The notes beneath the pieces were generated by a model. That model ran no database searches. It was not told where the DNA came from and saw only the letters and a program-made list of their open reading frames with translations. From Candidatus Melainabacteria bacterium 17Bon1m (GTDB taxonomy: Bacteria > Cyanobacteriota > Vampirovibrionia > Obscuribacterales > Obscuribacteraceae), in the NCBI GenBank assembly GCA_032128875.1, contig JAVLKG010000004.1, forward strand, positions 544,001 through 608,000: DNA of 64,000 nt, given 5' to 3'. Below, in pieces: positions 1 through 64,000 of this stretch. The translations under genes and the position numbers were made by a program. Position 1 is the stretch's first letter, and each line of letters starts with the position of its first letter.

Positions 1-152
1 ACGCTGCGCCCGATTATCTCTTCTGCCTTGCTGTTGTAGACGATGAAATTGCACTTGTCGTCAGCAACAATGACACCGTCCACCATGTTGTCCAAAATAA
101 GCCGAAGCGTGTCGAAATTGACGATCGGTTTGGCTTTGACATCAATACTCAT
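1..152 (-). CDS. 5' fragment of a PAS-domain signalling protein (runs off the left edge)
   Basis: Manual translation from ATG at 152: MSIDVKAKPIVNFDTLRLILDNMVDGVIVADDKCNFIVYNSKAEEIIGRS. This is a typical PAS start (ILDNM.DGVIV.D...N..AE.I.G), with SD-like AGGTGA upstream. Not in the ORF track because it is truncated. Confidence 0.8.
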   Translation of the reverse strand, partial: MSIDVKAKPIVNFDTLRLILDNMVDGVIVADDKCNFIVYNSKAEEIIGRS

Positions 153-208
153 AAATCACCTGAAAGGCTAGATATCGCTGATATCTGGAATACCACCGCA
201 ATAGAAAA

Positions 209-224
209 TCAATCAACTGATTGA
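209..224. promoter_or_regulatory. Inverted repeat TCAATCA-AC-TGATTGA, candidate TetR operator
   Basis: Perfect 7-2-7 palindrome between the divergent PAS and TetR genes, directly next to the minus-strand -10 box. Confidence 0.6.
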
Positions 225-262
225 ATCATACAGTTGACATGTTTTTCCTGTCAAGTTAGGCT
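225..262. promoter_or_regulatory. Overlapping divergent sigma70-type promoters
   Basis: Plus strand: TTGACA (234-239), 17 nt, TAGGCT (257-262). Minus strand: TTGACA (254-249), 18 nt, TATGAT (230-225). Confidence 0.65.
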
Positions 263-286
263 GGAGCGAGAGGTTGCTTTACACTG

Positions 287-916
287 ATGCCGACAAAAGC
301 AGACACTAAGAATCACATTCTCGATGTTGCCGAAAAACACTTTGCCAGAGACGGTTTTGCCGGAACATCTCTGCGAGCGATAATCAAAGAGTCTAATGTG
401 AATGTTGCCGCCATCGCTTACCACTTCGGCAACAAAGAAGATTTGTATAAGGCAGTAACTGAACGCTTTGCTGTGCCTGTGGTTATTGAGCAGCTTAAAC
501 GCTTGCGTTCTGTTACCGCCAGCGATAATTCCACGCTTGAAGATGTTCTAGCCGCGTTCTACGAACCACCGCTCAAACTTATTAAGAAGTTGGGGAAGAA
601 AGGAGAGACGCTCTCTATGTTTCTCGGGCGAGCTCAGACAGAGCCAGAGCCGGTCTATTCGCTAGTCGATAGTCACTATGCTGCTTGCCGCGACGAGTTT
701 ATAGATGCAATCAAGAGATTTGTGCCCGACTTGAGCGAAACCGAGTACCAATGGCGCTTTGAGTTCATGCTCAGCCTTATTGTTTGCTTTCTCACCAGGC
801 ACAGACCGGTTATGGCCCGCTACACACAAGATCCAGACTGGAAACCGGAGAATGTGACGTCGACTCTGTCCTCGTTTTGCCTGGCTGGTATGAAAGCTAT
901 GAAGGCGAAAGTTTAA
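287..916 (+). CDS. TetR/AcrR family transcriptional regulator (PsrA-like)
   Basis: N-terminal HTH ILDVAEKHFARDGFAGTSLRAI...VNVAAIAYHFGNKEDLY. Confidence 0.92.
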   Translation: MPTKADTKNHILDVAEKHFARDGFAGTSLRAIIKESNVNVAAIAYHFGNKEDLYKAVTERFAVPVVIEQLKRLRSVTASDNSTLEDVLAAFYEPPLKLIKKLGKKGETLSMFLGRAQTEPEPVYSLVDSHYAACRDEFIDAIKRFVPDLSETEYQWRFEFMLSLIVCFLTRHRPVMARYTQDPDWKPENVTSTLSSFCLAGMKAMKAKV

Positions 917-977
917 TGAAAGGAACATTCCTAACCTAAATGCGGTCGCTAGATTTAGGTTAGGAGTCAGGTGTCAT

Positions 978-2324
978 ATGAGTTCGTCAGTGATCTATAA
1001 AAAATCCCCGCCAAAGATTGAGGGGAAAGTCGGTAGCGGAATATTTTCCATTTTTAAAAACAAAAATTACGCTCTCTATTTTGGTGGGCAGTTCATTTCG
1101 CTGATAGGAACCTGGATGCAGATGGTGGCACTCTCATGGTTCACTTACACTCTTACTAATTCGCCACTGCTATTAGCCATTGTCGGCGCCTCGAGCCAGT
1201 TGCCATCACTGGTCGTGATGCCTTTCGCCGGAGTTTTCGCAGACAGGCTAGATAGGAAGAAGGTTATTGTCATTGTGCAGTGCCTCGCGATGTTCGAGGC
1301 GTCACTGTTGGCTTTTCTCACTCTAACCAATCAAGTTCAAGTTTGGCATCTGATTGCGCTGGGAGTCTTTGCAGGCGTTATCAGCGCGTTTGACATGCCC
1401 ACACGCTCGGCGTTCGTGTTCGATCTTGTCGATAACAAAGAAGATCTGCCGGCCGCAATTGCAATGAATTCGACTTTGATGAATGTCACTCGATTGATCG
1501 GCCCGGCGTTGGCTGGTTTTATTGTTGCGTTTGTGGGAACAGGCATGTGCTTTTTAATCAACGCGTTGAGCTACATCGCAGTGATTTGGGCGCTACTGCT
1601 GATCAAGGACAAAACGACCAGTGATGAGAAATACCAAAAAAGTAAAGCCGTAAGAGAAGGTTCCATTTTTAGCGAATTGAAAGCCGGTTTTAACTATGTC
1701 GCCAGGACACGGGCGGTACGCCAACTTATTGTCCATCTCGGTGTCTTTGGAATCGGTGGTATGGCTTATGCAATGCTCTTACCGGTATTTGTTCGCGAGA
1801 TTCATGGCGACTCGAATACACTGGGATACCTGATGTCAGGCTCGGCGATAGGTTCTCTCTGTGCAACACTCTTGCTGGCGTCCCGTAAATCGGTGGTTGG
1901 TTTGAGCCGTTGGATCAGTGTGAGCTCGTTTGCTTTTTCGTTTTTTCTGATTGGATTTTCGTTCGTTAACAGCTTCTGGCCAGCCATGTTCGTATTGGCG
2001 GCAATTGGTGCCTGCATGATGCTTCAAATGGCTTCGATAAACACGATACTGCAAACCATTGTTGAAGAAGACAAACGCGGAAGGGTAATGAGCCTTTTCA
2101 CAATGGCCTTCATGGGCGCGGCTCCTATAGGCAGTCTTGGTGCTGGTGCATTAGCTAACAAGATTGGTCTATCGCACACTCTTTTGCTTTGTGGAATTTA
2201 TTGCTTGTGCGTTTCCGTCGTCTTCTATCGCGCTCTGCCACAATGGCGAAAAGAAACAAGACCCATCTACATCGAGAAGGGTCTGTTAATAGCAGAAGAG
2301 GAAGCCGAAATTCTGGCTCGCTAA
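978..2324 (+). CDS. MFS transporter (MFS_3 / H+ antiporter-like)
   Basis: About 12 hydrophobic segments, motif A GVFADRLDRKK, and GQFISLIGTWMQ; SD AGGAG upstream. Confidence 0.92.
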   Translation: MSSSVIYKKSPPKIEGKVGSGIFSIFKNKNYALYFGGQFISLIGTWMQMVALSWFTYTLTNSPLLLAIVGASSQLPSLVVMPFAGVFADRLDRKKVIVIVQCLAMFEASLLAFLTLTNQVQVWHLIALGVFAGVISAFDMPTRSAFVFDLVDNKEDLPAAIAMNSTLMNVTRLIGPALAGFIVAFVGTGMCFLINALSYIAVIWALLLIKDKTTSDEKYQKSKAVREGSIFSELKAGFNYVARTRAVRQLIVHLGVFGIGGMAYAMLLPVFVREIHGDSNTLGYLMSGSAIGSLCATLLLASRKSVVGLSRWISVSSFAFSFFLIGFSFVNSFWPAMFVLAAIGACMMLQMASINTILQTIVEEDKRGRVMSLFTMAFMGAAPIGSLGAGALANKIGLSHTLLLCGIYCLCVSVVFYRALPQWRKETRPIYIEKGLLIAEEEAEILAR

Positions 2325-2347
2325 GCTAAAGCTGACTCGCCGAGCAG

Positions 2348-2656
2348 CTAAACCAGAATCTCTTCCAGTCGAGTGTTTTCTCCACCTTCGGCAACTAAGC
2401 CGACACGCTCTTTCACAAGACGCTCATAATGTGGCGTTTTGCTATGCGCATCGAGATGTGCGGCGGTCTGCCAAAGTTCGTAGAAAAAGAACGTGTCATT
2501 CTTGTCATTGGAGTAAAGCTGATAGGCAATGCAACCTGGTTCTTTCCTTGTCGGCTCGATCATTCTAGTGAGCACTTCTTTCAGCTCTTCTTCTTTGCCG
2601 GGAACTGACTTCACCTTAACGATCAAGCACAAAGGTTTTCCATTGCTGGAACTCAT
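2348..2656 (-). CDS. Antibiotic biosynthesis monooxygenase (ABM) / putative quinol monooxygenase
   Basis: PGKEEEL...TRKEPGCIAYQL...FFFYELW...LDAHSKTPH signature; SD GGAGGAG. Confidence 0.88.
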   Translation of the reverse strand: MSSSNGKPLCLIVKVKSVPGKEEELKEVLTRMIEPTRKEPGCIAYQLYSNDKNDTFFFYELWQTAAHLDAHSKTPHYERLVKERVGLVAEGGENTRLEEILV

Positions 2657-2695
2657 ACACTCCTCCGCAATTTCACAATCAACTTAGGGCAGACC

Positions 2696-2857
2696 TTACG
2701 AAACCGGTCCACCTGCGCAGCCTGGATGCCCGCATTGGCAAGGAGCATCTGGCAGAGCGCCTGCAATCTTGCAGTTCTCGCTGCAATAGTCTTCATTGGG
2801 CTGACACGTGCAACCGCAGCTCGGATTGCCGCAATCTTCCAGGTCGTTCTCGTTCAT
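2696..2857 (-). CDS. Small Cys-rich metallothionein-like protein (53 aa)
   Basis: MNENDLEDCGNPSCGCTCQPNEDYCSENCKIAGALPDAPCQCGHPGCAGGPVS has 9 Cys and 1 His, with CxC, YCSxxC and CxCGHxxC motifs. SD-like AGGAAG precedes the ATG at 2857. Confidence 0.7.
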   Translation of the reverse strand: MNENDLEDCGNPSCGCTCQPNEDYCSENCKIAGALPDAPCQCGHPGCAGGPVS

Positions 2858-3091
2858 TTCACATGGCTTCCTATAATTTCGGGGCGGCACAACATTCGCC
2901 CGTTAGACCTTATTTTAAATGCTCGGTTCCCAGCCCGAACATTCAGTTTTGAATTTGATACGAGATATACCGATTCGCATCTATCAAATAGATAAAAATG
3001 ACATCCAATTGATGGTTGTCAGCAGAGCGCCAGGAATATAATTACAAGTTCGCCACACAAAAAGCCCGCCTAGAGGGGAGCAAAGAGCCAG

Positions 3092-3541
3092 ATGAACGAA
3101 TCCAAGAATGACGGCGCTGCCGCCACAAAAGACCAACAGGACCAAAAACCGGCAGTAGACAGACGTCGTGCTTCTTTACCCCAACCTGATTTCTCCCACT
3201 ACAAGAAAGCAGAAGCGTGGCCAGGTCCTAAATACTTGTTTGTTGGACATTCCTACAACGTTGAGCTCGACAATAAAGAAGGAGAAGGCGTCGACAACCG
3301 CGCCGGCGCCATTAAGGCTCTGTTCTCCAAAGACGTCAAATGGATCCCCGTTGCCGAAGCTCTCGGCAATCAAAACTTTAGTGGGACTCTCAGCCGATTC
3401 GAGCATGATCTTTTGAGCAGATTGCCCGAAAGTTCGCTTGTCGGTGAAGCAATAAGCACGACCGACGGCACCGAGATCAAACATTCTTTCACTATCTGGC
3501 GTGAAGAGCGTCGGGGTCGACGCGAAGACAGAAAGGCTTAA
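3092..3541 (+). CDS. Hypothetical protein
   Basis: 149-aa ORF with SD GAGGGGAG; no family recognised. Confidence 0.6.
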   Translation: MNESKNDGAAATKDQQDQKPAVDRRRASLPQPDFSHYKKAEAWPGPKYLFVGHSYNVELDNKEGEGVDNRAGAIKALFSKDVKWIPVAEALGNQNFSGTLSRFEHDLLSRLPESSLVGEAISTTDGTEIKHSFTIWREERRGRREDRKA

Positions 3542-3583
3542 GAGTAAACTTAAGCCCTTCGGTTACAGCTAAATTTCTGAAGT

Positions 3584-4297
3584 CTATGCGAAAACTTCCG
3601 CAAGGAAGTTCTCCATTGCTTTCCAGGATCGTCTTGCCGCTGCTTCGTTGTACAAAATGCCTCTTTCAGGCTGATTTGCTTGAGGCGCGGTGAACGCATG
3701 CATGGTTCCACCGTAACCATGAATTTGCCAATCTGCCTTAGCATCGCTGAATTCTTTGGCTACGCCAACGACCTGATCCGGTGTCGCCATAGGATCGTCC
3801 CAGCCGTGCAAAATCAAAGTCTTGGCTTTGATCTCTTTTTGTGGTCCCAGATTCGGTGGGAAGAACAGTCCATGAAAACTAACCACGCCTTTGACGTCTG
3901 CACCACATCGGGCCACGTCTAAAACACACAAACCACCAAAGCAATAGCCGATGGCTGCAATTCTAGTAGCGTCTACCATTGGATGCTTCTTGGCGGACTC
4001 AACTGCTGCAAGAAGACGTGTTTTCAATTCAGCGCGGTCATCGAGTAGTGGTTTCATCAAATGAGTGTTGTCGCCGGTCGGATCGCCTCTAAGTCCTTTG
4101 CCGTACACATCTGCACAGAAGCCGACATAACCAAGCTTTGCCAACTTCTCGGCAGTTTCGTGATCGGCTTCACCCTGTCCAGCCCAAGCATGGCAAATAA
4201 TTACGCACGGCCGCTTGTTTGAATTCGCTTCGTCGAAAGCCACATAAGATTCGAATGTGTTACTTCCTGAGGTGTAATCAAGATATTCCGTCTTCAT
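3584..4297 (-). CDS. Dienelactone hydrolase family protein
   Basis: Nucleophile motif GYCFGG, SFHG, LILHGWDD and HAFT catalytic His. Confidence 0.92.
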   Translation of the reverse strand: MKTEYLDYTSGSNTFESYVAFDEANSNKRPCVIICHAWAGQGEADHETAEKLAKLGYVGFCADVYGKGLRGDPTGDNTHLMKPLLDDRAELKTRLLAAVESAKKHPMVDATRIAAIGYCFGGLCVLDVARCGADVKGVVSFHGLFFPPNLGPQKEIKAKTLILHGWDDPMATPDQVVGVAKEFSDAKADWQIHGYGGTMHAFTAPQANQPERGILYNEAAARRSWKAMENFLAEVFA

Positions 4298-4380
4298 GCT
4301 GGTGCCTCAAATCAATAAAACGCTAAGTATAATCCCGTGATTTGGCGAAATTCATTCAATATTTCAGGTTGCTTTATTGA

Positions 4381-4450
4381 GTTAGAAAAAAGGTCGTTAA
4401 CGGTCTTTTTTCCTGGCGGAAATTACTGCGTTAACGGTCTTTTTTCTAGC
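4381..4450. repeat. 18-bp direct repeat CGTTAACGGTCTTTTTTC x2 combined with an inverted arm
   Basis: Identical copies at 4395-4412 and 4429-4446. The upstream arm GTTAGAAAAAAGGTCG is complementary, with G-U pairs, to either copy. Confidence 0.85.
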
Positions 4451-4550
4451 CAACCTAATTCAAGCTCACTTGGCAGCGCCGTCGGTTGACCGGTGTCTAG
4501 GTATGGTATAGGTTCAGTAGGTATTACTACTTCTGCTTGGTGGAGAGAAA

Positions 4551-5165
4551 ATGCATAAATGCCCGACTTGCAAAGTTCCGCTGCACGGCTGGGAAGAGAA
4601 CTGTCCTTCCTGTGGTACCAAGCAGGTTGTGCGCGATTCCAAGCGCTCTTATGGGGGGCAACAAACACCGGGCGTCAATGTCATGCCATTCGTGATCGGA
4701 TTCTTTGTAATAGGCATAGGCGCAATGATTGCCATGAACAGTAGCTGGATTGGCGAAGTAATGCGTCGCGGTCCTGAGCCTCAAGATCCGTTGGGTGGAG
4801 TCAACCAAATTCAAGCACGGCAGTTGATCGAGCAAAAGATCACAGAAGGGTTAACTGCAGTCGGTGCCAAAGGAAAGTTTAGCTGGAATGTCGGAGGGCA
4901 GCCTGGAGATATCAATTCTCCTGCTCCTATTGAATTGACAGTTGATACTTCACTGGCCGACAGAAATTCAAGAACGCAAATCATTGATCCGATCAAAGAT
5001 TATATGGAGAGAGCCAAGATTCCGACTTTGACTATGAATGATGCGAAGTCGCATTCTACCTGGACCTATACATGCCAGTTGCGTTCAACATCGCCTGAAG
5101 ATAATTCAGATGGACTTCCACCACAGCCGCAAGCTGAAGGAGAAGCACAAGCTCCTGCGCAATAA
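4551..5165 (+). CDS. Zinc-ribbon, single-TM membrane protein
   Basis: CPTC...CPSC at the N-terminus, hydrophobic VMPFVIGFFVIGIGAMIAM, then a soluble domain; SD GGAGAG. Confidence 0.8.
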   Translation: MHKCPTCKVPLHGWEENCPSCGTKQVVRDSKRSYGGQQTPGVNVMPFVIGFFVIGIGAMIAMNSSWIGEVMRRGPEPQDPLGGVNQIQARQLIEQKITEGLTAVGAKGKFSWNVGGQPGDINSPAPIELTVDTSLADRNSRTQIIDPIKDYMERAKIPTLTMNDAKSHSTWTYTCQLRSTSPEDNSDGLPPQPQAEGEAQAPAQ

Positions 5166-5168
5166 GCG

Positions 5169-6473
5169 TCAGAGTTTCTGATTCGCTTTTCTAGAACTCT
5201 TTTTCTGTCCGACTTTCACAACACGCAGGCACGTTTCTGTTATGTGTGGTGCGGTGTCTTTTAAGTGTGCGATCTTCGCGAATGTGTTGCTGAGTCCGCT
5301 TCGCTGTCCTGATTCCTCTTGTATCAAGTCCAAGTCGACTCCAGGCTTTTCGCTGAAAGACATATTGCAGATCAATTTCGCTGGCACTTTGTGCCCGATG
5401 AATCCCGTATCAATATCTGTAAAATCGATGGTCTGCAGACGATGCTTTGCTTGTTTCATTGTCTCCTTGAAAGCAGCATCATCAGCTTCTGCTTCTTTCT
5501 TCTCATCGCTATCGTTTTCTGGTCTGTTACCCATAACCTGACTCAGCATGCCGCTTAGAGAGTCTGCGCATTCCCCAAGCCGAGTGTAGCCACCGTGCAC
5601 GATTTGTGAGAGCGCTAGTGCTTTGTCACGGCGTGACATATAGAGTCTGATTTTTGCAGTACCTTTTGGATTGAAATAACGACGCGCGTAATGCTTCACC
5701 AATCCAGAATCTACATCTGGACATATCATGGCGAATTCGGTGACATAGTGTCGATCTCGCAAGACTGGGATGGCACGAACCAAAAGCCTGCTTCCCATGC
5801 TGTGTGCCATTAATCTGACTTTGATGTCGTGGTCATCTTTACACATGTCATCGAGAGAGCAAATCATGTCGTTGAAATGCTCTTGGCTCCATTCAACATT
5901 ACACTCGTCAGAAGAATATGCACGAAGTTTCGCAACGGAAGGCCATGAATATAAAATCGTCGGTCGTTCAGCGTTATACGAAAGCCAAGCCGCAGTGTGT
6001 GCGGCACTTTGAAATGAATTTTTGTAGCCGTGTATGAAAACAAAAACATTCTTGTCTGGAGTAAGTTCACAGTGCTCTCTTACTGTTCCGTAAAACTTAG
6101 CTGCAGTTTCTTCGTGTGTTTCCGCTTGAATGAGGGCGCTCGAAACCAAGCCTTCTTTTTTGTTAGCTGTAACTGCCTGCCAACCCATGCTTTTCAGTGC
6201 GTCAGTGAGTGGCTTGTGGTCAACGTTTTCAATGACAACAGATGCAGTGCCAAGAAAAGGATCATGCAAACAATCACCAAGATATTTGCGGTGCGGTCCG
6301 AAAGAAAAACTCGTCTGTTTTGGATCACCGATCATATTTCTGTCAGTGAGGAAGAAAATCGGGACGCGCACATACTTCGCTATTGACTCCTCAGCACTTG
6401 CAGCGAGGCAGTGAAGGAAGCTTAGTGCGAAAGCAAAAAGGATTAGCGTCGCTTTGGAAAGCAAACTTTTCAT
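5169..6473 (-). CDS. Exported alpha/beta hydrolase (DUF900-like esterase)
   Basis: Signal peptide from ATG 6473 (MKSLLSKATLILFAFALSF...ASA), FFLTDR, VFIHGY, YSWPS and nucleophile AHSMG. Confidence 0.85.
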   Translation of the reverse strand: MKSLLSKATLILFAFALSFLHCLAASAEESIAKYVRVPIFFLTDRNMIGDPKQTSFSFGPHRKYLGDCLHDPFLGTASVVIENVDHKPLTDALKSMGWQAVTANKKEGLVSSALIQAETHEETAAKFYGTVREHCELTPDKNVFVFIHGYKNSFQSAAHTAAWLSYNAERPTILYSWPSVAKLRAYSSDECNVEWSQEHFNDMICSLDDMCKDDHDIKVRLMAHSMGSRLLVRAIPVLRDRHYVTEFAMICPDVDSGLVKHYARRYFNPKGTAKIRLYMSRRDKALALSQIVHGGYTRLGECADSLSGMLSQVMGNRPENDSDEKKEAEADDAAFKETMKQAKHRLQTIDFTDIDTGFIGHKVPAKLICNMSFSEKPGVDLDLIQEESGQRSGLSNTFAKIAHLKDTAPHITETCLRVVKVGQKKSSRKANQKL

Positions 6474-6549
6474 GAAAGACCCGGTCTGTAGGTGATTCAA
6501 CAGTGTATCTTTCAAGATCGTATTCGAAATTAAGCTATCATAATACGCT

Positions 6550-7617
6550 ATGTTGAGCCGCCAAACTCTTTACCAGTCAACATTTGCGTTATTGGCTTCG
6601 TTGCTCTGTGCGCTCCCGTGGTTCGCGCCTGCCCTCGCTAAAGAAGCGCCAACGGACGATATGGTCCTAATTCATGGTGGTCAGTTCATGATGGGAGGCG
6701 TTGGACCGCTTGCGCGAAAAGACGAATTTCCTCGGCATAAAGTGCGTGTGAAGAGCTTCTTCATCGACAAGACCGAAGTAACCAACGCACAATTCAAGAG
6801 ATTCATCGATGCCACAGGATACGTTACAACCGCTGAGAAGAAGCCAGATTGGGAAGAATTGAAGAAGCAATTGCCTGCAGGGTCAAAACCACCCGAAAAG
6901 GAACTACAGCCAGGCTCTCTCGTCTTTTCTGCGACCAAGGGTCCGGTTTCCCTGAGAGATTATTCTCAGTGGTGGAAGTGGGTAGATGGGGCAAACTGGC
7001 GGCATCCTGAGGGGCCATCTAGCTCAATTACAGGAAAAGACGATCATCCAGTCGTTCAAGTAAGCTGGGATGACGCAAATGCTTACTGCAAATGGGCTGG
7101 AAAACGACTGCCGACCGAGGCAGAATGGGAATACGCGGCTCGCGGTAACAAAGCATCAAAAGAATTCTCGTGGGGCGATAAAGCACCCTGCAATGCAAAC
7201 CCGCTCGCAAACCTTTGGCAGGGAGCCTTTCCCTACGAAAACAAAGGAACCGATAAGTACATCACCACTGCGCCGGTAAAATCGTTTTCGCCAAATGGAT
7301 ACGGGCTTTTCGACATGATTGGCAATGTATGGGAGTGGTGTTCAGACTGGTACAGAAGCGACTACTACGCCAGGTTGGCTACGAACGTATCAGTGAACCC
7401 GCAAGGTCCTACAGACAGCTACGATCCCGACGAACCCGAGTGTGAGAAGCGCGTCAAACGCGGTGGGTCTTTTCTGTGTTGCGAAAACTATTGCGCCAGC
7501 TATAGACCCTCCGCACGCATGAAGTGTTCACCGGATACCTCTCAAAATCACCTTGGTTTTCGTTGTGTCAAAGACGTTGAAATCAACACAGTTAAAGCCG
7601 TTAGAAGTGCAAATTAG
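6550..7617 (+). CDS. Formylglycine-generating enzyme (SUMF1/FGE-sulfatase family), exported
   Basis: RLPTEAEWEYAARG, GLFDMIGNVWEW, RGGSFLCCENYC and HLGFRC motifs; N-terminal signal peptide ending ALA. Confidence 0.92.
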   Translation: MLSRQTLYQSTFALLASLLCALPWFAPALAKEAPTDDMVLIHGGQFMMGGVGPLARKDEFPRHKVRVKSFFIDKTEVTNAQFKRFIDATGYVTTAEKKPDWEELKKQLPAGSKPPEKELQPGSLVFSATKGPVSLRDYSQWWKWVDGANWRHPEGPSSSITGKDDHPVVQVSWDDANAYCKWAGKRLPTEAEWEYAARGNKASKEFSWGDKAPCNANPLANLWQGAFPYENKGTDKYITTAPVKSFSPNGYGLFDMIGNVWEWCSDWYRSDYYARLATNVSVNPQGPTDSYDPDEPECEKRVKRGGSFLCCENYCASYRPSARMKCSPDTSQNHLGFRCVKDVEINTVKAVRSAN

Positions 7618-7692
7618 TTGAGTGATCTTGAGCCCTCTTTGCCTAAGTGATAATGTTTTTCACTTTGGTTCTTTTTTCCTGAGGTCAAGCTC

Positions 7693-8391
7693 ATGCGCTC
7701 ATCGTTTACGGTCGGTTTATTGTGTGCAGCAATTTTTGCAGCGCAGCCGATTACTTTTGCCGCCCCATCTGTCGACCATGGCGAAACCACAAGTGCTGCC
7801 GATGCTCAAGTAAAAGTCTGGCAGGCGGAAGAATGGGCAAAGACGCGCAATTCTCCTTGGCTGTCAAAAGAAGATGGTGAGCAAGAGAAGAAAACGCACA
7901 AGGCTCCGGTACGCAATCTCATCAAGGGCATTGCGAAAGGCACAGCCAAAGAACTCGGAACTAGTGCCTCTGATATGGCAAAAGATCTAGTTTTGGTATT
8001 TTCTGTTCAAGACATTGATCCATATGAGAAGAAAGGGATACCTAAAAACCGTCCCGCCATCGTTCTCGAATTCACTATGGTAGACGGCAGCAAATGCTTC
8101 CTTCGCCGTTTTCCTGATGGCAGCTATGCAATAGAAGATGGTTTTGCGGACGGAACAGTTCTCATTCCTCGTGAAGATACGGGAGATTACCTGGTTAAAT
8201 ACCCCAATGGTGTGCGCGGACGTATGGTTAAGCACGGCGATAACATAACAATCTTCCGCCCGGACAACACGACAACAACCGTTATTAAGACTGCCTCAGG
8301 TGGGTTCAAAGTTAATAACACCAAATTCGGTTACATGGGCGAAGCGCGACCCGATAGCACCGGAATTAATTATGAAACCGGACAATGGTAG
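7693..8391 (+). CDS. Exported hypothetical protein
   Basis: Signal peptide (MRSSFTVGLLCAAIFAA..TFA), then beta-hairpin-like xxDG/PNG repeats; SD GAGG. Confidence 0.7.
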   Translation: MRSSFTVGLLCAAIFAAQPITFAAPSVDHGETTSAADAQVKVWQAEEWAKTRNSPWLSKEDGEQEKKTHKAPVRNLIKGIAKGTAKELGTSASDMAKDLVLVFSVQDIDPYEKKGIPKNRPAIVLEFTMVDGSKCFLRRFPDGSYAIEDGFADGTVLIPREDTGDYLVKYPNGVRGRMVKHGDNITIFRPDNTTTTVIKTASGGFKVNNTKFGYMGEARPDSTGINYETGQW

Positions 8392-8561
8392 CATGCCAAT
8401 CGTAGAGCAGTAGTAGCACGCGGGTCCCGGTGTCGTCTGCAAGGCATTACCTGCGACCTTCGTGAGACCATCATAGTTCGCTAAAAGTCGTTGTCCAATT
8501 TTCAGGGGACTACGTATATATCCCACTGGAACGGCCAGGCATAATTTAGTGAGGGATAAGA

Positions 8562-10610
8562 ATGGCTCCGCAATTTGAGCTAGTAGATCCTCGTGGTCAA
8601 AATTACGACTTGCAGCCTCCAGTTTCTAACAATGGATTGGTAACGCAAGTATTCGATGGCAGACAACCTCTCTGGGAGCGCAATACGCGTACAGTAGGGT
8701 ATGAAACTCAACCGCAGTATTTTCAGTTCGACGGTTCATTACGTGATTCGCGCTTAGACAAACAAAATGATTATCGAAATTCACAAACGTTCGATAATCC
8801 ATTTCTTCATTTGCAAAATGCACATGAAAAGGCATCTAAATATGGCGCGGAATCGGCAGTTCGCGATTACCAGTTGGCAATCAATGCCGCTGACAGAATC
8901 GATCAAAGACAAGTCTCTCGCGATATGCAAAATAACGAACGCGCAATTGAAGACAACGTGGCGCGGTTGTTGCGTTCTGGACGCATGGGTGCATCACGCG
9001 AACAAATTCAAGCTATAAAAGATGAACGTGTTGAACTCGAAAGAGAAAAACAATTCTTGGATAACATGCGATTGGCGCCGGTTTATGCTCGCGCAAATGC
9101 CGCATTTTGTTTCATCTCTAAAGGAAACGCTCAGCTGTTTGGCATAGGTGAGAATCTGCTCAATCAGGCGCTCAAGCTTAATCCTGAAATCGAAGGGAAT
9201 TACTATTTCAACGAGCATCGCGACCGCGCTTACAACAATCACAACCGACGAATGGCTGAAGCGCAGCGGCGCTACACACCTGGCTATCAACCGTTGTCTC
9301 CACGAAGCTCAAATCCTTATGAGATGCAAGGTCCGAATGATAGCCAGCCACCTCAACGGCAACCCGTAATTCAGCAAAGACCTCCGGAAAGACAAAGTCC
9401 ACAAAATCCTCAAAAACCGCCTGAGAGACAGAATCCGCAAATTCCGCAGAGACCTCCTGAACAACCAAATCTTCAAAAACCACCTGAACAACCAAAAACT
9501 CAGACACCACCAGAACAACCCAGAGCCCAAAGACCTCCCGAGCAAAATCCACCTGCTCAAAGACCTCCCGAACGACCTCCCACAAACAATCCTGAACCTT
9601 CGCAACCGGTCAAACCGTTTAACACTGCATTGCTTGCGCCAACAGGCGATCTCTATAGCCCGGCAGGACCTCCAGGATTGGGCGAGTCCGCACCTGGTGA
9701 AACATTTAGTGATGAAAAGGACGGCAAGGGCGGCTGGGATATCGACTGGCGCGAGCTTTCGAGTAAGAAAACCGATGCACAAGGTAACACTGTGTACAGC
9801 TATAAAGGCGAGATAGACGATTGCAACGGCTGGGTCCTGGGACTTGATGGCGACACAAATTTCACAGCGGAAGAAGTTGTCAGCGCATCAGGTCAATTGC
9901 TTCGCCGCGTGATGACCTATGATGGCAGCCTCACATACAAAGTGAAGACCGACAATGGTCCCCGCGAGATCAAGGACGTACACAAGATCACAACAACTTT
10001 TGATGAAACAACGAAGAAATTTGCGACAGAAATAGAGTGTGCTGACGGTGCAATTTATAAGGCAGAAACGGATCTAACCGGCAAAGTCACCAAATTTACC
10101 GAAGTGCAAACCAAGGTAAATTCCGAAGCGCCAGGAGTAAAACAAGCCAACGTCGGTAATTTCTCCAATAACGGCGACGTCTATCATGTGGCTCGACCAA
10201 TCGGAATCGGTGGCGCTGTTCCGGGATGGGCCGGTGGCGACAATGATGTTCTCGATTTCCGCAAAACGCAAGTGACACGCGCATCCAACGGCAACATCAC
10301 CTACAAATACGAAGGCGAGGTTGAAGATAGCTCAGGTTGGACACTCGGTATGAATGGTGACACCAACTTTGAAGGACAAGAAATACTCGGCGCTAACAAC
10401 AATTTTGTAAGCAGTTTCATCAAATACGGATCCGCTAAAGACATGAAGTTTGTCGGTGTGGGCGGACAGCCGTTCTCCGTTTCGAATGTTGTCGAAGTAC
10501 GCACCGGACGGGAATCCGACGGGAATTTCACGAGCACAGTGAAAGATTCCAAAGGCACAGTTTGGACTATCAAGTTCAATGCTGACGGTACAGTCACGGA
10601 ATTTAAGTAA
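8562..10610 (+). CDS. Large hypothetical protein: helical/TPR-like N-terminus, Pro/Gln linker, duplicated C-terminal beta domain
   Basis: 682-aa ORF with SD GAGGGA; LNQALKLNP TPR-like helix; internal repeats described under findings. Confidence 0.8.
   Translation: MAPQFELVDPRGQNYDLQPPVSNNGLVTQVFDGRQPLWERNTRTVGYETQPQYFQFDGSLRDSRLDKQNDYRNSQTFDNPFLHLQNAHEKASKYGAESAVRDYQLAINAADRIDQRQVSRDMQNNERAIEDNVARLLRSGRMGASREQIQAIKDERVELEREKQFLDNMRLAPVYARANAAFCFISKGNAQLFGIGENLLNQALKLNPEIEGNYYFNEHRDRAYNNHNRRMAEAQRRYTPGYQPLSPRSSNPYEMQGPNDSQPPQRQPVIQQRPPERQSPQNPQKPPERQNPQIPQRPPEQPNLQKPPEQPKTQTPPEQPRAQRPPEQNPPAQRPPERPPTNNPEPSQPVKPFNTALLAPTGDLYSPAGPPGLGESAPGETFSDEKDGKGGWDIDWRELSSKKTDAQGNTVYSYKGEIDDCNGWVLGLDGDTNFTAEEVVSASGQLLRRVMTYDGSLTYKVKTDNGPREIKDVHKITTTFDETTKKFATEIECADGAIYKAETDLTGKVTKFTEVQTKVNSEAPGVKQANVGNFSNNGDVYHVARPIGIGGAVPGWAGGDNDVLDFRKTQVTRASNGNITYKYEGEVEDSSGWTLGMNGDTNFEGQEILGANNNFVSSFIKYGSAKDMKFVGVGGQPFSVSNVVEVRTGRESDGNFTSTVKDSKGTVWTIKFNADGTVTEFK
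9375..9575 (+). repeat. Coding repeat Q[RKT]PPE[RQ] x7
   Basis: QRPPER, QKPPER, QRPPEQ, QKPPEQ, QTPPEQ, QRPPEQ and QRPPER in the translation. Confidence 0.9.
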
Positions 10611-10657
10611 AACGTTGAAGTCTAGGAACAAGCTACCAACTGCGAGGAATCTCTACT

Positions 10658-10765
10658 ATGATTAATCCTTGGATACCGAGTTTTTTGTTGTGTATTGCGT
10701 TCCTAATAGTCTTCAAAGTGACCATGGATGTCTTGCTCAGCAAAGAAGCCAGTGAGAAAACATAG
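10658..10765 (+). CDS. Small single-TM protein (35 aa), not in the ORF track
   Basis: MINPWIPSFLLCIAFLIVFKVTMDVLLSKEASEKT*; SD GAGGA at 10644-10648; stop lies 8 nt before the next gene. Confidence 0.55.
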   Translation: MINPWIPSFLLCIAFLIVFKVTMDVLLSKEASEKT

Positions 10766-10773
10766 AGCAAGCA

Positions 10774-11475
10774 GTGCCAACAAAATCTAAGTCCGGAGAG
10801 TTGAATGCGAAAGCTCTGGCCAAGCACAAAAAGAGATTTTTGCGCTTCTTCCCCAGAGCTTTTAAAGATCAGCGTTATATAGACTGGGAAGTTACGTACA
10901 AGATGACCGCTCACAATTTGTGGGAGGAATTGCTCGGCGAAGATAAATTTCGCTCACTGTTGCGCAGCCGTGATTATGAGGAAATAGCCAGTCGTGCGCT
11001 GAGAGTAGAGGCGAAAACAAATTTTCTATTCTCCTTTGAAAAGATGGCATTGCGCGACGGGGTAAAAACTCGAGAAGGTGCTCGTTCATTCTCGGAAGGG
11101 TTGTTTCAACTGCTGCACGAGCGAGATCCGCTCAAGGAGCGCTTTGTACAGTGGATTGTTTCGGTGGCAGAATTGCCGCGAGTTAAATCACGCGTGCTTT
11201 CTTGGCCCGTAGTGACACTTTTTCCATTCATTGCTCAACCCTGGAATCACATCATCATGAAACCAACTGCGATGCGAAACGCCGCAGATGAGCTTGGTTA
11301 TGACCTTGATTATTCCTCAAAGCCTAATTTTGGAACCTACGAACGTCTACTGCACCTTTCGGAATTGATAAAACAAGACATTTCTGATTTAAAGCCAAAA
11401 GATCACATGGACACTCAGGCTTTTCTCTGGGTAATTGGTTCTTCAGAATATGAGCACTTAAGTCCGGATGACTAA
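10774..11475 (+). CDS. Conserved-looking hypothetical protein
   Basis: 233-aa ORF with GTG start, globular composition, and SWPVVTLFPF and D.MDTQAFLWV motifs; function not recognised. Confidence 0.75.
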   Translation: MPTKSKSGELNAKALAKHKKRFLRFFPRAFKDQRYIDWEVTYKMTAHNLWEELLGEDKFRSLLRSRDYEEIASRALRVEAKTNFLFSFEKMALRDGVKTREGARSFSEGLFQLLHERDPLKERFVQWIVSVAELPRVKSRVLSWPVVTLFPFIAQPWNHIIMKPTAMRNAADELGYDLDYSSKPNFGTYERLLHLSELIKQDISDLKPKDHMDTQAFLWVIGSSEYEHLSPDD

Positions 11476-11535
11476 AGTCCGGAATAATCTGGTCCGGATT
11501 TTCGAGTTCTGAGGTCTAGAGTTCGGCACTTACTT

Positions 11536-12408
11536 CTACAGTAAACGCCATTTTTTATCGTGCTCCAATGTCTCATGCGTGGTGCTAGGCATCTCCTCGA
11601 CACCAAACAACCTAAATCCGCCTCTAAATGCGGTCTGATTGTGTCCACGCCTGACACCCGGCGGCAGCGCGCCCAGGATTTTTGCGTTCCCTCCGCCGAC
11701 AACTATGTAGTCTGCATTGAAGGATTTTATTGAACTGTTGATAAACGCCCAAGCAATCTTGCGCCACCTTTTTCTGCCGAGTTTTTTAAGCGCACGCCTG
11801 CCGAGCATCTCGCCCGATGTGGCTTTGTCATTCCATCGAATATTGCCGAGTTCCAGAGAGATTACTGTACTGTGGCAAATCAGGGTCGAACCAAGCCCGG
11901 TGCCGAATCCGAGAAACAACATTCGCCCGCCTTCATAGCTGCCGAGTGCTTGCATGGCAGCGTCGTTCATTATCTTGACAGGCATTCCGAATGCCGCCTG
12001 AAAGTCAAAAGCTACCCAACCGGGCCCGAGATTTCCTGGCTCGGATAACGGTCCATTAGGACCAGTGAGACCAGGATATCCAATGGAAACGCAATTGTAT
12101 TGCCAGTCTTGCGTATATTCTTTTACCTGCTCAACAAACTCTGGCGGTGTCATATCTTTCGAAGAAGGAAACTTTCTTGGTTGCGTTTCACCATTCAAAA
12201 GCAATTTTACGTTGGTTCCACCAATATCAATCGCCAATACCTTTCTCGCTTCGAGATCATCTGCCGTAACGTTTTTGGTAATCTGAGCAACGCTCTTCGA
12301 TTCCGCTTTGTGTTTAACCCTGGTGCGCGCTGACGCTTTTGGCTTTTTTGCCTTTGGCGCAGGTTTGGACACCGATTTGGCGGCCTCTTTAGGATTTCTT
12401 TTGGGCAT
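11536..12408 (-). CDS. ROK family sugar kinase (polyphosphate glucokinase-like) with Lys/Ala-rich N-terminal extension
   Basis: LAIDIGGTNVK, NDAAMQALG, LGFGTGLGS and VVGGGNA motifs. Confidence 0.88.
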   Translation of the reverse strand: MPKRNPKEAAKSVSKPAPKAKKPKASARTRVKHKAESKSVAQITKNVTADDLEARKVLAIDIGGTNVKLLLNGETQPRKFPSSKDMTPPEFVEQVKEYTQDWQYNCVSIGYPGLTGPNGPLSEPGNLGPGWVAFDFQAAFGMPVKIMNDAAMQALGSYEGGRMLFLGFGTGLGSTLICHSTVISLELGNIRWNDKATSGEMLGRRALKKLGRKRWRKIAWAFINSSIKSFNADYIVVGGGNAKILGALPPGVRRGHNQTAFRGGFRLFGVEEMPSTTHETLEHDKKWRLL

Positions 12409-12499
12409 GTCGAGTTTCCTTACCGAGTGACTTAAACACTGGCAGGACGACTGAAAAAAACCGATGTAGTTCCCGCGTTAGCTGTCCGAATAATTGACC

Positions 12500-12787
12500 T
12501 TACCGTTTTCTATTTTTGTGCTCTTTGTACTTTTCTTTTGCTGCGTGCAAACCCAGTCGAGTACCAGCACCAGTTGCGGCTCCAGTGGCTACACTGTTTC
12601 CTAAAAGCACCGCGCCGACACCGCCCGTGGCCGCGCCGACACCGCCTATCAGAAGCACTTTCTTAAGCCGCTTGTGTCGGTGGAAGAAACCGGGCCGATC
12701 GTCTGAATGCTTCGCATGCGCAATAGAGACAGTAGTACCTGCGAACATCGTCATGCAACAAATGATTGTTATTGTTTTGCGCAACAT
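12500..12787 (-). CDS. Small exported cationic glycine-zipper protein
   Basis: ATG at 12787 with SD GGGGGA; signal peptide ending AHA; GGVGAATGGVGAVLLG..ATGAATGAG. Confidence 0.7.
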   Translation of the reverse strand: MLRKTITIICCMTMFAGTTVSIAHAKHSDDRPGFFHRHKRLKKVLLIGGVGAATGGVGAVLLGNSVATGAATGAGTRLGLHAAKEKYKEHKNRKR

Positions 12788-12875
12788 GGTTGATTCCCCC
12801 AAACCCACGCTGCTGCCTTGCTTTTAGACCGCCTGCAAGCCCGCTCGGTTCCCAAATGTACTTGTTGAAACGCTA

Positions 12876-14054
12876 CTATTGCGGCAGGCTTTCAAAACCC
12901 ATGGCTTCAATCTCGCCAGGTGTCGGGTATTCATCTACTTCAAACCGTTTTGGATAGCAATTGATTTCTTTAAGCTTGCCATTCAAAACGGCTGTTGCTC
13001 TGCTCCAAGAGCAGATTGATTCCGGCTCATCACCATCTCCGAAAAATATGAAATCAGCCTTTGGCAGTAAGCAAGGAAGCAAATCCTTTCCCACATAGCT
13101 CGACGAAAAAGGATTTTGGCGGTCATCCGAAAATTTGTATTTGGAAACAAATCTCTTGCCGGTAAGATGCTCGAAGCGAGCGTCAAGATCCGCCTTCTGT
13201 GCGCCGTACAGGCGATTGAGATATTCGAGTTCCAAGCTCCTGAATTCATTGCGCATTGGATGACCTTCGGGCAATGTATAAGGATGATAGTATTCGTCAA
13301 CCAACTTAAGCAAAATTGGGGGGAGCGAACCTGGCTGCCCTTGAAGTTCTTTGACGGCATTAAGAGTGTGCCGCATGCCGAAATTACACTCGCTGCCTGT
13401 GATAAAGAGGTGGTCGCGGTGCGGCACCATTACCAGCGTGTCTCCTAGTACAGGCAGGTCTGCCATGATGTTTGTAAACACAGCTCGTGCCGAACTGTAA
13501 GAATCGCTAGCCGAAAAGAAGTGACAGCAGTCACTCTTGTTGTTGTCGCTTCTGTATGTGTCAAAGGCAAATTCGGTCAACTGAGCCAGCTGCCTGTGCG
13601 CAATTGAGAATGCGTCATCGAATGAAACATTCCAGCACTCGAGAATATCGTTGTCGACGTAGAGAATGTTGTCGGGCATGTCGTAAGCTAATGTGGCGGA
13701 GAAATGCTCTCCGAAATCGATTCTCGTGTATTTATCGTCCTCGAAAAACCAGCGCTCCTTAACCTGGATACGCAACTGAGGACGCGCTTCTTCGAAGTTT
13801 CTTGGAAAATCGAGTTGACCTGTCAACCCGACAATTTGGTTGAGTATCTTGGACTGTGTACTCTCATCTCCGGAAATATAGCGATCGAAAAAATTTGCCA
13901 AATAGATTGTGTTGAGCGGTCGCCCGAGTCCGTCTTTCACAACCAGCGAATAACGTGCGTGATCGAGCGATAGAGAGCTCTCATCGACTCCACTCTTCAC
14001 CAAAGCATCGGCTGCAAGGACAGCAAAATCTTCTTGCGAAATGTTATTAGTCAT
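12876..14054 (-). CDS. DUF1444/YtpQ-like protein
   Basis: IYLANFF..Y, LAYDMPD...WNVSFDDAF..A, DSYSSAR and MVPHRDHLFITG pattern recalled for this family. Confidence 0.6.
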   Translation of the reverse strand: MTNNISQEDFAVLAADALVKSGVDESSLSLDHARYSLVVKDGLGRPLNTIYLANFFDRYISGDESTQSKILNQIVGLTGQLDFPRNFEEARPQLRIQVKERWFFEDDKYTRIDFGEHFSATLAYDMPDNILYVDNDILECWNVSFDDAFSIAHRQLAQLTEFAFDTYRSDNNKSDCCHFFSASDSYSSARAVFTNIMADLPVLGDTLVMVPHRDHLFITGSECNFGMRHTLNAVKELQGQPGSLPPILLKLVDEYYHPYTLPEGHPMRNEFRSLELEYLNRLYGAQKADLDARFEHLTGKRFVSKYKFSDDRQNPFSSSYVGKDLLPCLLPKADFIFFGDGDEPESICSWSRATAVLNGKLKEINCYPKRFEVDEYPTPGEIEAMGFESLPQ

Positions 14055-14107
14055 TGCCGATATTTCATCCTAATTTGATACCGAATTTAACAACGCGAAG
14101 AGCGATC

Positions 14108-15811
14108 CTACTTAGATTGAATTTTTGCCGCTTTGAGCAAACTGTTTAAATGGTCTTCGATAGGGCCCAGCTTAGCGGGCTGTCCGCGGAATCCAATATA
14201 TCCATCCGGGCGTACTAAATACAGACATTCAGAGTCGGCAAAATAAGTCTGATGAACTGCCAAGTCGGGGTCCAAAAACACTTTGCCTGGAAAGCGCAAT
14301 GTGGGCATCTTGCTGCTGGCAACAATGAGATGGCAGGTAACCAAACCACCAAATTGCTCACCAATCGACCAGGCGATTTTCTCGAGATTGCGATAACCGG
14401 CATCGGTCGGCTTCCCATCTAATAAAAGCAAGTTGTGCGAAATTCCACGCATTGCTTCATAAATGCGAATCGGGTTCATGTCCTGATCGACCATCACCGC
14501 ATCTGGTGCCCTATCGCCTGGCATCGGTCCGCGCGCAAATTCAATGTAACCAGGCAGGCTTGGCTTTTCAGAGTCCTCGCCCGGTGCGATTTGTATTTCT
14601 GCCAATCCTCGTTTTTCGCCTACAATCGGACTGTTTCGGTAGTTGACCGCAAGCATCGAGCCCACCTTGCGCATTCTATGTTGAATAACTTCTTGTTGCG
14701 TCAAGAAGGACATCACGTGATTGCGAATCTGCTGTGCTAAAGGATTCTTCAAGGTCGCTACTGTTGTGGCAATATCAGTGCCTTTCAAAAGTTCTTGCCC
14801 GACTGGATGGCGCTCCTCGTTGTAGCTATCTAAAAGTTTGTCATCACCATTACCACGAATTACCAGCGCAAGTTTCCACGCTAAGTTGAAGGCATCCTGC
14901 ATGCCTGTGTTCATGCCTTGACCACCAATCGGGCTGTGAATATGAGCAGAATCGCCTGCGAGGAAAACTCTACCTACTCGATATTTCGAGACGCTTCTTT
15001 GATGAATTGTGAACCAGGCGAGCCAAAGAGGATCGTGCAATTTGATATTGCCGGGACCTCGGCGATCTGCAAAAACCTGCATGTCTGCGAGACTTGGAGC
15101 ATCTCCAACTACCTGCGATGCAGGCACGTTGACTACGATACGAAAACGTTTTTTGCCCAGAGGAAAGAAAACAAAGGCACCATCTTCATGGAAGAAAGTT
15201 GAAATCTCGTCATCAGGAAGATCTGAATTCACCAGGCAATCTATTAGGCCGAAACGCTCTTCATACGCACTTCCTTCGAATGGAAGTTCGAGTACTTTTC
15301 GAACTGTGCTGTGAGAACCATCGGTGCCAATCAACCACTGCGCCACAACTCCCTCTTCCTTGCCTTGCGAGTTCTTCAAGGTTGCTGTAATGCCGCTTTT
15401 GCCCTGGCTGAATTTGGTCAGTTCAACACCACGCTCTATGACTCCGCCTTTGCTGATGAAATGTTCCGTCAGCAATCTTTCAGTTTCAGTTTGCGGAATC
15501 ATTAGAGAAAAAGGAAATGGCGAATCAAGCTCAGACATGTCCAGGTGCACGATTCGCTCGCCTTGGTGATAGAGGCTCGCACCGTATGCTGGACATCCCC
15601 TTTCCAGAAATCGCTCGACAATGCCCATGCTTTCAAGGATTTCGAGTGTTCTTGCGTGCAATACCAAAGCACGCGACTTGTCTCCAGGTACTGGCGCCTT
15701 GTCAATCAGACGACAGGCGACTCCGTGCCTTTGCAATTCACACGCCAGCATCAGACCTGTAGGCCCAGCTCCAACGACAAGTACTGGCTTCTCTTGACTT
15801 TCGGGCGACAT
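14108..15811 (-). CDS. FAD-dependent monooxygenase (PheA/TfdB-like aromatic hydroxylase)
   Basis: GAGPTG, DG motif (GTDGSHS), GD motif (LAGDSAHIHSPIGGQGMNTG) and C-terminal LVRPDGYI. Confidence 0.92.
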   Translation of the reverse strand: MSPESQEKPVLVVGAGPTGLMLACELQRHGVACRLIDKAPVPGDKSRALVLHARTLEILESMGIVERFLERGCPAYGASLYHQGERIVHLDMSELDSPFPFSLMIPQTETERLLTEHFISKGGVIERGVELTKFSQGKSGITATLKNSQGKEEGVVAQWLIGTDGSHSTVRKVLELPFEGSAYEERFGLIDCLVNSDLPDDEISTFFHEDGAFVFFPLGKKRFRIVVNVPASQVVGDAPSLADMQVFADRRGPGNIKLHDPLWLAWFTIHQRSVSKYRVGRVFLAGDSAHIHSPIGGQGMNTGMQDAFNLAWKLALVIRGNGDDKLLDSYNEERHPVGQELLKGTDIATTVATLKNPLAQQIRNHVMSFLTQQEVIQHRMRKVGSMLAVNYRNSPIVGEKRGLAEIQIAPGEDSEKPSLPGYIEFARGPMPGDRAPDAVMVDQDMNPIRIYEAMRGISHNLLLLDGKPTDAGYRNLEKIAWSIGEQFGGLVTCHLIVASSKMPTLRFPGKVFLDPDLAVHQTYFADSECLYLVRPDGYIGFRGQPAKLGPIEDHLNSLLKAAKIQSK

Positions 15812-15840
15812 AAACTACCCTCCCAGCGACATCGCCAATT

Positions 15841-17469
15841 CTAGACCAGTTCTGATTCTTCGACCGCAATTTCTTTAAGAAGTTCAGGTGGCAGGTAGGA
15901 ATTCACAAAGTGCCTTACTGCTATTGGATTTGGAGCGATATGAAAAGCGTTTACCTTCTCTTCAACCAAACGGTCCGACACGGTTACTCGCTCGTGCTGC
16001 CGCATGTGCTCGGCCCACGATTCGACCAAGAATGTTTCCAATTGTCTTTGCGGGTTGCCTACGTCGCTAAATAAATGCCACTGGAATGCACCGTCGCGCC
16101 GCCTTTGAACGCTGAGCTCCGACATTGCTTCTGTGAATTCTGTCAGTTTGGTCGGATCGATTATGTATTCGCATGTGATTAAAACCGGACCATGGTTTGG
16201 ATGTGGCTCATGAACAAGCTTCGGATCGCTCCAGTGATCGGACATTGTTGTGTCGATCATCTCGGCAATTCCCAGGGGAAAAGGTCGGCACAAGAAAACG
16301 CTTGCAGTAAGAAGACCTGACGCCACAAGTAAGGGAATGTCGAGTCCTGCGTACTGCGCAATTTGTCCCCACATAGCGCTTGTAATTGCAAAAGTGCCAA
16401 GGAATACCAAGATGTGAAACGCCAGAGCGCGTGCTCTAACCCAGGCGGGTGAAGCTTTCTGCGCACCCATGCTGAACATGGAGTTGACAATGATCCACGA
16501 GATGCCGGCACCAACCATAAACAGCGCTGCCGTCACCAAATTTTGCGCATAAGCAAGACCCAGCAATGCTGCAGCGAAAAGCAACTTACCAAAACCGGTT
16601 ACTTGATCGAGTGAGATTACACTGCGCAGCCGCGGCAAAATGGCGGCTCCAATCAGTGTTCCTACACCAAATATCGCCAACAAAATGCCATACCCCAGAG
16701 AGTCAAGGTGCAATTCTTTCCTGGCAATAAGCGGCAGTAGAGCCCACATCGCACTCGTACATGCACCATACGAGCCCGAGCGGACCAGTACTGCCTTGAG
16801 TGCCGGCGAATGACTCACGAAGCGAAAACCCGCTCTTACTGCGCCGGTCATGCGTTCTCGGTGTCGCGTGGGTGGCTTGGCTACTGGTTTCCAATTGAAG
16901 AAGACAAAGAGCACACCGACAAAACTAACCGCATTCAAAATGAAGACAGGACCAGGTCCTAGCGCCGCCACAGCCAATCCGCCCAGCGCAGACCCTACAC
17001 CTCTGGCAGCGTTATATCCAACACCGCCCAAAGCAATCGCCGGTTCGAGCTTTTCTTTCGGAACCAATTCCGGAATTGCAGCATTCCACGCCGGACCGGT
17101 AATGGCACCGCCCACCGCTAACATGAATGTCAAACCGAGCAACACCCAGGCATTTACCAGCCCATAAATGGAAAGCACCCCCAGCGCAAGAGAGGAGGCA
17201 AGCATCCAAAACTGCCCGATGATGAGCAACTTGCGCTTGTCTACAACATCAGCAAATGCGCCTGAAGGAATGGCCAGAATGAAAAACGGCAGGTAGGCAG
17301 CCGTTTGCAAAAGCGCGACTTTCAGCGGATCGGGCGCAATCGAAGTCATGAGCCATGCGGACCCGACTTCCTGCATGAAACTGCCGACGTTGGAAACAAC
17401 GGCGGCAATCCATAGTGCTTTGTAGACTGGCTCGCCCAGCGGCGACCACATAGATCGCGCAGTGCTCAC
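15841..17469 (-). CDS. MFS_3 transporter with C-terminal soluble alpha/beta domain
   Basis: About 12 TM segments, GAFADVVDKRK, and C-terminal RRRDGAFQW...SWAEHMRQHER. Confidence 0.9.
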   Translation of the reverse strand: MSTARSMWSPLGEPVYKALWIAAVVSNVGSFMQEVGSAWLMTSIAPDPLKVALLQTAAYLPFFILAIPSGAFADVVDKRKLLIIGQFWMLASSLALGVLSIYGLVNAWVLLGLTFMLAVGGAITGPAWNAAIPELVPKEKLEPAIALGGVGYNAARGVGSALGGLAVAALGPGPVFILNAVSFVGVLFVFFNWKPVAKPPTRHRERMTGAVRAGFRFVSHSPALKAVLVRSGSYGACTSAMWALLPLIARKELHLDSLGYGILLAIFGVGTLIGAAILPRLRSVISLDQVTGFGKLLFAAALLGLAYAQNLVTAALFMVGAGISWIIVNSMFSMGAQKASPAWVRARALAFHILVFLGTFAITSAMWGQIAQYAGLDIPLLVASGLLTASVFLCRPFPLGIAEMIDTTMSDHWSDPKLVHEPHPNHGPVLITCEYIIDPTKLTEFTEAMSELSVQRRRDGAFQWHLFSDVGNPQRQLETFLVESWAEHMRQHERVTVSDRLVEEKVNAFHIAPNPIAVRHFVNSYLPPELLKEIAVEESELV

Positions 17470-17474
17470 GTGTT

Positions 17475-18209
17475 TTACTTCGCTTTAAATACCGACTTGA
17501 AGAATTTTGCGATCGGATCGTAAAACTCATCTACCACTCTTTCCTTCATCGGAATGATGGCATTGTCAGTGATGTGAATGTCTTCCGGGCAGACTTCCGT
17601 GCAGCACTTTGTGATGTTGCAGAAGCCGATTCCGGCATCTTCTTTGACCATCTTCAGGCGGTTGGCATCATCAACCGGGTGCATTTCCAACCCGGCCAAT
17701 CTGACCATGAAGCGCGGTCCGTAGAAGCCGTCTTTGCGATTGTGATCGCGCAGAACGTGACAGACGTTTTGGCAAAGGAAACATTCGATGCACTTGCGAA
17801 ACTCTTGCACGCGCTCGATGTCTTCTTGATAGACAACCCAGTTGTGACCGGGCTTTGGAGTGAAGGGAACGATCTTTTTGTTCACTTCGTAGTTCCAAGA
17901 AACATCAGCAACCAGATCTTTCACATGCGGAAATGTTTTGATTGGTTGAACAGTGATTTCTTCGCCTGGTTCAAACTTGTCCATGCGTGATTTGCACAGA
18001 AGCGATGGTCTACCGTTTACTTCAGCGGAGCAAGAACCGCATTTTGCAGCTTTGCAATTCCAGCGCACGGCGATTGAAGGATCAACATTTTGCTGAATCC
18101 AGTGAATGGCGTCGAGAACAACCATTCCTTCTTCAATCGGCACTTTGTAATTTTCGAAAGTACCGCTGTCCTTTTCGCCTCGGAATACTTTCAAATTAGC
18201 TTCAGCCAT
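17475..18209 (-). CDS. sdhB: Succinate dehydrogenase/fumarate reductase iron-sulfur subunit
   Basis: CKAAKCGSC..C, CIECFLCQNVC and CNITKCCTEVCP cluster motifs. Confidence 0.95.
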   Translation of the reverse strand: MAEANLKVFRGEKDSGTFENYKVPIEEGMVVLDAIHWIQQNVDPSIAVRWNCKAAKCGSCSAEVNGRPSLLCKSRMDKFEPGEEITVQPIKTFPHVKDLVADVSWNYEVNKKIVPFTPKPGHNWVVYQEDIERVQEFRKCIECFLCQNVCHVLRDHNRKDGFYGPRFMVRLAGLEMHPVDDANRLKMVKEDAGIGFCNITKCCTEVCPEDIHITDNAIIPMKERVVDEFYDPIAKFFKSVFKAK

Positions 18210-20034
18210 TATGGGTCGTCTCCTTCTTCACGAAAAACTTCTTCAAGTCTTCAGGCATCTCAGGGCATGGAGTTTTCTCCAGTTTCATCGAGTCGCCGTC
18301 TTTTGAAATTGCCGTATTGAACTTTCCAAGTTCCGGACTGAGTTGCTCGAAGTCTGTGCGACTGTGAGCACCGCGGCTTTCTTCTCTGGAAAGTGCACTG
18401 CGCGCGATCGCTTCAGATGCAATAAGCATGTTTTTCAAATCGCGGCACATGTGCCAACCCGGGTTGTAGACTTTCGAGCCTTTTGTGCAAACACGCTTCA
18501 CGTCTTCTTTCAACTCTTGAAGCTTCGCGATGCCTATTTCCAAATCTTCCTTGTTGCGGAAGATTCCAACATAAGTGCTCATTACCTGGTTTAGATTCTT
18601 TTGCACATCATATGGATTCTTCGCGTCAGAGTTGGCAGCACGTTTGAACGGCTCTTCCATCTCTTCGATTGCTGCATCGACGTCTTGGTTGTTGATCGAT
18701 GGAGACCCGCCAAGTTTTTTCACGTACTCAGCAGCACCTAAGCCTGCCAGCCTGCCGAAGACAATCAAGTCGGAAAGTGAATTGCCGCCCAATCTGTTCG
18801 CGCCGTGCATGCCTCCTGAGCATTCACCGGCGGCGAAAAGTCCCGGTACCCGGCTCATCTGAGAATCAGCGTCAACACGGATGCCGCCCATGATGTAGTG
18901 CATCGTCGGTCCGACTTCCATCGGTCCGGCAGTGATATCGACATCTGCCAGGTCTTTGAACTGGTGATACATAGATGGCAATTTCTTGCGGACACGAGCA
19001 GCATCCTGGTAGGAAATATCCAGGAATACTCCGCCGTGCGGCGAACCGCGTCCTGCTTTTACTTCTTGGTAGATTGCGCGAGCGACGTTGTCGCGCGTGG
19101 ACAGTTCCGGCGGACGTCTGTCGGCTGTTTTCACACCAGCGATTGCCGCATCTACCCAGCGCTTCGACTCTTCATCGTCGGCGGAGAATTGATCTTTTGT
19201 GCTTTCCGGCAAATAGTCACGCATAAAGCGCTTGCCTTCTTTATTGGTGAGGATGCCACCTTCACCGCGTACGCCTTCTGTTACCAGAATTCCGCGGACG
19301 CCGGGTGGCCAGACCATGCCTGTCGGGTGGAATTGAACGAATTCCATATCGATAAGATCGGCGCCGGCGTCATAAGCCAGACCTTGACCGTCTGCAGTGT
19401 ATTCCCACGAGTTCGAGGTAACCGTGAAGGCTTTGCCGACTCCACCAGTTGCCAGAACGATTGCTTTGGCTTTGAAGAGAACGTAGCGACCATCTTCTCT
19501 GTAATAGCCGAAAGCACCGGAGACTCTATCGCCGTCTTTGAAGAGCTTGGTGATGGCGCATTCCATATAAACAGCAAAACCGCGGTGAACACCTTGATCT
19601 TGCAGCGTCCTGATCATTTCCAGTCCGGTTCTGTCGCCAACGTGGCAAAGGCGCTTATATTTATGCCCGCCAAATGCGCGTTGCAGAATCGCACCTTTAT
19701 TGGTTCTGTCGAATACCGCGCCCCACTCTTGTAGTTCGCGCACTCTGTCCGGCGCTTCTTGCGCATGCAATTGCGCCATGCGCCAGTTGTTCATCATCTT
19801 GCCACCATTCATGGTGTCTTGGAAGTGAACTTCCCAATTGTCTTCCGGGTCGACGTTGCCGAGCGCTGCTGCAACTCCACCTTCCGCCATAACTGTGTGA
19901 GCCTTGCCGAGCAATGATTTGCAGACAAGACCAACGTTCATCCCTTGTGCAGACGCTTCGATGGCGGCTCTCAGACCTGCCCCACCGGCGCCTATCACGA
20001 GGACGTCGTGTTCATGTGTTTCGTAATTTGTCAT
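18202..20034 (-). CDS. sdhA: Succinate dehydrogenase/fumarate reductase flavoprotein subunit
   Basis: GAGGAG, covalent-FAD motif HTVMAEGG, QFHPTG, EGVRGEGG, HYIMGG and HGANRLGGNSL. Confidence 0.96.
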   Translation of the reverse strand: MTNYETHEHDVLVIGAGGAGLRAAIEASAQGMNVGLVCKSLLGKAHTVMAEGGVAAALGNVDPEDNWEVHFQDTMNGGKMMNNWRMAQLHAQEAPDRVRELQEWGAVFDRTNKGAILQRAFGGHKYKRLCHVGDRTGLEMIRTLQDQGVHRGFAVYMECAITKLFKDGDRVSGAFGYYREDGRYVLFKAKAIVLATGGVGKAFTVTSNSWEYTADGQGLAYDAGADLIDMEFVQFHPTGMVWPPGVRGILVTEGVRGEGGILTNKEGKRFMRDYLPESTKDQFSADDEESKRWVDAAIAGVKTADRRPPELSTRDNVARAIYQEVKAGRGSPHGGVFLDISYQDAARVRKKLPSMYHQFKDLADVDITAGPMEVGPTMHYIMGGIRVDADSQMSRVPGLFAAGECSGGMHGANRLGGNSLSDLIVFGRLAGLGAAEYVKKLGGSPSINNQDVDAAIEEMEEPFKRAANSDAKNPYDVQKNLNQVMSTYVGIFRNKEDLEIGIAKLQELKEDVKRVCTKGSKVYNPGWHMCRDLKNMLIASEAIARSALSREESRGAHSRTDFEQLSPELGKFNTAISKDGDSMKLEKTPCPEMPEDLKKFFVKKETTHNG

Positions 20035-20050
20035 TATCTTGGACCTTTAA

Positions 20051-20818
20051 CTATTGAAAGAAAACCGGGTTTGGGAAAACACCCGCGCAAACCTGGCGGA
20101 TATAGAAGTCGGTAAAGCCGACTGAGCAAAGCGAGAACCACGCCCATGCCATGTGATGCTCATTGAGCTTGGTGACGAATTCCCAGACTTTGAATCGTTG
20201 CTTTGTGCTCTCGTCTTTACTGAAGCAATTCAAACCGCCGCCTGCTAAATGCCTGTAAGCGTGGCATCCGAAGGTGTATCCGGATAGAAGAACGCAGTTG
20301 ATGGTCATGATCAAAGTGACAAGGTCAAAGTGAAATGACGGTTCAATCATTGATTTGAAAACGTCATACCAGAGGATGGTCAGTACCAGAACTGCTAAAT
20401 AGAAGAAGTAGCGGTGCAAGTTTTGCAGAACAAAAGGAAATGCTCTCTCACCCGTGTAGCTCTTGCTTCCCCAAACGCTGACGCCGCATGCCGGCGGTGT
20501 CAGGAAGTAAGCGCGGTAATAAGCTTTTCGGTAGTAGTAGCAGGTGGCGCGGAAGCCAGCAGGCATCCACAAAATCAAAATCGCCGGGGAGAATGGCCAA
20601 CCCGGTAAATCAATCTTTGGAGAATAAAAGGGCGAAATGATCGACCCAATCTCGTAGTAGTTGTTTTCGAATGCGCGGTATGTCGCGTAGACGATGAATA
20701 GGGTGAATCCGGTCGCTACCATTAGGGGTGCCAACCACCATGTGTCATGGCGTGTGGTCATGCCAGTGTGGGCGTGCGTACCAGATGTACTCGCTGTCGC
20801 TGCCTTAGTCTCGTTCAT
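20051..20818 (-). CDS. sdhC: SDH membrane anchor, mycobacterial Sdh1 (Rv0249c-like) type
   Basis: About 5 TM segments with FRATCYYYRKAYYR, PPAC, QNLHRYF, GCHAYRH and NEHHMAW; lies directly upstream of sdhA. Confidence 0.85.
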   Translation of the reverse strand: MNETKAATASTSGTHAHTGMTTRHDTWWLAPLMVATGFTLFIVYATYRAFENNYYEIGSIISPFYSPKIDLPGWPFSPAILILWMPAGFRATCYYYRKAYYRAYFLTPPACGVSVWGSKSYTGERAFPFVLQNLHRYFFYLAVLVLTILWYDVFKSMIEPSFHFDLVTLIMTINCVLLSGYTFGCHAYRHLAGGGLNCFSKDESTKQRFKVWEFVTKLNEHHMAWAWFSLCSVGFTDFYIRQVCAGVFPNPVFFQ

Positions 20819-20988
20819 TGCTCTCGTCCTGTTTTGTTTGTCCAGTTATGGACACGCACTTGCGTTTTCTTACTCTTCGTCGCACTTTCAGCGATCCGGA
20901 GAGCATCAGAACTAGCAGCATCCCGACGAAAACCGCGCCTCTCAAGAACTGTAGAGGCGGCACGGGTTCCCCGAATCGAACTTGTTTA

Positions 20989-20997
20989 ATTATATCA
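20989..20997 (-). promoter_or_regulatory. Extended -10 promoter (TGnTATAAT) for the sdh operon
   Basis: Minus strand reads TGATATAAT about 170 nt upstream of the sdhC ATG. Confidence 0.5.
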
Positions 20998-21495
20998 ACT
21001 GAGCACGGGCAAACCCGTCAGATGTGAATTTTCCAGCCCATAACTAGAAAAAATTGCACTCATTTTTCTAGATGTCATCAGGCGTTTCAAAAGGCGTTTT
21101 ATCAAAGGTTGCAAAGCAAAAGCCTGCTTCTATATCTCTTTGCTAAAAGGCGGATGAAAGCGAGATATGGAATATCGCTGCGATGGATGCAAGATCCTGA
21201 AGATTTTCTGTGAGGCGGAACTAATAGTTTAGGAGGGCGTCAGTTTTCTCTGTGTAGACCGCAAGTTAAGCGCAGTGCAAGAAAAGGGATTGTTTAAACT
21301 CATGACAGCCTGCTCAGGGATCAACTCCATACAAAACATGCAAACCGAGCTGGTTTTCAAGCAGTCTTTCGACATGAGATTCAATCAATCTCCTTCTAAA
21401 TTCCTTATGGTCACCGTCATGCCTTAGGCGACGTTCGAGCAGGTCCAAAACGAACTGCAAAGATGGCGAACTAAGCAAGTCTGGGAGTTACTGAA

Positions 21496-21771
21496 ATGAA
21501 ACGAGTCAAATTGAGTCAGAGGACACAAGCCAAGAAAGCAGAAGACCACCGCCATATGGTTACGCAGCGGCTAGATGAATCTATTCCACTGGACTCAAAA
21601 GAATGGCAAGCTGTTGAGCAAATATTGATGCGCATGACTGAATTTGCGCCGTCTAGTTTGATCACCGAATGCGTGAATGCCATCGCTGTATACGCAGACG
21701 AGCAAGCACAGCAAGGATACATGCTTGGACAAGACGATTTGATCAAACAACTCAAGTCTCGCGCCGCATAA
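21496..21771 (+). CDS. Small hypothetical helical protein
   Basis: 91-aa ORF with SD GGGAG, convergent on the kinase array. Confidence 0.65.
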   Translation: MKRVKLSQRTQAKKAEDHRHMVTQRLDESIPLDSKEWQAVEQILMRMTEFAPSSLITECVNAIAVYADEQAQQGYMLGQDDLIKQLKSRAA

Positions 21772-21806
21772 ATTCAAAGCTACGGAAAGTTCCGGCAGAT
21801 GCCCAT

Positions 21807-24083
21807 CTATTGAAGCTTGCCGTCAATGAATTGAGCGTTGTTGTTCAATTCCTGCTTCATAGGCCAATCATGGGCATCCGTGCCCCTGTTCAGCCACTCA
21901 ATGTCAGTCACTGCCACAGTGAATTCCTTGAAGTTGGTGCTGTCGGTGTCAACAAGAACATTGGGAGCGTGAATTCTCATTTGTTTGGCAAATATTAGCT
22001 TCTGTCGATCCGACCATCGCATACTGGCGACCTTCACAGTTTGCAATTTCGGAAATGCCGTTAGCTCCTGCCAGACTTCAGGAGTTACGTCGGTAAAGCT
22101 CAAATCAAGTCGAACGAGCGACTTCAATCCGCTCAAATTTGCTACGCCCTTGTTAGTGATATCTTCGTTCCACCCAAGGCACAGCGTGGATACTTTCGAC
22201 TCGGAAATCACGCTCAAATCTGTATCTTGCAGATCGCATTTTGCGGCGATCAATTGTCGCAACTTGGGAAATTTGCCAAGGTTCTGAAGAACTGCGGTGG
22301 GGTGATCTGTGCTTGTGATGTTCAGATAGTTTAGCTTTTCAGGATGTATGTATTTCAGCAGTTGTCTGCAATCTATGTCATTCCAGGCTACGTCTAAATA
22401 GAGCAATTCCGTCAATTTCCCGAGCACAGGAAGATTTGATTTTAGCTGCGAGTAGAAAGCGTTGAAGAATTTCAATTTTGGAAAATTTGCCAGTTTGCTG
22501 TAAAAACCAGGTGACTTTGCGCGCTGTGAATTTAGATCGATCAATGTGAGTTCATTCGGCTGAAATTTGTCCATCAGCTGAGGATGATTCATCAAATAAT
22601 CGTTCGGCACAAATCCTATCAAATCATCCGTATGCACTGTAAATTCACCGGTTGCCTGGTGTATGCCTCCGCCGGCGGTGAGAATAATGCCTATTGATTG
22701 CTTCTGTGGAAATCTATATCTGCGAGTCTGCCCGCGGACAGACGACCAGTATGTTGATTGGCGGACGCTTTCTTCGTACTGCGGATCTTCCTTCTTAAGT
22801 TGAGCAGCGGCATCTGTAGCCGCATCGCCATTGGTATCACTACCTGTGGAAGTTGCTGATTCAGCCCCAGAACTGCTCCTGTCAAAAAAGAGTCTTGTTG
22901 GCACAGGCTTCTCTTGCTGTGGGTAGAAACACACGTAGCTTGTCAGCGCGCCCAGGGCGAAAATCACACCCACTGATAGAAGGATTAAAGAAGTATTGGA
23001 TGGAGTAAGAGAAATTGTTGTTTCTTTCTTCTCGAACTCTGGCTTCTTCAAAACTTGAGTCGTGCCCACAGGCTCCAGCGTACTTTTCGATTCTTCAGTA
23101 AGACGGCGTTCTAATTTGATCAAGTCTTTTGCCACAGCATTGGCAGATTGATATCTGTTAGCCGGATCCTTTTCCAAGAGCTTGGAGACGATCTCCTCAA
23201 GCATCTGCGGATACTGTGTGCCTAGCGATGCTTCCTTCAGAGAAAGAGGCTTTTCACCTTGATGTTTCATCATGGTAGAAAGCGCTGATTCACCAATAAA
23301 AGGCGGTGCGCTTGTTAGCGTTTCGTAGAAAACACAACCCATGGAATAGAGATCGCTTCGATGATCAACTGCAATCCCGGTACACTGCTCTGGGCTCATG
23401 TATAGAGGGCTGCCGAAGATTTCTCCCGTCTTGGTCAGTGTTTGTTGATTGAACTCATCGACACCCGTAAGTTTTGCAATACCAAAGTCTAGAATCTTTA
23501 CGTGTTCGACGTCCTCGCCTGCTTTTTGGTAAACCATAATATTGCTCGGCTTGATGTCGCGGTGAATCACTTTGCTTTCGTGTGCATAGCCAATTGCAAA
23601 CGCTACCTGAATAAATATGCCGACAGCTCGGTCAACCGGCAATTGCCCTAGCTTCTTAATCTCGTCGGCAAGGGTGACGCCCTCAACCAGTTCCATCAGA
23701 AAAAAGGGCTGGCCGCCCGGAAGTAGTCCGAACTCGTAAACCTTGAGAAGGTTTGCATGATCAAGCAAATGAGCAGCTTTGGCTTCATTCTGAAAGCGAC
23801 GCCAGGCAGCATCAGCCTCTTGAAACTTATTCAAACACTTGAGGGCAAACTGCCGCCCCATCAGCAGATGCTCGACGCGATAAACACTGCCCATGCCGCC
23901 TTGTCCAAGCAGGTCGATAATTTTGAATTTTTCCAGCACGATCAAGCCGGGCTCCAAAACGACAGGACTCTGCGCAAACAGAGACATGGTGTTTTCGCCG
24001 AAAGTGTAAGAGTTGTCCGTCCCATCTGTGCCTGGGGTAGGGACTATCAAACTTTTCTCTGAGTCTGTGTGCTCGTCTGTCAA
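21807..24083 (-). CDS. Hanks-type Ser/Thr kinase - TM - LRR receptor (array copy 5)
   Basis: GQGGMG, ALK, HRDIKPSN, DFG, SPEQ; TM LILLSVGVIFALGALTSYVCF; LxxLxLxx repeats. TTG start, exact start uncertain. Confidence 0.93.
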   Translation of the reverse strand: MTDEHTDSEKSLIVPTPGTDGTDNSYTFGENTMSLFAQSPVVLEPGLIVLEKFKIIDLLGQGGMGSVYRVEHLLMGRQFALKCLNKFQEADAAWRRFQNEAKAAHLLDHANLLKVYEFGLLPGGQPFFLMELVEGVTLADEIKKLGQLPVDRAVGIFIQVAFAIGYAHESKVIHRDIKPSNIMVYQKAGEDVEHVKILDFGIAKLTGVDEFNQQTLTKTGEIFGSPLYMSPEQCTGIAVDHRSDLYSMGCVFYETLTSAPPFIGESALSTMMKHQGEKPLSLKEASLGTQYPQMLEEIVSKLLEKDPANRYQSANAVAKDLIKLERRLTEESKSTLEPVGTTQVLKKPEFEKKETTISLTPSNTSLILLSVGVIFALGALTSYVCFYPQQEKPVPTRLFFDRSSSGAESATSTGSDTNGDAATDAAAQLKKEDPQYEESVRQSTYWSSVRGQTRRYRFPQKQSIGIILTAGGGIHQATGEFTVHTDDLIGFVPNDYLMNHPQLMDKFQPNELTLIDLNSQRAKSPGFYSKLANFPKLKFFNAFYSQLKSNLPVLGKLTELLYLDVAWNDIDCRQLLKYIHPEKLNYLNITSTDHPTAVLQNLGKFPKLRQLIAAKCDLQDTDLSVISESKVSTLCLGWNEDITNKGVANLSGLKSLVRLDLSFTDVTPEVWQELTAFPKLQTVKVASMRWSDRQKLIFAKQMRIHAPNVLVDTDSTNFKEFTVAVTDIEWLNRGTDAHDWPMKQELNNNAQFIDGKLQ

Positions 24084-24165
24084 GGAATAGTGCCTGGAGG
24101 TCGGTTAGCTGCTACGGGAGTACCAAGAACCTTCCATTCAAGTATAAGCTTTGAATGTGACTTTT

Positions 24166-26334
24166 CTAGGGCGAGGAGCTCGAAGGGGCTCCCCTGTGCT
24201 CAGTGATGGAATCAGTAGGAGGAGGCGGAATGAGTCGTTTTGTGTTGGCATGTCCTAAGAATCCATGACCCTGCCATACAAAGTCAGTCAAGATAGATTG
24301 GTCGTGAGTGTAAGCGTCGCGGAAATACACCTCGATTTTCGGGTTGAATTCCTTGAGCTCTCGGATTATGTTTGCTTTGACAGTTGGCGACCATTCACGC
24401 AGCCCCAGTTCCACCTTCTTCAGATTTGGAAACTGTTTCAAAATGCCGACCACCTTTGGGGTAACTACGGTTCTCGACAAATCCAGCCATTCAAGAGATT
24501 TGATTGGCAGAAGATTGGCGACTCCTTTGTCCGAAATTGTATTGGTCGATAAGTCAATTACTCTCAGTGTTTTGCTTTTGGCTAAGCCCGCAATATCTGA
24601 GTCGGTAAAGCCGTTGACACTGACTATAATTTCGTAAAGCCTGGGAAACTTCGTGATGTTCTTGATGAAAGTCTCACAGCCATCTGTGTGACTCAGTTCT
24701 ATTCCGTTGAGATTGTAGATGTTGGGCAACTTAAGCATTTTTGCGCAATCAACGTCTGTATGCGACAAGTTGAGATACTGAAGCTTCTTAAACGCTCCCA
24801 GAACAGGCAAATCTCTGTCACTAAATGCGGTACCACTCACATTGAGAATGCGCATGTCCTCAAACTTCTTAATTGCGTTGAAATAGCTTGAATCGACTGT
24901 TTCTGCATTGAAATCAAAGACAGAAATCTCGTCCGGTCTGAATTTATCGATATATTCAGGCGTAATGAAATCACCGGCAACAAATCCGGTCTTCATATTT
25001 ATAGGAGCGGTAACCCGTCCACGAGCCAGACCAGTAGAGCCATTTGCCGCAATCAGAAGTCCAACTACTTTATTGTCAGGGAAATAGAAAGTCTTCTTTG
25101 TCTTTCCAGGATGAGCTCTATCCGGTTCTATTTGTGACCAGTACTCGCTTCCCTGTTGATTGAGCTGCGGTTGCACCGGAGCCGGTTCCACCAGAGCTGT
25201 TTTCATACCTTGCTTATTCATTACGTACATAAGCGCGTACAAGCTTGCTGCGCCCAGTAGATACATAGACACACCAAACACCGCCAGTTTCGACAGAGTC
25301 ATTGTTTTCAATGCTCGTGCTACTGCTGTCTTGAAACTATTTTCGGGAGTTACGGAAAGAAGAACAGGGTTTTGTCTGGTGATTTCTTGCTTGTTCTCAT
25401 CGATAGCTCGCTCCAGTGCAATGAGATCGCTGGCCAGAAGATTGGCTGATTGATAGCGATTGTCAGGATCTTTTTCCAACAACTTGCAGATAATCGCTTC
25501 TAGCGCGGCTGGATAGCTCACTCCTAAGGATGCTTCCTTGAGACTCAATTGAACATCGCTTTGATGTTTCATCATTGTTGCCAGCGCTGTTTCGCCCATA
25601 AAAGGAGGCGCGCTCGTCAAAGCTTCATAAAATACGCAGCCCAGAGAATACAGATCTGACCGATGGTCGACAGGCAGCCCTGCACATTGCTCCGGACTCA
25701 TGTAGAAAGGACTGCCGAAGACTTCACCAGTGCGCGTCAACGTCTGCTGATTGAATTCATCCACTCCGGTAAGTTTTGCTATTCCGAAATCGACAACTTT
25801 AATCCCTTCAACTTCGTTTTCGCTCTTAGGCGGCACTAACATGATATTGCTAGGCTTCACGTCACGGTGAATAATCTTTCGCTCGTGTGCGTATCCCAGT
25901 GCGAAAGCTACTTGAATAAAAATGCGCACGGCGCGATCGATAGGCAAGTGGGCGATTGCTTTGATCTCGTCAGCTAAGGTCCTGCCTTCCACAACCTCCA
26001 TCAGAAAGAAAGGTTGTCCGCTATCCAACAATCCCAGTTCGAAAACTTTCAAGAGGTTGGGATGGTCAAGCATGTAGGCTGCTTTTGCTTCATTTTGAAA
26101 ACGCCGCCAGCTGGCGTTTTCTTCCTGAAACTTATTCATGCACTTAAGTGCAAACTGTCTTTCCATCAAAAGATGGTCTACGCGATAGACACTGCCCATG
26201 CCGCCTGCGCCCAGAAGCTCAATGACGCGAAACTTTCCCGAAAGAATAGTTCCCGGTTCTATGAATGGACCCATGATTGGATTCATTGCATAGGTACGTT
26301 CGCTTGTCGGCGTGATTTCTTGATAGGACCCCAT
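24166..26334 (-). CDS. Hanks-type Ser/Thr kinase - TM - LRR receptor (array copy 4)
   Basis: GAGGMG, HRDVKPSN, DFG; TM LAVFGVSMYLLGAASLYALMYV; LRRs (LQYLNLSHT, LEWLDLSRT). Confidence 0.93.
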   Translation of the reverse strand: MGSYQEITPTSERTYAMNPIMGPFIEPGTILSGKFRVIELLGAGGMGSVYRVDHLLMERQFALKCMNKFQEENASWRRFQNEAKAAYMLDHPNLLKVFELGLLDSGQPFFLMEVVEGRTLADEIKAIAHLPIDRAVRIFIQVAFALGYAHERKIIHRDVKPSNIMLVPPKSENEVEGIKVVDFGIAKLTGVDEFNQQTLTRTGEVFGSPFYMSPEQCAGLPVDHRSDLYSLGCVFYEALTSAPPFMGETALATMMKHQSDVQLSLKEASLGVSYPAALEAIICKLLEKDPDNRYQSANLLASDLIALERAIDENKQEITRQNPVLLSVTPENSFKTAVARALKTMTLSKLAVFGVSMYLLGAASLYALMYVMNKQGMKTALVEPAPVQPQLNQQGSEYWSQIEPDRAHPGKTKKTFYFPDNKVVGLLIAANGSTGLARGRVTAPINMKTGFVAGDFITPEYIDKFRPDEISVFDFNAETVDSSYFNAIKKFEDMRILNVSGTAFSDRDLPVLGAFKKLQYLNLSHTDVDCAKMLKLPNIYNLNGIELSHTDGCETFIKNITKFPRLYEIIVSVNGFTDSDIAGLAKSKTLRVIDLSTNTISDKGVANLLPIKSLEWLDLSRTVVTPKVVGILKQFPNLKKVELGLREWSPTVKANIIRELKEFNPKIEVYFRDAYTHDQSILTDFVWQGHGFLGHANTKRLIPPPPTDSITEHRGAPSSSSP

Positions 26335-26383
26335 GCAAATGATCTACCCGAATCACCCGCTGCATATGTATTTCGCTAATTGA

Positions 26384-28561
26384 CTACAATTTGGGGATCT
26401 CGACAAACTTGGTTAAGTCAAGGTCAGTGTACGATCTTACGCTTTTCCCCTTCCATGGCAATTCAGGCAGGCATGCGTCCAAATCAGTGGTACTGACGTC
26501 TTTCCAAATTGTTTCGATATCAGGTCTGTGCTTTCTAATGTACTGTTCGAATTGTCTTTTCTCGTCCGTATTGAAAACAGCGCCTAGTTCTATTTTTTTC
26601 AACGCAGGAAATCTTGCCAGAATCTCACAACAATTTGGTTGAATGGCAGTCTGAGTAAGATCGATCCATTGCAATGTTTTGAGCGGTAGCAGCTTTTCCA
26701 GCCCATTGTTTGTGATGCCGTTATGCGCGAATGACAAAACCTTTAGCGACTTACTCTTAGCGATATTAGCCAGATCGCTGTCACCTAAATCGAAACTCCC
26801 AGCAATCACAAGAGATTTCAATTTCGGCAATTTGGGAACCATCGCCGCAAATTTGTCGCCATCACTGGCGCCAGCTATATCCAGGCAAGCCAAGTTTTGA
26901 AGAATCGGCAATCGCAAAATTTCAATGCAAGTAACACGTGTCGTTGCCAGATTTAGATAGCGAAGATTCTTCAATCCGGCAATGTTGGGCAAGTCTTCAT
27001 CTTTAAAGTCGGTACCGCTGAGATTGAGAATCTTAAGACCAGTGAGACGTCTCAAATGCTTATAAACCTCAGGGTTTATCTGTCTGGCACCCCCAAGGCT
27101 AAGAACTTGTAGGTCATCTGGTCGGAAGCCATCCAATAATTCCGAGTGTTCTATGACATTTTTGTTTGTTAGCAATCCAACGGGCTTTCCGATGGGGACC
27201 TTTACAACGCCTTTTGCCGGCTCACGTGAGCCATCTTCAAACTCTAGCTCGCCTAGAGATTTATCTTCCGGAAAGTGAAACTCGACAAACTGCTTTGTTC
27301 GCGTCGTCCACGGCTTAATCTGCACCTTCATGGATGGGACGGGAGCTGGCGTTATTTTTGTGGAATTGTTAGGACTTGCAGCTCTTAGCCTAGGTTGAGA
27401 AATTTTCGGCGCTATGGTCTGCGTACTTACAAGCCAATAGCAAATAATCAACCCCAGAACAAATGTAAGAGAACAGGCACCGATCGTTATATAGATACTT
27501 GGCGCAATTGCCAGTTTCTCCTTTTCCATTTCGATTTTGTGCGCAGCATTGCTCAGAGCTGCTTTTACGATGGTTGCCTCATCACCGCTCAACGTTTTTT
27601 CCAAAAGAATCAAATCTTCCGCCAAGTTATTTGCTGATTGATAACGATTGTCTGGATTTTTCTCTAACAACTTTTCGATAATGGTCTGAATTTGTTCGGG
27701 GAAATCGTCTCCCATTGAAGCTTCTTTGAGCGACAGCGGAACGTCGGATTGATGTTTTAACATCGTTGAAAGTGCGCTGTCACCGATGAAAGGTGGTGCT
27801 CCAGTGAGCGTTTCATAAAACACGCAACCGAGCGAATAAAGATCAGAGCGATGATCGACCGCAATTCCCATGCATTGTTCGGGGCTCATGTACAGCGGAC
27901 TGCCAAATATTTCTCCTGTCTTTGTAAGCGTTTGCTGATTGAACTCATCAACACCAGTGAGTTTTGCAATTCCAAAATCAACGACCTTCACAATTTCTTG
28001 TTCTTGCTCATAGTGAGGTTTTGCCAGCATGATATTGCTGGGTTTCAAATCTCTGTGGACAATCTTGTGGTTGTGCGCGTATTGGATAGCAAAGGCAACG
28101 TGGATGAAAATCTTGAGCGCCCGTCCCAACTCCAATTTTCCTTGTTTCTTTATCTCATCGGCAAGGGTAGGACCATCCACCAATTCCATAAGGAAATATG
28201 GTTGACCGCCGGGCAAAAGTCCGAAATCATAAACGCGAATCAGATTCGCATGATCAAGCATGTGCGCAGCTTTCACTTCATTCTGAAAGCGTCTCCAAGT
28301 GCCATCGTTTGTTTGGGCTTTGCTCAAACATTTAAGAGCGTAGATGCGATTGACCAGCAGATTCTCAACACGATAAACGCTGCCCATCCCCCCTCTTCCA
28401 AGCAAATCAATGATGCGATACTTCTCCAAGATAATCTCGCCGGCGGCCAACACCACATGCGGTTGCATTGTGACATTCAAGGTCGTGTCACACGAAGCGG
28501 CATCCGCTTGCTCAAGCGACAGCTCTAAGTCGTTGTCTTTTTCCTTTGACTCTTCTGCCAC
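26384..28561 (-). CDS. Hanks-type Ser/Thr kinase - TM - LRR receptor (array copy 3)
   Basis: GRGGMG, HRDLKPSN, DFG; TM IYITIGACSLTFVLGLIICYWLV; LRRs (LKILNLSGT, LRYLNLATT). Confidence 0.93.
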   Translation of the reverse strand: MAEESKEKDNDLELSLEQADAASCDTTLNVTMQPHVVLAAGEIILEKYRIIDLLGRGGMGSVYRVENLLVNRIYALKCLSKAQTNDGTWRRFQNEVKAAHMLDHANLIRVYDFGLLPGGQPYFLMELVDGPTLADEIKKQGKLELGRALKIFIHVAFAIQYAHNHKIVHRDLKPSNIMLAKPHYEQEQEIVKVVDFGIAKLTGVDEFNQQTLTKTGEIFGSPLYMSPEQCMGIAVDHRSDLYSLGCVFYETLTGAPPFIGDSALSTMLKHQSDVPLSLKEASMGDDFPEQIQTIIEKLLEKNPDNRYQSANNLAEDLILLEKTLSGDEATIVKAALSNAAHKIEMEKEKLAIAPSIYITIGACSLTFVLGLIICYWLVSTQTIAPKISQPRLRAASPNNSTKITPAPVPSMKVQIKPWTTRTKQFVEFHFPEDKSLGELEFEDGSREPAKGVVKVPIGKPVGLLTNKNVIEHSELLDGFRPDDLQVLSLGGARQINPEVYKHLRRLTGLKILNLSGTDFKDEDLPNIAGLKNLRYLNLATTRVTCIEILRLPILQNLACLDIAGASDGDKFAAMVPKLPKLKSLVIAGSFDLGDSDLANIAKSKSLKVLSFAHNGITNNGLEKLLPLKTLQWIDLTQTAIQPNCCEILARFPALKKIELGAVFNTDEKRQFEQYIRKHRPDIETIWKDVSTTDLDACLPELPWKGKSVRSYTDLDLTKFVEIPKL

Positions 28562-28613
28562 ATCGACCTCAGAAAAGGGGCAATAGAGCTCCTATTTCAG
28601 TATATTCCTCGAT

Positions 28614-30779
28614 TCACTTAAGGTTGCCAGCGTCCCACTTGAAGTCAGGAAGATTCTTCGCCAAGTCAGAGGTCTCCTCATCGGTCCAAAAGACTTTGAT
28701 GGAAGGCAGCTTTTGTTTTAACGCCTTTTCAAATGTCCGCTTTTGCTCCCCAGTCCAATCTAAATCGCCTAATTCGAGCTTTTTAAGTCCAGGCATCTCA
28801 CGCAAACTCTCAATGCAATTCGGCGAAACCGCAGTCGCAGATAAGTCAAGCCACGTCAGGTTTTTCATGTCCTTAAGATAACTGACACCAGCGTCCGTAA
28901 TATCTTTGTTTTGCGAAACACACAACACTCGCAGCGGATTGCACTGAGAAATGTCTTTCATCAGAACATCGTCCAATTGGCAATTTTGCATCTGCAGTTC
29001 ATACAAATTGGGTAGTTCGCCAAGCGTCTTACAAAACGGCACCATGCCTTGATTGTTAGATATGTCAATGGCGTTGAGATTGGATAAGACAGGTGACTTT
29101 ATGAGTGCATCGCCGTGCACTTGCGTATCGTTGAAATTCGCATAGCGCAGATTACTAAGTTTATCCAAGCTAGAAATCGCCGAATTATTGAAGAGCGTGT
29201 GTTTTGCGTTCAACGCCTTTAGGCTGGTCATATGTGCAATGTAAGAGAATCCTGCCGCTTTGAAGTGCGGAGCAGAACTAAAATTGAGAAAGACCAGGTC
29301 GTCCGGAGCAAATCCCATAAGCAATTCCGGAGCATCCAGTGCATTGTTTCTCACCAGCAATGACAATCTTCTCTGCTTGGGGAATTTCTTCTCCCCTTCC
29401 GCTTCGCAGATGAAGGCAAAATCGTCGATGATAGAACCCATGCAGATACCTTTGGGAAAGGTCAACACACGATTTTCACCATCAATTTTTGAAAAACTTC
29501 CGAGAGCTGGTGGAGCAATTTTCTTTTCTGCATCCGCTGATGACTGAAAGGACGCCTGGGCTGTTGACGTAGTCGCAAAAGGTGATTCCTTCGACATACG
29601 CTCTTCGTAAAACGTTTTAAGTTCTTTTATTTGGTTGCTCAAAGCAAAATAGCAGACTGTTGCGCCTGCTGCTGCACCAAGAAGAGCTGCCGCTGCGGCA
29701 ATCAGAAGTGTGTTATTGGTAAAACTCTGCCCGCCTTTTGTAGCTGTTTTGCCGCGGTCTGCCCGCAATTCTCCAATTTGCTGTGGGGGCGAACTGCTAC
29801 TTTCTCCGCTCAGGCTGCGCTCCAGCTCAATCAGATCGGCAGCAAGTGAGTTCGCTTTTTGATAGCGGTCATCAGGATCTTTCTCGAGAAGTTTGGCAAT
29901 GATCTTTTCCAATCCAATCGGAAAACCAATGCCCATTGATGCTTCTTTCAATGAAAGCGGCGGCTCCTGCTGGTGTTTCATCATGGTGGCAATGGCTGTG
30001 TCACCGATAAAAGGAGGCGCACCGGTAAGAGCTTCGTAAAAGAGACAACCAAGCGAATACAAGTCGCAGCGGCTGTCTATACCAGTGCCCGCGCATTGCT
30101 CTGGGCTCATGTATAGAGGACTGCCAAATATTTCGCCGGTCTTTGTCAGTGTTTGTTGATTGAATTCGTCAACGCCGGTCAATTTTGCGATACCGAAATC
30201 GACTACCTTGACTGATTCTTCTCCGTTTTTGTTTTCCAGCATAATATTGCTGGGTTTCAAATCTCTGTGAATAATGCGATGGTCGTGCGCATAATGAATG
30301 GCAAATGCTACTTGTATGAAAATCTTGATAGCACGCTTCATTGGCAGGCGTCCGAGCTTCCTGATTTCGTCAGCCAGAGTTACCCCTTCGACCAGCTCCA
30401 TAAGGAAATAAGGACGTCCACCAGGCAAAAGTCCGAATTCGAATACGCGAAGCAAGTTGGCGTGATCCAGCATGTTTGCTGCTTTTGCTTCGTTCTCAAA
30501 ACGGCGCCAGTTGATGTCGTTGCGATGGCACTTGTTCAAGCATTTCAGTGCGTACTGCTGGTTCATAAACAAGTGATCAACCTTGTAGACGCTACCCATG
30601 CCGCCTACGCCTAACAATTCCAAAATCTTGAACTTTTCCAGAAGGATAAGTCCGGGTTGAATTTCGGCAGGAGCTTGTGCCTGCAAAGACATTGTCGTGT
30701 CGGCAAAAGGCAATCCTTCGCGAAGTGGTGATTCTTGCGACTCAGTCATGCTCGTCTTTTCTTCTTCAGCCTCGGTCAT
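28614..30779 (-). CDS. Hanks-type Ser/Thr kinase - TM - LRR receptor (array copy 2)
   Basis: GVGGMG, HRDLKPSN, DFG; TM LLIAAAAALLGAAAGATVCYFAL; LRRs (LTWLDLSAT). Confidence 0.93.
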   Translation of the reverse strand: MTEAEEEKTSMTESQESPLREGLPFADTTMSLQAQAPAEIQPGLILLEKFKILELLGVGGMGSVYKVDHLFMNQQYALKCLNKCHRNDINWRRFENEAKAANMLDHANLLRVFEFGLLPGGRPYFLMELVEGVTLADEIRKLGRLPMKRAIKIFIQVAFAIHYAHDHRIIHRDLKPSNIMLENKNGEESVKVVDFGIAKLTGVDEFNQQTLTKTGEIFGSPLYMSPEQCAGTGIDSRCDLYSLGCLFYEALTGAPPFIGDTAIATMMKHQQEPPLSLKEASMGIGFPIGLEKIIAKLLEKDPDDRYQKANSLAADLIELERSLSGESSSSPPQQIGELRADRGKTATKGGQSFTNNTLLIAAAAALLGAAAGATVCYFALSNQIKELKTFYEERMSKESPFATTSTAQASFQSSADAEKKIAPPALGSFSKIDGENRVLTFPKGICMGSIIDDFAFICEAEGEKKFPKQRRLSLLVRNNALDAPELLMGFAPDDLVFLNFSSAPHFKAAGFSYIAHMTSLKALNAKHTLFNNSAISSLDKLSNLRYANFNDTQVHGDALIKSPVLSNLNAIDISNNQGMVPFCKTLGELPNLYELQMQNCQLDDVLMKDISQCNPLRVLCVSQNKDITDAGVSYLKDMKNLTWLDLSATAVSPNCIESLREMPGLKKLELGDLDWTGEQKRTFEKALKQKLPSIKVFWTDEETSDLAKNLPDFKWDAGNLK

Positions 30780-30785
30780 GCTCTA

Positions 30786-32906
30786 TTACAAACCTTCTCC
30801 CTTCCAATCAAAATCGAGGCAAAATTCAGGAGTGCTGCTTTCCGGACTGCCAAGAAAAAGTTTTACTTTGGGCAATGCTTTTCTGAGCGCCATGACGGCA
30901 CTCTTCGACGTCATATCGTTAGACAATCCGAGATGAGTTAGATTGGGGAGTTGACGCAGTGAATCAAGACATTTCATGTCCGCAGAAGTGCCGCAAAGAT
31001 CGAGATATTTCAAGTCTTTCAATTTGGTCAAATGTTTCACACCCTCATTGGTCACGCCCATGTTTTGACCGACAGCGAGCGCTCTCAGCGTGCGAGCTTT
31101 GGCAATCTGCTTAAGAGTATCGTCAGTAAGACTGTCTCCGTGCAACGCTAGCTGGTAGAGTCTTGGCATCTCTTCAATGCGTTCTAAAAATGTCTCGATA
31201 TTTTGAATGCCGCCTGCGTGAAGAGAAGTCAGCTTGGACAAAAACTTCATCGAGGCCAGCCCATTGCCTGTAATTGTCGTCATGCTCACATTGAGATAAC
31301 TCACATTAGGAAGCGAATCCAGATATTTTAGGTCCGAGTCGCTGAAGTCGGAAAACTTGACGTTGAGTGCTTTTAGGCCGGTTAAGTGAGTTAGCGCAGA
31401 GAAGACTTTCGATATCGCCATATCATTTCGCGACATGAATACTAACGTGAGATCATTAGGTCCGAATTTCTTCAACAAGAGCGGATTTTTTGCCAGCGCA
31501 TCGTAAGTGGGATTGAAACCGATGAGCTGATCGTGTGGTACACGGACTTCACCAATGCAGTTGACTCCAGGCTTGTCGGAGAAGAGAAACGCGCCGATTG
31601 GTGTTTTTGGAAAGAGGAAAACTCTTTCTTTGGTTGCCGGATCAATGTGCGAAAACGGCTTTTCATCGAGAGTCGGAGCGCTAGCGCGTGGTTGAGACTC
31701 TATGACAATAGGACGTTTTCTTGCACGCTCCGCATCCAATTCGCCCTGCAGAAGCACAAAGCTGACGCCCATTCCTGCTAGAAATGCGGCGGCGCCGATT
31801 ATTCCCTGTCCAATCGGATTGCCTGCAAAAATAGACTGTTCTTTCGGAATGTAGGCAGCTCTATTACCGCTTTTGGAACCATCTGCCACCGTGCCCGAAG
31901 CAGCTCTATCGTATTTGAGATGACTTTCCAGTTGGATGAGGTCTTGAGCCAGGAGACTCGCATTCTGATAGCGCTGATTTGGATCTTTCTCCAAGAGTTT
32001 CGCCACAATTCGCTCCAGCTCAATGGGATAGTCAATGCCCATCGATGCTTCTTTGAGGGAAAGAGGCGGCTCGGACTGATGCTTCATCATTGTAGCCAGC
32101 GCGCTGTCACCAATAAATGGCGGTGCGCCTGTCAACGCTTCGTAGAACATGCAACCAAGAGAATACAAATCACTGCGTGAGTCTACAACCAAACCCATGC
32201 ACTGCTCAGGGCTCATGAACAGAGGACTGCCGAAGATTTCTCCCGTTTTTGTAAGAGTCTGCTGGTTGAATTCATCTGCACCCGTCAATTTAGCAATGCC
32301 GAAATCGACTACTTTGACAATTTCTTCTTCGACTCCGTCCTTCTGGGTTTTGACGACCATGATGTTGCTTGACTTCAAATCACGGTGAATGACTCCATTC
32401 TCGTGGGCGTAAGCCATTGCAAAGGCAACCTGGATAAAAATCCGAATGCATCGCTTGACAGGCAGCCTGCCGATGCGCTGAATCTCTTCGGCAAGCGTCG
32501 TGCCCTCCACGAAGTCCATGACGAAATAGGGACGGCGCCCAGGCATCAGTCCAAAGTCGTGGACTTTTATCAAACTGGGGTGGTCAAGAATATGGGCTGC
32601 TTTGGCTTCGTTCTGAAATCGGCGCCAGGTATCGGATTTTGGCTGTTCTTTATTGAGGCACTTAAGCGCAAATACTGTCCCCAGATGAACATGAGTGACG
32701 CGAAAGACACTGCCTACGCCGCCGACACCAACCAGCTCCACGACTTTGTATCTATCCAGGACAACCGAACCCGGCTCCAAAACAACAGGAGCAATCGTTT
32801 CCTCCACCCATGTGGAGTTGCCGGTGCCGCCAAAAGCTGAGCCCTTGGGCTTATCACCCTGTGACTTTTCTTCTTTCTCTCGATTTGTGGACGGATTGTC
32901 TGTCAT
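30786..32906 (-). CDS. Hanks-type Ser/Thr kinase - TM - LRR receptor (array copy 1)
   Basis: GVGGVG, HRDLKSSN, DFG; TM IIGAAAFLAGMGVSFVLL; LRRs (LKYLDLCGT). Confidence 0.93.
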   Translation of the reverse strand: MTDNPSTNREKEEKSQGDKPKGSAFGGTGNSTWVEETIAPVVLEPGSVVLDRYKVVELVGVGGVGSVFRVTHVHLGTVFALKCLNKEQPKSDTWRRFQNEAKAAHILDHPSLIKVHDFGLMPGRRPYFVMDFVEGTTLAEEIQRIGRLPVKRCIRIFIQVAFAMAYAHENGVIHRDLKSSNIMVVKTQKDGVEEEIVKVVDFGIAKLTGADEFNQQTLTKTGEIFGSPLFMSPEQCMGLVVDSRSDLYSLGCMFYEALTGAPPFIGDSALATMMKHQSEPPLSLKEASMGIDYPIELERIVAKLLEKDPNQRYQNASLLAQDLIQLESHLKYDRAASGTVADGSKSGNRAAYIPKEQSIFAGNPIGQGIIGAAAFLAGMGVSFVLLQGELDAERARKRPIVIESQPRASAPTLDEKPFSHIDPATKERVFLFPKTPIGAFLFSDKPGVNCIGEVRVPHDQLIGFNPTYDALAKNPLLLKKFGPNDLTLVFMSRNDMAISKVFSALTHLTGLKALNVKFSDFSDSDLKYLDSLPNVSYLNVSMTTITGNGLASMKFLSKLTSLHAGGIQNIETFLERIEEMPRLYQLALHGDSLTDDTLKQIAKARTLRALAVGQNMGVTNEGVKHLTKLKDLKYLDLCGTSADMKCLDSLRQLPNLTHLGLSNDMTSKSAVMALRKALPKVKLFLGSPESSTPEFCLDFDWKGEGL

Positions 32907-33020
32907 TTCTACAGGTTGTGATGCCCAATATCTTGTTCCACAAAGAATTAGGCTTATTACATACTCTTGTGTCCGATAAGAACCTTTTCGCCCTTACTTA
33001 CCGGAAAGCTTTCGAGTTAT

Positions 33021-33782
33021 TCAGTTGAGATCTTCCATAATTTCGCGCATGTCATCGGTTTTGTCGCCGAAAGTTATGTCGCTTTCGGTTGTGTTTTTGT
33101 AATCACGTGGAATTGAAAAAATACTTTTTTGAAATGGTTTTTGCTGCGCGGTAATGGTATCGAGTGTGGTGAATACAATTTCAGAGCGGTTATAAGCAAG
33201 ACCCTGACCAAACCTGTATGGCTTGCCTATTTTTACATACTTGAGCGGAATGCCATCAGCTGGTTGTATGTGAAACATTTGCACGAGGAAAGTGCGAATG
33301 TGCGGGTCGATTTTTATGCTCGTATTGACGAAGTATGTGCCTGCTTTTCCACGCTTTAAGTCAACGAGCTTGCCGTCCTTCGATTTGAACGGCAAGGCGT
33401 AAGCCTTGGCCGGAAGCCCTTTGTAGAGAAATGCTTTTTTCTCAACAACAAGCGGCCAATCGGTGGCACCGTCAAAAAACTCGATATGCTTTGGCCCGTT
33501 GCGGATGAAATTGGCATAAGTGAGATGAGCGATCTTCCGCTTCTTTGGCTGAAAAACAGCAACATTCCAGGACGGTCCGGAAATAACGAATGTCAGTCCG
33601 TTCTTCTGAACAATGCGAGCATGATTTTTCGCGATTTGCACTTCAATGTCGCCGAGACCCTTGTGTCGCTGGTACAAACTAAGCATTGGCTCGGCATGAG
33701 CGCTCTGAGCAAAGAAAAAACTGGCTGCAACGCTCAAAAATGATGCGGAGGCAAGAATTCCGGCGATATTCTTGTGGTCCAT
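33021..33782 (-). CDS. Exported hypothetical protein (DUF4412-like C-terminal F.IP.DY motif)
   Basis: Signal peptide ending SAHA; beta-rich sequence; IFSIPRDYK near the C-terminus. Confidence 0.7.
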   Translation of the reverse strand: MDHKNIAGILASASFLSVAASFFFAQSAHAEPMLSLYQRHKGLGDIEVQIAKNHARIVQKNGLTFVISGPSWNVAVFQPKKRKIAHLTYANFIRNGPKHIEFFDGATDWPLVVEKKAFLYKGLPAKAYALPFKSKDGKLVDLKRGKAGTYFVNTSIKIDPHIRTFLVQMFHIQPADGIPLKYVKIGKPYRFGQGLAYNRSEIVFTTLDTITAQQKPFQKSIFSIPRDYKNTTESDITFGDKTDDMREIMEDLN

Positions 33783-33874
33783 CAGAGTCAGATGCTCGCA
33801 TGGGAATTCATTCTATTTTTCCACGTCGGCTAGTATATAAAGGCGCTAATATATGAAAAGCCTGTGAGGGGTCA

Positions 33875-34714
33875 TTGTTTCGGGTGTTTATTTCGGGAAT
33901 TTCGTTGGCCGTAGGTGTTTACGTAGCTCTTGCTCCGCGCATGGCTCGTCCCTTGTACCGCCAATTCTTGTTTCATCCCGATCCTTACCCGCAAGATATC
34001 GAGACGGCTCCCATTCTAGGCGGCGTTCAAGGAGAGGATGTCTACTTCCTCTCACGTAAAGGGCGTCGTTTGCACGGCTGGATCTTCGAAAAACCGGGCG
34101 CCCGCGACTGGATGCTTGTTAGCCACGGCAATGCCGGCAACATCGCCAATCGAATGGAGCTAATTCATCTGCTTCTGCGCGCCGGAGTTTCTGTCTTTAT
34201 CTATGACTATCAAGGCTATGGACGCAGCCAAGGAAAACCTGACATTCCCGACATTTGCTATGACGGCGAAGCAGCATACGATTTTCTGGTAGAGGAAAAG
34301 AATGTGCGGCAGGAAGAAATCATTCTGTACGGCGAATCCTTAGGCGCCTCAGTGGCCGGATACATTTCAAGAGTCCGGCGATCGAAAGGGCTCATTCTCC
34401 AATCTGGTTTTGCATCACTAGAGCGTATCGCCCGCGAGTCGCTTCCAATACTGCGCATTTATCCTGACTTTCTTTTCCCCCAGTCGTTTTTAAATAACAC
34501 GGCAGTTTTGCAGCAGCCGCATCCTCCCGTTTTAATTGCCCATGGATTGAACGATTCCGTAATCGATTTTGAGCACGCCAGCCATTTGTTCAAAACTGCT
34601 GTCGGGAAGAAAATTTTGTTAGAACTGCCGGAGAGCGCTCACAGCGACATAACCATAAGTGCGCCGGAAAAATTTCAGTCGGCGATTATGGAATTTCTTT
34701 CCGGGCTTTCTTAG
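33875..34714 (+). CDS. Alpha/beta hydrolase (ABHD/Bem46-like)
   Basis: HGNAGN, YDYQGYGRS, nucleophile GESLG, HG.ND and SAH motifs. Confidence 0.9.
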   Translation: MFRVFISGISLAVGVYVALAPRMARPLYRQFLFHPDPYPQDIETAPILGGVQGEDVYFLSRKGRRLHGWIFEKPGARDWMLVSHGNAGNIANRMELIHLLLRAGVSVFIYDYQGYGRSQGKPDIPDICYDGEAAYDFLVEEKNVRQEEIILYGESLGASVAGYISRVRRSKGLILQSGFASLERIARESLPILRIYPDFLFPQSFLNNTAVLQQPHPPVLIAHGLNDSVIDFEHASHLFKTAVGKKILLELPESAHSDITISAPEKFQSAIMEFLSGLS

Positions 34715-34735
34715 TTTTGTTTTTCAACCAAGAAG

Positions 34736-37021
34736 TTATTTAGCCGAAACACCTTCACGACGAAGGCGGATCAAGTTCAGCGCCGAGCCGGCTTTGAACC
34801 AACCGATTTGCTCTTCGGTCATGGTGTGCTTCAACTCGATTTTGTCTTCGGTACCATCGGCATGGCGAATGACCATTTCGACATTCTTGCCGGGCGCGAT
34901 TTTAGCCAGATCGAGCAGGCTGACTCTGTCGGTTTCGCCAATCTTGTCGTAGTCTTCAGGTTTAACAAAAGTGAATGGCAAAATCCCTTGCTTCTTGAGA
35001 TTCGTTTCGTGAATTCGAGCAAAACTCTTTACCACGACTGCTTTGCAGTTGAGGAAGCGAGGCGACATCGCCGCGTGCTCACGGCTCGAACCTTCACCGT
35101 AGTTAAGATCGCCGACTGCAATCCAACCAAGACCGTTTGCTTTGTAGTTGCGTGCAACGGCTTGAAAAGCCTTTCTTTCGCCGTTCAACACATCCAGTCC
35201 GATACCGATATCTTTAGTGAATGCATTGGTCGCACCGCTAAACATGTTGTCGCTGATCTTGTCGAGGTGACCTCTATAGCGCAGCCAAGGACCAGCAGCC
35301 GAAATATGATCGGTGGTGCATTTGCCCAGTGCTTTCATCAAGATCGGCAAGTTCACGTAGTCTTTGCCATCCCAAGCTTCAAATGGCTCGAGCAACTGCA
35401 ATCTTTCTGAGGTCGGTTTTACATCGACTACAACTTTGTCGCCATCTTTAGCTGGTGGAATAAAACCAGTTTCGTCAGCAATAAAACCTTGCTCCGGAAG
35501 CTCTTGAGCAGTCGGTGGATTGAGCTTGAATTCCTTACCGTCTGTGCCTTTCAGCGTGTCGGTCAGGGGGTTGAATTTCAGGCTTCCAGCCAGAGCCAAG
35601 GCAGTGACGATTTCAGGACTGCCGATGAAAGCTAACGTTTCGGCGTTGCCATCATTTCTCTTTTGGAAATTTCTGTTGAAAGAAGTGATGATCGAATTTC
35701 TTTCGCCAGGTGTGATGTCATCTCTTTTCCACTGCCCAATGCACGGTCCGCAGGCATTGGCGAGCACCGTTCCACCGATTGTTTCTAACGTCTTCAATTG
35801 ACCATCTCTGCCGATGGTTTTGTAAATTTGCTCAGAACCAGGTGAGATAAGAAAACCGATGTCAGCTTTGACGCCGTGCTCACCAGCTTGGTTAGCCACA
35901 TGTGCAGCTCTGCCCATATCTTCATAAGAAGAATTTGTGCAGCTTCCAATCAACGCATATTTCAGATGCTCGGGATATCCCTTCTCGTCTACTTCTTTAG
36001 CCAGCGCTGAGATTGGGCGTGCCAGGTCGGGGGTGTGTGGTCCGACAACATATGGTTCGAGCGTATCGAGATCGATCTCGATGACTTGGTCGAAGTAGTT
36101 CTTGTAGTCTTTTTCTACTTCAGGATCGGCTACCAGGTGTTCTCTGTATTGCTCTGCCAGTGCGGCAATCTCTTCGCGCTTTGTAGCGCGCAGGTATTTC
36201 GCCATTCGATCGTCGAACGGGAAGATGGAGGTTGTAGCGCCAAGCTCGGCACCCATGTTTGTAATTGTGCCTTTACCTGTGCAGCTAATCGATTCGGTTC
36301 CGGGTCCGAAGTATTCGACAATAGCGCCAGTACCGCCTGCTACAGTCAGGATGCCAGCCAGTTTCAAAATTACATCTTTAGGTGCTGTCCAGCCATTCAA
36401 CTTTCCAGTCAGACGAACACCAATAAGCTTGGGCCATCTAACGCCCCATGGTTCGCCCGCCATCACATCCACAGCATCGGCGCCGCCGACACCAATCGCT
36501 ATCATGCCTAGACCGCCGGCATTAGGTGTATGCGAGTCAGTACCGATCATCATGCCGCCAGGAAAAGCGTAATTTTCCAAAACGACCTGGTGGATAATTC
36601 CCGAGCCCGGCTTCCAAAAGCCGATGCCATGCTTCTCGGCAGCGGTGCGCAAGAAGTTGTAGACCTCGGAATTTTCACTGAGAGCATTTTCCATGTCTTT
36701 GTCTGCGCCCACTCTGGCAAGGATCAAGTGGTCGCAGTGAATGGTCGAAGGGACAGCGACTGTCTTCAACTTGGCTTGCATAAATTGCAGTACTGCCATT
36801 TGAGCTGTCGCATCTTGCATCGCCACACGGTCCGGACGCAAGAGGGCATAACTTTCTCCACGCTTCGGGTGCTTCTCTGAAGCGTCCCAGTGGTCAAGGT
36901 GAGCCGTGAGGATTTTCTCTGCCAGGGTCAAGCCACGCCCAAACCGCTTGCGAGCCTCAGCATGCTTTTCAGGCAATGACTCATAGATTTTCTTGATGTC
37001 GTTGGCGCTAAGTTCAGTCAT
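34736..37021 (-). CDS. acnA: Aconitate hydratase, mitochondrial-like class
   Basis: [48 protein letters not shown] and [10 protein letters not shown]. Probable ATG at 37021 with SD GAGGG. Confidence 0.95.
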
Positions 37022-37120
37022 CGGCGTGCCCTCTTCATTCAATATGTGGATATATTGATCTTATCGTGAACAGAGGCTCTAAGCCCCAAAATTTAGGGTT
37101 ATTGCGCATTTCTAAAATTC

Positions 37121-37151
37121 GGGAGGCTGGTCTTGATAACACCAGCCTCCC
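37121..37151 (-). terminator. Intrinsic terminator-like hairpin downstream of the ESESGG peptide gene
   Basis: Perfect 11-bp stem GGGAGGCTGGT/ACCAGCCTCCC followed on the minus strand by GAATTTT. Confidence 0.7.
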
Positions 37152-37193
37152 TGAATTATGTTTGCTTCGGACTGCCGAAACCCAGATGGTGAC

Positions 37194-37601
37194 TTAGTAG
37201 TTTCTGATTTCTACACCAGGTCCGCCGGACTCGGATTCATTTCCTGCATTGCCTGGTCCGCCACTTTCACTGGAGCCGCCAGCGTTGTAAACACCGCCGC
37301 TTTCAGAAGAGCCACCCGAAGCACGAGCGCCACCTGTTTCGGATTCATTGCCTTGATCTGTCGGTCCGCCTGACTCGGATTCTTGTTCTCCGCCGTAGAC
37401 ACCGCCAGATTCAGATTCTCCGCCACCGAAGAAAACTCCACCCGACTCCGATTCAAGTTGGGTCATTTTCACAGGCGAGTTGACAGGGAGATTATTTTGA
37501 CCGAAGCCGTTGTCAAATGCCTTGGCTGATGGGCAATAGGTCAAGATCAGAGCGGCGGCTGCAATAACTGCATAGGCCGGATACTCATTTGTTTTCAACA
37601 T
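37194..37601 (-). CDS. Exported small protein with seven 12-aa-periodic [ES]SE[ST]GG cassettes
   Basis: SD GAGGA; signal peptide ending AKA; repeats visible in the translation and at 36-bp spacing in the DNA. Confidence 0.85.
   Translation of the reverse strand: MLKTNEYPAYAVIAAAALILTYCPSAKAFDNGFGQNNLPVNSPVKMTQLESESGGVFFGGGESESGGVYGGEQESESGGPTDQGNESETGGARASGGSSESGGVYNAGGSSESGGPGNAGNESESGGPGVEIRNY
37221..37454 (-). repeat. 36-bp-period coding repeat (7 conserved 18-nt blocks separated by variable 18-nt blocks)
   Basis: Conserved blocks start at 37221, 37257, 37293, 37329, 37365, 37401 and 37437; variation is largely synonymous. Confidence 0.9.
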
Positions 37602-37634
37602 CTCATTTTCCTCAATTTGAAAAACTTGTCGTGC

Positions 37635-38489
37635 CTAGCGGGGATCTGCGACTTTGGTGGAAGACGGTGTGAAACCCATCTTCTTTGCAGTCTCCGAGTC
37701 GCTTTGTGCCTGTTTGTCTTTGCCGACTGCTTTGTAGCTCAGCCCACGGTGATGGTAGACGTGTGCCAAGCGACCGTTGTATTTCAATGCCTTGGAGTAA
37801 TCATCGACTGCTTTGTCGTGATAGCCCTGTTTGGCAAGCGATCTTGCGCGGTTGACGTACGCGGCTGACAGCTTGGGATTGATTTGCAAAGCGAGTGTTG
37901 CGGCATCAGCGGCATCGTTGTTATTGCCTTGCATATGCAGGGCGTGCGCCTTATTGACCAACGCCAACGCGCGTGCGTGAGGGGCTTTCATCCCAGCAGC
38001 TTTGTCAGCATCAGCAATCGCCTTGTCATATTGCTTCAAGCCGTTGTAAGCATGGGCTCTGTTAACGTAAGCCATCGGCATATTGGGATCGAGCTCAATA
38101 GCGCGATTGAGATCTTCGAGTGCTTCTTTGTACTTGCCGGTTTTGTTATAGGCCCAACCGCGATTAACATACGCAGCAGAAGCCTTTGCATCCAACTGGA
38201 TGGCCTTGCCGGCATCTTCAATTGCAGCGCTATAGCGACCCAAGCGATCATTTACCAGGGCGCGATTGCAGTAAGCTTTGGCGCTGTTCGGATTGGCTTT
38301 GATTGCTTCATCGAGCTTGCTGCAAGCATCTTTGTACTTGTCCTTTTTCATCAGGTTTTCTGCGTTCTTAATTGCATCCGTGGACGGGTCCGCTGACGCG
38401 GCACAAAGACCTGCTGTCGAAGCCAATGCGGCTATCGACAATGCGGAAAGAAACGAGCGAGCATATAGCGAGCCACTCGGTGATTTCAT
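37635..38489 (-). CDS. Exported TPR-repeat protein
   Basis: Strong SD AGGAGG before ATG 38489; signal peptide ending ASA; about 7 TPRs (AYCNRA, AYVNRG, AYVNRA...). Confidence 0.92.
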   Translation of the reverse strand: MKSPSGSLYARSFLSALSIAALASTAGLCAASADPSTDAIKNAENLMKKDKYKDACSKLDEAIKANPNSAKAYCNRALVNDRLGRYSAAIEDAGKAIQLDAKASAAYVNRGWAYNKTGKYKEALEDLNRAIELDPNMPMAYVNRAHAYNGLKQYDKAIADADKAAGMKAPHARALALVNKAHALHMQGNNNDAADAATLALQINPKLSAAYVNRARSLAKQGYHDKAVDDYSKALKYNGRLAHVYHHRGLSYKAVGKDKQAQSDSETAKKMGFTPSSTKVADPR

Positions 38490-38721
38490 CTTGAAAATCC
38501 TCCTAAACCTGATGTCTTGCGGAATTTGCATGCCTGCAAGTGAAGTTTGAATTGCGGTTTATCCCACAATATTCTTGCAGGCGCAAAGCCCTTTAACAGA
38601 ATGTTTAATTGCCGCTTATCAATTCTTATCCCACCTCCTGAAGCCTAGATTCCTAGCCAGGCCTACAGTGTAGGGTTTTCATGTGGGGGAAGTGTGAGGA
38701 CTAAACTGCCATCTTGAGCAG

Positions 38722-40014
38722 TCAAGAAGAATTTTTTGCTTCTTTAATTCGCTTCACCAGTTCAACTTTCGCTCGATCTAGTTGATTGTCGTTAGAGCTT
38801 GTTTTGTCGTTCTCGACATTAATATCAGGTTCTACACCGATGCCTTCCAATCGAACGCCCGAGAGCGAACAATCAAGAATCGCTAGATAGAGAAAACACT
38901 TGTCGTTTATCGGTTCCATCGAGCCGGCTAAGAAATAGCCGGCGGTCCGATCGCCAATTAGAAGAGCTCTTTTGGTTTTCTTCAGCGCATATGCCAGTTC
39001 TTCTTTTCCACTTCGTGAGCCACCATTGGCGATGGCGACCATTGGCTTGTTGAAGATGACAGTCGAAACACGTTTTTTTCCGTTGCGATCGGTGGTCTCA
39101 AAATCCGGATAGGCAGCGGCTTGACGAAAGAACGGATCGAGGGCATCCGGAGAGCAAGCACCATACCCATCTCGTAAATCAAGAATAAGACCGTCGCAGT
39201 CTCTTAAAATTCGCTGAAAAAGAACATCTCCCATGGCTTCCTGAGCCTTAGAACCCCCACACCATAAATGCACATAGCCGAGCGTCTGTCCGTCGACAGT
39301 GAAGCGGCGAACGCTCTTGGTCACTGCATTGACATACATGTCATACATGGGCTTCTTTGCCACTTTGACAGACACGGTGATTTTTTCCGTGCCGCGCAAC
39401 AGCTCAATTTGAGCAGGTTGATTTCCCAAGGCAAAGAAATTTGCCAAGCCGACGTATTTGTTGCCGTTGACGGAAAGAATCTTGTCAGCGACCTGAATAT
39501 GCGCCTTTTCGGCTGGTGAATCATTTAAAACAAAGCGCACCCGGTTATGCTCGAATCCTGCGCCGCCAGTCACAAAACCAGGAAAGAAGCATTCACCTTT
39601 CGATCTGTTTTCGTTATTGAAAAGAGAATAGAGAAAATAGTATGTGTCGTCATTGACGGTGAGAAAGCGACAATGACTGCTTTTCAGCTCATCAATTGCG
39701 ACATTCAATGCAGTCGAAAGTTCAATCAGATTCTTCGCTGCAAGAATCTTCCCTCTCTGCTTTTCCAAAGCCTGAGGCCAAACGTTTTGACTGAGATCCT
39801 TTGAATAGAGCGATTTTCTCACGTGTTTATCGACAGCATCAATGACGCTGCTATTGAAATTTCTATCGCAAGTCAAAGAGGAAAGCGGATCAGCAGCAGT
39901 AGCCTTCACGCTTTCAACAGCCGGCGATGGCTGAAGAGCGTAGGCGAACAACAAAGCGACTGAGAGAATGTTCAGAAATTTGGAATTTGTGCGATTGTAA
40001 TTTGCAGGCAGCAA
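38722..40014 (-). CDS. Exported S41 family peptidase with PDZ domain
   Basis: SPAEKA..QVADKILSVNG (PDZ), GYVHLW, LILDLRDGYG, SRSGKE, IGDRTAG and EGIGVEPDI. Confidence 0.88.
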   Translation of the reverse strand: MLPANYNRTNSKFLNILSVALLFAYALQPSPAVESVKATAADPLSSLTCDRNFNSSVIDAVDKHVRKSLYSKDLSQNVWPQALEKQRGKILAAKNLIELSTALNVAIDELKSSHCRFLTVNDDTYYFLYSLFNNENRSKGECFFPGFVTGGAGFEHNRVRFVLNDSPAEKAHIQVADKILSVNGNKYVGLANFFALGNQPAQIELLRGTEKITVSVKVAKKPMYDMYVNAVTKSVRRFTVDGQTLGYVHLWCGGSKAQEAMGDVLFQRILRDCDGLILDLRDGYGACSPDALDPFFRQAAAYPDFETTDRNGKKRVSTVIFNKPMVAIANGGSRSGKEELAYALKKTKRALLIGDRTAGYFLAGSMEPINDKCFLYLAILDCSLSGVRLEGIGVEPDINVENDKTSSNDNQLDRAKVELVKRIKEAKNSS

Positions 40015-40090
40015 CGTATGATCATTCTCCGTATTTAGAACTTGCTCCGCTTGACGAGTTTCATAATAGCGGATTGCCTATGAGCCTTGC

Positions 40091-41440
40091 ATGACCACCG
40101 AGAGTGAAACTAAAAACGGCCAGGCTGCTGCTAATGCATCCGAGCACGCGCCATGCAAGATACCGCCGGCTGTTTTTATTCCCACCCTCTACTTTATGGA
40201 AGGGTTGCCGTACACCATAGTCAATATGATGGCGGTAGTTTTCTACAAGAATCTCGGCGCCAGTAATGAATTTATTGGTGCGGTGACAAGCGTCCTTTCC
40301 TTTGCCTGGACGTTGAAATTCATCTGGGCTCCGCTTATCGATATTTATGGAACCAGACGCGGATGGATTGTGGTAGCACAGCTGGTGCTGTCAGCAATGT
40401 GCGCCCTCTTAGCTGGATCTGCTTTCCTGCCGGACAGCATTGCCCTGTCCGTGGGCGCCTTGGCTTTGATTGCGCTGGCATCTGCCACTCAAGATGTGGC
40501 CATAGATGGCTACTACATGGACGTTTTGAACAAGCAACAGCAGGCTGTCTATGTAGGTGTGAGAAATGCAATCTACAAAATCGCTGTATTGGTGGGACAA
40601 GGACCGCTTGTTATGCTTGCCGGTTTCATTGCCGCTTCATCCGGAAAGATCAACTATTCATCAGGCTGGGCCACATCGTTCTTCGTATGCTGTGCGCTCT
40701 TTTTCTCTTTCGGCCTTTTGCATCTATTTATACTGCCGAAAATAGAGAGTCCCGAGACAACAGGAAAGGCGCAAGGTGAGAAAGTTGATCTTGTGCAAGG
40801 TTTGAAACGCTTTGGCAGCGTGCTCCAGACTTTTGTTGACCAGGATCGAATTGCAGTCATTTGCTTGTACATATTTATATTCAGATTCGGCGATGCGCTG
40901 ATGCTGAAAATGACGATGCCTTTTCTTCTTGATGGAAAGTCGAATGGAGGTCTTGCCATTTCAACCCAAGACGTCGGACTTATATATGGAACGGTTGGTC
41001 CGATCTTCTTATTGTTGGGCGGCTTGCTTGGCGGTTATCTGGTAGCGAAGTTTGGTCTGAAAAAGGTATTGATGCCGACCGCCCTCGTTCAGAGCGGAGC
41101 CATACCTTTATATTGGGCGCTCGCTTATTTCAAACCACAGGATCATGCCTGGATTTATGCAGCCAACTCATTCGAGCAATTCTCTTACGGCTTAGGTACT
41201 GCAGCTTATACGGTCTTTCTTTTGTCAGTCGTGAAACCGGAGTATAAGGCCGCACACTATGCAATTGCCACGGCAATAATGGCTCTCGGTCTCATTGTTC
41301 CTGGCTATATAAGCGGTTATATGACTACGTGGTTGGGCTACCCGAACTTTTTCCTGGTTAGTTTTCTCGCTTCGATTCCTGGAATCATCACAATCTTCTT
41401 TTTGCCAATTAAATCCAGCGAAGAAAAAATGGCTGCATAA
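40091..41440 (+). CDS. ampG: AmpG-like muropeptide MFS transporter
   Basis: LYFMEGLP, WTLKFIWAPLID and ASATQDVAIDGY signature. Confidence 0.85.
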   Translation: MTTESETKNGQAAANASEHAPCKIPPAVFIPTLYFMEGLPYTIVNMMAVVFYKNLGASNEFIGAVTSVLSFAWTLKFIWAPLIDIYGTRRGWIVVAQLVLSAMCALLAGSAFLPDSIALSVGALALIALASATQDVAIDGYYMDVLNKQQQAVYVGVRNAIYKIAVLVGQGPLVMLAGFIAASSGKINYSSGWATSFFVCCALFFSFGLLHLFILPKIESPETTGKAQGEKVDLVQGLKRFGSVLQTFVDQDRIAVICLYIFIFRFGDALMLKMTMPFLLDGKSNGGLAISTQDVGLIYGTVGPIFLLLGGLLGGYLVAKFGLKKVLMPTALVQSGAIPLYWALAYFKPQDHAWIYAANSFEQFSYGLGTAAYTVFLLSVVKPEYKAAHYAIATAIMALGLIVPGYISGYMTTWLGYPNFFLVSFLASIPGIITIFFLPIKSSEEKMAA

Positions 41441-41487
41441 CGAGCTTTTATGTATACGGTCATTAGCTAACGCATTGCTGACGAAAA

Positions 41488-41994
41488 TCAATTTCGAAGT
41501 TGAGCTACAACTTCCTTCACAATTTGATCTGGTGTCTTCTGAGCATCGACATTGATGGAATCATCGCCTTCCGGCTGCTGTAGTGTTTCGAACTGACTCT
41601 CCAAAAGACTAGCTGGCATGAAATGCCCTTTGCGTTTTGCCAATCTCTCTTTTGCTACGTCAAAAGGAATATTCAGAAATACGAATTGGACTTGTTTGTC
41701 AACTCTCAGCTTTTCTCTGTAGCTGTGCTTGAGCGCCGAGCATGCAAGAACTGCTGCCTTCCCCTTGGACAAGTAGTTTTCAATTTCTGTCCGTAATGAA
41801 TCTAACCAGGCGGCTCGGTCCTCATCGGTCAGCGGAATGCCTTTTGCCATTTTGTCGACATTCGCCTTTGAATGAAACTGGTCTCCTTCGATGAAGAACC
41901 AGTCGAGCTCCTCAGCCAGTGCCTTGCCGACGGTGGTCTTACCCGAGCCGGAAACGCCCATAACGATGAGAAATCGAGTGCTGAGTTCCTTCAA
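41488..41994 (-). CDS. gntK: Gluconokinase (GntK/IdnK type)
   Basis: MGVSGSGKTT, EGDQFH, GIPLTDEDR, ACSALK..YR and HFMPASLLESQF. Confidence 0.93.
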   Translation of the reverse strand: MKELSTRFLIVMGVSGSGKTTVGKALAEELDWFFIEGDQFHSKANVDKMAKGIPLTDEDRAAWLDSLRTEIENYLSKGKAAVLACSALKHSYREKLRVDKQVQFVFLNIPFDVAKERLAKRKGHFMPASLLESQFETLQQPEGDDSINVDAQKTPDQIVKEVVAQLRN

Positions 41995-42187
41995 TGTCGT
42001 GCTCCGCGGGAATTCATCTTTTCAAATCAGATTCAAGTAGGATCTGACGATTATGCAGATATTACTGTATATTAGCTAAAGGGTTATCGAACGGATTCCG
42101 AAATGGGTCACTACTGCCCGCTTCCGAGATATTTTACAGCTGATACTACCGGTAGTATCAAGTCATAAATCCGAACCAGGTGAATAA

Positions 42188-43471
42188 ATGGTTAGCAAAT
42201 TTAAAAGCAGGACAAGTCAAAAATTCTTTGCAATGAGCGCGACGACATTGATTTTTTGCGCACAAAGCTTTCCATTTGCAGCGCAGGCACAAGGATTGCC
42301 TGATGCAATAACCGGACAAGTTGAAGGAAGTACTCCTGTAGATACAACAGTAAAACCGCCGCCAGCACCTGCTCAGAGCGAAACACCCAATGTCGAACCG
42401 TCGAAAGCAGAAATAAAAGTAGAGCCAAAGCCTGAAGCCACGTCTGCTCATATTGAACATCCACGTACTGGATTACAAGAAGAGAAGCCGGTTGAGGCAC
42501 CTAAGGCCGCTCCCAAAAAGCCGGTGCTGCTGTTTGGGCGTTTAGAAGAGATCGCAGGTAAAGCCGCGCCCACTTTTCCTATTGTTTTAAAAGCGCTCAC
42601 ACCGAAGATGGATCAATCAGGTCTACTGAAGGGACAAGCTTCTACGGGCACTCTGGCTGGAACAGTCGAGAGGTCGTATCCGGTCGACTTTCGCGGCACA
42701 TGGGGCGGAACGCTCACACTTGGTCAGCTCGTGATTACACCGCTCAATTATCAACTCGATTCTGAAGAGTCAAGAAAGGTCGCGAGCCTTGTCAGACCAG
42801 GATCGCAAGGGACAGTCAATTTCAATTTTAATCAAGACGCTCGTGGTAATGTGACCGGATCTCCGGTAACCATCACGTTTATGGTCCCGGCAAATCAGAC
42901 CAATTCTTTCCAGGCTCTCGCCCAGCAAGGCGGCGCTGGAATGGCTAATGGTGCTATGGCAGGGATGATGCAGTCGATGATGGGCAGCATGAAGGTTCCG
43001 ATTGCCATGCGTTTTGGCGACTTCCAATCTGATGCGTCTACTCCTGGAGTTTCAGGAAATTCAATCGCCATCAGGTTGTTGAGTAATCGCATCAAGCAGC
43101 TGAGTCCTGGAATTATGGAACAGCAGATGATTACCCAAGAAAATTCGAGGACTAAGTCGGGTAAGGCGTACAGCACTTATAACGAAAACGTTTTTAGATT
43201 TACGCAACGTGGCTCCAGTCAGATGTATGTAGAAGTCGCCGTAGTGTCATACGATATGTCCAGACGCTTCTTGCGCAAATTCGTCTTCTACGGATATGTC
43301 AACAAGGGCGCAGTACAGCAGGATTTCAGCAATCCCTACTCAGCCTTGCAGCAAATGATGGGCGGCAGCGGCGGCAGTGGAGGAATGCAGATTCCAGGAA
43401 TGGGTGGTGGCGGCGGAGCTAATCCTCTGCAGCAACTGCAAGACTTGCAAAAAATGTTTGGTGGGCAATAA
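42188..43471 (+). CDS. Exported hypothetical protein with Pro-rich linker and Gly/Met/Gln-rich segments
   Basis: Signal peptide ending AQA, PPPAPA linker and C-terminal QQMMGGSGGSGGMQIPGMGGGGG. Confidence 0.75.
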   Translation: MVSKFKSRTSQKFFAMSATTLIFCAQSFPFAAQAQGLPDAITGQVEGSTPVDTTVKPPPAPAQSETPNVEPSKAEIKVEPKPEATSAHIEHPRTGLQEEKPVEAPKAAPKKPVLLFGRLEEIAGKAAPTFPIVLKALTPKMDQSGLLKGQASTGTLAGTVERSYPVDFRGTWGGTLTLGQLVITPLNYQLDSEESRKVASLVRPGSQGTVNFNFNQDARGNVTGSPVTITFMVPANQTNSFQALAQQGGAGMANGAMAGMMQSMMGSMKVPIAMRFGDFQSDASTPGVSGNSIAIRLLSNRIKQLSPGIMEQQMITQENSRTKSGKAYSTYNENVFRFTQRGSSQMYVEVAVVSYDMSRRFLRKFVFYGYVNKGAVQQDFSNPYSALQQMMGGSGGSGGMQIPGMGGGGGANPLQQLQDLQKMFGGQ

Positions 43472-43476
43472 AAAAT

Positions 43477-43998
43477 ATGAATGTCGACAGGCTGGCCGAC
43501 GTTGTTGAAGAACTGATCGTTCAACTTGATTATCCCGGCTTTGAGCCGCGCAGTCTTAAATTGGGATTGCCTGAAGAGCTCGAAGGTATGAGTGCGAAAA
43601 ACTTTGGCAATGCGCTCGGACACAAAAGCGTCTACGTCAAGTTGGCGGCACTGCGCTGGTTTCAAGAGCGACCAGGCGTTGCAAAATCGCATCTTCCAGC
43701 GATTCTTGGCTTAGTAGACTCCAAAGACGAATGGGTGAGAATGGAATCGATTCGCACAGTGGAAAAGATGTCGAAGCTGCCGGCACATGTAGGTGGCATC
43801 GTTTCTAAGGGTCTAAAAGACGAGTCTGTAGAAGTGCGCAAAGCCAGCGCAAAAGCGTTGGGAAAAATTCTAAAACGTTCTGTTACGAAAGACGCATCTG
43901 TTATTGACGCGCTTAAAGAAGCTACTCAAGACAGCGATGTTGAAGTGCGCTTCAAAGCTCAAAAAGCGTTGCGCAATATCGGTGAATTCGTCGTCTGA
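43477..43998 (+). CDS. HEAT-repeat protein
   Basis: D..EWVRMES, DESVEVRKASAKALG and DSDVEVRFKAQKAL repeats; starts 5 nt after the upstream gene. Confidence 0.85.
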   Translation: MNVDRLADVVEELIVQLDYPGFEPRSLKLGLPEELEGMSAKNFGNALGHKSVYVKLAALRWFQERPGVAKSHLPAILGLVDSKDEWVRMESIRTVEKMSKLPAHVGGIVSKGLKDESVEVRKASAKALGKILKRSVTKDASVIDALKEATQDSDVEVRFKAQKALRNIGEFVV

Positions 43999-44085
43999 GT
44001 TATTACGGAAAGCATTTCTTGTTGCCGCTACTACAATCGTGCGGTGATTTCGATTGGCTTATCATGCTGCTTTCAAGTGGTGTGC

Positions 44086-44499
44086 TCAGAATTTTAATTT
44101 GCTGACAAATTCGCGAGACTTTTCTAGAAGATGCGAACTCTCAGTAAGCTCAAGGTAAAAACCGTGTTCAAAATACTGCTCAAGGTAGTTCCAATCATAA
44201 TCAATTGCTTTGTGAAACTCTTGCAATCGGTCTTGTATCGCAGTCGTCAACTGCATCGCTGCTTCATGGTTTTCGCTGGACCATGCCAGTTTCCCGTCGG
44301 AAAGTATTTGGTGTATCAGCGACGAGGCATCGGAAATTTCGCAAGCAAGATCGTGAAAGTATCTCTTGATCATCTTCTCTTCGAGCGTCGCACGTTTTTC
44401 CGAGAGTTTTGCTGCTGCAGAAGTGAGACTTGTAAGACATTCTGAGAGCGCGCCTGCTGCCCTCAGGGCAGGCGAAATTTCGATTTTGGTCTCTTCCAT
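44086..44499 (-). CDS. Hypothetical helical protein
   Basis: 137-aa ORF with SD GAGGA. Confidence 0.65.
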   Translation of the reverse strand: MEETKIEISPALRAAGALSECLTSLTSAAAKLSEKRATLEEKMIKRYFHDLACEISDASSLIHQILSDGKLAWSSENHEAAMQLTTAIQDRLQEFHKAIDYDWNYLEQYFEHGFYLELTESSHLLEKSREFVSKLKF

Positions 44500-44617
44500 A
44501 CTTTCCTCTTTTCTGAAGGTAATTACCGAGGGATGGTGATTAGTCTATAACATTGACTGCCTGGAGCCTAAGAACCTCACAGGCTGGGCATTGTCTCAAA
44601 AGTGCTTAGAAACTTTT

Positions 44618-44648
44618 AGCCGCCGCAGGGGTTGCATCTGCGACGGCT
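44618..44648 (-). terminator. GC-rich hairpin downstream of the RHH gene
   Basis: Minus strand AGCCGTCGCAG / CTGCGGCGGCT stem with one G-U pair; no clear U-tract. Confidence 0.4.
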
Positions 44649-44797
44649 TATTCGTTTAAAAGTTTTGTGCGCTATCTCTTGGTTATGGCTGCCACTGTCG
44701 GTAGTTGCGTCGTCTTCCTAGAATGGAGCCAATTTTGCGAAGTCTCAAGAGGTTAGGGCGTTTAACCAGTCAATTCAACCAGCTAATGAGGAGATTC

Positions 44798-45004
44798 CTA
44801 CGAGAGAGTCGGAACGTATGGCTCGTTTACTTCCATAGTGCTTACTGCCAGGTGGGCTGCGCCTTGCTGTCTTCTGAAATTGTCCAGATAACGGCGGAGT
44901 GCTTCTCTTATCAAATCGCTTCTAGTGCGGTGTTCGTGTTGAGCAATGAAATCTACTTGTTCCAACATAGCTGGGGGCAGAGCAATCAGTACTTTTTTGG
45001 GCAT
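44798..45004 (-). CDS. Ribbon-helix-helix (CopG/NikR-N-like) DNA-binding protein, 68 aa
   Basis: MPKKVLIALPPAMLEQVDFIAQHEHRTRSDLIREALRRYL is a classic RHH; SD GAGGA before ATG 45004. Confidence 0.88.
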   Translation of the reverse strand: MPKKVLIALPPAMLEQVDFIAQHEHRTRSDLIREALRRYLDNFRRQQGAAHLAVSTMEVNEPYVPTLS

Positions 45005-45147
45005 TTGCAGTTCCTCGCAGAGACAAAAGTGGACGCCGAGACCATCTGTGACCGCTATCATCAATGGTCCCTGTTACACGGTGCTTAATGTATTTTGACC
45101 GCGCTTCGCATTGGTGGGGGATTCATCAACCACCCTCGATGAGTATC

Positions 45148-45176
45148 AACTTTACACACCAAAACGAATATCGTAA
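45148..45176 (-). promoter_or_regulatory. Putative sigma70 promoter of the RHH gene
   Basis: Minus strand TTTACG, 17 nt, TAAAGT with a TG extension; implies a leader of about 135 nt. Confidence 0.45.
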
Positions 45177-46037
45177 AGGTCTGAAAGGGGCATAAATACG
45201 CAATTTGCTTCGAATGCAGCTTAAGTGTTTTTCTGAAACTCTGAAAGCCTGACACAACAAGACTCCTTCCCCGAAGCCCTGTTTCCATGCGGGTTTTATA
45301 TAGACAAAAAGATGCCCTTCGGACATATCTCCCCCCTTGCCAGATGAATATCCTCGTGTTAGCGAGTTTTTGACTCTTCTGCCTGAAAACAGCTGATAGA
45401 CCGGCTTATGGATATGCAGGAGTGGTTCTTTTGGATTTGCAATTGATCATATTGCGTGAAAACCGCCTCGTATGCGCGTTTGCGAGCGACAGATCGGTGG
45501 TATGTCCAGCCTGCGTACTACGTGTGATTCCGTAGATATTCAAAAGTGCATAAACCGCATCATAAGTGGCTTTCCATTGATAGGCCCAAACGGTCTCAAC
45601 TGTCCTCGTATTGAAAAGCAGTAACTCCAAGACAGCATCTTTCGTTTTTCTGCATAATTTCTCTACGCCAACGATATTAAGTCTATGGCGTTTCATTAGC
45701 TGCGTAACACATACGTAGAGGCGCATGAATACAGCCTTTCTCTTCGCCGGGGCGACATGCTACGTGTAAACTGCGCAGGGAAGGACTCTTAAAAGAGTCG
45801 ATACCAAATGTGATACCGCACAGTTTCTTCCGTTGGTTGACTGGTCATAGACCGAAGAGTTTTCTACAGGCTATGCGGTTATAGAGATCTCGCGACAACG
45901 CCAAATGGCTAGGTTCGCCGCTCATTATTTTCGCGCGCTCACTTTCGCACGTGTATCAAAGAGATCTGACGGCAGTGATTGCGAAGAGTACAATTCCTTA
46001 TCTATATAAATGAATGACTGCGGCAAAGGAGAGCCCC

Positions 46038-46799
46038 ATGATTCTGGCAACCTGGAATGTCAACTCGCTCAATGTCCGCCTTCCACACGTTCTGGACTGG
46101 CTCAAAACCGCCCAACCAGATGTGCTGGCGATACAGGAAACCAAACTCATCGACGAGAAGTTTCCCAAGGCAGCTTTTGCCGAACTCGGCTATTTGGTCG
46201 AGTTTTGCGGAGAGAAAACCTACAACGGTGTGGCCATCATTTCGAAAAAACCAATCGAGAATGTCTCTCGTGGTCTTATTCAACAAGGCACTCCTCAGCA
46301 ATGCCGATTGATCGAAGGTGAAATTGACGGCGTACATATAATGAATGTCTACATTCCGAACGGACAAGAAGTTGGTTCGCAAAAGTATGAATACAAGCTG
46401 TCATGGCTCGACCACTTGCACGAGCATATGAATACGTTTTCTAAGACCAAGCCCATCTGCCTGCTTGGTGATTTCAATATTGCTCCTGCTGATGAAGATG
46501 TTTATGACCCGATTGAAACCCGCGGCACCATCATGGTAAGTGAGGTTGAACGTGCATCACTCAATAGATTTCGTGACTGGGGTCTGCATGACAGTTTTAG
46601 AGAATTGAATAAAGAACCCAAACAATTCACATGGTGGGATTACAGAATGGCGGCTTTCCGGCGCAATCTTGGCTATCGCATCGATCACATTTGGGTGACT
46701 GAGCCGGTTAAGTCGACACTCAAACGAGCCTGGATCGACAAAGCTCCACGCAAGCTGGAAAAGCCATCGGACCACACACCTGTTGTAATCGAATTCTAG
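46038..46799 (+). CDS. xthA: Exodeoxyribonuclease III
   Basis: ATWNVNS, QETK, YNGVA, GDFNIA, RIDH and PSDH motifs; SD AAGGAG before ATG 46038. Confidence 0.96.
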   Translation: MILATWNVNSLNVRLPHVLDWLKTAQPDVLAIQETKLIDEKFPKAAFAELGYLVEFCGEKTYNGVAIISKKPIENVSRGLIQQGTPQQCRLIEGEIDGVHIMNVYIPNGQEVGSQKYEYKLSWLDHLHEHMNTFSKTKPICLLGDFNIAPADEDVYDPIETRGTIMVSEVERASLNRFRDWGLHDSFRELNKEPKQFTWWDYRMAAFRRNLGYRIDHIWVTEPVKSTLKRAWIDKAPRKLEKPSDHTPVVIEF

Positions 46800-46807
46800 A
46801 AAAAGTG

Positions 46808-46832
46808 AGGGCGGCGCATATAGCGTCGCCCT
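46808..46832. terminator. Hairpin between the convergent xthA and acyl-CoA dehydrogenase genes
   Basis: AGGGCGGCGC-atata-GCGTCGCCCT followed by TTC. Confidence 0.6.
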
Positions 46833-46872
46833 TTCAAGAAGCCATGTGCGGCTGCCTGCTACTTTTCGTACT

Positions 46873-48810
46873 CTAGACTTTTGCCGGCTCGCGTTTCTTT
46901 TCCGGACGGTTGTACGGGAAGACGATATCGGCGCGATCTATTTCATTCAGACCTGGGAAACCGCCTTCAATGATCATGTCGGCAAGTTTTGAACAGGCTT
47001 TGAAATAGCTGTCGGTTGGTCTTTCACCGGACAGCTTGCGACGCAGATCTTGGCAGAGGATGTCAGCCGACATCTCTACTACCAGGTTTTCCTGCTGGTG
47101 AGCCCAGAAGCAAGTAACCATCATTGTGATTGCGTCTTGAATGCGCTGCGACATCTCAGCGATGCGGCACTGTCTGTCAGCCAGCTTGAGCTGGTGTTTG
47201 GTCATAGCGTCGCTCAACTCGATTGGTGACTGCTCGAGCACTTCGATTGCATAATCGACGTGTCCCTTTAGTGCAGCGCCCATATTCGAGCCTTCGTAAG
47301 TATCCGGCGCAGCGAATTGCTTGCCCAGTCTCCAAAAAGCGTAAGGGAAAATCTCGTTGCGCAATTTCCATACGTGACTCGGATCCATTGGATTGAGTCC
47401 TTTGAGACCTTCTCTTTGAAGCGCCTTGCCGACCGGCTCCATGAATTTTTGACCATGGTTTTTAGCCAGCGATTTGAAGAACGCCATTCCCAGCATCTCG
47501 CCCTCGCCTTCGTAAATGCAAGGCGCCAAGAAATCGTGGACATTGTCTCCGAAGAGGTGCCCATGCACGAATGAACGTCCGCCGTGCGTCTTCATGAAAA
47601 GCTCGATGGCACATTCTTTCTCTGCTTCGCTTCCAAAGATCTTAGCGATAATGCATTCCAGCTCGCCACGGTAGCCTTGATCAAGGAGCCACGAACCCCA
47701 GCTGTAAAGCGCCTCTGTGCCGATAATGAGGGCAGCGGCGCGAGCAATTCTGCGTTTTACCAGCTCTCTAGTCTCAATGGCATGACCGTATGTTTCACGG
47801 AAATGAGCCCATGGCAGCATGTTCGCCAACATCAAGCGCATAACGCCCGATGCTGTCGCGCAAAGTGCCAGGCGGCCCAAATTGAGTCCGTGATATGCAA
47901 CAGTCAGACCATCTCCAAGAGGGGGCGCCAGAAGGTTTTCTTTAGGGACCGCGAAATCCTTGAAGACCAGACCTTGGTTGTATGCGTGCTTGAGAGCGTG
48001 CAAGCCGTATTTAACGATCTTGAAATTCTCGTTTTCAGTCTTAGGCAAATCAGCAATGATGGCTGCCGGCTTGCCGTCTATGAGGCACACGATACCTATG
48101 GTGCGTCCAGGAATGGCGTTGGTGATAAAGAGCTTTTCACCGTTGATGAGCCATTTGTCCCCGGACAAAGTGGCGGTGGTTTTCAGAGCCGTAAGGTCTG
48201 ACCCCGCACCTGGCTCTGTCAACGCAAATGCTGATAAAGCCTGCCCGCTGGCAAGTTTGGGAAGAAATTGCTTCTTCTGCTCCTCGTTGCCGAAGCTTCT
48301 GACCGGGTCGACAGCTCCGATACATCCATGCACCGAAGCCAGACCGGCTGCAGTCGGCTCGATGGTGGCGATTTTGCTGAGAAAGGTCATGAACTGTTGG
48401 ACTGAGCACCCTTCACCGCCAAATTTCTTGTCGATGAGCATTCCCCAGTAGCCGGCATCAGCGAGATCACTCAGGACATTTTCCGGAATCTTTCCATCCG
48501 GACCGTACATGGTGTTTTCGCGTTTGTGCTTCTTTAAAACTTCAATGGATTTCTGCATGGACTGCAGATTGAGCTTGTCTTGAGGCACTTTCTCGGCTCT
48601 AAAAAGCTCGAAGGGGATTTTGTCATCCCAAACTGCCTTGTGAATCGGACTATTTGAGGTTTTGTATTCTTCGGCGAAAAGCGATTCGACTTCATCGTCG
48701 GCGCGGTCGACCGCACCTGTACGGCGAGATTCTTCTTCGGTCTTACCGCTCAGTCTGAGCGCGGTTTCGGCAAAGCTTACGTCTGATTTTGTGTTTTTAT
48801 CGGATGTCAT
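46873..48810 (-). CDS. Acyl-CoA dehydrogenase family protein (long form)
   Basis: FALTEPGAGSD, INGEKLFITN, LNLGR, HGG and IYEG motifs. Confidence 0.92.
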   Translation of the reverse strand: MTSDKNTKSDVSFAETALRLSGKTEEESRRTGAVDRADDEVESLFAEEYKTSNSPIHKAVWDDKIPFELFRAEKVPQDKLNLQSMQKSIEVLKKHKRENTMYGPDGKIPENVLSDLADAGYWGMLIDKKFGGEGCSVQQFMTFLSKIATIEPTAAGLASVHGCIGAVDPVRSFGNEEQKKQFLPKLASGQALSAFALTEPGAGSDLTALKTTATLSGDKWLINGEKLFITNAIPGRTIGIVCLIDGKPAAIIADLPKTENENFKIVKYGLHALKHAYNQGLVFKDFAVPKENLLAPPLGDGLTVAYHGLNLGRLALCATASGVMRLMLANMLPWAHFRETYGHAIETRELVKRRIARAAALIIGTEALYSWGSWLLDQGYRGELECIIAKIFGSEAEKECAIELFMKTHGGRSFVHGHLFGDNVHDFLAPCIYEGEGEMLGMAFFKSLAKNHGQKFMEPVGKALQREGLKGLNPMDPSHVWKLRNEIFPYAFWRLGKQFAAPDTYEGSNMGAALKGHVDYAIEVLEQSPIELSDAMTKHQLKLADRQCRIAEMSQRIQDAITMMVTCFWAHQQENLVVEMSADILCQDLRRKLSGERPTDSYFKACSKLADMIIEGGFPGLNEIDRADIVFPYNRPEKKREPAKV

Positions 48811-48992
48811 GGTTGCAACTGCCTGATAACTCTATTACTTCATCTTAGAGATCATACTAATTTGTGTTCGAATTAGTGACAAAAACGGGCAAATAGCAAG
48901 GGAAAAGCGTCGTTTAATTTCGGGCGGCGCCTGATAATTCCCCAGCAATGGGGTTCTCGACCGCGAAATCAAGTGTTTCTGAGGATTTCTCT

Positions 48993-51092
48993 ATGGCAGG
49001 CGAAGCCAAGAACCAAAACCCTGTGACCATTCCCCTCAAAAGAGTCACGCTCTACAAACATGGGATTGGTCACTTCGAACGGCGCGGCAAATTCAAAGGC
49101 CCGGGCGAGATCGAACTTTTGTGCGGTCCGGAAGATATCGACGACATGCTCAAGTCGCTTTTGGTTTTGAACGTCGAGGGCGGCGGCTTGGCGGCAGTCA
49201 CTTATGATTCGGCAAAAACGCTTCCCACTCGCTTATCTGAATTCGGGTTCGACCTGCGCAAGTGCCACGGTTTACTCGAACTGATTGCCCAAATAAAAGG
49301 CTCTCCAGTCACTATAAAAGTCGGAACACAAAAGATTGAGGGTCGCATTGCCGGTCTTGATGAGGTAGAACAGGCGGTCGGCGATAACAAGGTAGTTGAG
49401 CAGCAATTACTACTTTATTGCGGCGGAGCCGCTTTGAAGCGCTACGGCTTCTCGACGATTACAGAGATCACCCTCAACGATCCTCACCTGGCTTCCGAAA
49501 TCCAGCAGCAGCTTGAGCTTCTCTTTCAGTCCATTCGCAAAAAGGATCGCAAGCTTCTTAAGGTCGAGCTTACTGAAGCTGTAGAACGTGAAGTCGTTAT
49601 CGCCTATTCAATCCCTAATCCAATCTGGAAAACCAGTTATCGAATGATGGTCGATGACGGTGGACGCGTTTTGCTCCAGGGCACCGCAATTGTAGATAAC
49701 GTACAAGACGAAGATTGGGAAGAAGTTCAAATCTCCCTGGTCAGCGCTGCACCCGTGTCTTTCATTCAACCGCTTTATGATCCAGTGCAACCGCACCGGC
49801 GAAAGATTCAAGCGCAAGGGCATTCATCGCAAGGACCTTTTGTCGCTGAGCGTGGACATAACTTCAATGATGGTGGCTTTGGCAGCGGAGAAGTCGCATC
49901 CTCGACAAATTCATTTGAGCTGCAATTGCAAGAGCGATTTAAAGCCAGTAAGGAAGCTGATGGTATGCCAGTCACTGCCGGACTCGCCGGTGCTGCCAGC
50001 GCAAGCTGGAGGCGACTTGGTCCTTTGCCCAACCAATCGCGCGAAGCAGAAGCTGTAAACGTCTTCGATGCAGCACAGCTTCAAAACGTCGAAGTAGAGG
50101 TGAGTGAATCAGGAGAACTATTTGAATATCAAATTTCGCTGCCAGTCACAATTCCAAGAAACAGTTCAGCGCTCATTCCAATCGTCAATGAATTGATTGA
50201 AGGCGAAAGAATTTCTCTCTACAATGCCCAACGCAACACGCGCTTTCCATACGCTGCATTACGTTTGAAAAACACGACCGGTCTGACTTTAGAATCTGGA
50301 CCGGTGACCATTTTGGAAACCAATACTTATGCTGGCGAAGCGCTTCTTGATGTGCTCAAAAAAGATGATACGCGCATCTTGCCGTTTGCACTTGACCAAA
50401 GCATAGCTGTCGTAGTTCGCGACAATTTCGAGCGCAAGCCATTTTGGCGTGTGCGTGCCTGGCAAGGTTTCCTTTACCTCGATTACAAAGAGGAAACACA
50501 GAAGACTTACAATCTCGAGAATCTTGCGGAGAAAGAAAAGGTTGTTTATGTCGAACATCCGGTTCAATCAACTCTGTCTCTCGTTTCACAAGAAAAACCA
50601 GTGGAAGTGACTGAGAGCTTCTATAGATTCCGCGTTCCACTCAAAGCGAAAGAGTCTCATTCGCTTTCGGTTGTAGAGGAAGGACAAAATTATCAAACCG
50701 TCCGGCTGGAAGATTTCGATTCGCCTGACATGGCTGCAGTCAAATGGCTTATGGACCAAAACTTTGTGGACAAACAATTCCACGCGTTCTTGAAACAAGT
50801 CATTGAAAAACGTACCGTCATTCGATTGCTTTTAGAACAGCGAAAAACAATGCACGAGCATGTAGCAGAGTTGAAAGCGGAGCAGGAGAGAGCGCGCGAG
50901 AACGTTCGCACTCTTGGCTCTTCATCAGATCGTTATCGAACTGCTATTGATGAAACTGAAGATAAGATCGTTGCTGGAATTGCCAAGCTCAACGAGCTGA
51001 CCGGTCAGATCACAGAACTTAGAAAAGACTACATCAAGTTCATCGGTCAGACTTTGCAATCCGAAATCGTTGCGGAAATGGCAGCTACTTAG
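48993..51092 (+). CDS. DUF4139/DUF4140-type protein with C-terminal coiled coil
   Basis: VTLYKHGIGHFER, IDDMLKSL, P.WKTSYR, VDN..DEDW and GELFEY; SD GAGGA before ATG 48993. Confidence 0.75.
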   Translation: MAGEAKNQNPVTIPLKRVTLYKHGIGHFERRGKFKGPGEIELLCGPEDIDDMLKSLLVLNVEGGGLAAVTYDSAKTLPTRLSEFGFDLRKCHGLLELIAQIKGSPVTIKVGTQKIEGRIAGLDEVEQAVGDNKVVEQQLLLYCGGAALKRYGFSTITEITLNDPHLASEIQQQLELLFQSIRKKDRKLLKVELTEAVEREVVIAYSIPNPIWKTSYRMMVDDGGRVLLQGTAIVDNVQDEDWEEVQISLVSAAPVSFIQPLYDPVQPHRRKIQAQGHSSQGPFVAERGHNFNDGGFGSGEVASSTNSFELQLQERFKASKEADGMPVTAGLAGAASASWRRLGPLPNQSREAEAVNVFDAAQLQNVEVEVSESGELFEYQISLPVTIPRNSSALIPIVNELIEGERISLYNAQRNTRFPYAALRLKNTTGLTLESGPVTILETNTYAGEALLDVLKKDDTRILPFALDQSIAVVVRDNFERKPFWRVRAWQGFLYLDYKEETQKTYNLENLAEKEKVVYVEHPVQSTLSLVSQEKPVEVTESFYRFRVPLKAKESHSLSVVEEGQNYQTVRLEDFDSPDMAAVKWLMDQNFVDKQFHAFLKQVIEKRTVIRLLLEQRKTMHEHVAELKAEQERARENVRTLGSSSDRYRTAIDETEDKIVAGIAKLNELTGQITELRKDYIKFIGQTLQSEIVAEMAAT

Positions 51093-52275
51093 TATTCGCG
51101 TTGAATTTCATTTCAATCGGCGACTTGTCCGTGCTTCCCACTGAGATTGTCAGGTCGTTGCCTTCAAGCAATCCAATCAACCGTTTTCCTGCAAGTTCAT
51201 AACGCCAACCCTTTGTAAGTGGCGTTGCTTTCTCACCACCCAGTTTGTTTTCTCTATGCAGTTTTATGAGTTGCTGTAATTCATCTCTCGTAGAAAGCAA
51301 TTCGGTAGCCAGATCTTCTTCGTAGGCGATCACTTTCAAAACAGCAAAGAGCATGTCACCAACAAGAACATCACGTTTGCTGGGACCACGAGACGAAGGC
51401 CATGAGGGCAACTCACTGTCTGGAGTTGAACGTCCTTCTTGAGCCGCGCGCACTATGCCCTGACCAAAACCTTTGATCTGATCGGGTCTCATGCCGCGAA
51501 TGCGATTGAGATCTTCAACCTTATTCGGTGGTTTTCTGCTGACTTCAACTAGCAGGCTGTCTGACAAAATTGTCCTGGGCGGCTTATTCAAGCGTTGAGC
51601 AGTTTGATCGCGCCAGTGAAAAACGTAATTGAGTACTGCCAACCCACGACGATCAAGCACACTTGCGCCTTTCACTTTCAAGTATGCATCGGCATCTTCA
51701 TCTTCAAATTCTTCTGGTGAACAATTGCGCTTACACTCTTCGTCCGCCCATTCAAAACGTCCCATCGATTTCAGTCTGGCGGAAATCTCGTCATAAAGCG
51801 GCAGAAGATGTCTTACATCGTCGGCAGCATATGATAGTTGTGCTTCAGTCAGAGGTCTGGTCAGCCAGTCCGTAAAACTTTCAGTCTTTGAAAGTGAAAC
51901 ATTCAGAAGCTGAGAAACCAAGCGTCCATAGCCAATTTGATAACCCAGTCCAGCAAAACCGGATGCGACTTGAGTATCGAACATGTTTCCGGGAAGCGTT
52001 TGAAACTGATCATATATAAGGTCAAGATCTTGGCTGGCGGCGTGAATTACAGTTCTGATCTTTTCGTCGCGATATCTTTGCCAAAGGGGCATCAGATCTT
52101 GCTGCACGAGAGGATCGATAAGATGAACACCCTTGTCGGTTGCTACTTGCACAAGGCAAAGCACCGGACGATAGGTACGTTCAGGAATAAATTCGAGGTC
52201 GATGGCAAAACGCCCGCATTCGTCTATCTCTTCGCAGAGTTTTCCCAGGGCATCTGAAGTGGTGATCAGGGTCAT
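51085..52275 (-). CDS. rnd: Ribonuclease D (DEDDy exonuclease + HRDC)
   Basis: AIDLEF, LCLVQ, HAASQD, FDTQ, DW..RPL...QL.YAADD and an HRDC domain. Confidence 0.93.
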   Translation of the reverse strand: MTLITTSDALGKLCEEIDECGRFAIDLEFIPERTYRPVLCLVQVATDKGVHLIDPLVQQDLMPLWQRYRDEKIRTVIHAASQDLDLIYDQFQTLPGNMFDTQVASGFAGLGYQIGYGRLVSQLLNVSLSKTESFTDWLTRPLTEAQLSYAADDVRHLLPLYDEISARLKSMGRFEWADEECKRNCSPEEFEDEDADAYLKVKGASVLDRRGLAVLNYVFHWRDQTAQRLNKPPRTILSDSLLVEVSRKPPNKVEDLNRIRGMRPDQIKGFGQGIVRAAQEGRSTPDSELPSWPSSRGPSKRDVLVGDMLFAVLKVIAYEEDLATELLSTRDELQQLIKLHRENKLGGEKATPLTKGWRYELAGKRLIGLLEGNDLTISVGSTDKSPIEMKFNANTK

Positions 52276-52284
52276 TGAAACTTT

Positions 52285-53133
52285 CTACTGTGGCGGCTTG
52301 GCTATATAAGTACGAGACCAGCTCAAACAGCCGGGACGCCCGATGATTACTGAAGACTCGAGACGTACACTGTCCCTCGGAAATACGATCGACTCACCTT
52401 CAATGGGACCAACTTCCAGTTGTCCGCCTAGAGCAATCGCAATTGGACCGGCAGTGTCCCAGGTTTTCAACCGGCCCGCCAAATGAACATACAGATCAGC
52501 GTATCCTTCGAGAACTTTGGCGACTTTCAGTCCGATGCTGCCCATTTTGACGACTTCAACTTGCGGCAGCTCACCCACCCACGGATGACTCTTTCGATCG
52601 CGACCGCCCATGATGACTCGCGCATTCGATTCAATCTGCAGTGTTGCCAACTCAGAAAAACGTTCGCTTGGAGCGTCGTCCTTTTCAAAGTGCGCACCAT
52701 AACCGGGTCCGCCATAATAAAGCGTCTGCCATGCCGGTGCATAAACCCAACCAAATATCGGCGCGCCTTCAACGAGAAGACCAATCATCACCGAATACTG
52801 TCCGTCATTGCAAATGTAATTGTCTGTTCCATCTATAGGATCGACCAGCCAAACTCTTTGCTTCGTGCCTTCAGGGCAGTGATGCTCATCTTCTTCGGAA
52901 ACAATTTCGTCATTGGGAAAGCGCGCGCTGAGCTGCTTCACCAATTGCTTTGAAATTGCGCAATCGGCTGCGGTTACTTTGTCCGACGGTCCAGACTTTT
53001 CTCGAATATCTACGCCTTCACGCATGGCGATAGCAATTGCGCCTGCTTCGCGCACAATTTTTTTGACATACTCAATGTCTTCTGCGCTAACTGATGGTTG
53101 TCCGGTCACGGGCTTACCGCTTAGTGTTGCCAA
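52285..53133 (-). CDS. cysQ: Inositol monophosphatase family, CysQ-like 3'(2'),5'-bisphosphate nucleotidase
   Basis: VTAAD, SEE, WLVDPIDGT, GSIGLK and WDTA motifs. Confidence 0.8.
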   Translation of the reverse strand: MATLSGKPVTGQPSVSAEDIEYVKKIVREAGAIAIAMREGVDIREKSGPSDKVTAADCAISKQLVKQLSARFPNDEIVSEEDEHHCPEGTKQRVWLVDPIDGTDNYICNDGQYSVMIGLLVEGAPIFGWVYAPAWQTLYYGGPGYGAHFEKDDAPSERFSELATLQIESNARVIMGGRDRKSHPWVGELPQVEVVKMGSIGLKVAKVLEGYADLYVHLAGRLKTWDTAGPIAIALGGQLEVGPIEGESIVFPRDSVRLESSVIIGRPGCLSWSRTYIAKPPQ

Positions 53134-53168
53134 CTTATGGGAGTCCTTAAAACTTAAAACTGTGTCGC

Positions 53169-53648
53169 CTAAGACTTAGAGGCCGACGGTTCTTCTGAGT
53201 ACATACGGCATTTGAATTCGTCGGCTAGCTTATTGTCGAGCAAATCAGCTACGTATGCGACGTTCCAAACCAATTCATCCAGCTCTTCTTGCACGAGTCC
53301 AAGGGTCGGTCTTTGGGCGACAACAAGAACAATGTTGTCGTGCGTCGCCAGCGCGCAGCTGCTCAAATTAGCATTCAAATCCAGCATCTTCTTATACATC
53401 GCCTCGCGATTAGCTTCAGGCAAGTGTACGAGAGGACTGGTTATGCGCAAAACAGCGCCATTCGGGCTGTCCTGGATGAAAACATAAATTTTCGCCGAGC
53501 CTTCAGTCAACCACCAGCCGTAGCCTTCAGAGCCATTGAGCTGGTGCTTGCCCAGATCAAGACCACGGCGGCTGAAATAGTTGTCGACCATGCCGACAGC
53601 CTCTTCAGTGACTCCTTTGTTGACTTTTTGCGTTCCAAAAAGGCCCAT
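53169..53648 (-). CDS. YbjN / CesT-like chaperone-fold protein
   Basis: W.LTEGSA.I.V...LRITSP...YKKMLDLN...VAYVADLLD..L pattern recalled for this family. Confidence 0.75.
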   Translation of the reverse strand: MGLFGTQKVNKGVTEEAVGMVDNYFSRRGLDLGKHQLNGSEGYGWWLTEGSAKIYVFIQDSPNGAVLRITSPLVHLPEANREAMYKKMLDLNANLSSCALATHDNIVLVVAQRPTLGLVQEELDELVWNVAYVADLLDNKLADEFKCRMYSEEPSASKS

Positions 53649-54001
53649 GGCTTTGTCCTCTCGACTGCCTCATCGAGGCGTTAATTCCGCTGGCTTCGTC
53701 CGTACTTATTAAAGAGCGGGGATATGCCACACAGTATACCGCCGCCCGCTACAGCGCGCATTGGACGGAAGTTAGGAGCCTTAAAGCCGCTTATCCTTTG
53801 ATAATCGGCAATTGAGAACACAGATACGGACGCCATTTACAACCGGGATTTTTCTGGGCATTCCCATAAACGTCCACGGGTTGGGCAAAACAAGGTTTCA
53901 TCGTGTCTGTTATAAGGTCGTTTACAGAGCTGGCTAGAGCGCGAAACGCATGATAAAATACTCAAACTGACCTTGGGTCGGTACCTCTTTGTGTGCTCTA
54001 T

Positions 54002-54073
<72 letters not shown>

Positions 54074-54090
54074 CATATTAGAAAGCTTAG

Positions 54091-54117
54091 TCGCGACAGC
54101 CTTACCGGTTGTCGCGA
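54091..54117 (+). terminator. Hairpin after tRNA-Asn
   Basis: TCGCGACAGCC-ttacc-GGTTGTCGCGA followed by TTGCTTCTTT. Confidence 0.7.
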
Positions 54118-54152
54118 TTGCTTCTTTAAAGCCGCATCTTCATAATTTAGAG

Positions 54153-56207
54153 ATGGCAACGGTTAATTTCATGCTGCAAGATCTATCGGCTTCGGCCCTT
54201 GGGTTCGCGGTATGGGCGGTTCTTGGGATCTCGCAGGGGTATTTGATTGGCTATGGCGCCAATACCCTGCGGTTTCGCTCAAAAACCCTGGGCAACAGGT
54301 TGCTTCTGGCGATGATGCTATCCGTCAGTATTGTCCCGGTTCTCAATCATCTTATATGTGCAGCATTCGGAATGACCGCGATGGCGATCGCTTCCTTGTC
54401 ATCGGTGCTGCTTTTTATTGCTTTGCTCCTGCGTGATTGGAAACGAGTTGGGACTCTCGTTCAATCCGAGCGGAAATTGAAGGTGCCTCGCAAGGCAATA
54501 GCCATTTGTATTCTTCTCTGGTGTGCACTCGAATATCTAATGATCTGCGATTTGCAATTCGGCTCGCAGCTTTATTTCCCTTCAACTGCTTTGGATTATT
54601 TGAAACACGTTGCAATTACGGATGCAATTTGTAGGAGCGGTGTTCCGCCAACAAATCCTATGTACTCACCCGGCGAATTGCAGGCTCTCTTTTATTACTA
54701 CTTCTGGCACCTAGGCGCCGCCAACGTTGCCAAAATCATTGGATCTGCTTTTGACGGCAGGGCTGCTGTGTTGAGTGGTGCGGTTTGGACGAGTTTGGTT
54801 TTGATTGCAACAGTTGCATATTCCGCGCGCTACTTCAGATTTGTGAAACACGAAGCAGGCAAACTTTCAACGATTGCAGTTTTGCTGCTGCTGGTAGGCA
54901 ACCTATACATCTTTGTCTATTTACCTCTCAATGCCATCTCGGTGATAAATCACCTCAAGGTCTTGCCGAGTATCATTGCCGGCTCACAAGACACGATAAA
55001 TCCATTTACGGTGAATATGTTTTGGGTGCCGCATCATGTTGCTGCATTCGTTTCTATGCTGACTTGCATTTTCCTTTTCAAAGAATCCTGTTCTTCGCAA
55101 AAGACAGGTAGAAAGATACTTCTCGCTCTGCTCAGTGGCATCTGTGCCGCAAGCACTGTAGGGCAGTCTATTTATCTCGGACTGACATTAGCAGGGACTT
55201 TTGCCGGTCTGTTTTTTATCGCGATTTCAAAGCGTTCCAAAACATCCCTTGCAACCTTGATTGCAGTAGGTCTAATTGGAATTGTATTTGCTCTTCCATT
55301 CTTGCGCGAATTGGTGCACAGCAATCATCACCATGAACCGGCTATACAGTTTGCCTTCCGGCAGTTGGATCCTCTGCCCTGGTTTTTTGGCAATCAGCAG
55401 GGAATTATCGTCTGGTTGGTTGAACTTCTTTACTTCCCCTGGTCGTTTCTATTCGGCATGGGGTTTGTACTTGCGGCAGCCGTTTATTACTGGAAGTCTA
55501 CATTTGGAAAGAAAATCGGTGAACGTGAGGAAATTTTGCTCGTCATGTTTGCCGTCTCTATGCTCATCTGCACTTTTCTGCGCTCTGCAATTGTCGGCAA
55601 CGACTTGGGCTGGCGAGCCACAATTCCTGGACTGTTTGCTTGCTTGATTTGGTCAGCAAACTACATGGTCATGGTCGGCAAGCCGGAGTTTCCAAAAGCA
55701 AAAATGACAATTTTCCTCAAAGCCCTCATTGTTATTGGCTTGCTGAACCTTGCTGCTGATTTTGCACTGACAAGATTTGGGTCCATGACCTTTGGCGGTA
55801 CAGCCTTCTATGATCTTCGCGCAGTTTACGATCAATTGAATAAGCAAACAAAAGTCAATTCAATTGTTCAGCATAATCCGATAGATAGAATGATCGTAGG
55901 CAATTACTCGCACCGACAAATGGCTGCCTCTGACGATTTGCAGGGCTTTTGCTTCGGACCGACAAAAGAGGAATATAGTCAAGTAGCCTCGGACGTGAAA
56001 TCAATTTTTCTGCCAGGTCTGACCAGCGATGAGTTACAGAGAATTTGCGGTAAGTATCATATCGATTTCATAGTAATTCGGGACAGCGACCCAATTTGGA
56101 ATGAAAAGGATTCACCCGTTTGGAAATTTCCTCTCGTAGCGGACCGTCCTCACGCAAAAGCGGTGGTTGTAAACCGCCAGCAATTGGTCGAGCCAAACAA
56201 CCGATAA
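54153..56207 (+). CDS. Polytopic membrane protein, GT-C-like glycosyltransferase candidate
   Basis: More than 12 TM segments, loop motif D..KH...D..GVPP.NP..YYYFWH, WVPHH, and a C-terminal periplasmic domain. Confidence 0.6.
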   Translation: MATVNFMLQDLSASALGFAVWAVLGISQGYLIGYGANTLRFRSKTLGNRLLLAMMLSVSIVPVLNHLICAAFGMTAMAIASLSSVLLFIALLLRDWKRVGTLVQSERKLKVPRKAIAICILLWCALEYLMICDLQFGSQLYFPSTALDYLKHVAITDAICRSGVPPTNPMYSPGELQALFYYYFWHLGAANVAKIIGSAFDGRAAVLSGAVWTSLVLIATVAYSARYFRFVKHEAGKLSTIAVLLLLVGNLYIFVYLPLNAISVINHLKVLPSIIAGSQDTINPFTVNMFWVPHHVAAFVSMLTCIFLFKESCSSQKTGRKILLALLSGICAASTVGQSIYLGLTLAGTFAGLFFIAISKRSKTSLATLIAVGLIGIVFALPFLRELVHSNHHHEPAIQFAFRQLDPLPWFFGNQQGIIVWLVELLYFPWSFLFGMGFVLAAAVYYWKSTFGKKIGEREEILLVMFAVSMLICTFLRSAIVGNDLGWRATIPGLFACLIWSANYMVMVGKPEFPKAKMTIFLKALIVIGLLNLAADFALTRFGSMTFGGTAFYDLRAVYDQLNKQTKVNSIVQHNPIDRMIVGNYSHRQMAASDDLQGFCFGPTKEEYSQVASDVKSIFLPGLTSDELQRICGKYHIDFIVIRDSDPIWNEKDSPVWKFPLVADRPHAKAVVVNRQQLVEPNNR

Positions 56208-56248
56208 GTCGTGGCTTCTTGTAGCGATGTGAGACAAACATCCGGAAG

Positions 56249-58414
56249 TTAAAAAATGCGCCCTATCTTGTTGACGATCTTGCCGAAGAAGGTCTTTACA
56301 CCACGTTTGCGATTATGACGCTCAGTAAAGGTTTCCTCGATGCTATCGCCAACCTTTTCGATGCCGTCACCGACTTTTTCAATTCCATCACCAACTTGCT
56401 CCATTCCATCTTCAACGAAATTTGCAATGGAAAATGGTGCAACTTTAGTCAGCGGGTGTTCAGGAGCAGCGAAAGCCAATGTTTCTGCCGGTCTTTTTGC
56501 TAGATAGCCTTGCATGTAGTCGTGCCAAATACCAGCCATGACACCGCCACCGGTGACGTGGTTTCCGGCGACAGGACGATTATCATCGTTGCCCGCCCAA
56601 GTCGCTGTCACCACATCTGGTGTAAAACCGACAAACCAGATATCTTTCGCTTTGTCGGCGGTGCCAGTCTTGCCTGCTACCGGTACACCTGGAAGATAGG
56701 CTCTGGTGCCGGTTCCTCTGCTGACCACATCCATCAAGGCGTCTACCATTTGACGGCAATTTTCGACCGGTAGCTTTTGCTGGCGTGTTTGCTCGAATAT
56801 TTTATTTATCGACTTGTCTTTGGTTGATATCCGGCGAATAAATGATGGCTGAATGTACATTCCCGAGCGAGCAATTGTCGCATAGGCATTTGCCATTTCC
56901 AGCGGAGAAACAGCACAAGTGCCCAAAGCCAATGACGGATATGCATCCATTTGACTGGTGATACCGGCAGCTTTTGCAGTGAGCACTACGTTGTTCATCC
57001 CTGTTCGCTGACCAACTGCAACCGCGCATACGTTGCGGGACTTGGCTAGTGCGTCGCGAACGGTTATTGTGCCCATATAACCATCATCAAAGTTTCGAGG
57101 TGAATAAACGGAGCCGTCCGGCATTTGCAAAGATAATGGAGCATCGTCCACCATGCTGTCCGGCTGGATAGCTCCGTTGATCAATCCGGCAAGATAGACG
57201 AAAGGCTTAAATGCGGACCCCGCCGTGTGTGGATTGAGCGCTCGGTTCCAGGAGACCTTCCCATATCCACCAACACCACCAACCATGGCAAGTACGCCAC
57301 CATCTTCAACTGATATCGATACGAGAGCACCCTGATTTATTCCTCTTGGAGCATGAATAACTCCTCGCTGCAAGGTCTTTTCGGCAGCAAGTTGAGCTGC
57401 CGGATCGAGGTTGGTATAAATCGAGAGTGGTTTTGACCACAACTTATCACCAATCTGCTCTTTGGCGACACCAAGTACATGATTTATGTAAAACGGGTAT
57501 TTGAGCGGATAATCGCCATCGCTAAAACGCAGTTTTTCTGTTTCCGCTTGAGAGGCGCGCAGTTTTGAAACTAATTTGGCTTCCACCATTGCATCTAAAA
57601 CTTGATGTTGGCGAGCAATTGCTTCTTTTCTATTTGCTTTTTGACTCAGTTCAGATGGAGCTTTGATCAAACCCGCAAGATATGCGGCCTCTGCAAGACT
57701 GAGTTGCGATGCATGTTTGTTGAAGTAAGCCAATGAAGCGCGCTCGATACCATAAGCACCTTTGCCAAAGTAAATCTGGTTCAAGTAAGTTTCCAGCACT
57801 TTGTTTTTTGAGTGGCTTGCGTTGATCAGAAGTGAGATCCAAGCTTCTTCCGCTTTGCGCATGAATGTGCGGTCTTCGGGGTTAAGATAAAGCGTTTTCA
57901 CCAACTGCTGTGTGATGGTCGAGCCGCCTTCTACCACGTGCCCAGCTTCGAGGTTTTTCACCATCGCTCGTCCGATTCCCGCTGGATCGATACCGAAGTG
58001 GTGATAAAAACTTTTGTCTTCCGCTGCAATTACAGCGTCTCGCATGTTGACCGAAATACGATCGAGCGACACCGGCTCTACATTTTTCTCTTCGTGGACG
58101 GTACAGATCAAGTGATCGTATCTGTCGAAAATCTGTACATTGCCTTTCTGCGCGTTGAGAGAAGGCAAAGAAATAAATGGATAACTGGCAATGCTCTTAA
58201 CCGCAAACGCTGCAATAAGAGAAAGGGAAAGGCACCCAATAATGGTCTTTGTTTTTTGATTCCTTATATCCAATAGGTCGAAAGGTTCGAATCTAAACTT
58301 CGAAGCGCCTGGCTTAGATATGGGCAATTTTCCATTGCGACTGCGTTTGCGCACCTTTTCTATGATTGCGCGCATTTTCGCCTTGGCTACGTCTGATGGT
58401 ATTCGGGTTTGCAT
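56249..58414 (-). CDS. Class A penicillin-binding protein (PBP1A family)
   Basis: TG motifs EDKSFY.H.G, GGSTITQQ and RK..E; TP motifs SAFK, SRN and KTG. Start uncertain (ATG 58414 or TTG 58504). Confidence 0.93.
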   Translation of the reverse strand: MQTRIPSDVAKAKMRAIIEKVRKRSRNGKLPISKPGASKFRFEPFDLLDIRNQKTKTIIGCLSLSLIAAFAVKSIASYPFISLPSLNAQKGNVQIFDRYDHLICTVHEEKNVEPVSLDRISVNMRDAVIAAEDKSFYHHFGIDPAGIGRAMVKNLEAGHVVEGGSTITQQLVKTLYLNPEDRTFMRKAEEAWISLLINASHSKNKVLETYLNQIYFGKGAYGIERASLAYFNKHASQLSLAEAAYLAGLIKAPSELSQKANRKEAIARQHQVLDAMVEAKLVSKLRASQAETEKLRFSDGDYPLKYPFYINHVLGVAKEQIGDKLWSKPLSIYTNLDPAAQLAAEKTLQRGVIHAPRGINQGALVSISVEDGGVLAMVGGVGGYGKVSWNRALNPHTAGSAFKPFVYLAGLINGAIQPDSMVDDAPLSLQMPDGSVYSPRNFDDGYMGTITVRDALAKSRNVCAVAVGQRTGMNNVVLTAKAAGITSQMDAYPSLALGTCAVSPLEMANAYATIARSGMYIQPSFIRRISTKDKSINKIFEQTRQQKLPVENCRQMVDALMDVVSRGTGTRAYLPGVPVAGKTGTADKAKDIWFVGFTPDVVTATWAGNDDNRPVAGNHVTGGGVMAGIWHDYMQGYLAKRPAETLAFAAPEHPLTKVAPFSIANFVEDGMEQVGDGIEKVGDGIEKVGDSIEETFTERHNRKRGVKTFFGKIVNKIGRIF

Positions 58415-58583
58415 GGTTTTCCGGCAAGAGGGGCCGATTGCTAGACTCTGACGCAGACGCCCGGGCAAGAGCGGTGGTTCCCGGTCACTTGATTGCCTGG
58501 GCAAGGCGAAACAGCCGGCCTGGAGCCGGCTGTTTGCTTGTCAGTGCTGTGTGTAGGAAAACTTTGGTTGCGCTTTTGGGGTT

Positions 58584-58612
58584 ATGTTAGAAAAACCAGA
58601 TTTTTCTAACAT
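58584..58612. terminator. Perfect 12-bp inverted repeat immediately after the 58615-59850 gene
   Basis: ATGTTAGAAAAA-ccaga-TTTTTCTAACAT. Confidence 0.55.
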
Positions 58613-58614
58613 CC

Positions 58615-59850
58615 TCATTTTTTGCGCTTGGAGCGTGAATTTTTAGTTTTCGCTCTTGACTTTTTGCCCGATTTGCTCGAGCTGGTCGATTTGGCTGTGG
58701 TTGCAGTTTTGCTGGTTTCCTTGCTCGCTGCTGCTGCTGCAACAGCTGGCATCTTGCCTGCTTTATATTCCGAATCGCAGTATCTGTCGATAGAATCCTG
58801 TGTTCTTGTTGCGAAGTCCTTTTCTGATAGCAAGAACTGGGAGACATTCGGAGTCGTTTGATTGAAATCGGTCAGATCGATTATTTGCTGTTCGCAAATG
58901 GCTTCTTCGACATACTGAGGCTCGACAGCGCTCGATGAATTAGCGGTTTCGTTGGGTCCGAATAGGGCAGGTTGTCCTGCTCTATAGTCGAAGGTCCTGG
59001 AATCATCCTCTTCATTGAAGACAGCTTTCGATATCGCCAGGTCCAACAATTCGCTGGTCATCATGTTGCCGCCGCGACCTCTGTCTTTGAACATTTGCGC
59101 TTTTGTGCGCTCTAGAAGTTGGTGGAATTGCTTGAGGATAAAGCTCATTCTTTCTTCTGCCGAAGTCTCTTGTCCGTCCATAGTCCAAACGACTTTGGAA
59201 CCGTTTACTTCAGCAAAAATTCTGGCAACAGGCTTGAAAAATGTTTCTACTTTGGTCAATCTCATTACTTTGTCTACAGGCATCAGGAATATATCGATGC
59301 GCCCATCTATACCGCGGAAGAGCAGGCTCCATGTGCGGGTCGAAAAGCGTGCACGATAATCTTTTTTGATTTCATACGAATCATGTGCGCCTGGAAGTTT
59401 GATATTTTCTACAATAATTTCCGGACCGGTTAGCACCGTATACAGTTCAGTGTGTCCGACTGCAGTATTGACAAGACCGGCATACGGACTAAGCATTCCA
59501 ACAATTTTTCCGATGTAAGCGTGAATGGCATTGCTCTTGAGCAGCTCTTCTCTTTCTCTTTGTTTGGCGTGCTTATGCTCTTCTTCAATAAAAATAAGCG
59601 CTTCATTGGCAAGGTCTTCAAGCAACGCAGCATGATCGTGCTCAATAGTCATACTATTGAAAGAATTGAGAACACCTTTGCTGTGAGCGTTTTGCAACTC
59701 GAAATTTGAGCCTCGCAGATCCTTATAGATTTGCCTGTCTCTTTGACGGCTCAGGATGTTCACTTTGCCCCAGGCTCTTTGAAAGAAGGGCTCTTTCTCT
59801 TTGATGCCGGCAACATTGAGCATAAAAGTGTAGTAAGGGTTAGTGGACAT
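58615..59850 (-). CDS. Hypothetical protein with Lys/Ser/Ala-rich basic C-terminal tail
   Basis: 411-aa ORF with SD AAGGGG; ends AAAAAASKETSKTATTAKSTSSSKSGKKSRAKTKNSRSKRKK. Confidence 0.75.
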   Translation of the reverse strand: MSTNPYYTFMLNVAGIKEKEPFFQRAWGKVNILSRQRDRQIYKDLRGSNFELQNAHSKGVLNSFNSMTIEHDHAALLEDLANEALIFIEEEHKHAKQREREELLKSNAIHAYIGKIVGMLSPYAGLVNTAVGHTELYTVLTGPEIIVENIKLPGAHDSYEIKKDYRARFSTRTWSLLFRGIDGRIDIFLMPVDKVMRLTKVETFFKPVARIFAEVNGSKVVWTMDGQETSAEERMSFILKQFHQLLERTKAQMFKDRGRGGNMMTSELLDLAISKAVFNEEDDSRTFDYRAGQPALFGPNETANSSSAVEPQYVEEAICEQQIIDLTDFNQTTPNVSQFLLSEKDFATRTQDSIDRYCDSEYKAGKMPAVAAAAASKETSKTATTAKSTSSSKSGKKSRAKTKNSRSKRKK

Positions 59851-60024
59851 GGTTAGACCCCTTCAAATGTTTATTGAATTGGAAACACGGCACGCAGCCG
59901 GGCGAACACGCGGTGGAAGCCTTCTCAGACCTCGCTTTTACCGGTGCGCCTTGCGCTCTATATCTGCATCTTACGCCGCAGTGCTGGGATTGTGAATTCT
60001 CAAAATGCCTTTATCAATTGTGAG

Positions 60025-60040
60025 TATAGGAAAACCTATA
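60025..60040. promoter_or_regulatory. Palindrome TATAGG-AAAA-CCTATA, candidate regulator site
   Basis: Perfect 6-4-6 inverted repeat in the divergent intergenic region. Confidence 0.4.
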
Positions 60041-60222
60041 TATGACTCGACTATACGAGCAGTCCATAGGCCGAGGGCTCGACCTGGGTAATACCGATAT
60101 ATGGAACTTATCGGCTTTTCGGCTGTCTCATCTTTCTGTTCGCTAGATTTCTTCGAAATTCAATATCTGTCGCCCTTTTAGGGTTTGAGAAGCTGATAAG
60201 ATTTGCATGAGGGTGCCTAAAG

Positions 60223-61494
60223 TTGCAAAGTGATTCGGGGCTATCCCCCTCCCACAACAGTCGTAGTTCCGCACGAACTTTCCAAACTGTCCCAGTAGTA
60301 ATGGATTCTTCAAACACATTCTCCGACCGATTCAAGGCGACGCCCGCCAGCCAGTCATGCTCGCATGCTGGGTCGCTGGCCCCCGTCAAATTGGCGATGG
60401 TCAGTTGCGGGCTCGGCAATGTCAACAGAGGTTTTGAAGTTTCGACGGCACGTTGGTATTCGGCACTAAAAAACGACCCGCGCCTGGATGTTCGCCTTTT
60501 TGCCGGAGGGAATTATCCGGATAGCACTTGGGTTGCCAATCTTCCGCGTGATTTCCTTCTGCGCTGGCCGCTATACATCGCTTCTCTTTTCAATAAAAAA
60601 CATGTTTGGGAGTTTGCTTACGGCGCGGAAATGGTGACCTTCGCCATCGGCTTGCTTCCCCACATAATTTCCTATCGCCCAGACGTAGTTTGGACAAAAG
60701 AAGCACCATTTGGTTATGTGCTTATCTTCTTCAGAGACCTTCTTCGCCTGAAGTTCAAAGTGGTAATCGCGAATGGTGGCGGTTTTAAACCGAACACAGT
60801 CAAGCTATTCGATTACGTTCAACACCTTCAACCATCCTCCTATGAGGCAGCACTTTCTTTCGGAATTCCAAAGGAGCGCATGCAGGTTCTTCCGCACTTC
60901 GCTCGCTATGTTCAGCCGGATGCGCCCAGAGAAGAGGTAAGAAGAGAGTTTGGGCTTGCTCCTGACGAATATGCAGTTATTACTGTTTCCGCATGGAATC
61001 GTCATCACAAAAGAATCGATTACATTATCAATGAAGTCGCTCGGATGAACGACCCGAAAGTGAAAGTGATTATGTGCGGGCATCCGGAGCCTGATACGCC
61101 CGGCTTGAAAGAACTCGGCAAGAAGTTACTGGGCGATCGCATTCAGTGGCTGACACTGCCTGCAGAAGGTGTGCATCGCGCTCTTTATGCTTCGGATGCT
61201 TATGTTATTGCCAGCATTGATGAGGTTTTTGGCGCAGCGACAATTGAAGCGGCTCTGGCAGAAAAGCCGATTGCCTGCCATCCTAATGCCGGGACCAATT
61301 ACATCCTTGGTAAGTTCGTCGGAAATACTGATTTGACAAAGGATGGAGCACTCGCAGCAAGGCTCAATCAAATTCGAAACGAACCACCTTCGAAAGAAAA
61401 TTTGAAAGAAATTCGTGACAGCGTCAACAGCAAATTCAGCGAAGAAGTCTTGTGTGGAAGATTCGCCGATGCGGTTTGTAGCCTTCGAGGCTAA
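60223..61494 (+). CDS. Glycosyltransferase family 4 (GT-B)
   Basis: RGFE near the N-terminus, HKRID, and S..EVFGAATIEAA (EX7E). Start may be ATG 60301. Confidence 0.88.
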   Translation: MQSDSGLSPSHNSRSSARTFQTVPVVMDSSNTFSDRFKATPASQSCSHAGSLAPVKLAMVSCGLGNVNRGFEVSTARWYSALKNDPRLDVRLFAGGNYPDSTWVANLPRDFLLRWPLYIASLFNKKHVWEFAYGAEMVTFAIGLLPHIISYRPDVVWTKEAPFGYVLIFFRDLLRLKFKVVIANGGGFKPNTVKLFDYVQHLQPSSYEAALSFGIPKERMQVLPHFARYVQPDAPREEVRREFGLAPDEYAVITVSAWNRHHKRIDYIINEVARMNDPKVKVIMCGHPEPDTPGLKELGKKLLGDRIQWLTLPAEGVHRALYASDAYVIASIDEVFGAATIEAALAEKPIACHPNAGTNYILGKFVGNTDLTKDGALAARLNQIRNEPPSKENLKEIRDSVNSKFSEEVLCGRFADAVCSLRG

Positions 61495-61510
61495 CTGTCA
61501 GTTCGGCGGA

Positions 61511-64000
61511 TTAGGTCTTTGCCTTTATCCATTGCATGACGTCTTCGTAGCCCCTTTGAAGCTCGTCCAGCGCGACGTTTGCTCTGTAGGTGTCCTTTTC
61601 CTTTGACGCGTGCTCCAAATTCAAACTCTGCGCATGCATTTGTTTTGCACCAATTACTGATGCAATTCCAGCCAGCTGATGAGCGACTCTGGCACTCTCG
61701 ACGAAATCATGCGCCAGGGCCGCGCGCTTGAGCAGGTTCATAAGGGATTCGGCTTCGTCTTTGAAGGTTTGGAATATCTCGCTCATTGCCTCTCGTCCGT
61801 ACTGCTCGTGCAACCATTGCATGTCCACAGGTGTGGGTGCAAAATCGTCCTGTAAATCATCGCGCGTCACTTCGCGAGGAATAGCAGTTAGCTGATCCAT
61901 TTCACTTACTTGAAAGCGCGCACTGTGAATCAGATCAGAGAAGGCAACTTCTTCATTGGACATGCTTACGAATTCTTTCTTCGGCATCGACTGTTCACTC
62001 ATCCAGCGCTTTATCAAAGACCGAATATCGTCGAGAGAGACAGGTTTTGTGAGAAACTCGTCCATGCCGGCAGCAAAACACTTTTCTCTGTCCTGTGGCA
62101 AAACTGAAGCTGTTAGCGCTACGATTGGCGTATGTCGATGTCCTCTTTCTTCAATCCGCCTTATCTGGCGTGTGGCTTCAAAGCCGTCCATGACAGGCAT
62201 TTGGCAATCCATGAGGATAAGGTCATAGTTGCTTCCGGCCGCACTGCTCACAGCTTCCATTCCGTCAGATGCGGTGGCGACCTCGACCCCCAATCGTTTA
62301 AGTTGACGCGTGGCTAATTCTCTGAGCGCCGGATTGTCTTCAACAAGAAGCACTGTTTTAGCGGACAAACGCATGATCGTCGCATTGGCGGCGTCCAGAG
62401 CCGGCAAATCTTCACGTGTTTCGACCTGCTGATCAAAGTCATTAGAAACAGAATGTAAGAAGTCGCCGAAACGAAATGGTTTAACCAGCACTTTGGCAAA
62501 TCCAGCTTCTTTCAGTTTTCTATGATATTCCTTTGAATCGATATGAGTTAGTGCAACCCAACGGACTTTATCTGCAAATTCGCTCGCATTTATTTCTTCA
62601 ATTTGAGTGCGCGGGTCGATTGCCCTATTTGACATATCGACGAAGAGTCTTATTGGGCGCGGACTTTGCTTAGCCATCTTTCTGACTATCCACTCAGCTT
62701 CATCTATAGAACCGGCGGCTTGGTGTTCTATACCGCGTGCATAGGAATACATCGTCAAAGCCTCAGATGTGAATCTGTCATTCGAGACAATGATTAGTCG
62801 CGTAGTTTCCGGCTCTACACGTTGCGGGGCGCCATGCTGGGCACCCAGATAATCGATGCCATCTGTTCTCAGTGTTGTTTTGAACCAGAAAGTAGAACCA
62901 GCACCTTCATGACTTTCAACTCCGATTTCTCCACCCATCAGCTCTACAAGGCTCTTGCTGATCGCCAGTCCAAGCCCTGTTCCTGCTGTCTGAGAATTCT
63001 TGCTGCTTCTCGCCTGACTGAAAGGCAAAAAGAGATTTCTCTTTGTTTCGTCCGTCAATCCACAACCCGTGTCGATCACTGACGCCGAGAATGTCACGCG
63101 TTGATCAGCTAATGAGAGCTTCTCAACTCGAATATGAACACCACCAGATTCAGTGAACTTAAGGGCATTACCGCAGAGATTCACCAATATTTGCCTTAAG
63201 CGTTTTGGATCGCCCTTCAGTATCAGAGGCAAAGAGGGATCGACAAAGGTAGAAAGTGACAAACCTTTGCTGCGAGCAGTCGTACCTAGCATCTCGGCTA
63301 CGTCTTCGACGAGCGTTCGCATGTCAAAACTTTCCGATGTCAGTTCAAGCTTCTTAGCCTCGATTTTTGAGAGATCCAATATGTCATTGACGATTCCCAG
63401 CAAATTGTAAGCAGAGCTGTGCAGCGTGTTTGCAAGTTTTCGCTGGTCTTCTTCCAAGTGTCCATCGAGGATAAGCTCAGCCATCCCAATAACGCTGCTT
63501 AGCGGTGTTCGTATCTCATGGCTCAGGCTGGCTATGAAATCGGACTTTGTTTTTGAAGACTCGATAGCACTTTCGCAGGCAGTCCTCAATTCGTCAGTCA
63601 AAAGCTTCAGACTGTCATTCTTCGAGCCTGCTTCTGTGATCTGCTCCAAGAGGGCTTTGTTTAGACAATTAACCTCATCTTCATGAGCCTTTCTATCGGA
63701 GATGTCGTGCATAAAAGCGCAAACAGTGCCGGTCTCCGCACTACCAACTGGAAAGACTGCCAGCTCTAGGGGAAACTCGTGTCCTTCTTTATGGAGGGCG
63801 ACCATTTCCACACGCGTGTTGAAGAATTGACTTTGCCCGGTGGCGACAAGTCGTGAAAGTCCTTCTTTATGAGCTTTTGCGTGCTTAGAAGGAATGATCG
63901 TTTCTTCGAGAGTTTTCCCTACTACTTCGGCTCTCGACCAACCGAAAGTCCTCTCTGCTTGAGGATTCCAATCGAGAATCCGCCCGCTTTTATCAATAGC
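61511..64000 (-). CDS. Hybrid sensor histidine kinase PAS-HisKA-HATPase-REC-REC-HPt (5' end beyond the right edge)
   Basis: Frame is open to 64000 (AIDKSGRILDWNPQAERTFGW.., PAS); SHEIRTPL, NALKFT, DTGCG, GTGLGL, LLVEDN..LMDCQMP..KP and AHQLAG motifs. Confidence 0.95.
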   Translation of the reverse strand, partial: AIDKSGRILDWNPQAERTFGWSRAEVVGKTLEETIIPSKHAKAHKEGLSRLVATGQSQFFNTRVEMVALHKEGHEFPLELAVFPVGSAETGTVCAFMHDISDRKAHEDEVNCLNKALLEQITEAGSKNDSLKLLTDELRTACESAIESSKTKSDFIASLSHEIRTPLSSVIGMAELILDGHLEEDQRKLANTLHSSAYNLLGIVNDILDLSKIEAKKLELTSESFDMRTLVEDVAEMLGTTARSKGLSLSTFVDPSLPLILKGDPKRLRQILVNLCGNALKFTESGGVHIRVEKLSLADQRVTFSASVIDTGCGLTDETKRNLFLPFSQARSSKNSQTAGTGLGLAISKSLVELMGGEIGVESHEGAGSTFWFKTTLRTDGIDYLGAQHGAPQRVEPETTRLIIVSNDRFTSEALTMYSYARGIEHQAAGSIDEAEWIVRKMAKQSPRPIRLFVDMSNRAIDPRTQIEEINASEFADKVRWVALTHIDSKEYHRKLKEAGFAKVLVKPFRFGDFLHSVSNDFDQQVETREDLPALDAANATIMRLSAKTVLLVEDNPALRELATRQLKRLGVEVATASDGMEAVSSAAGSNYDLILMDCQMPVMDGFEATRQIRRIEERGHRHTPIVALTASVLPQDREKCFAAGMDEFLTKPVSLDDIRSLIKRWMSEQSMPKKEFVSMSNEEVAFSDLIHSARFQVSEMDQLTAIPREVTRDDLQDDFAPTPVDMQWLHEQYGREAMSEIFQTFKDEAESLMNLLKRAALAHDFVESARVAHQLAGIASVIGAKQMHAQSLNLEHASKEKDTYRANVALDELQRGYEDVMQWIKAKT

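Follow-up and report, generated by a model that had tools for sequence, protein, structure and literature searches.

Multi-core precursors (cyanobactin PatE-type, fungal dikaritin/Kex2-processed and yeast alpha-factor) alternate constant motifs with less conserved short segments, and the copy number of their cores is variable. The fungal precursors also have a signal peptide. In the RRNPP pairs Rap-Phr, PlcR-PapR and AimR-AimP, a small exported protein with a conserved C-terminal end adjoins a TPR gene and is co-inherited with it, and the signaling peptide derives from the C-terminal end of the exported precursor. RTX nonapeptide beta-rolls and Gly/Asp Ca2+-binding repeats carry Gly-Gly and acidic residues at a strict short period in exported proteins; structure predictors are usually confident about RTX rolls and curli subunits. 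The E. coli TPR lipoprotein NlpI is reported to adapt the PDZ protease Prc to its substrate, with Prc recognizing the bound C terminus (PMC5686067), and to be modulated by the periplasmic protein BipP (PMC11789061).

Here we compare these systems with a repeat gene, REP, located in a window of 64,000 nucleotides from the genome of Candidatus Melainabacteria bacterium 17Bon1m. REP is an undescribed, lineage-restricted protein family that is paired with a TPR protein. We give about an even chance to REP being a disordered polyanionic envelope protein that is a client or ligand of the adjacent TPR protein. The Obscuribacteraceae have not been brought into culture, and their cell envelope is uncharted. 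The REP-TPR pair offers a concrete entry point, open to testing, into the envelope biology of this non-photosynthetic sister lineage of cyanobacteria. The gene pair is lineage-specific, usually single-copy and under purifying selection.

Anatomy of the repeat gene

The locus is read from the minus strand and contains the following features.

37194..37601, minus strand: REP coding sequence, exported acidic 12-aa-repeat protein of 135 aa (frame conserved, homologues found)
37518..37601, minus strand: Sec-type signal peptide, residues 1-28, ending in A-K-A (read from the sequence and the family alignment)
37455..37517, minus strand: genus-specific 21-aa spacer from the signal peptide to the first unit (close orthologues only)
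37203..37454, minus strand: seven 12-aa units, residues 50-133, with the consensus [ES]-S-E-S-G-G-[VPA]-x-[NGD]-[STG]-G-[AGS]
37197..37220, minus strand: C-terminal tail PGVEIRNY (dN/dS and aligned tails)
37609..37613, minus strand: Shine-Dalgarno-like GAGGA, 7 nt 5' of the REP ATG (read from the sequence)
37121..37151, minus strand: intrinsic-terminator-like hairpin with an 11-bp stem and a 9-nt loop, then TTTT (RNA folding)
37635..38531, minus strand: exported basic protein with 7 TPRs, encoded by the conserved partner gene that lies 33 nt upstream of REP on the same strand
38722..40014, minus strand: S41 C-terminal-processing peptidase with a PDZ domain, a neighbor in this genus only

The REP protein runs from MLKTNEYPAYAVIAAAALILTYCPSAKA through FDNGFGQNNLPVNSPVKMTQL to the seven units, which start exactly 12 residues (36 nt) apart. 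Read from the sequence, the signal peptide consists of MLK..., a hydrophobic stretch and then A-K-A; the aligned family members all share A28, and at least 90% of the rows have A26. Units 1 to 4 are ESESGG-VFFGGG, ESESGG-VYGGEQ, ESESGG-PTDQGN and ESETGG-ARASGG, followed by SSESGG-VYNAGG, SSESGG-PGNAGN and ESESGG-PGVEIRNY as units 5 to 7. After the signal peptide the protein is roughly 30% Gly, 21% Ser+Thr and 17% Glu+Asp, with a net charge of about −13. A GC-rich hairpin lies 43 nt past the REP stop codon (37121-37151; −37.3 kcal/mol, z −4.4, with 0/200 shuffles as good). A simple terminator scan missed this hairpin because its loop exceeds 8 nt, and it was found by folding. The seven exactly 12-aa units after a signal peptide and the strict 36-bp period described in the original prediction were borne out, as was its statement that the product is exported from a gene with its own Shine-Dalgarno sequence and terminator (the signal peptide, GAGGA, and the hairpin with TTTT).

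The repeat shows only in the codons and the protein; in the DNA at REP, Tandem Repeats Finder detected none. When the constant halves are compared unit against unit, nucleotide identity is 65% as against an amino-acid identity of 87%, and the same codon is used in just 41/110 pairs of identical residues. This contrast indicates old copies whose likeness is maintained by selection at the protein level. Ser is specified by TCN as well as AGY codons in positions 2 and 4 of the unit, a mixture that had been taken as a sign of selection on the peptide; this agrees with the low dN/dS that we found in 12 orthologues (below).

Range, register and selection across the family

A word-seeded search with REP yielded 54 proteins at E<=0.1, all of about 95-213 aa and, where a name is given, listed as hypothetical and assigned to Melainabacteria, Obscuribacterales or "Cyanobacteria bacterium". 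In a profile search against 1.84 billion representative proteins, only 85 matched at E<=1e-3. The long apparent relatives among them (P0069, P0083; E 1e-19 to 1e-10) turned out on inspection to be unrelated low-complexity proteins. A REP match is present in 72/401 genomes of the class and in 69/103 genomes of the window's own family (Obscuribacteraceae-like). The 72 matching genomes nearly always have one copy, and the window's own genome has a single REP locus. REP matched no family in Pfam (E<=0.01) or NCBIfam, a PDB profile search returned 0 matches at E<=1, and the best score in an ESM Atlas search (0.79) was uninformative. A full-text literature search for ESESGG, SESGG or SETGG returned no such protein among the matches listed; the matches listed for Obscuribacter were ecology and taxonomy papers, and nothing relevant was among those listed for periplasmic disordered Gly-rich repeats. 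One source names the homologue P0028 as the MSCRAMM adhesin SdrC. The two are alike in having Ser and acidic low-complexity repeats, but P0028 has no LPXTG motif, A domain or run of Ser-Asp dipeptides, is about 120 aa long and belongs to a diderm lineage, and the name looks like a low-complexity artefact.

The 12-residue spacing is kept across the family, in 127/182 spacings of the strict motif, with the remainder mostly 24 or 36, and in 286/373 spacings of the loose motif. Variable, linker-like spacing in homologues was named in advance as a finding that would count against the prediction, and what the relatives have is a strict 12, so that REP is no loose linker; together with the conserved frame (below), the spacing shows that the repeat did not arise by chance. 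The unit count is 7 in 12/12 close orthologues, whose arrays align without an indel, and 5-7 in 69/76 relatives; the mature length is 84-102 aa in 67/76 relatives. The second half of the unit had been called a variable hexapeptide, a description that fits positions 8-10, the only free ones. Of 286 units, 85% have Gly at position 11, which is as conserved as the "constant" positions, while position 7 is restricted to V/P/A and position 12 to A/G/S. Among REP proteins that are <60% identical, variable halves at the same index are 0.376 alike and those at different indices 0.249 alike. Different units inside one protein are 0.274 alike, less than same-index units between proteins (0.376). The greater likeness of same-index units argues that the units are not interchangeable cassettes.

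In most genera [DE]SE[SA]G, for example ESESGG or DSEAG, directly follows the A-x-A signal-peptidase site. A pro-region of about 21 aa had been proposed; such a segment is present in this ORF, but it is genus-specific and absent in 28/33 aligned relatives. Every REP member carries an aromatic end motif, hydrophobic-[IV]-[RKQH]-x-Y, which may be followed by x-W or G-R. The tail has clade-specific flavors (VEIRNY, YVQYYGR, GIKYYKW), and in longer paralogues the motif is internal, as VP.VEVKNYSWP. All 33/33 mature proteins are negatively charged, with a net charge of −8 to −19.

Across the parts of REP in 12 orthologues dN/dS lies between 0.025 and 0.16 and pS between 0.57 and 0.74, values that point to saturated synonymous sites and a frame under purifying selection. 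The lowest dN/dS is that of units 1-2 (0.025), followed by the C-terminal tail (0.043), the constant halves of units 3-7 (0.135) and the "variable" halves (0.161). By these estimates the strongest constraint falls on the two ends, at units 1-2 and at the aromatic tail. REP is thus a low-complexity repeat whose register, unit number and unit identities are fixed despite saturated synonymous sites, which is unusual.

AlphaFold2 gave a pLDDT of 51.2 with a 33-sequence alignment and of 49.3 with a 76-sequence alignment, and neither run produced secondary structure outside the signal peptide. This predicted lack of a fold would be compatible with folding on Ca2+ binding, oligomerization or contact with a partner. 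REP has the features of exported disordered tandem-repeat proteins, namely a signal peptide, compositional bias, no predicted fold and conserved short linear motifs. A mere flexible linker would need neither so strict a 12-residue register nor its invariant Glu and Gly.

The TPR partner and other neighbors

The partner protein has an N-terminal hydrophobic signal and otherwise consists of TPR domains only. Asn-Arg opens most of the repeats in the partner proteins, all of which are positively charged (24/24, net charge +6 to +21), and orthologues differ by 60-70% between genera. The TPR gene is immediately upstream of REP in 12/12 close loci and lies within 1.5 kb of REP in 20 of the best 30 loci from other genera. 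In a set of 20 distant loci inspected with ±8 kb of flank, TPR is the next ORF to REP in 13, co-directional or convergent, the adjacency having outlasted inversions; it is 1-2 ORFs off in two, about 4.3 kb off in two, and absent or fragmentary in three. At three of the 20 distant loci, and in genus g2, the orthologue of TPR is 4-28 kb from REP or was not found nearby. All the genomes compared are from one bacterial family, so that inheritance of gene order, and not selection for linkage, may account for some of the adjacency.

The two genes also move, duplicate and disappear together. Their usual slot in other genera is [PRPP synthetase][MBL hydrolase]..[REP][TPR][SurA-like PPIase][Mfd]. In the window's genome this slot, on contig C1, has no REP-TPR pair and holds an unrelated cytoplasmic TPR gene in the gap; REP and TPR are together on contig C4, which indicates joint relocation. 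Two REP-TPR pairs of similar divergence occur in one genome, with 45% identity between its TPR copies and 47% between its REP copies. A phyletic profile of the TPR gene by E-value was unusable because there are many TPR paralogues, and we used slot inspection and a tree instead. In 10 REP-lacking genomes from 9 genera the slot retains the PPIase gene (10/10) and mfd (9/10; the tenth contig ends before mfd), and TPR or REP was found in the slot of 0/10 at E<=1e-3. The best TPR candidates elsewhere in four REP-lacking genomes have no REP-like neighbor. A maximum-likelihood tree was built from 24 REP-linked TPR proteins, these four candidates and 8 paralogues, excluding the best matches of three other REP-lacking genomes (ORFs of 570-670 aa). 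All 24 REP-linked proteins are on one side of a branch with support 96/96, which leaves out the four candidates and the 8 paralogues.

In this genus the S41(PDZ) peptidase gene, TPR, REP, the terminator and an aconitase gene follow one another on one strand in 12/12 related loci. The S41 gene is found in 0/20 distant REP loci, and the S41-TPR-REP trio is therefore probably a recent juxtaposition. Five tandem Ser/Thr-kinase/LRR genes are located 4-15 kb downstream, as in the 8 of 12 related loci that are long enough to show them; kinase matches occur in 2/20 distant loci. All five kinases have a single TM segment that separates the kinase domain from the LRRs, a predicted topology that probably places the LRRs outside. 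In genus g9 REP and TPR are separated by a rhomboid protease gene, and in one g2 genome an S9 peptidase gene comes directly after REP. A GGDEF-like gene beside REP was considered as a member of the module and rejected, with homologues in just 5/20 loci.

Alternative readings and the proposed module

The original prediction saw in REP a RiPP-like multi-core precursor of a small peptide library, of signals and possibly ligands for the LRR kinases. On this reading, proteases would cut the exported protein at [ES]SE[ST]GG and release hexa- to dodecapeptides. Constant and variable segments do alternate with an exact period in a protein that bears a signal peptide, and there are proteases at hand, S41 two genes upstream in this genus and the rhomboid and S9 enzymes elsewhere. 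Yet no gene for a maturase, C39 peptidase, ABC exporter, radical SAM, YcaO, Lan or ATP-grasp protein was found among the 42 window ORFs scanned or the 15 neighbor ORFs scanned at distant REP loci. REP has neither the dibasic sites nor the recognition sequences of multi-core systems. Its number of units and total length are fixed, its units are position-specific, and its would-be cores are low-complexity [VPA]x[ND][ST]G[AS] segments with a dN/dS of 0.16 that are neither diversifying nor strongly conserved; constraint is strongest at the termini. The probable outward orientation of the LRRs is compatible with a role as kinase ligand, a part of the prediction that otherwise stands on genus-level synteny, as neither the kinases (2/20) nor the S41 protease (0/20) are conserved neighbors. 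We consider a library of processed peptides quite unlikely and the likeness to multi-core secreted precursors a formal resemblance only; an exact constant/variable periodicity alone is insufficient to call a peptide-library precursor. Still less probable, in our view a long shot, is a combination in which the REP polyanion (7 x 12) is threaded on the 7-repeat TPR and cut by envelope proteases (S41 here, a rhomboid in another genus), with the acidic dodecapeptides and/or the aromatic tail signaling to the LRR kinases; if true, this would give non-photosynthetic cyanobacteria a periplasmic two-component module of a kind not described before. The S41 enzyme could instead read C-terminal tails as in an NlpI-Prc-like system, with TPR presenting REP to it or REP competing with its clients. 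The S41, TPR and REP proteins all begin with signal-like sequences and their genes stand in a row on one strand, and the TPR protein has a partial NlpI match (E 1.7e-13). The arrangement resembles that of NlpI-Prc with its clients MepS and BipP in this genus only, in that a TPR gene sits beside those of an S41/PDZ peptidase and a small periplasmic protein with a defined C-terminal tail. Both proteins fall under the NCBIfam cut-offs, however. The TPR protein reaches 50.7 bits against an NlpI cut-off of 250 and has no lipobox, close relatives having no Cys at the would-be site, so that it is no lipoprotein. The peptidase is a short Ctp-type enzyme, far under all NCBIfam cut-offs (TIGR00225 prc, 69.2 bits against 218.6), and its gene is absent from the 20 distant REP loci of other genera. 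A REP that acts as substrate or regulator of such a system is in our judgment distinctly improbable.

An RRNPP-type pair moved to the periplasm would make the tail (VEIRNY, YVQYYGR or GIKYYKW) the cut ligand of the exported TPR protein and the repeats a pro-region. The adjacency and co-inheritance of a TPR gene and a small exported precursor suit this reading, as does a tail that is among the most constrained parts of REP and changes flavor by genus while the TPR orthologues diverge by 60-70%. The TPR protein, unlike RRNPP receptors, has a signal peptide and no output domain (HTH or phosphatase), and the small protein is 2-3 times longer than its RRNPP counterparts and dominated by repeats that are themselves constrained (Glu, Gly-Gly, and units 1-2 with the lowest dN/dS), which would be needless in a disposable pro-region. 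PGVEIRNY is moreover nearly invariant in the 12 orthologues, with no pherotypes within the genus, and in the longer paralogues the motif is not C-terminal. We regard the relocated pair as unlikely. The prediction had also offered a repeat protein as its alternative to a precursor, and this is nearer the mark, although AlphaFold2 lent no support to the beta-solenoid that it named. REP might fold with a cofactor or by self-assembly, as a Ca2+ roll or a solenoid with one unit per turn, or as a fiber or amyloid subunit of the envelope. The strict register of 12 with invariant Glu-3, Gly-5, Gly-6 and Gly-11 is like that of turn-forming repeats, both ends have hydrophobic caps, and the protein is acidic and of fixed length. 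Against a fold of this kind stand the two AlphaFold2 runs without secondary structure and with a pLDDT of about 50, the lack of a Pfam match to RTX, curli or other repeat families and of a PDB relative, and the single hydrophobic position per unit, which leaves little for a core. REP differs from RTX proteins, with their GGxGxDxUx nonapeptides, in its period of 12 and not 9, in having no match to Pfam HemolysinCabind, in having no predicted roll or strands, and in its use of Sec and not type I secretion. A cofactor-dependent or self-assembling fold appears improbable.

The reading that we prefer, a disordered polyanionic envelope protein with the TPR protein as its partner, would work as follows. 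Sec would export REP and the signal peptide would then be removed, leaving a mature protein of about 86-107 residues that would remain an extended, disordered chain within the periplasm or envelope. Its architecture is fixed and opens with a hydrophobic N-terminal cap, ESESGG-VFF-GGG-ESESGG-VY. The five further units would each display an invariant Glu flanked by Ser/Thr and then Gly-Gly, possible sites of cation binding, phosphorylation or glycosylation, and the aromatic VEIRNY would be a C-terminal docking motif. The TPR protein would most likely bind REP through this terminal motif and/or the acidic units in a groove lined with Asn and Arg, and could serve as its chaperone, anchor or receptor. 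We infer a physical interaction between REP and TPR because the genes are co-inherited, co-translocated, co-duplicated and co-absent, because the charges of the proteins are complementary and the terminal motifs constrained, and because TPR grooves commonly hold extended or C-terminal peptides. A location in the envelope is likewise inferred, as is any cation binding or modification of the Glu/Ser sites. A single uncontrolled complex prediction of TPR (46-298) with mature REP (29-135) scored 0.27 and 0.02 against a mark of 0.32 and speaks neither for nor against an interaction.

Runs labeled as RNA also cover the locus. In X2-X4, whose sample is possibly the source of this DNA, the stretch is inside contigs of 54-65 kb; given this length the contigs behave like DNA and are no evidence of transcription. 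In X18, with zero contigs over REP, five short contigs lie over the aconitase gene, the TPR gene and the edge of the S41 gene.

Variant forms of the repeat protein and its partner

The REP family, to which the 135-aa exported repeat protein of the window belongs, includes longer paralogues of 207–271 aa (P0060, P0071, P0078, P0082 and P0041), which retain both the repeats and the motif VP.VEVKNYSWP and carry approximately 100 further Pro/Ala/Thr-rich residues after this motif. In most genera, the REP-linked TPR proteins contain a Lys-rich low-complexity stretch (KKSKKSDK..., columns about 60–85 of A3, our alignment of 24 of these proteins) downstream of the signal peptide and ahead of the first TPR; the stretch is absent from the TPR protein of the window's genus in the same alignment.

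Relocation, duplication and single-genus protease neighbours

The slot occupied by REP and TPR in other genera is intact in G000, the genome of the window:

Contig C1, 749942–759588: slot of REP and TPR in other genera

At this position, G000 has an ORF for a 389-aa cytoplasmic TPR_12-like protein in place of the two genes, and the REP-TPR pair has been relocated to contig C4. Genome G298 has two distinct REP-TPR pairs on two contigs (L053 and L063), convergent in one and co-directional in the other, and the two copies share 45% identity in TPR and 47% in REP.

Protease genes were found beside REP at two loci of other genera:

L052, 8487–9473, (−): rhomboid-family intramembrane protease gene between REP and its TPR gene, genus g9 (Pfam PF01694, E 1.5e-34)
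L044, 6105–7982, (−): gene of the S9 prolyl-oligopeptidase family with a PD40 repeat, genome G009

The remaining g9 genomes have a REP-TPR distance of ~1.5 kb, suggesting that the rhomboid gene is similarly arranged there. The S9 gene of G009 shares its strand with REP and starts 13 nt past it, and L059, from the other inspected genome of this genus, has no S9 gene beside REP.

Sequencing runs and other genes of the window

Three runs filed as RNA-Seq (X2–X4) contain window positions 34000–41000 inside contigs of 54–65 kb at even depth, and thus resemble genomic DNA from that sample in their behaviour. Two further features of the window were considered:

6550–7617, (+): formylglycine-generating-enzyme-like (FGE-sulfatase) gene, 30 kb from REP
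21807–32906, (−): five paralogous kinase/LRR genes in tandem, 706–758 aa each

We saw no link between the FGE-sulfatase gene and REP. Each of the five paralogues (40–60% pairwise identity) has an N-terminal Ser/Thr kinase domain, C-terminal LRRs and a single predicted TM segment near residues 350–385, a predicted domain order that is the topology of a receptor kinase. The kinase/LRR array is kept in related genomes.
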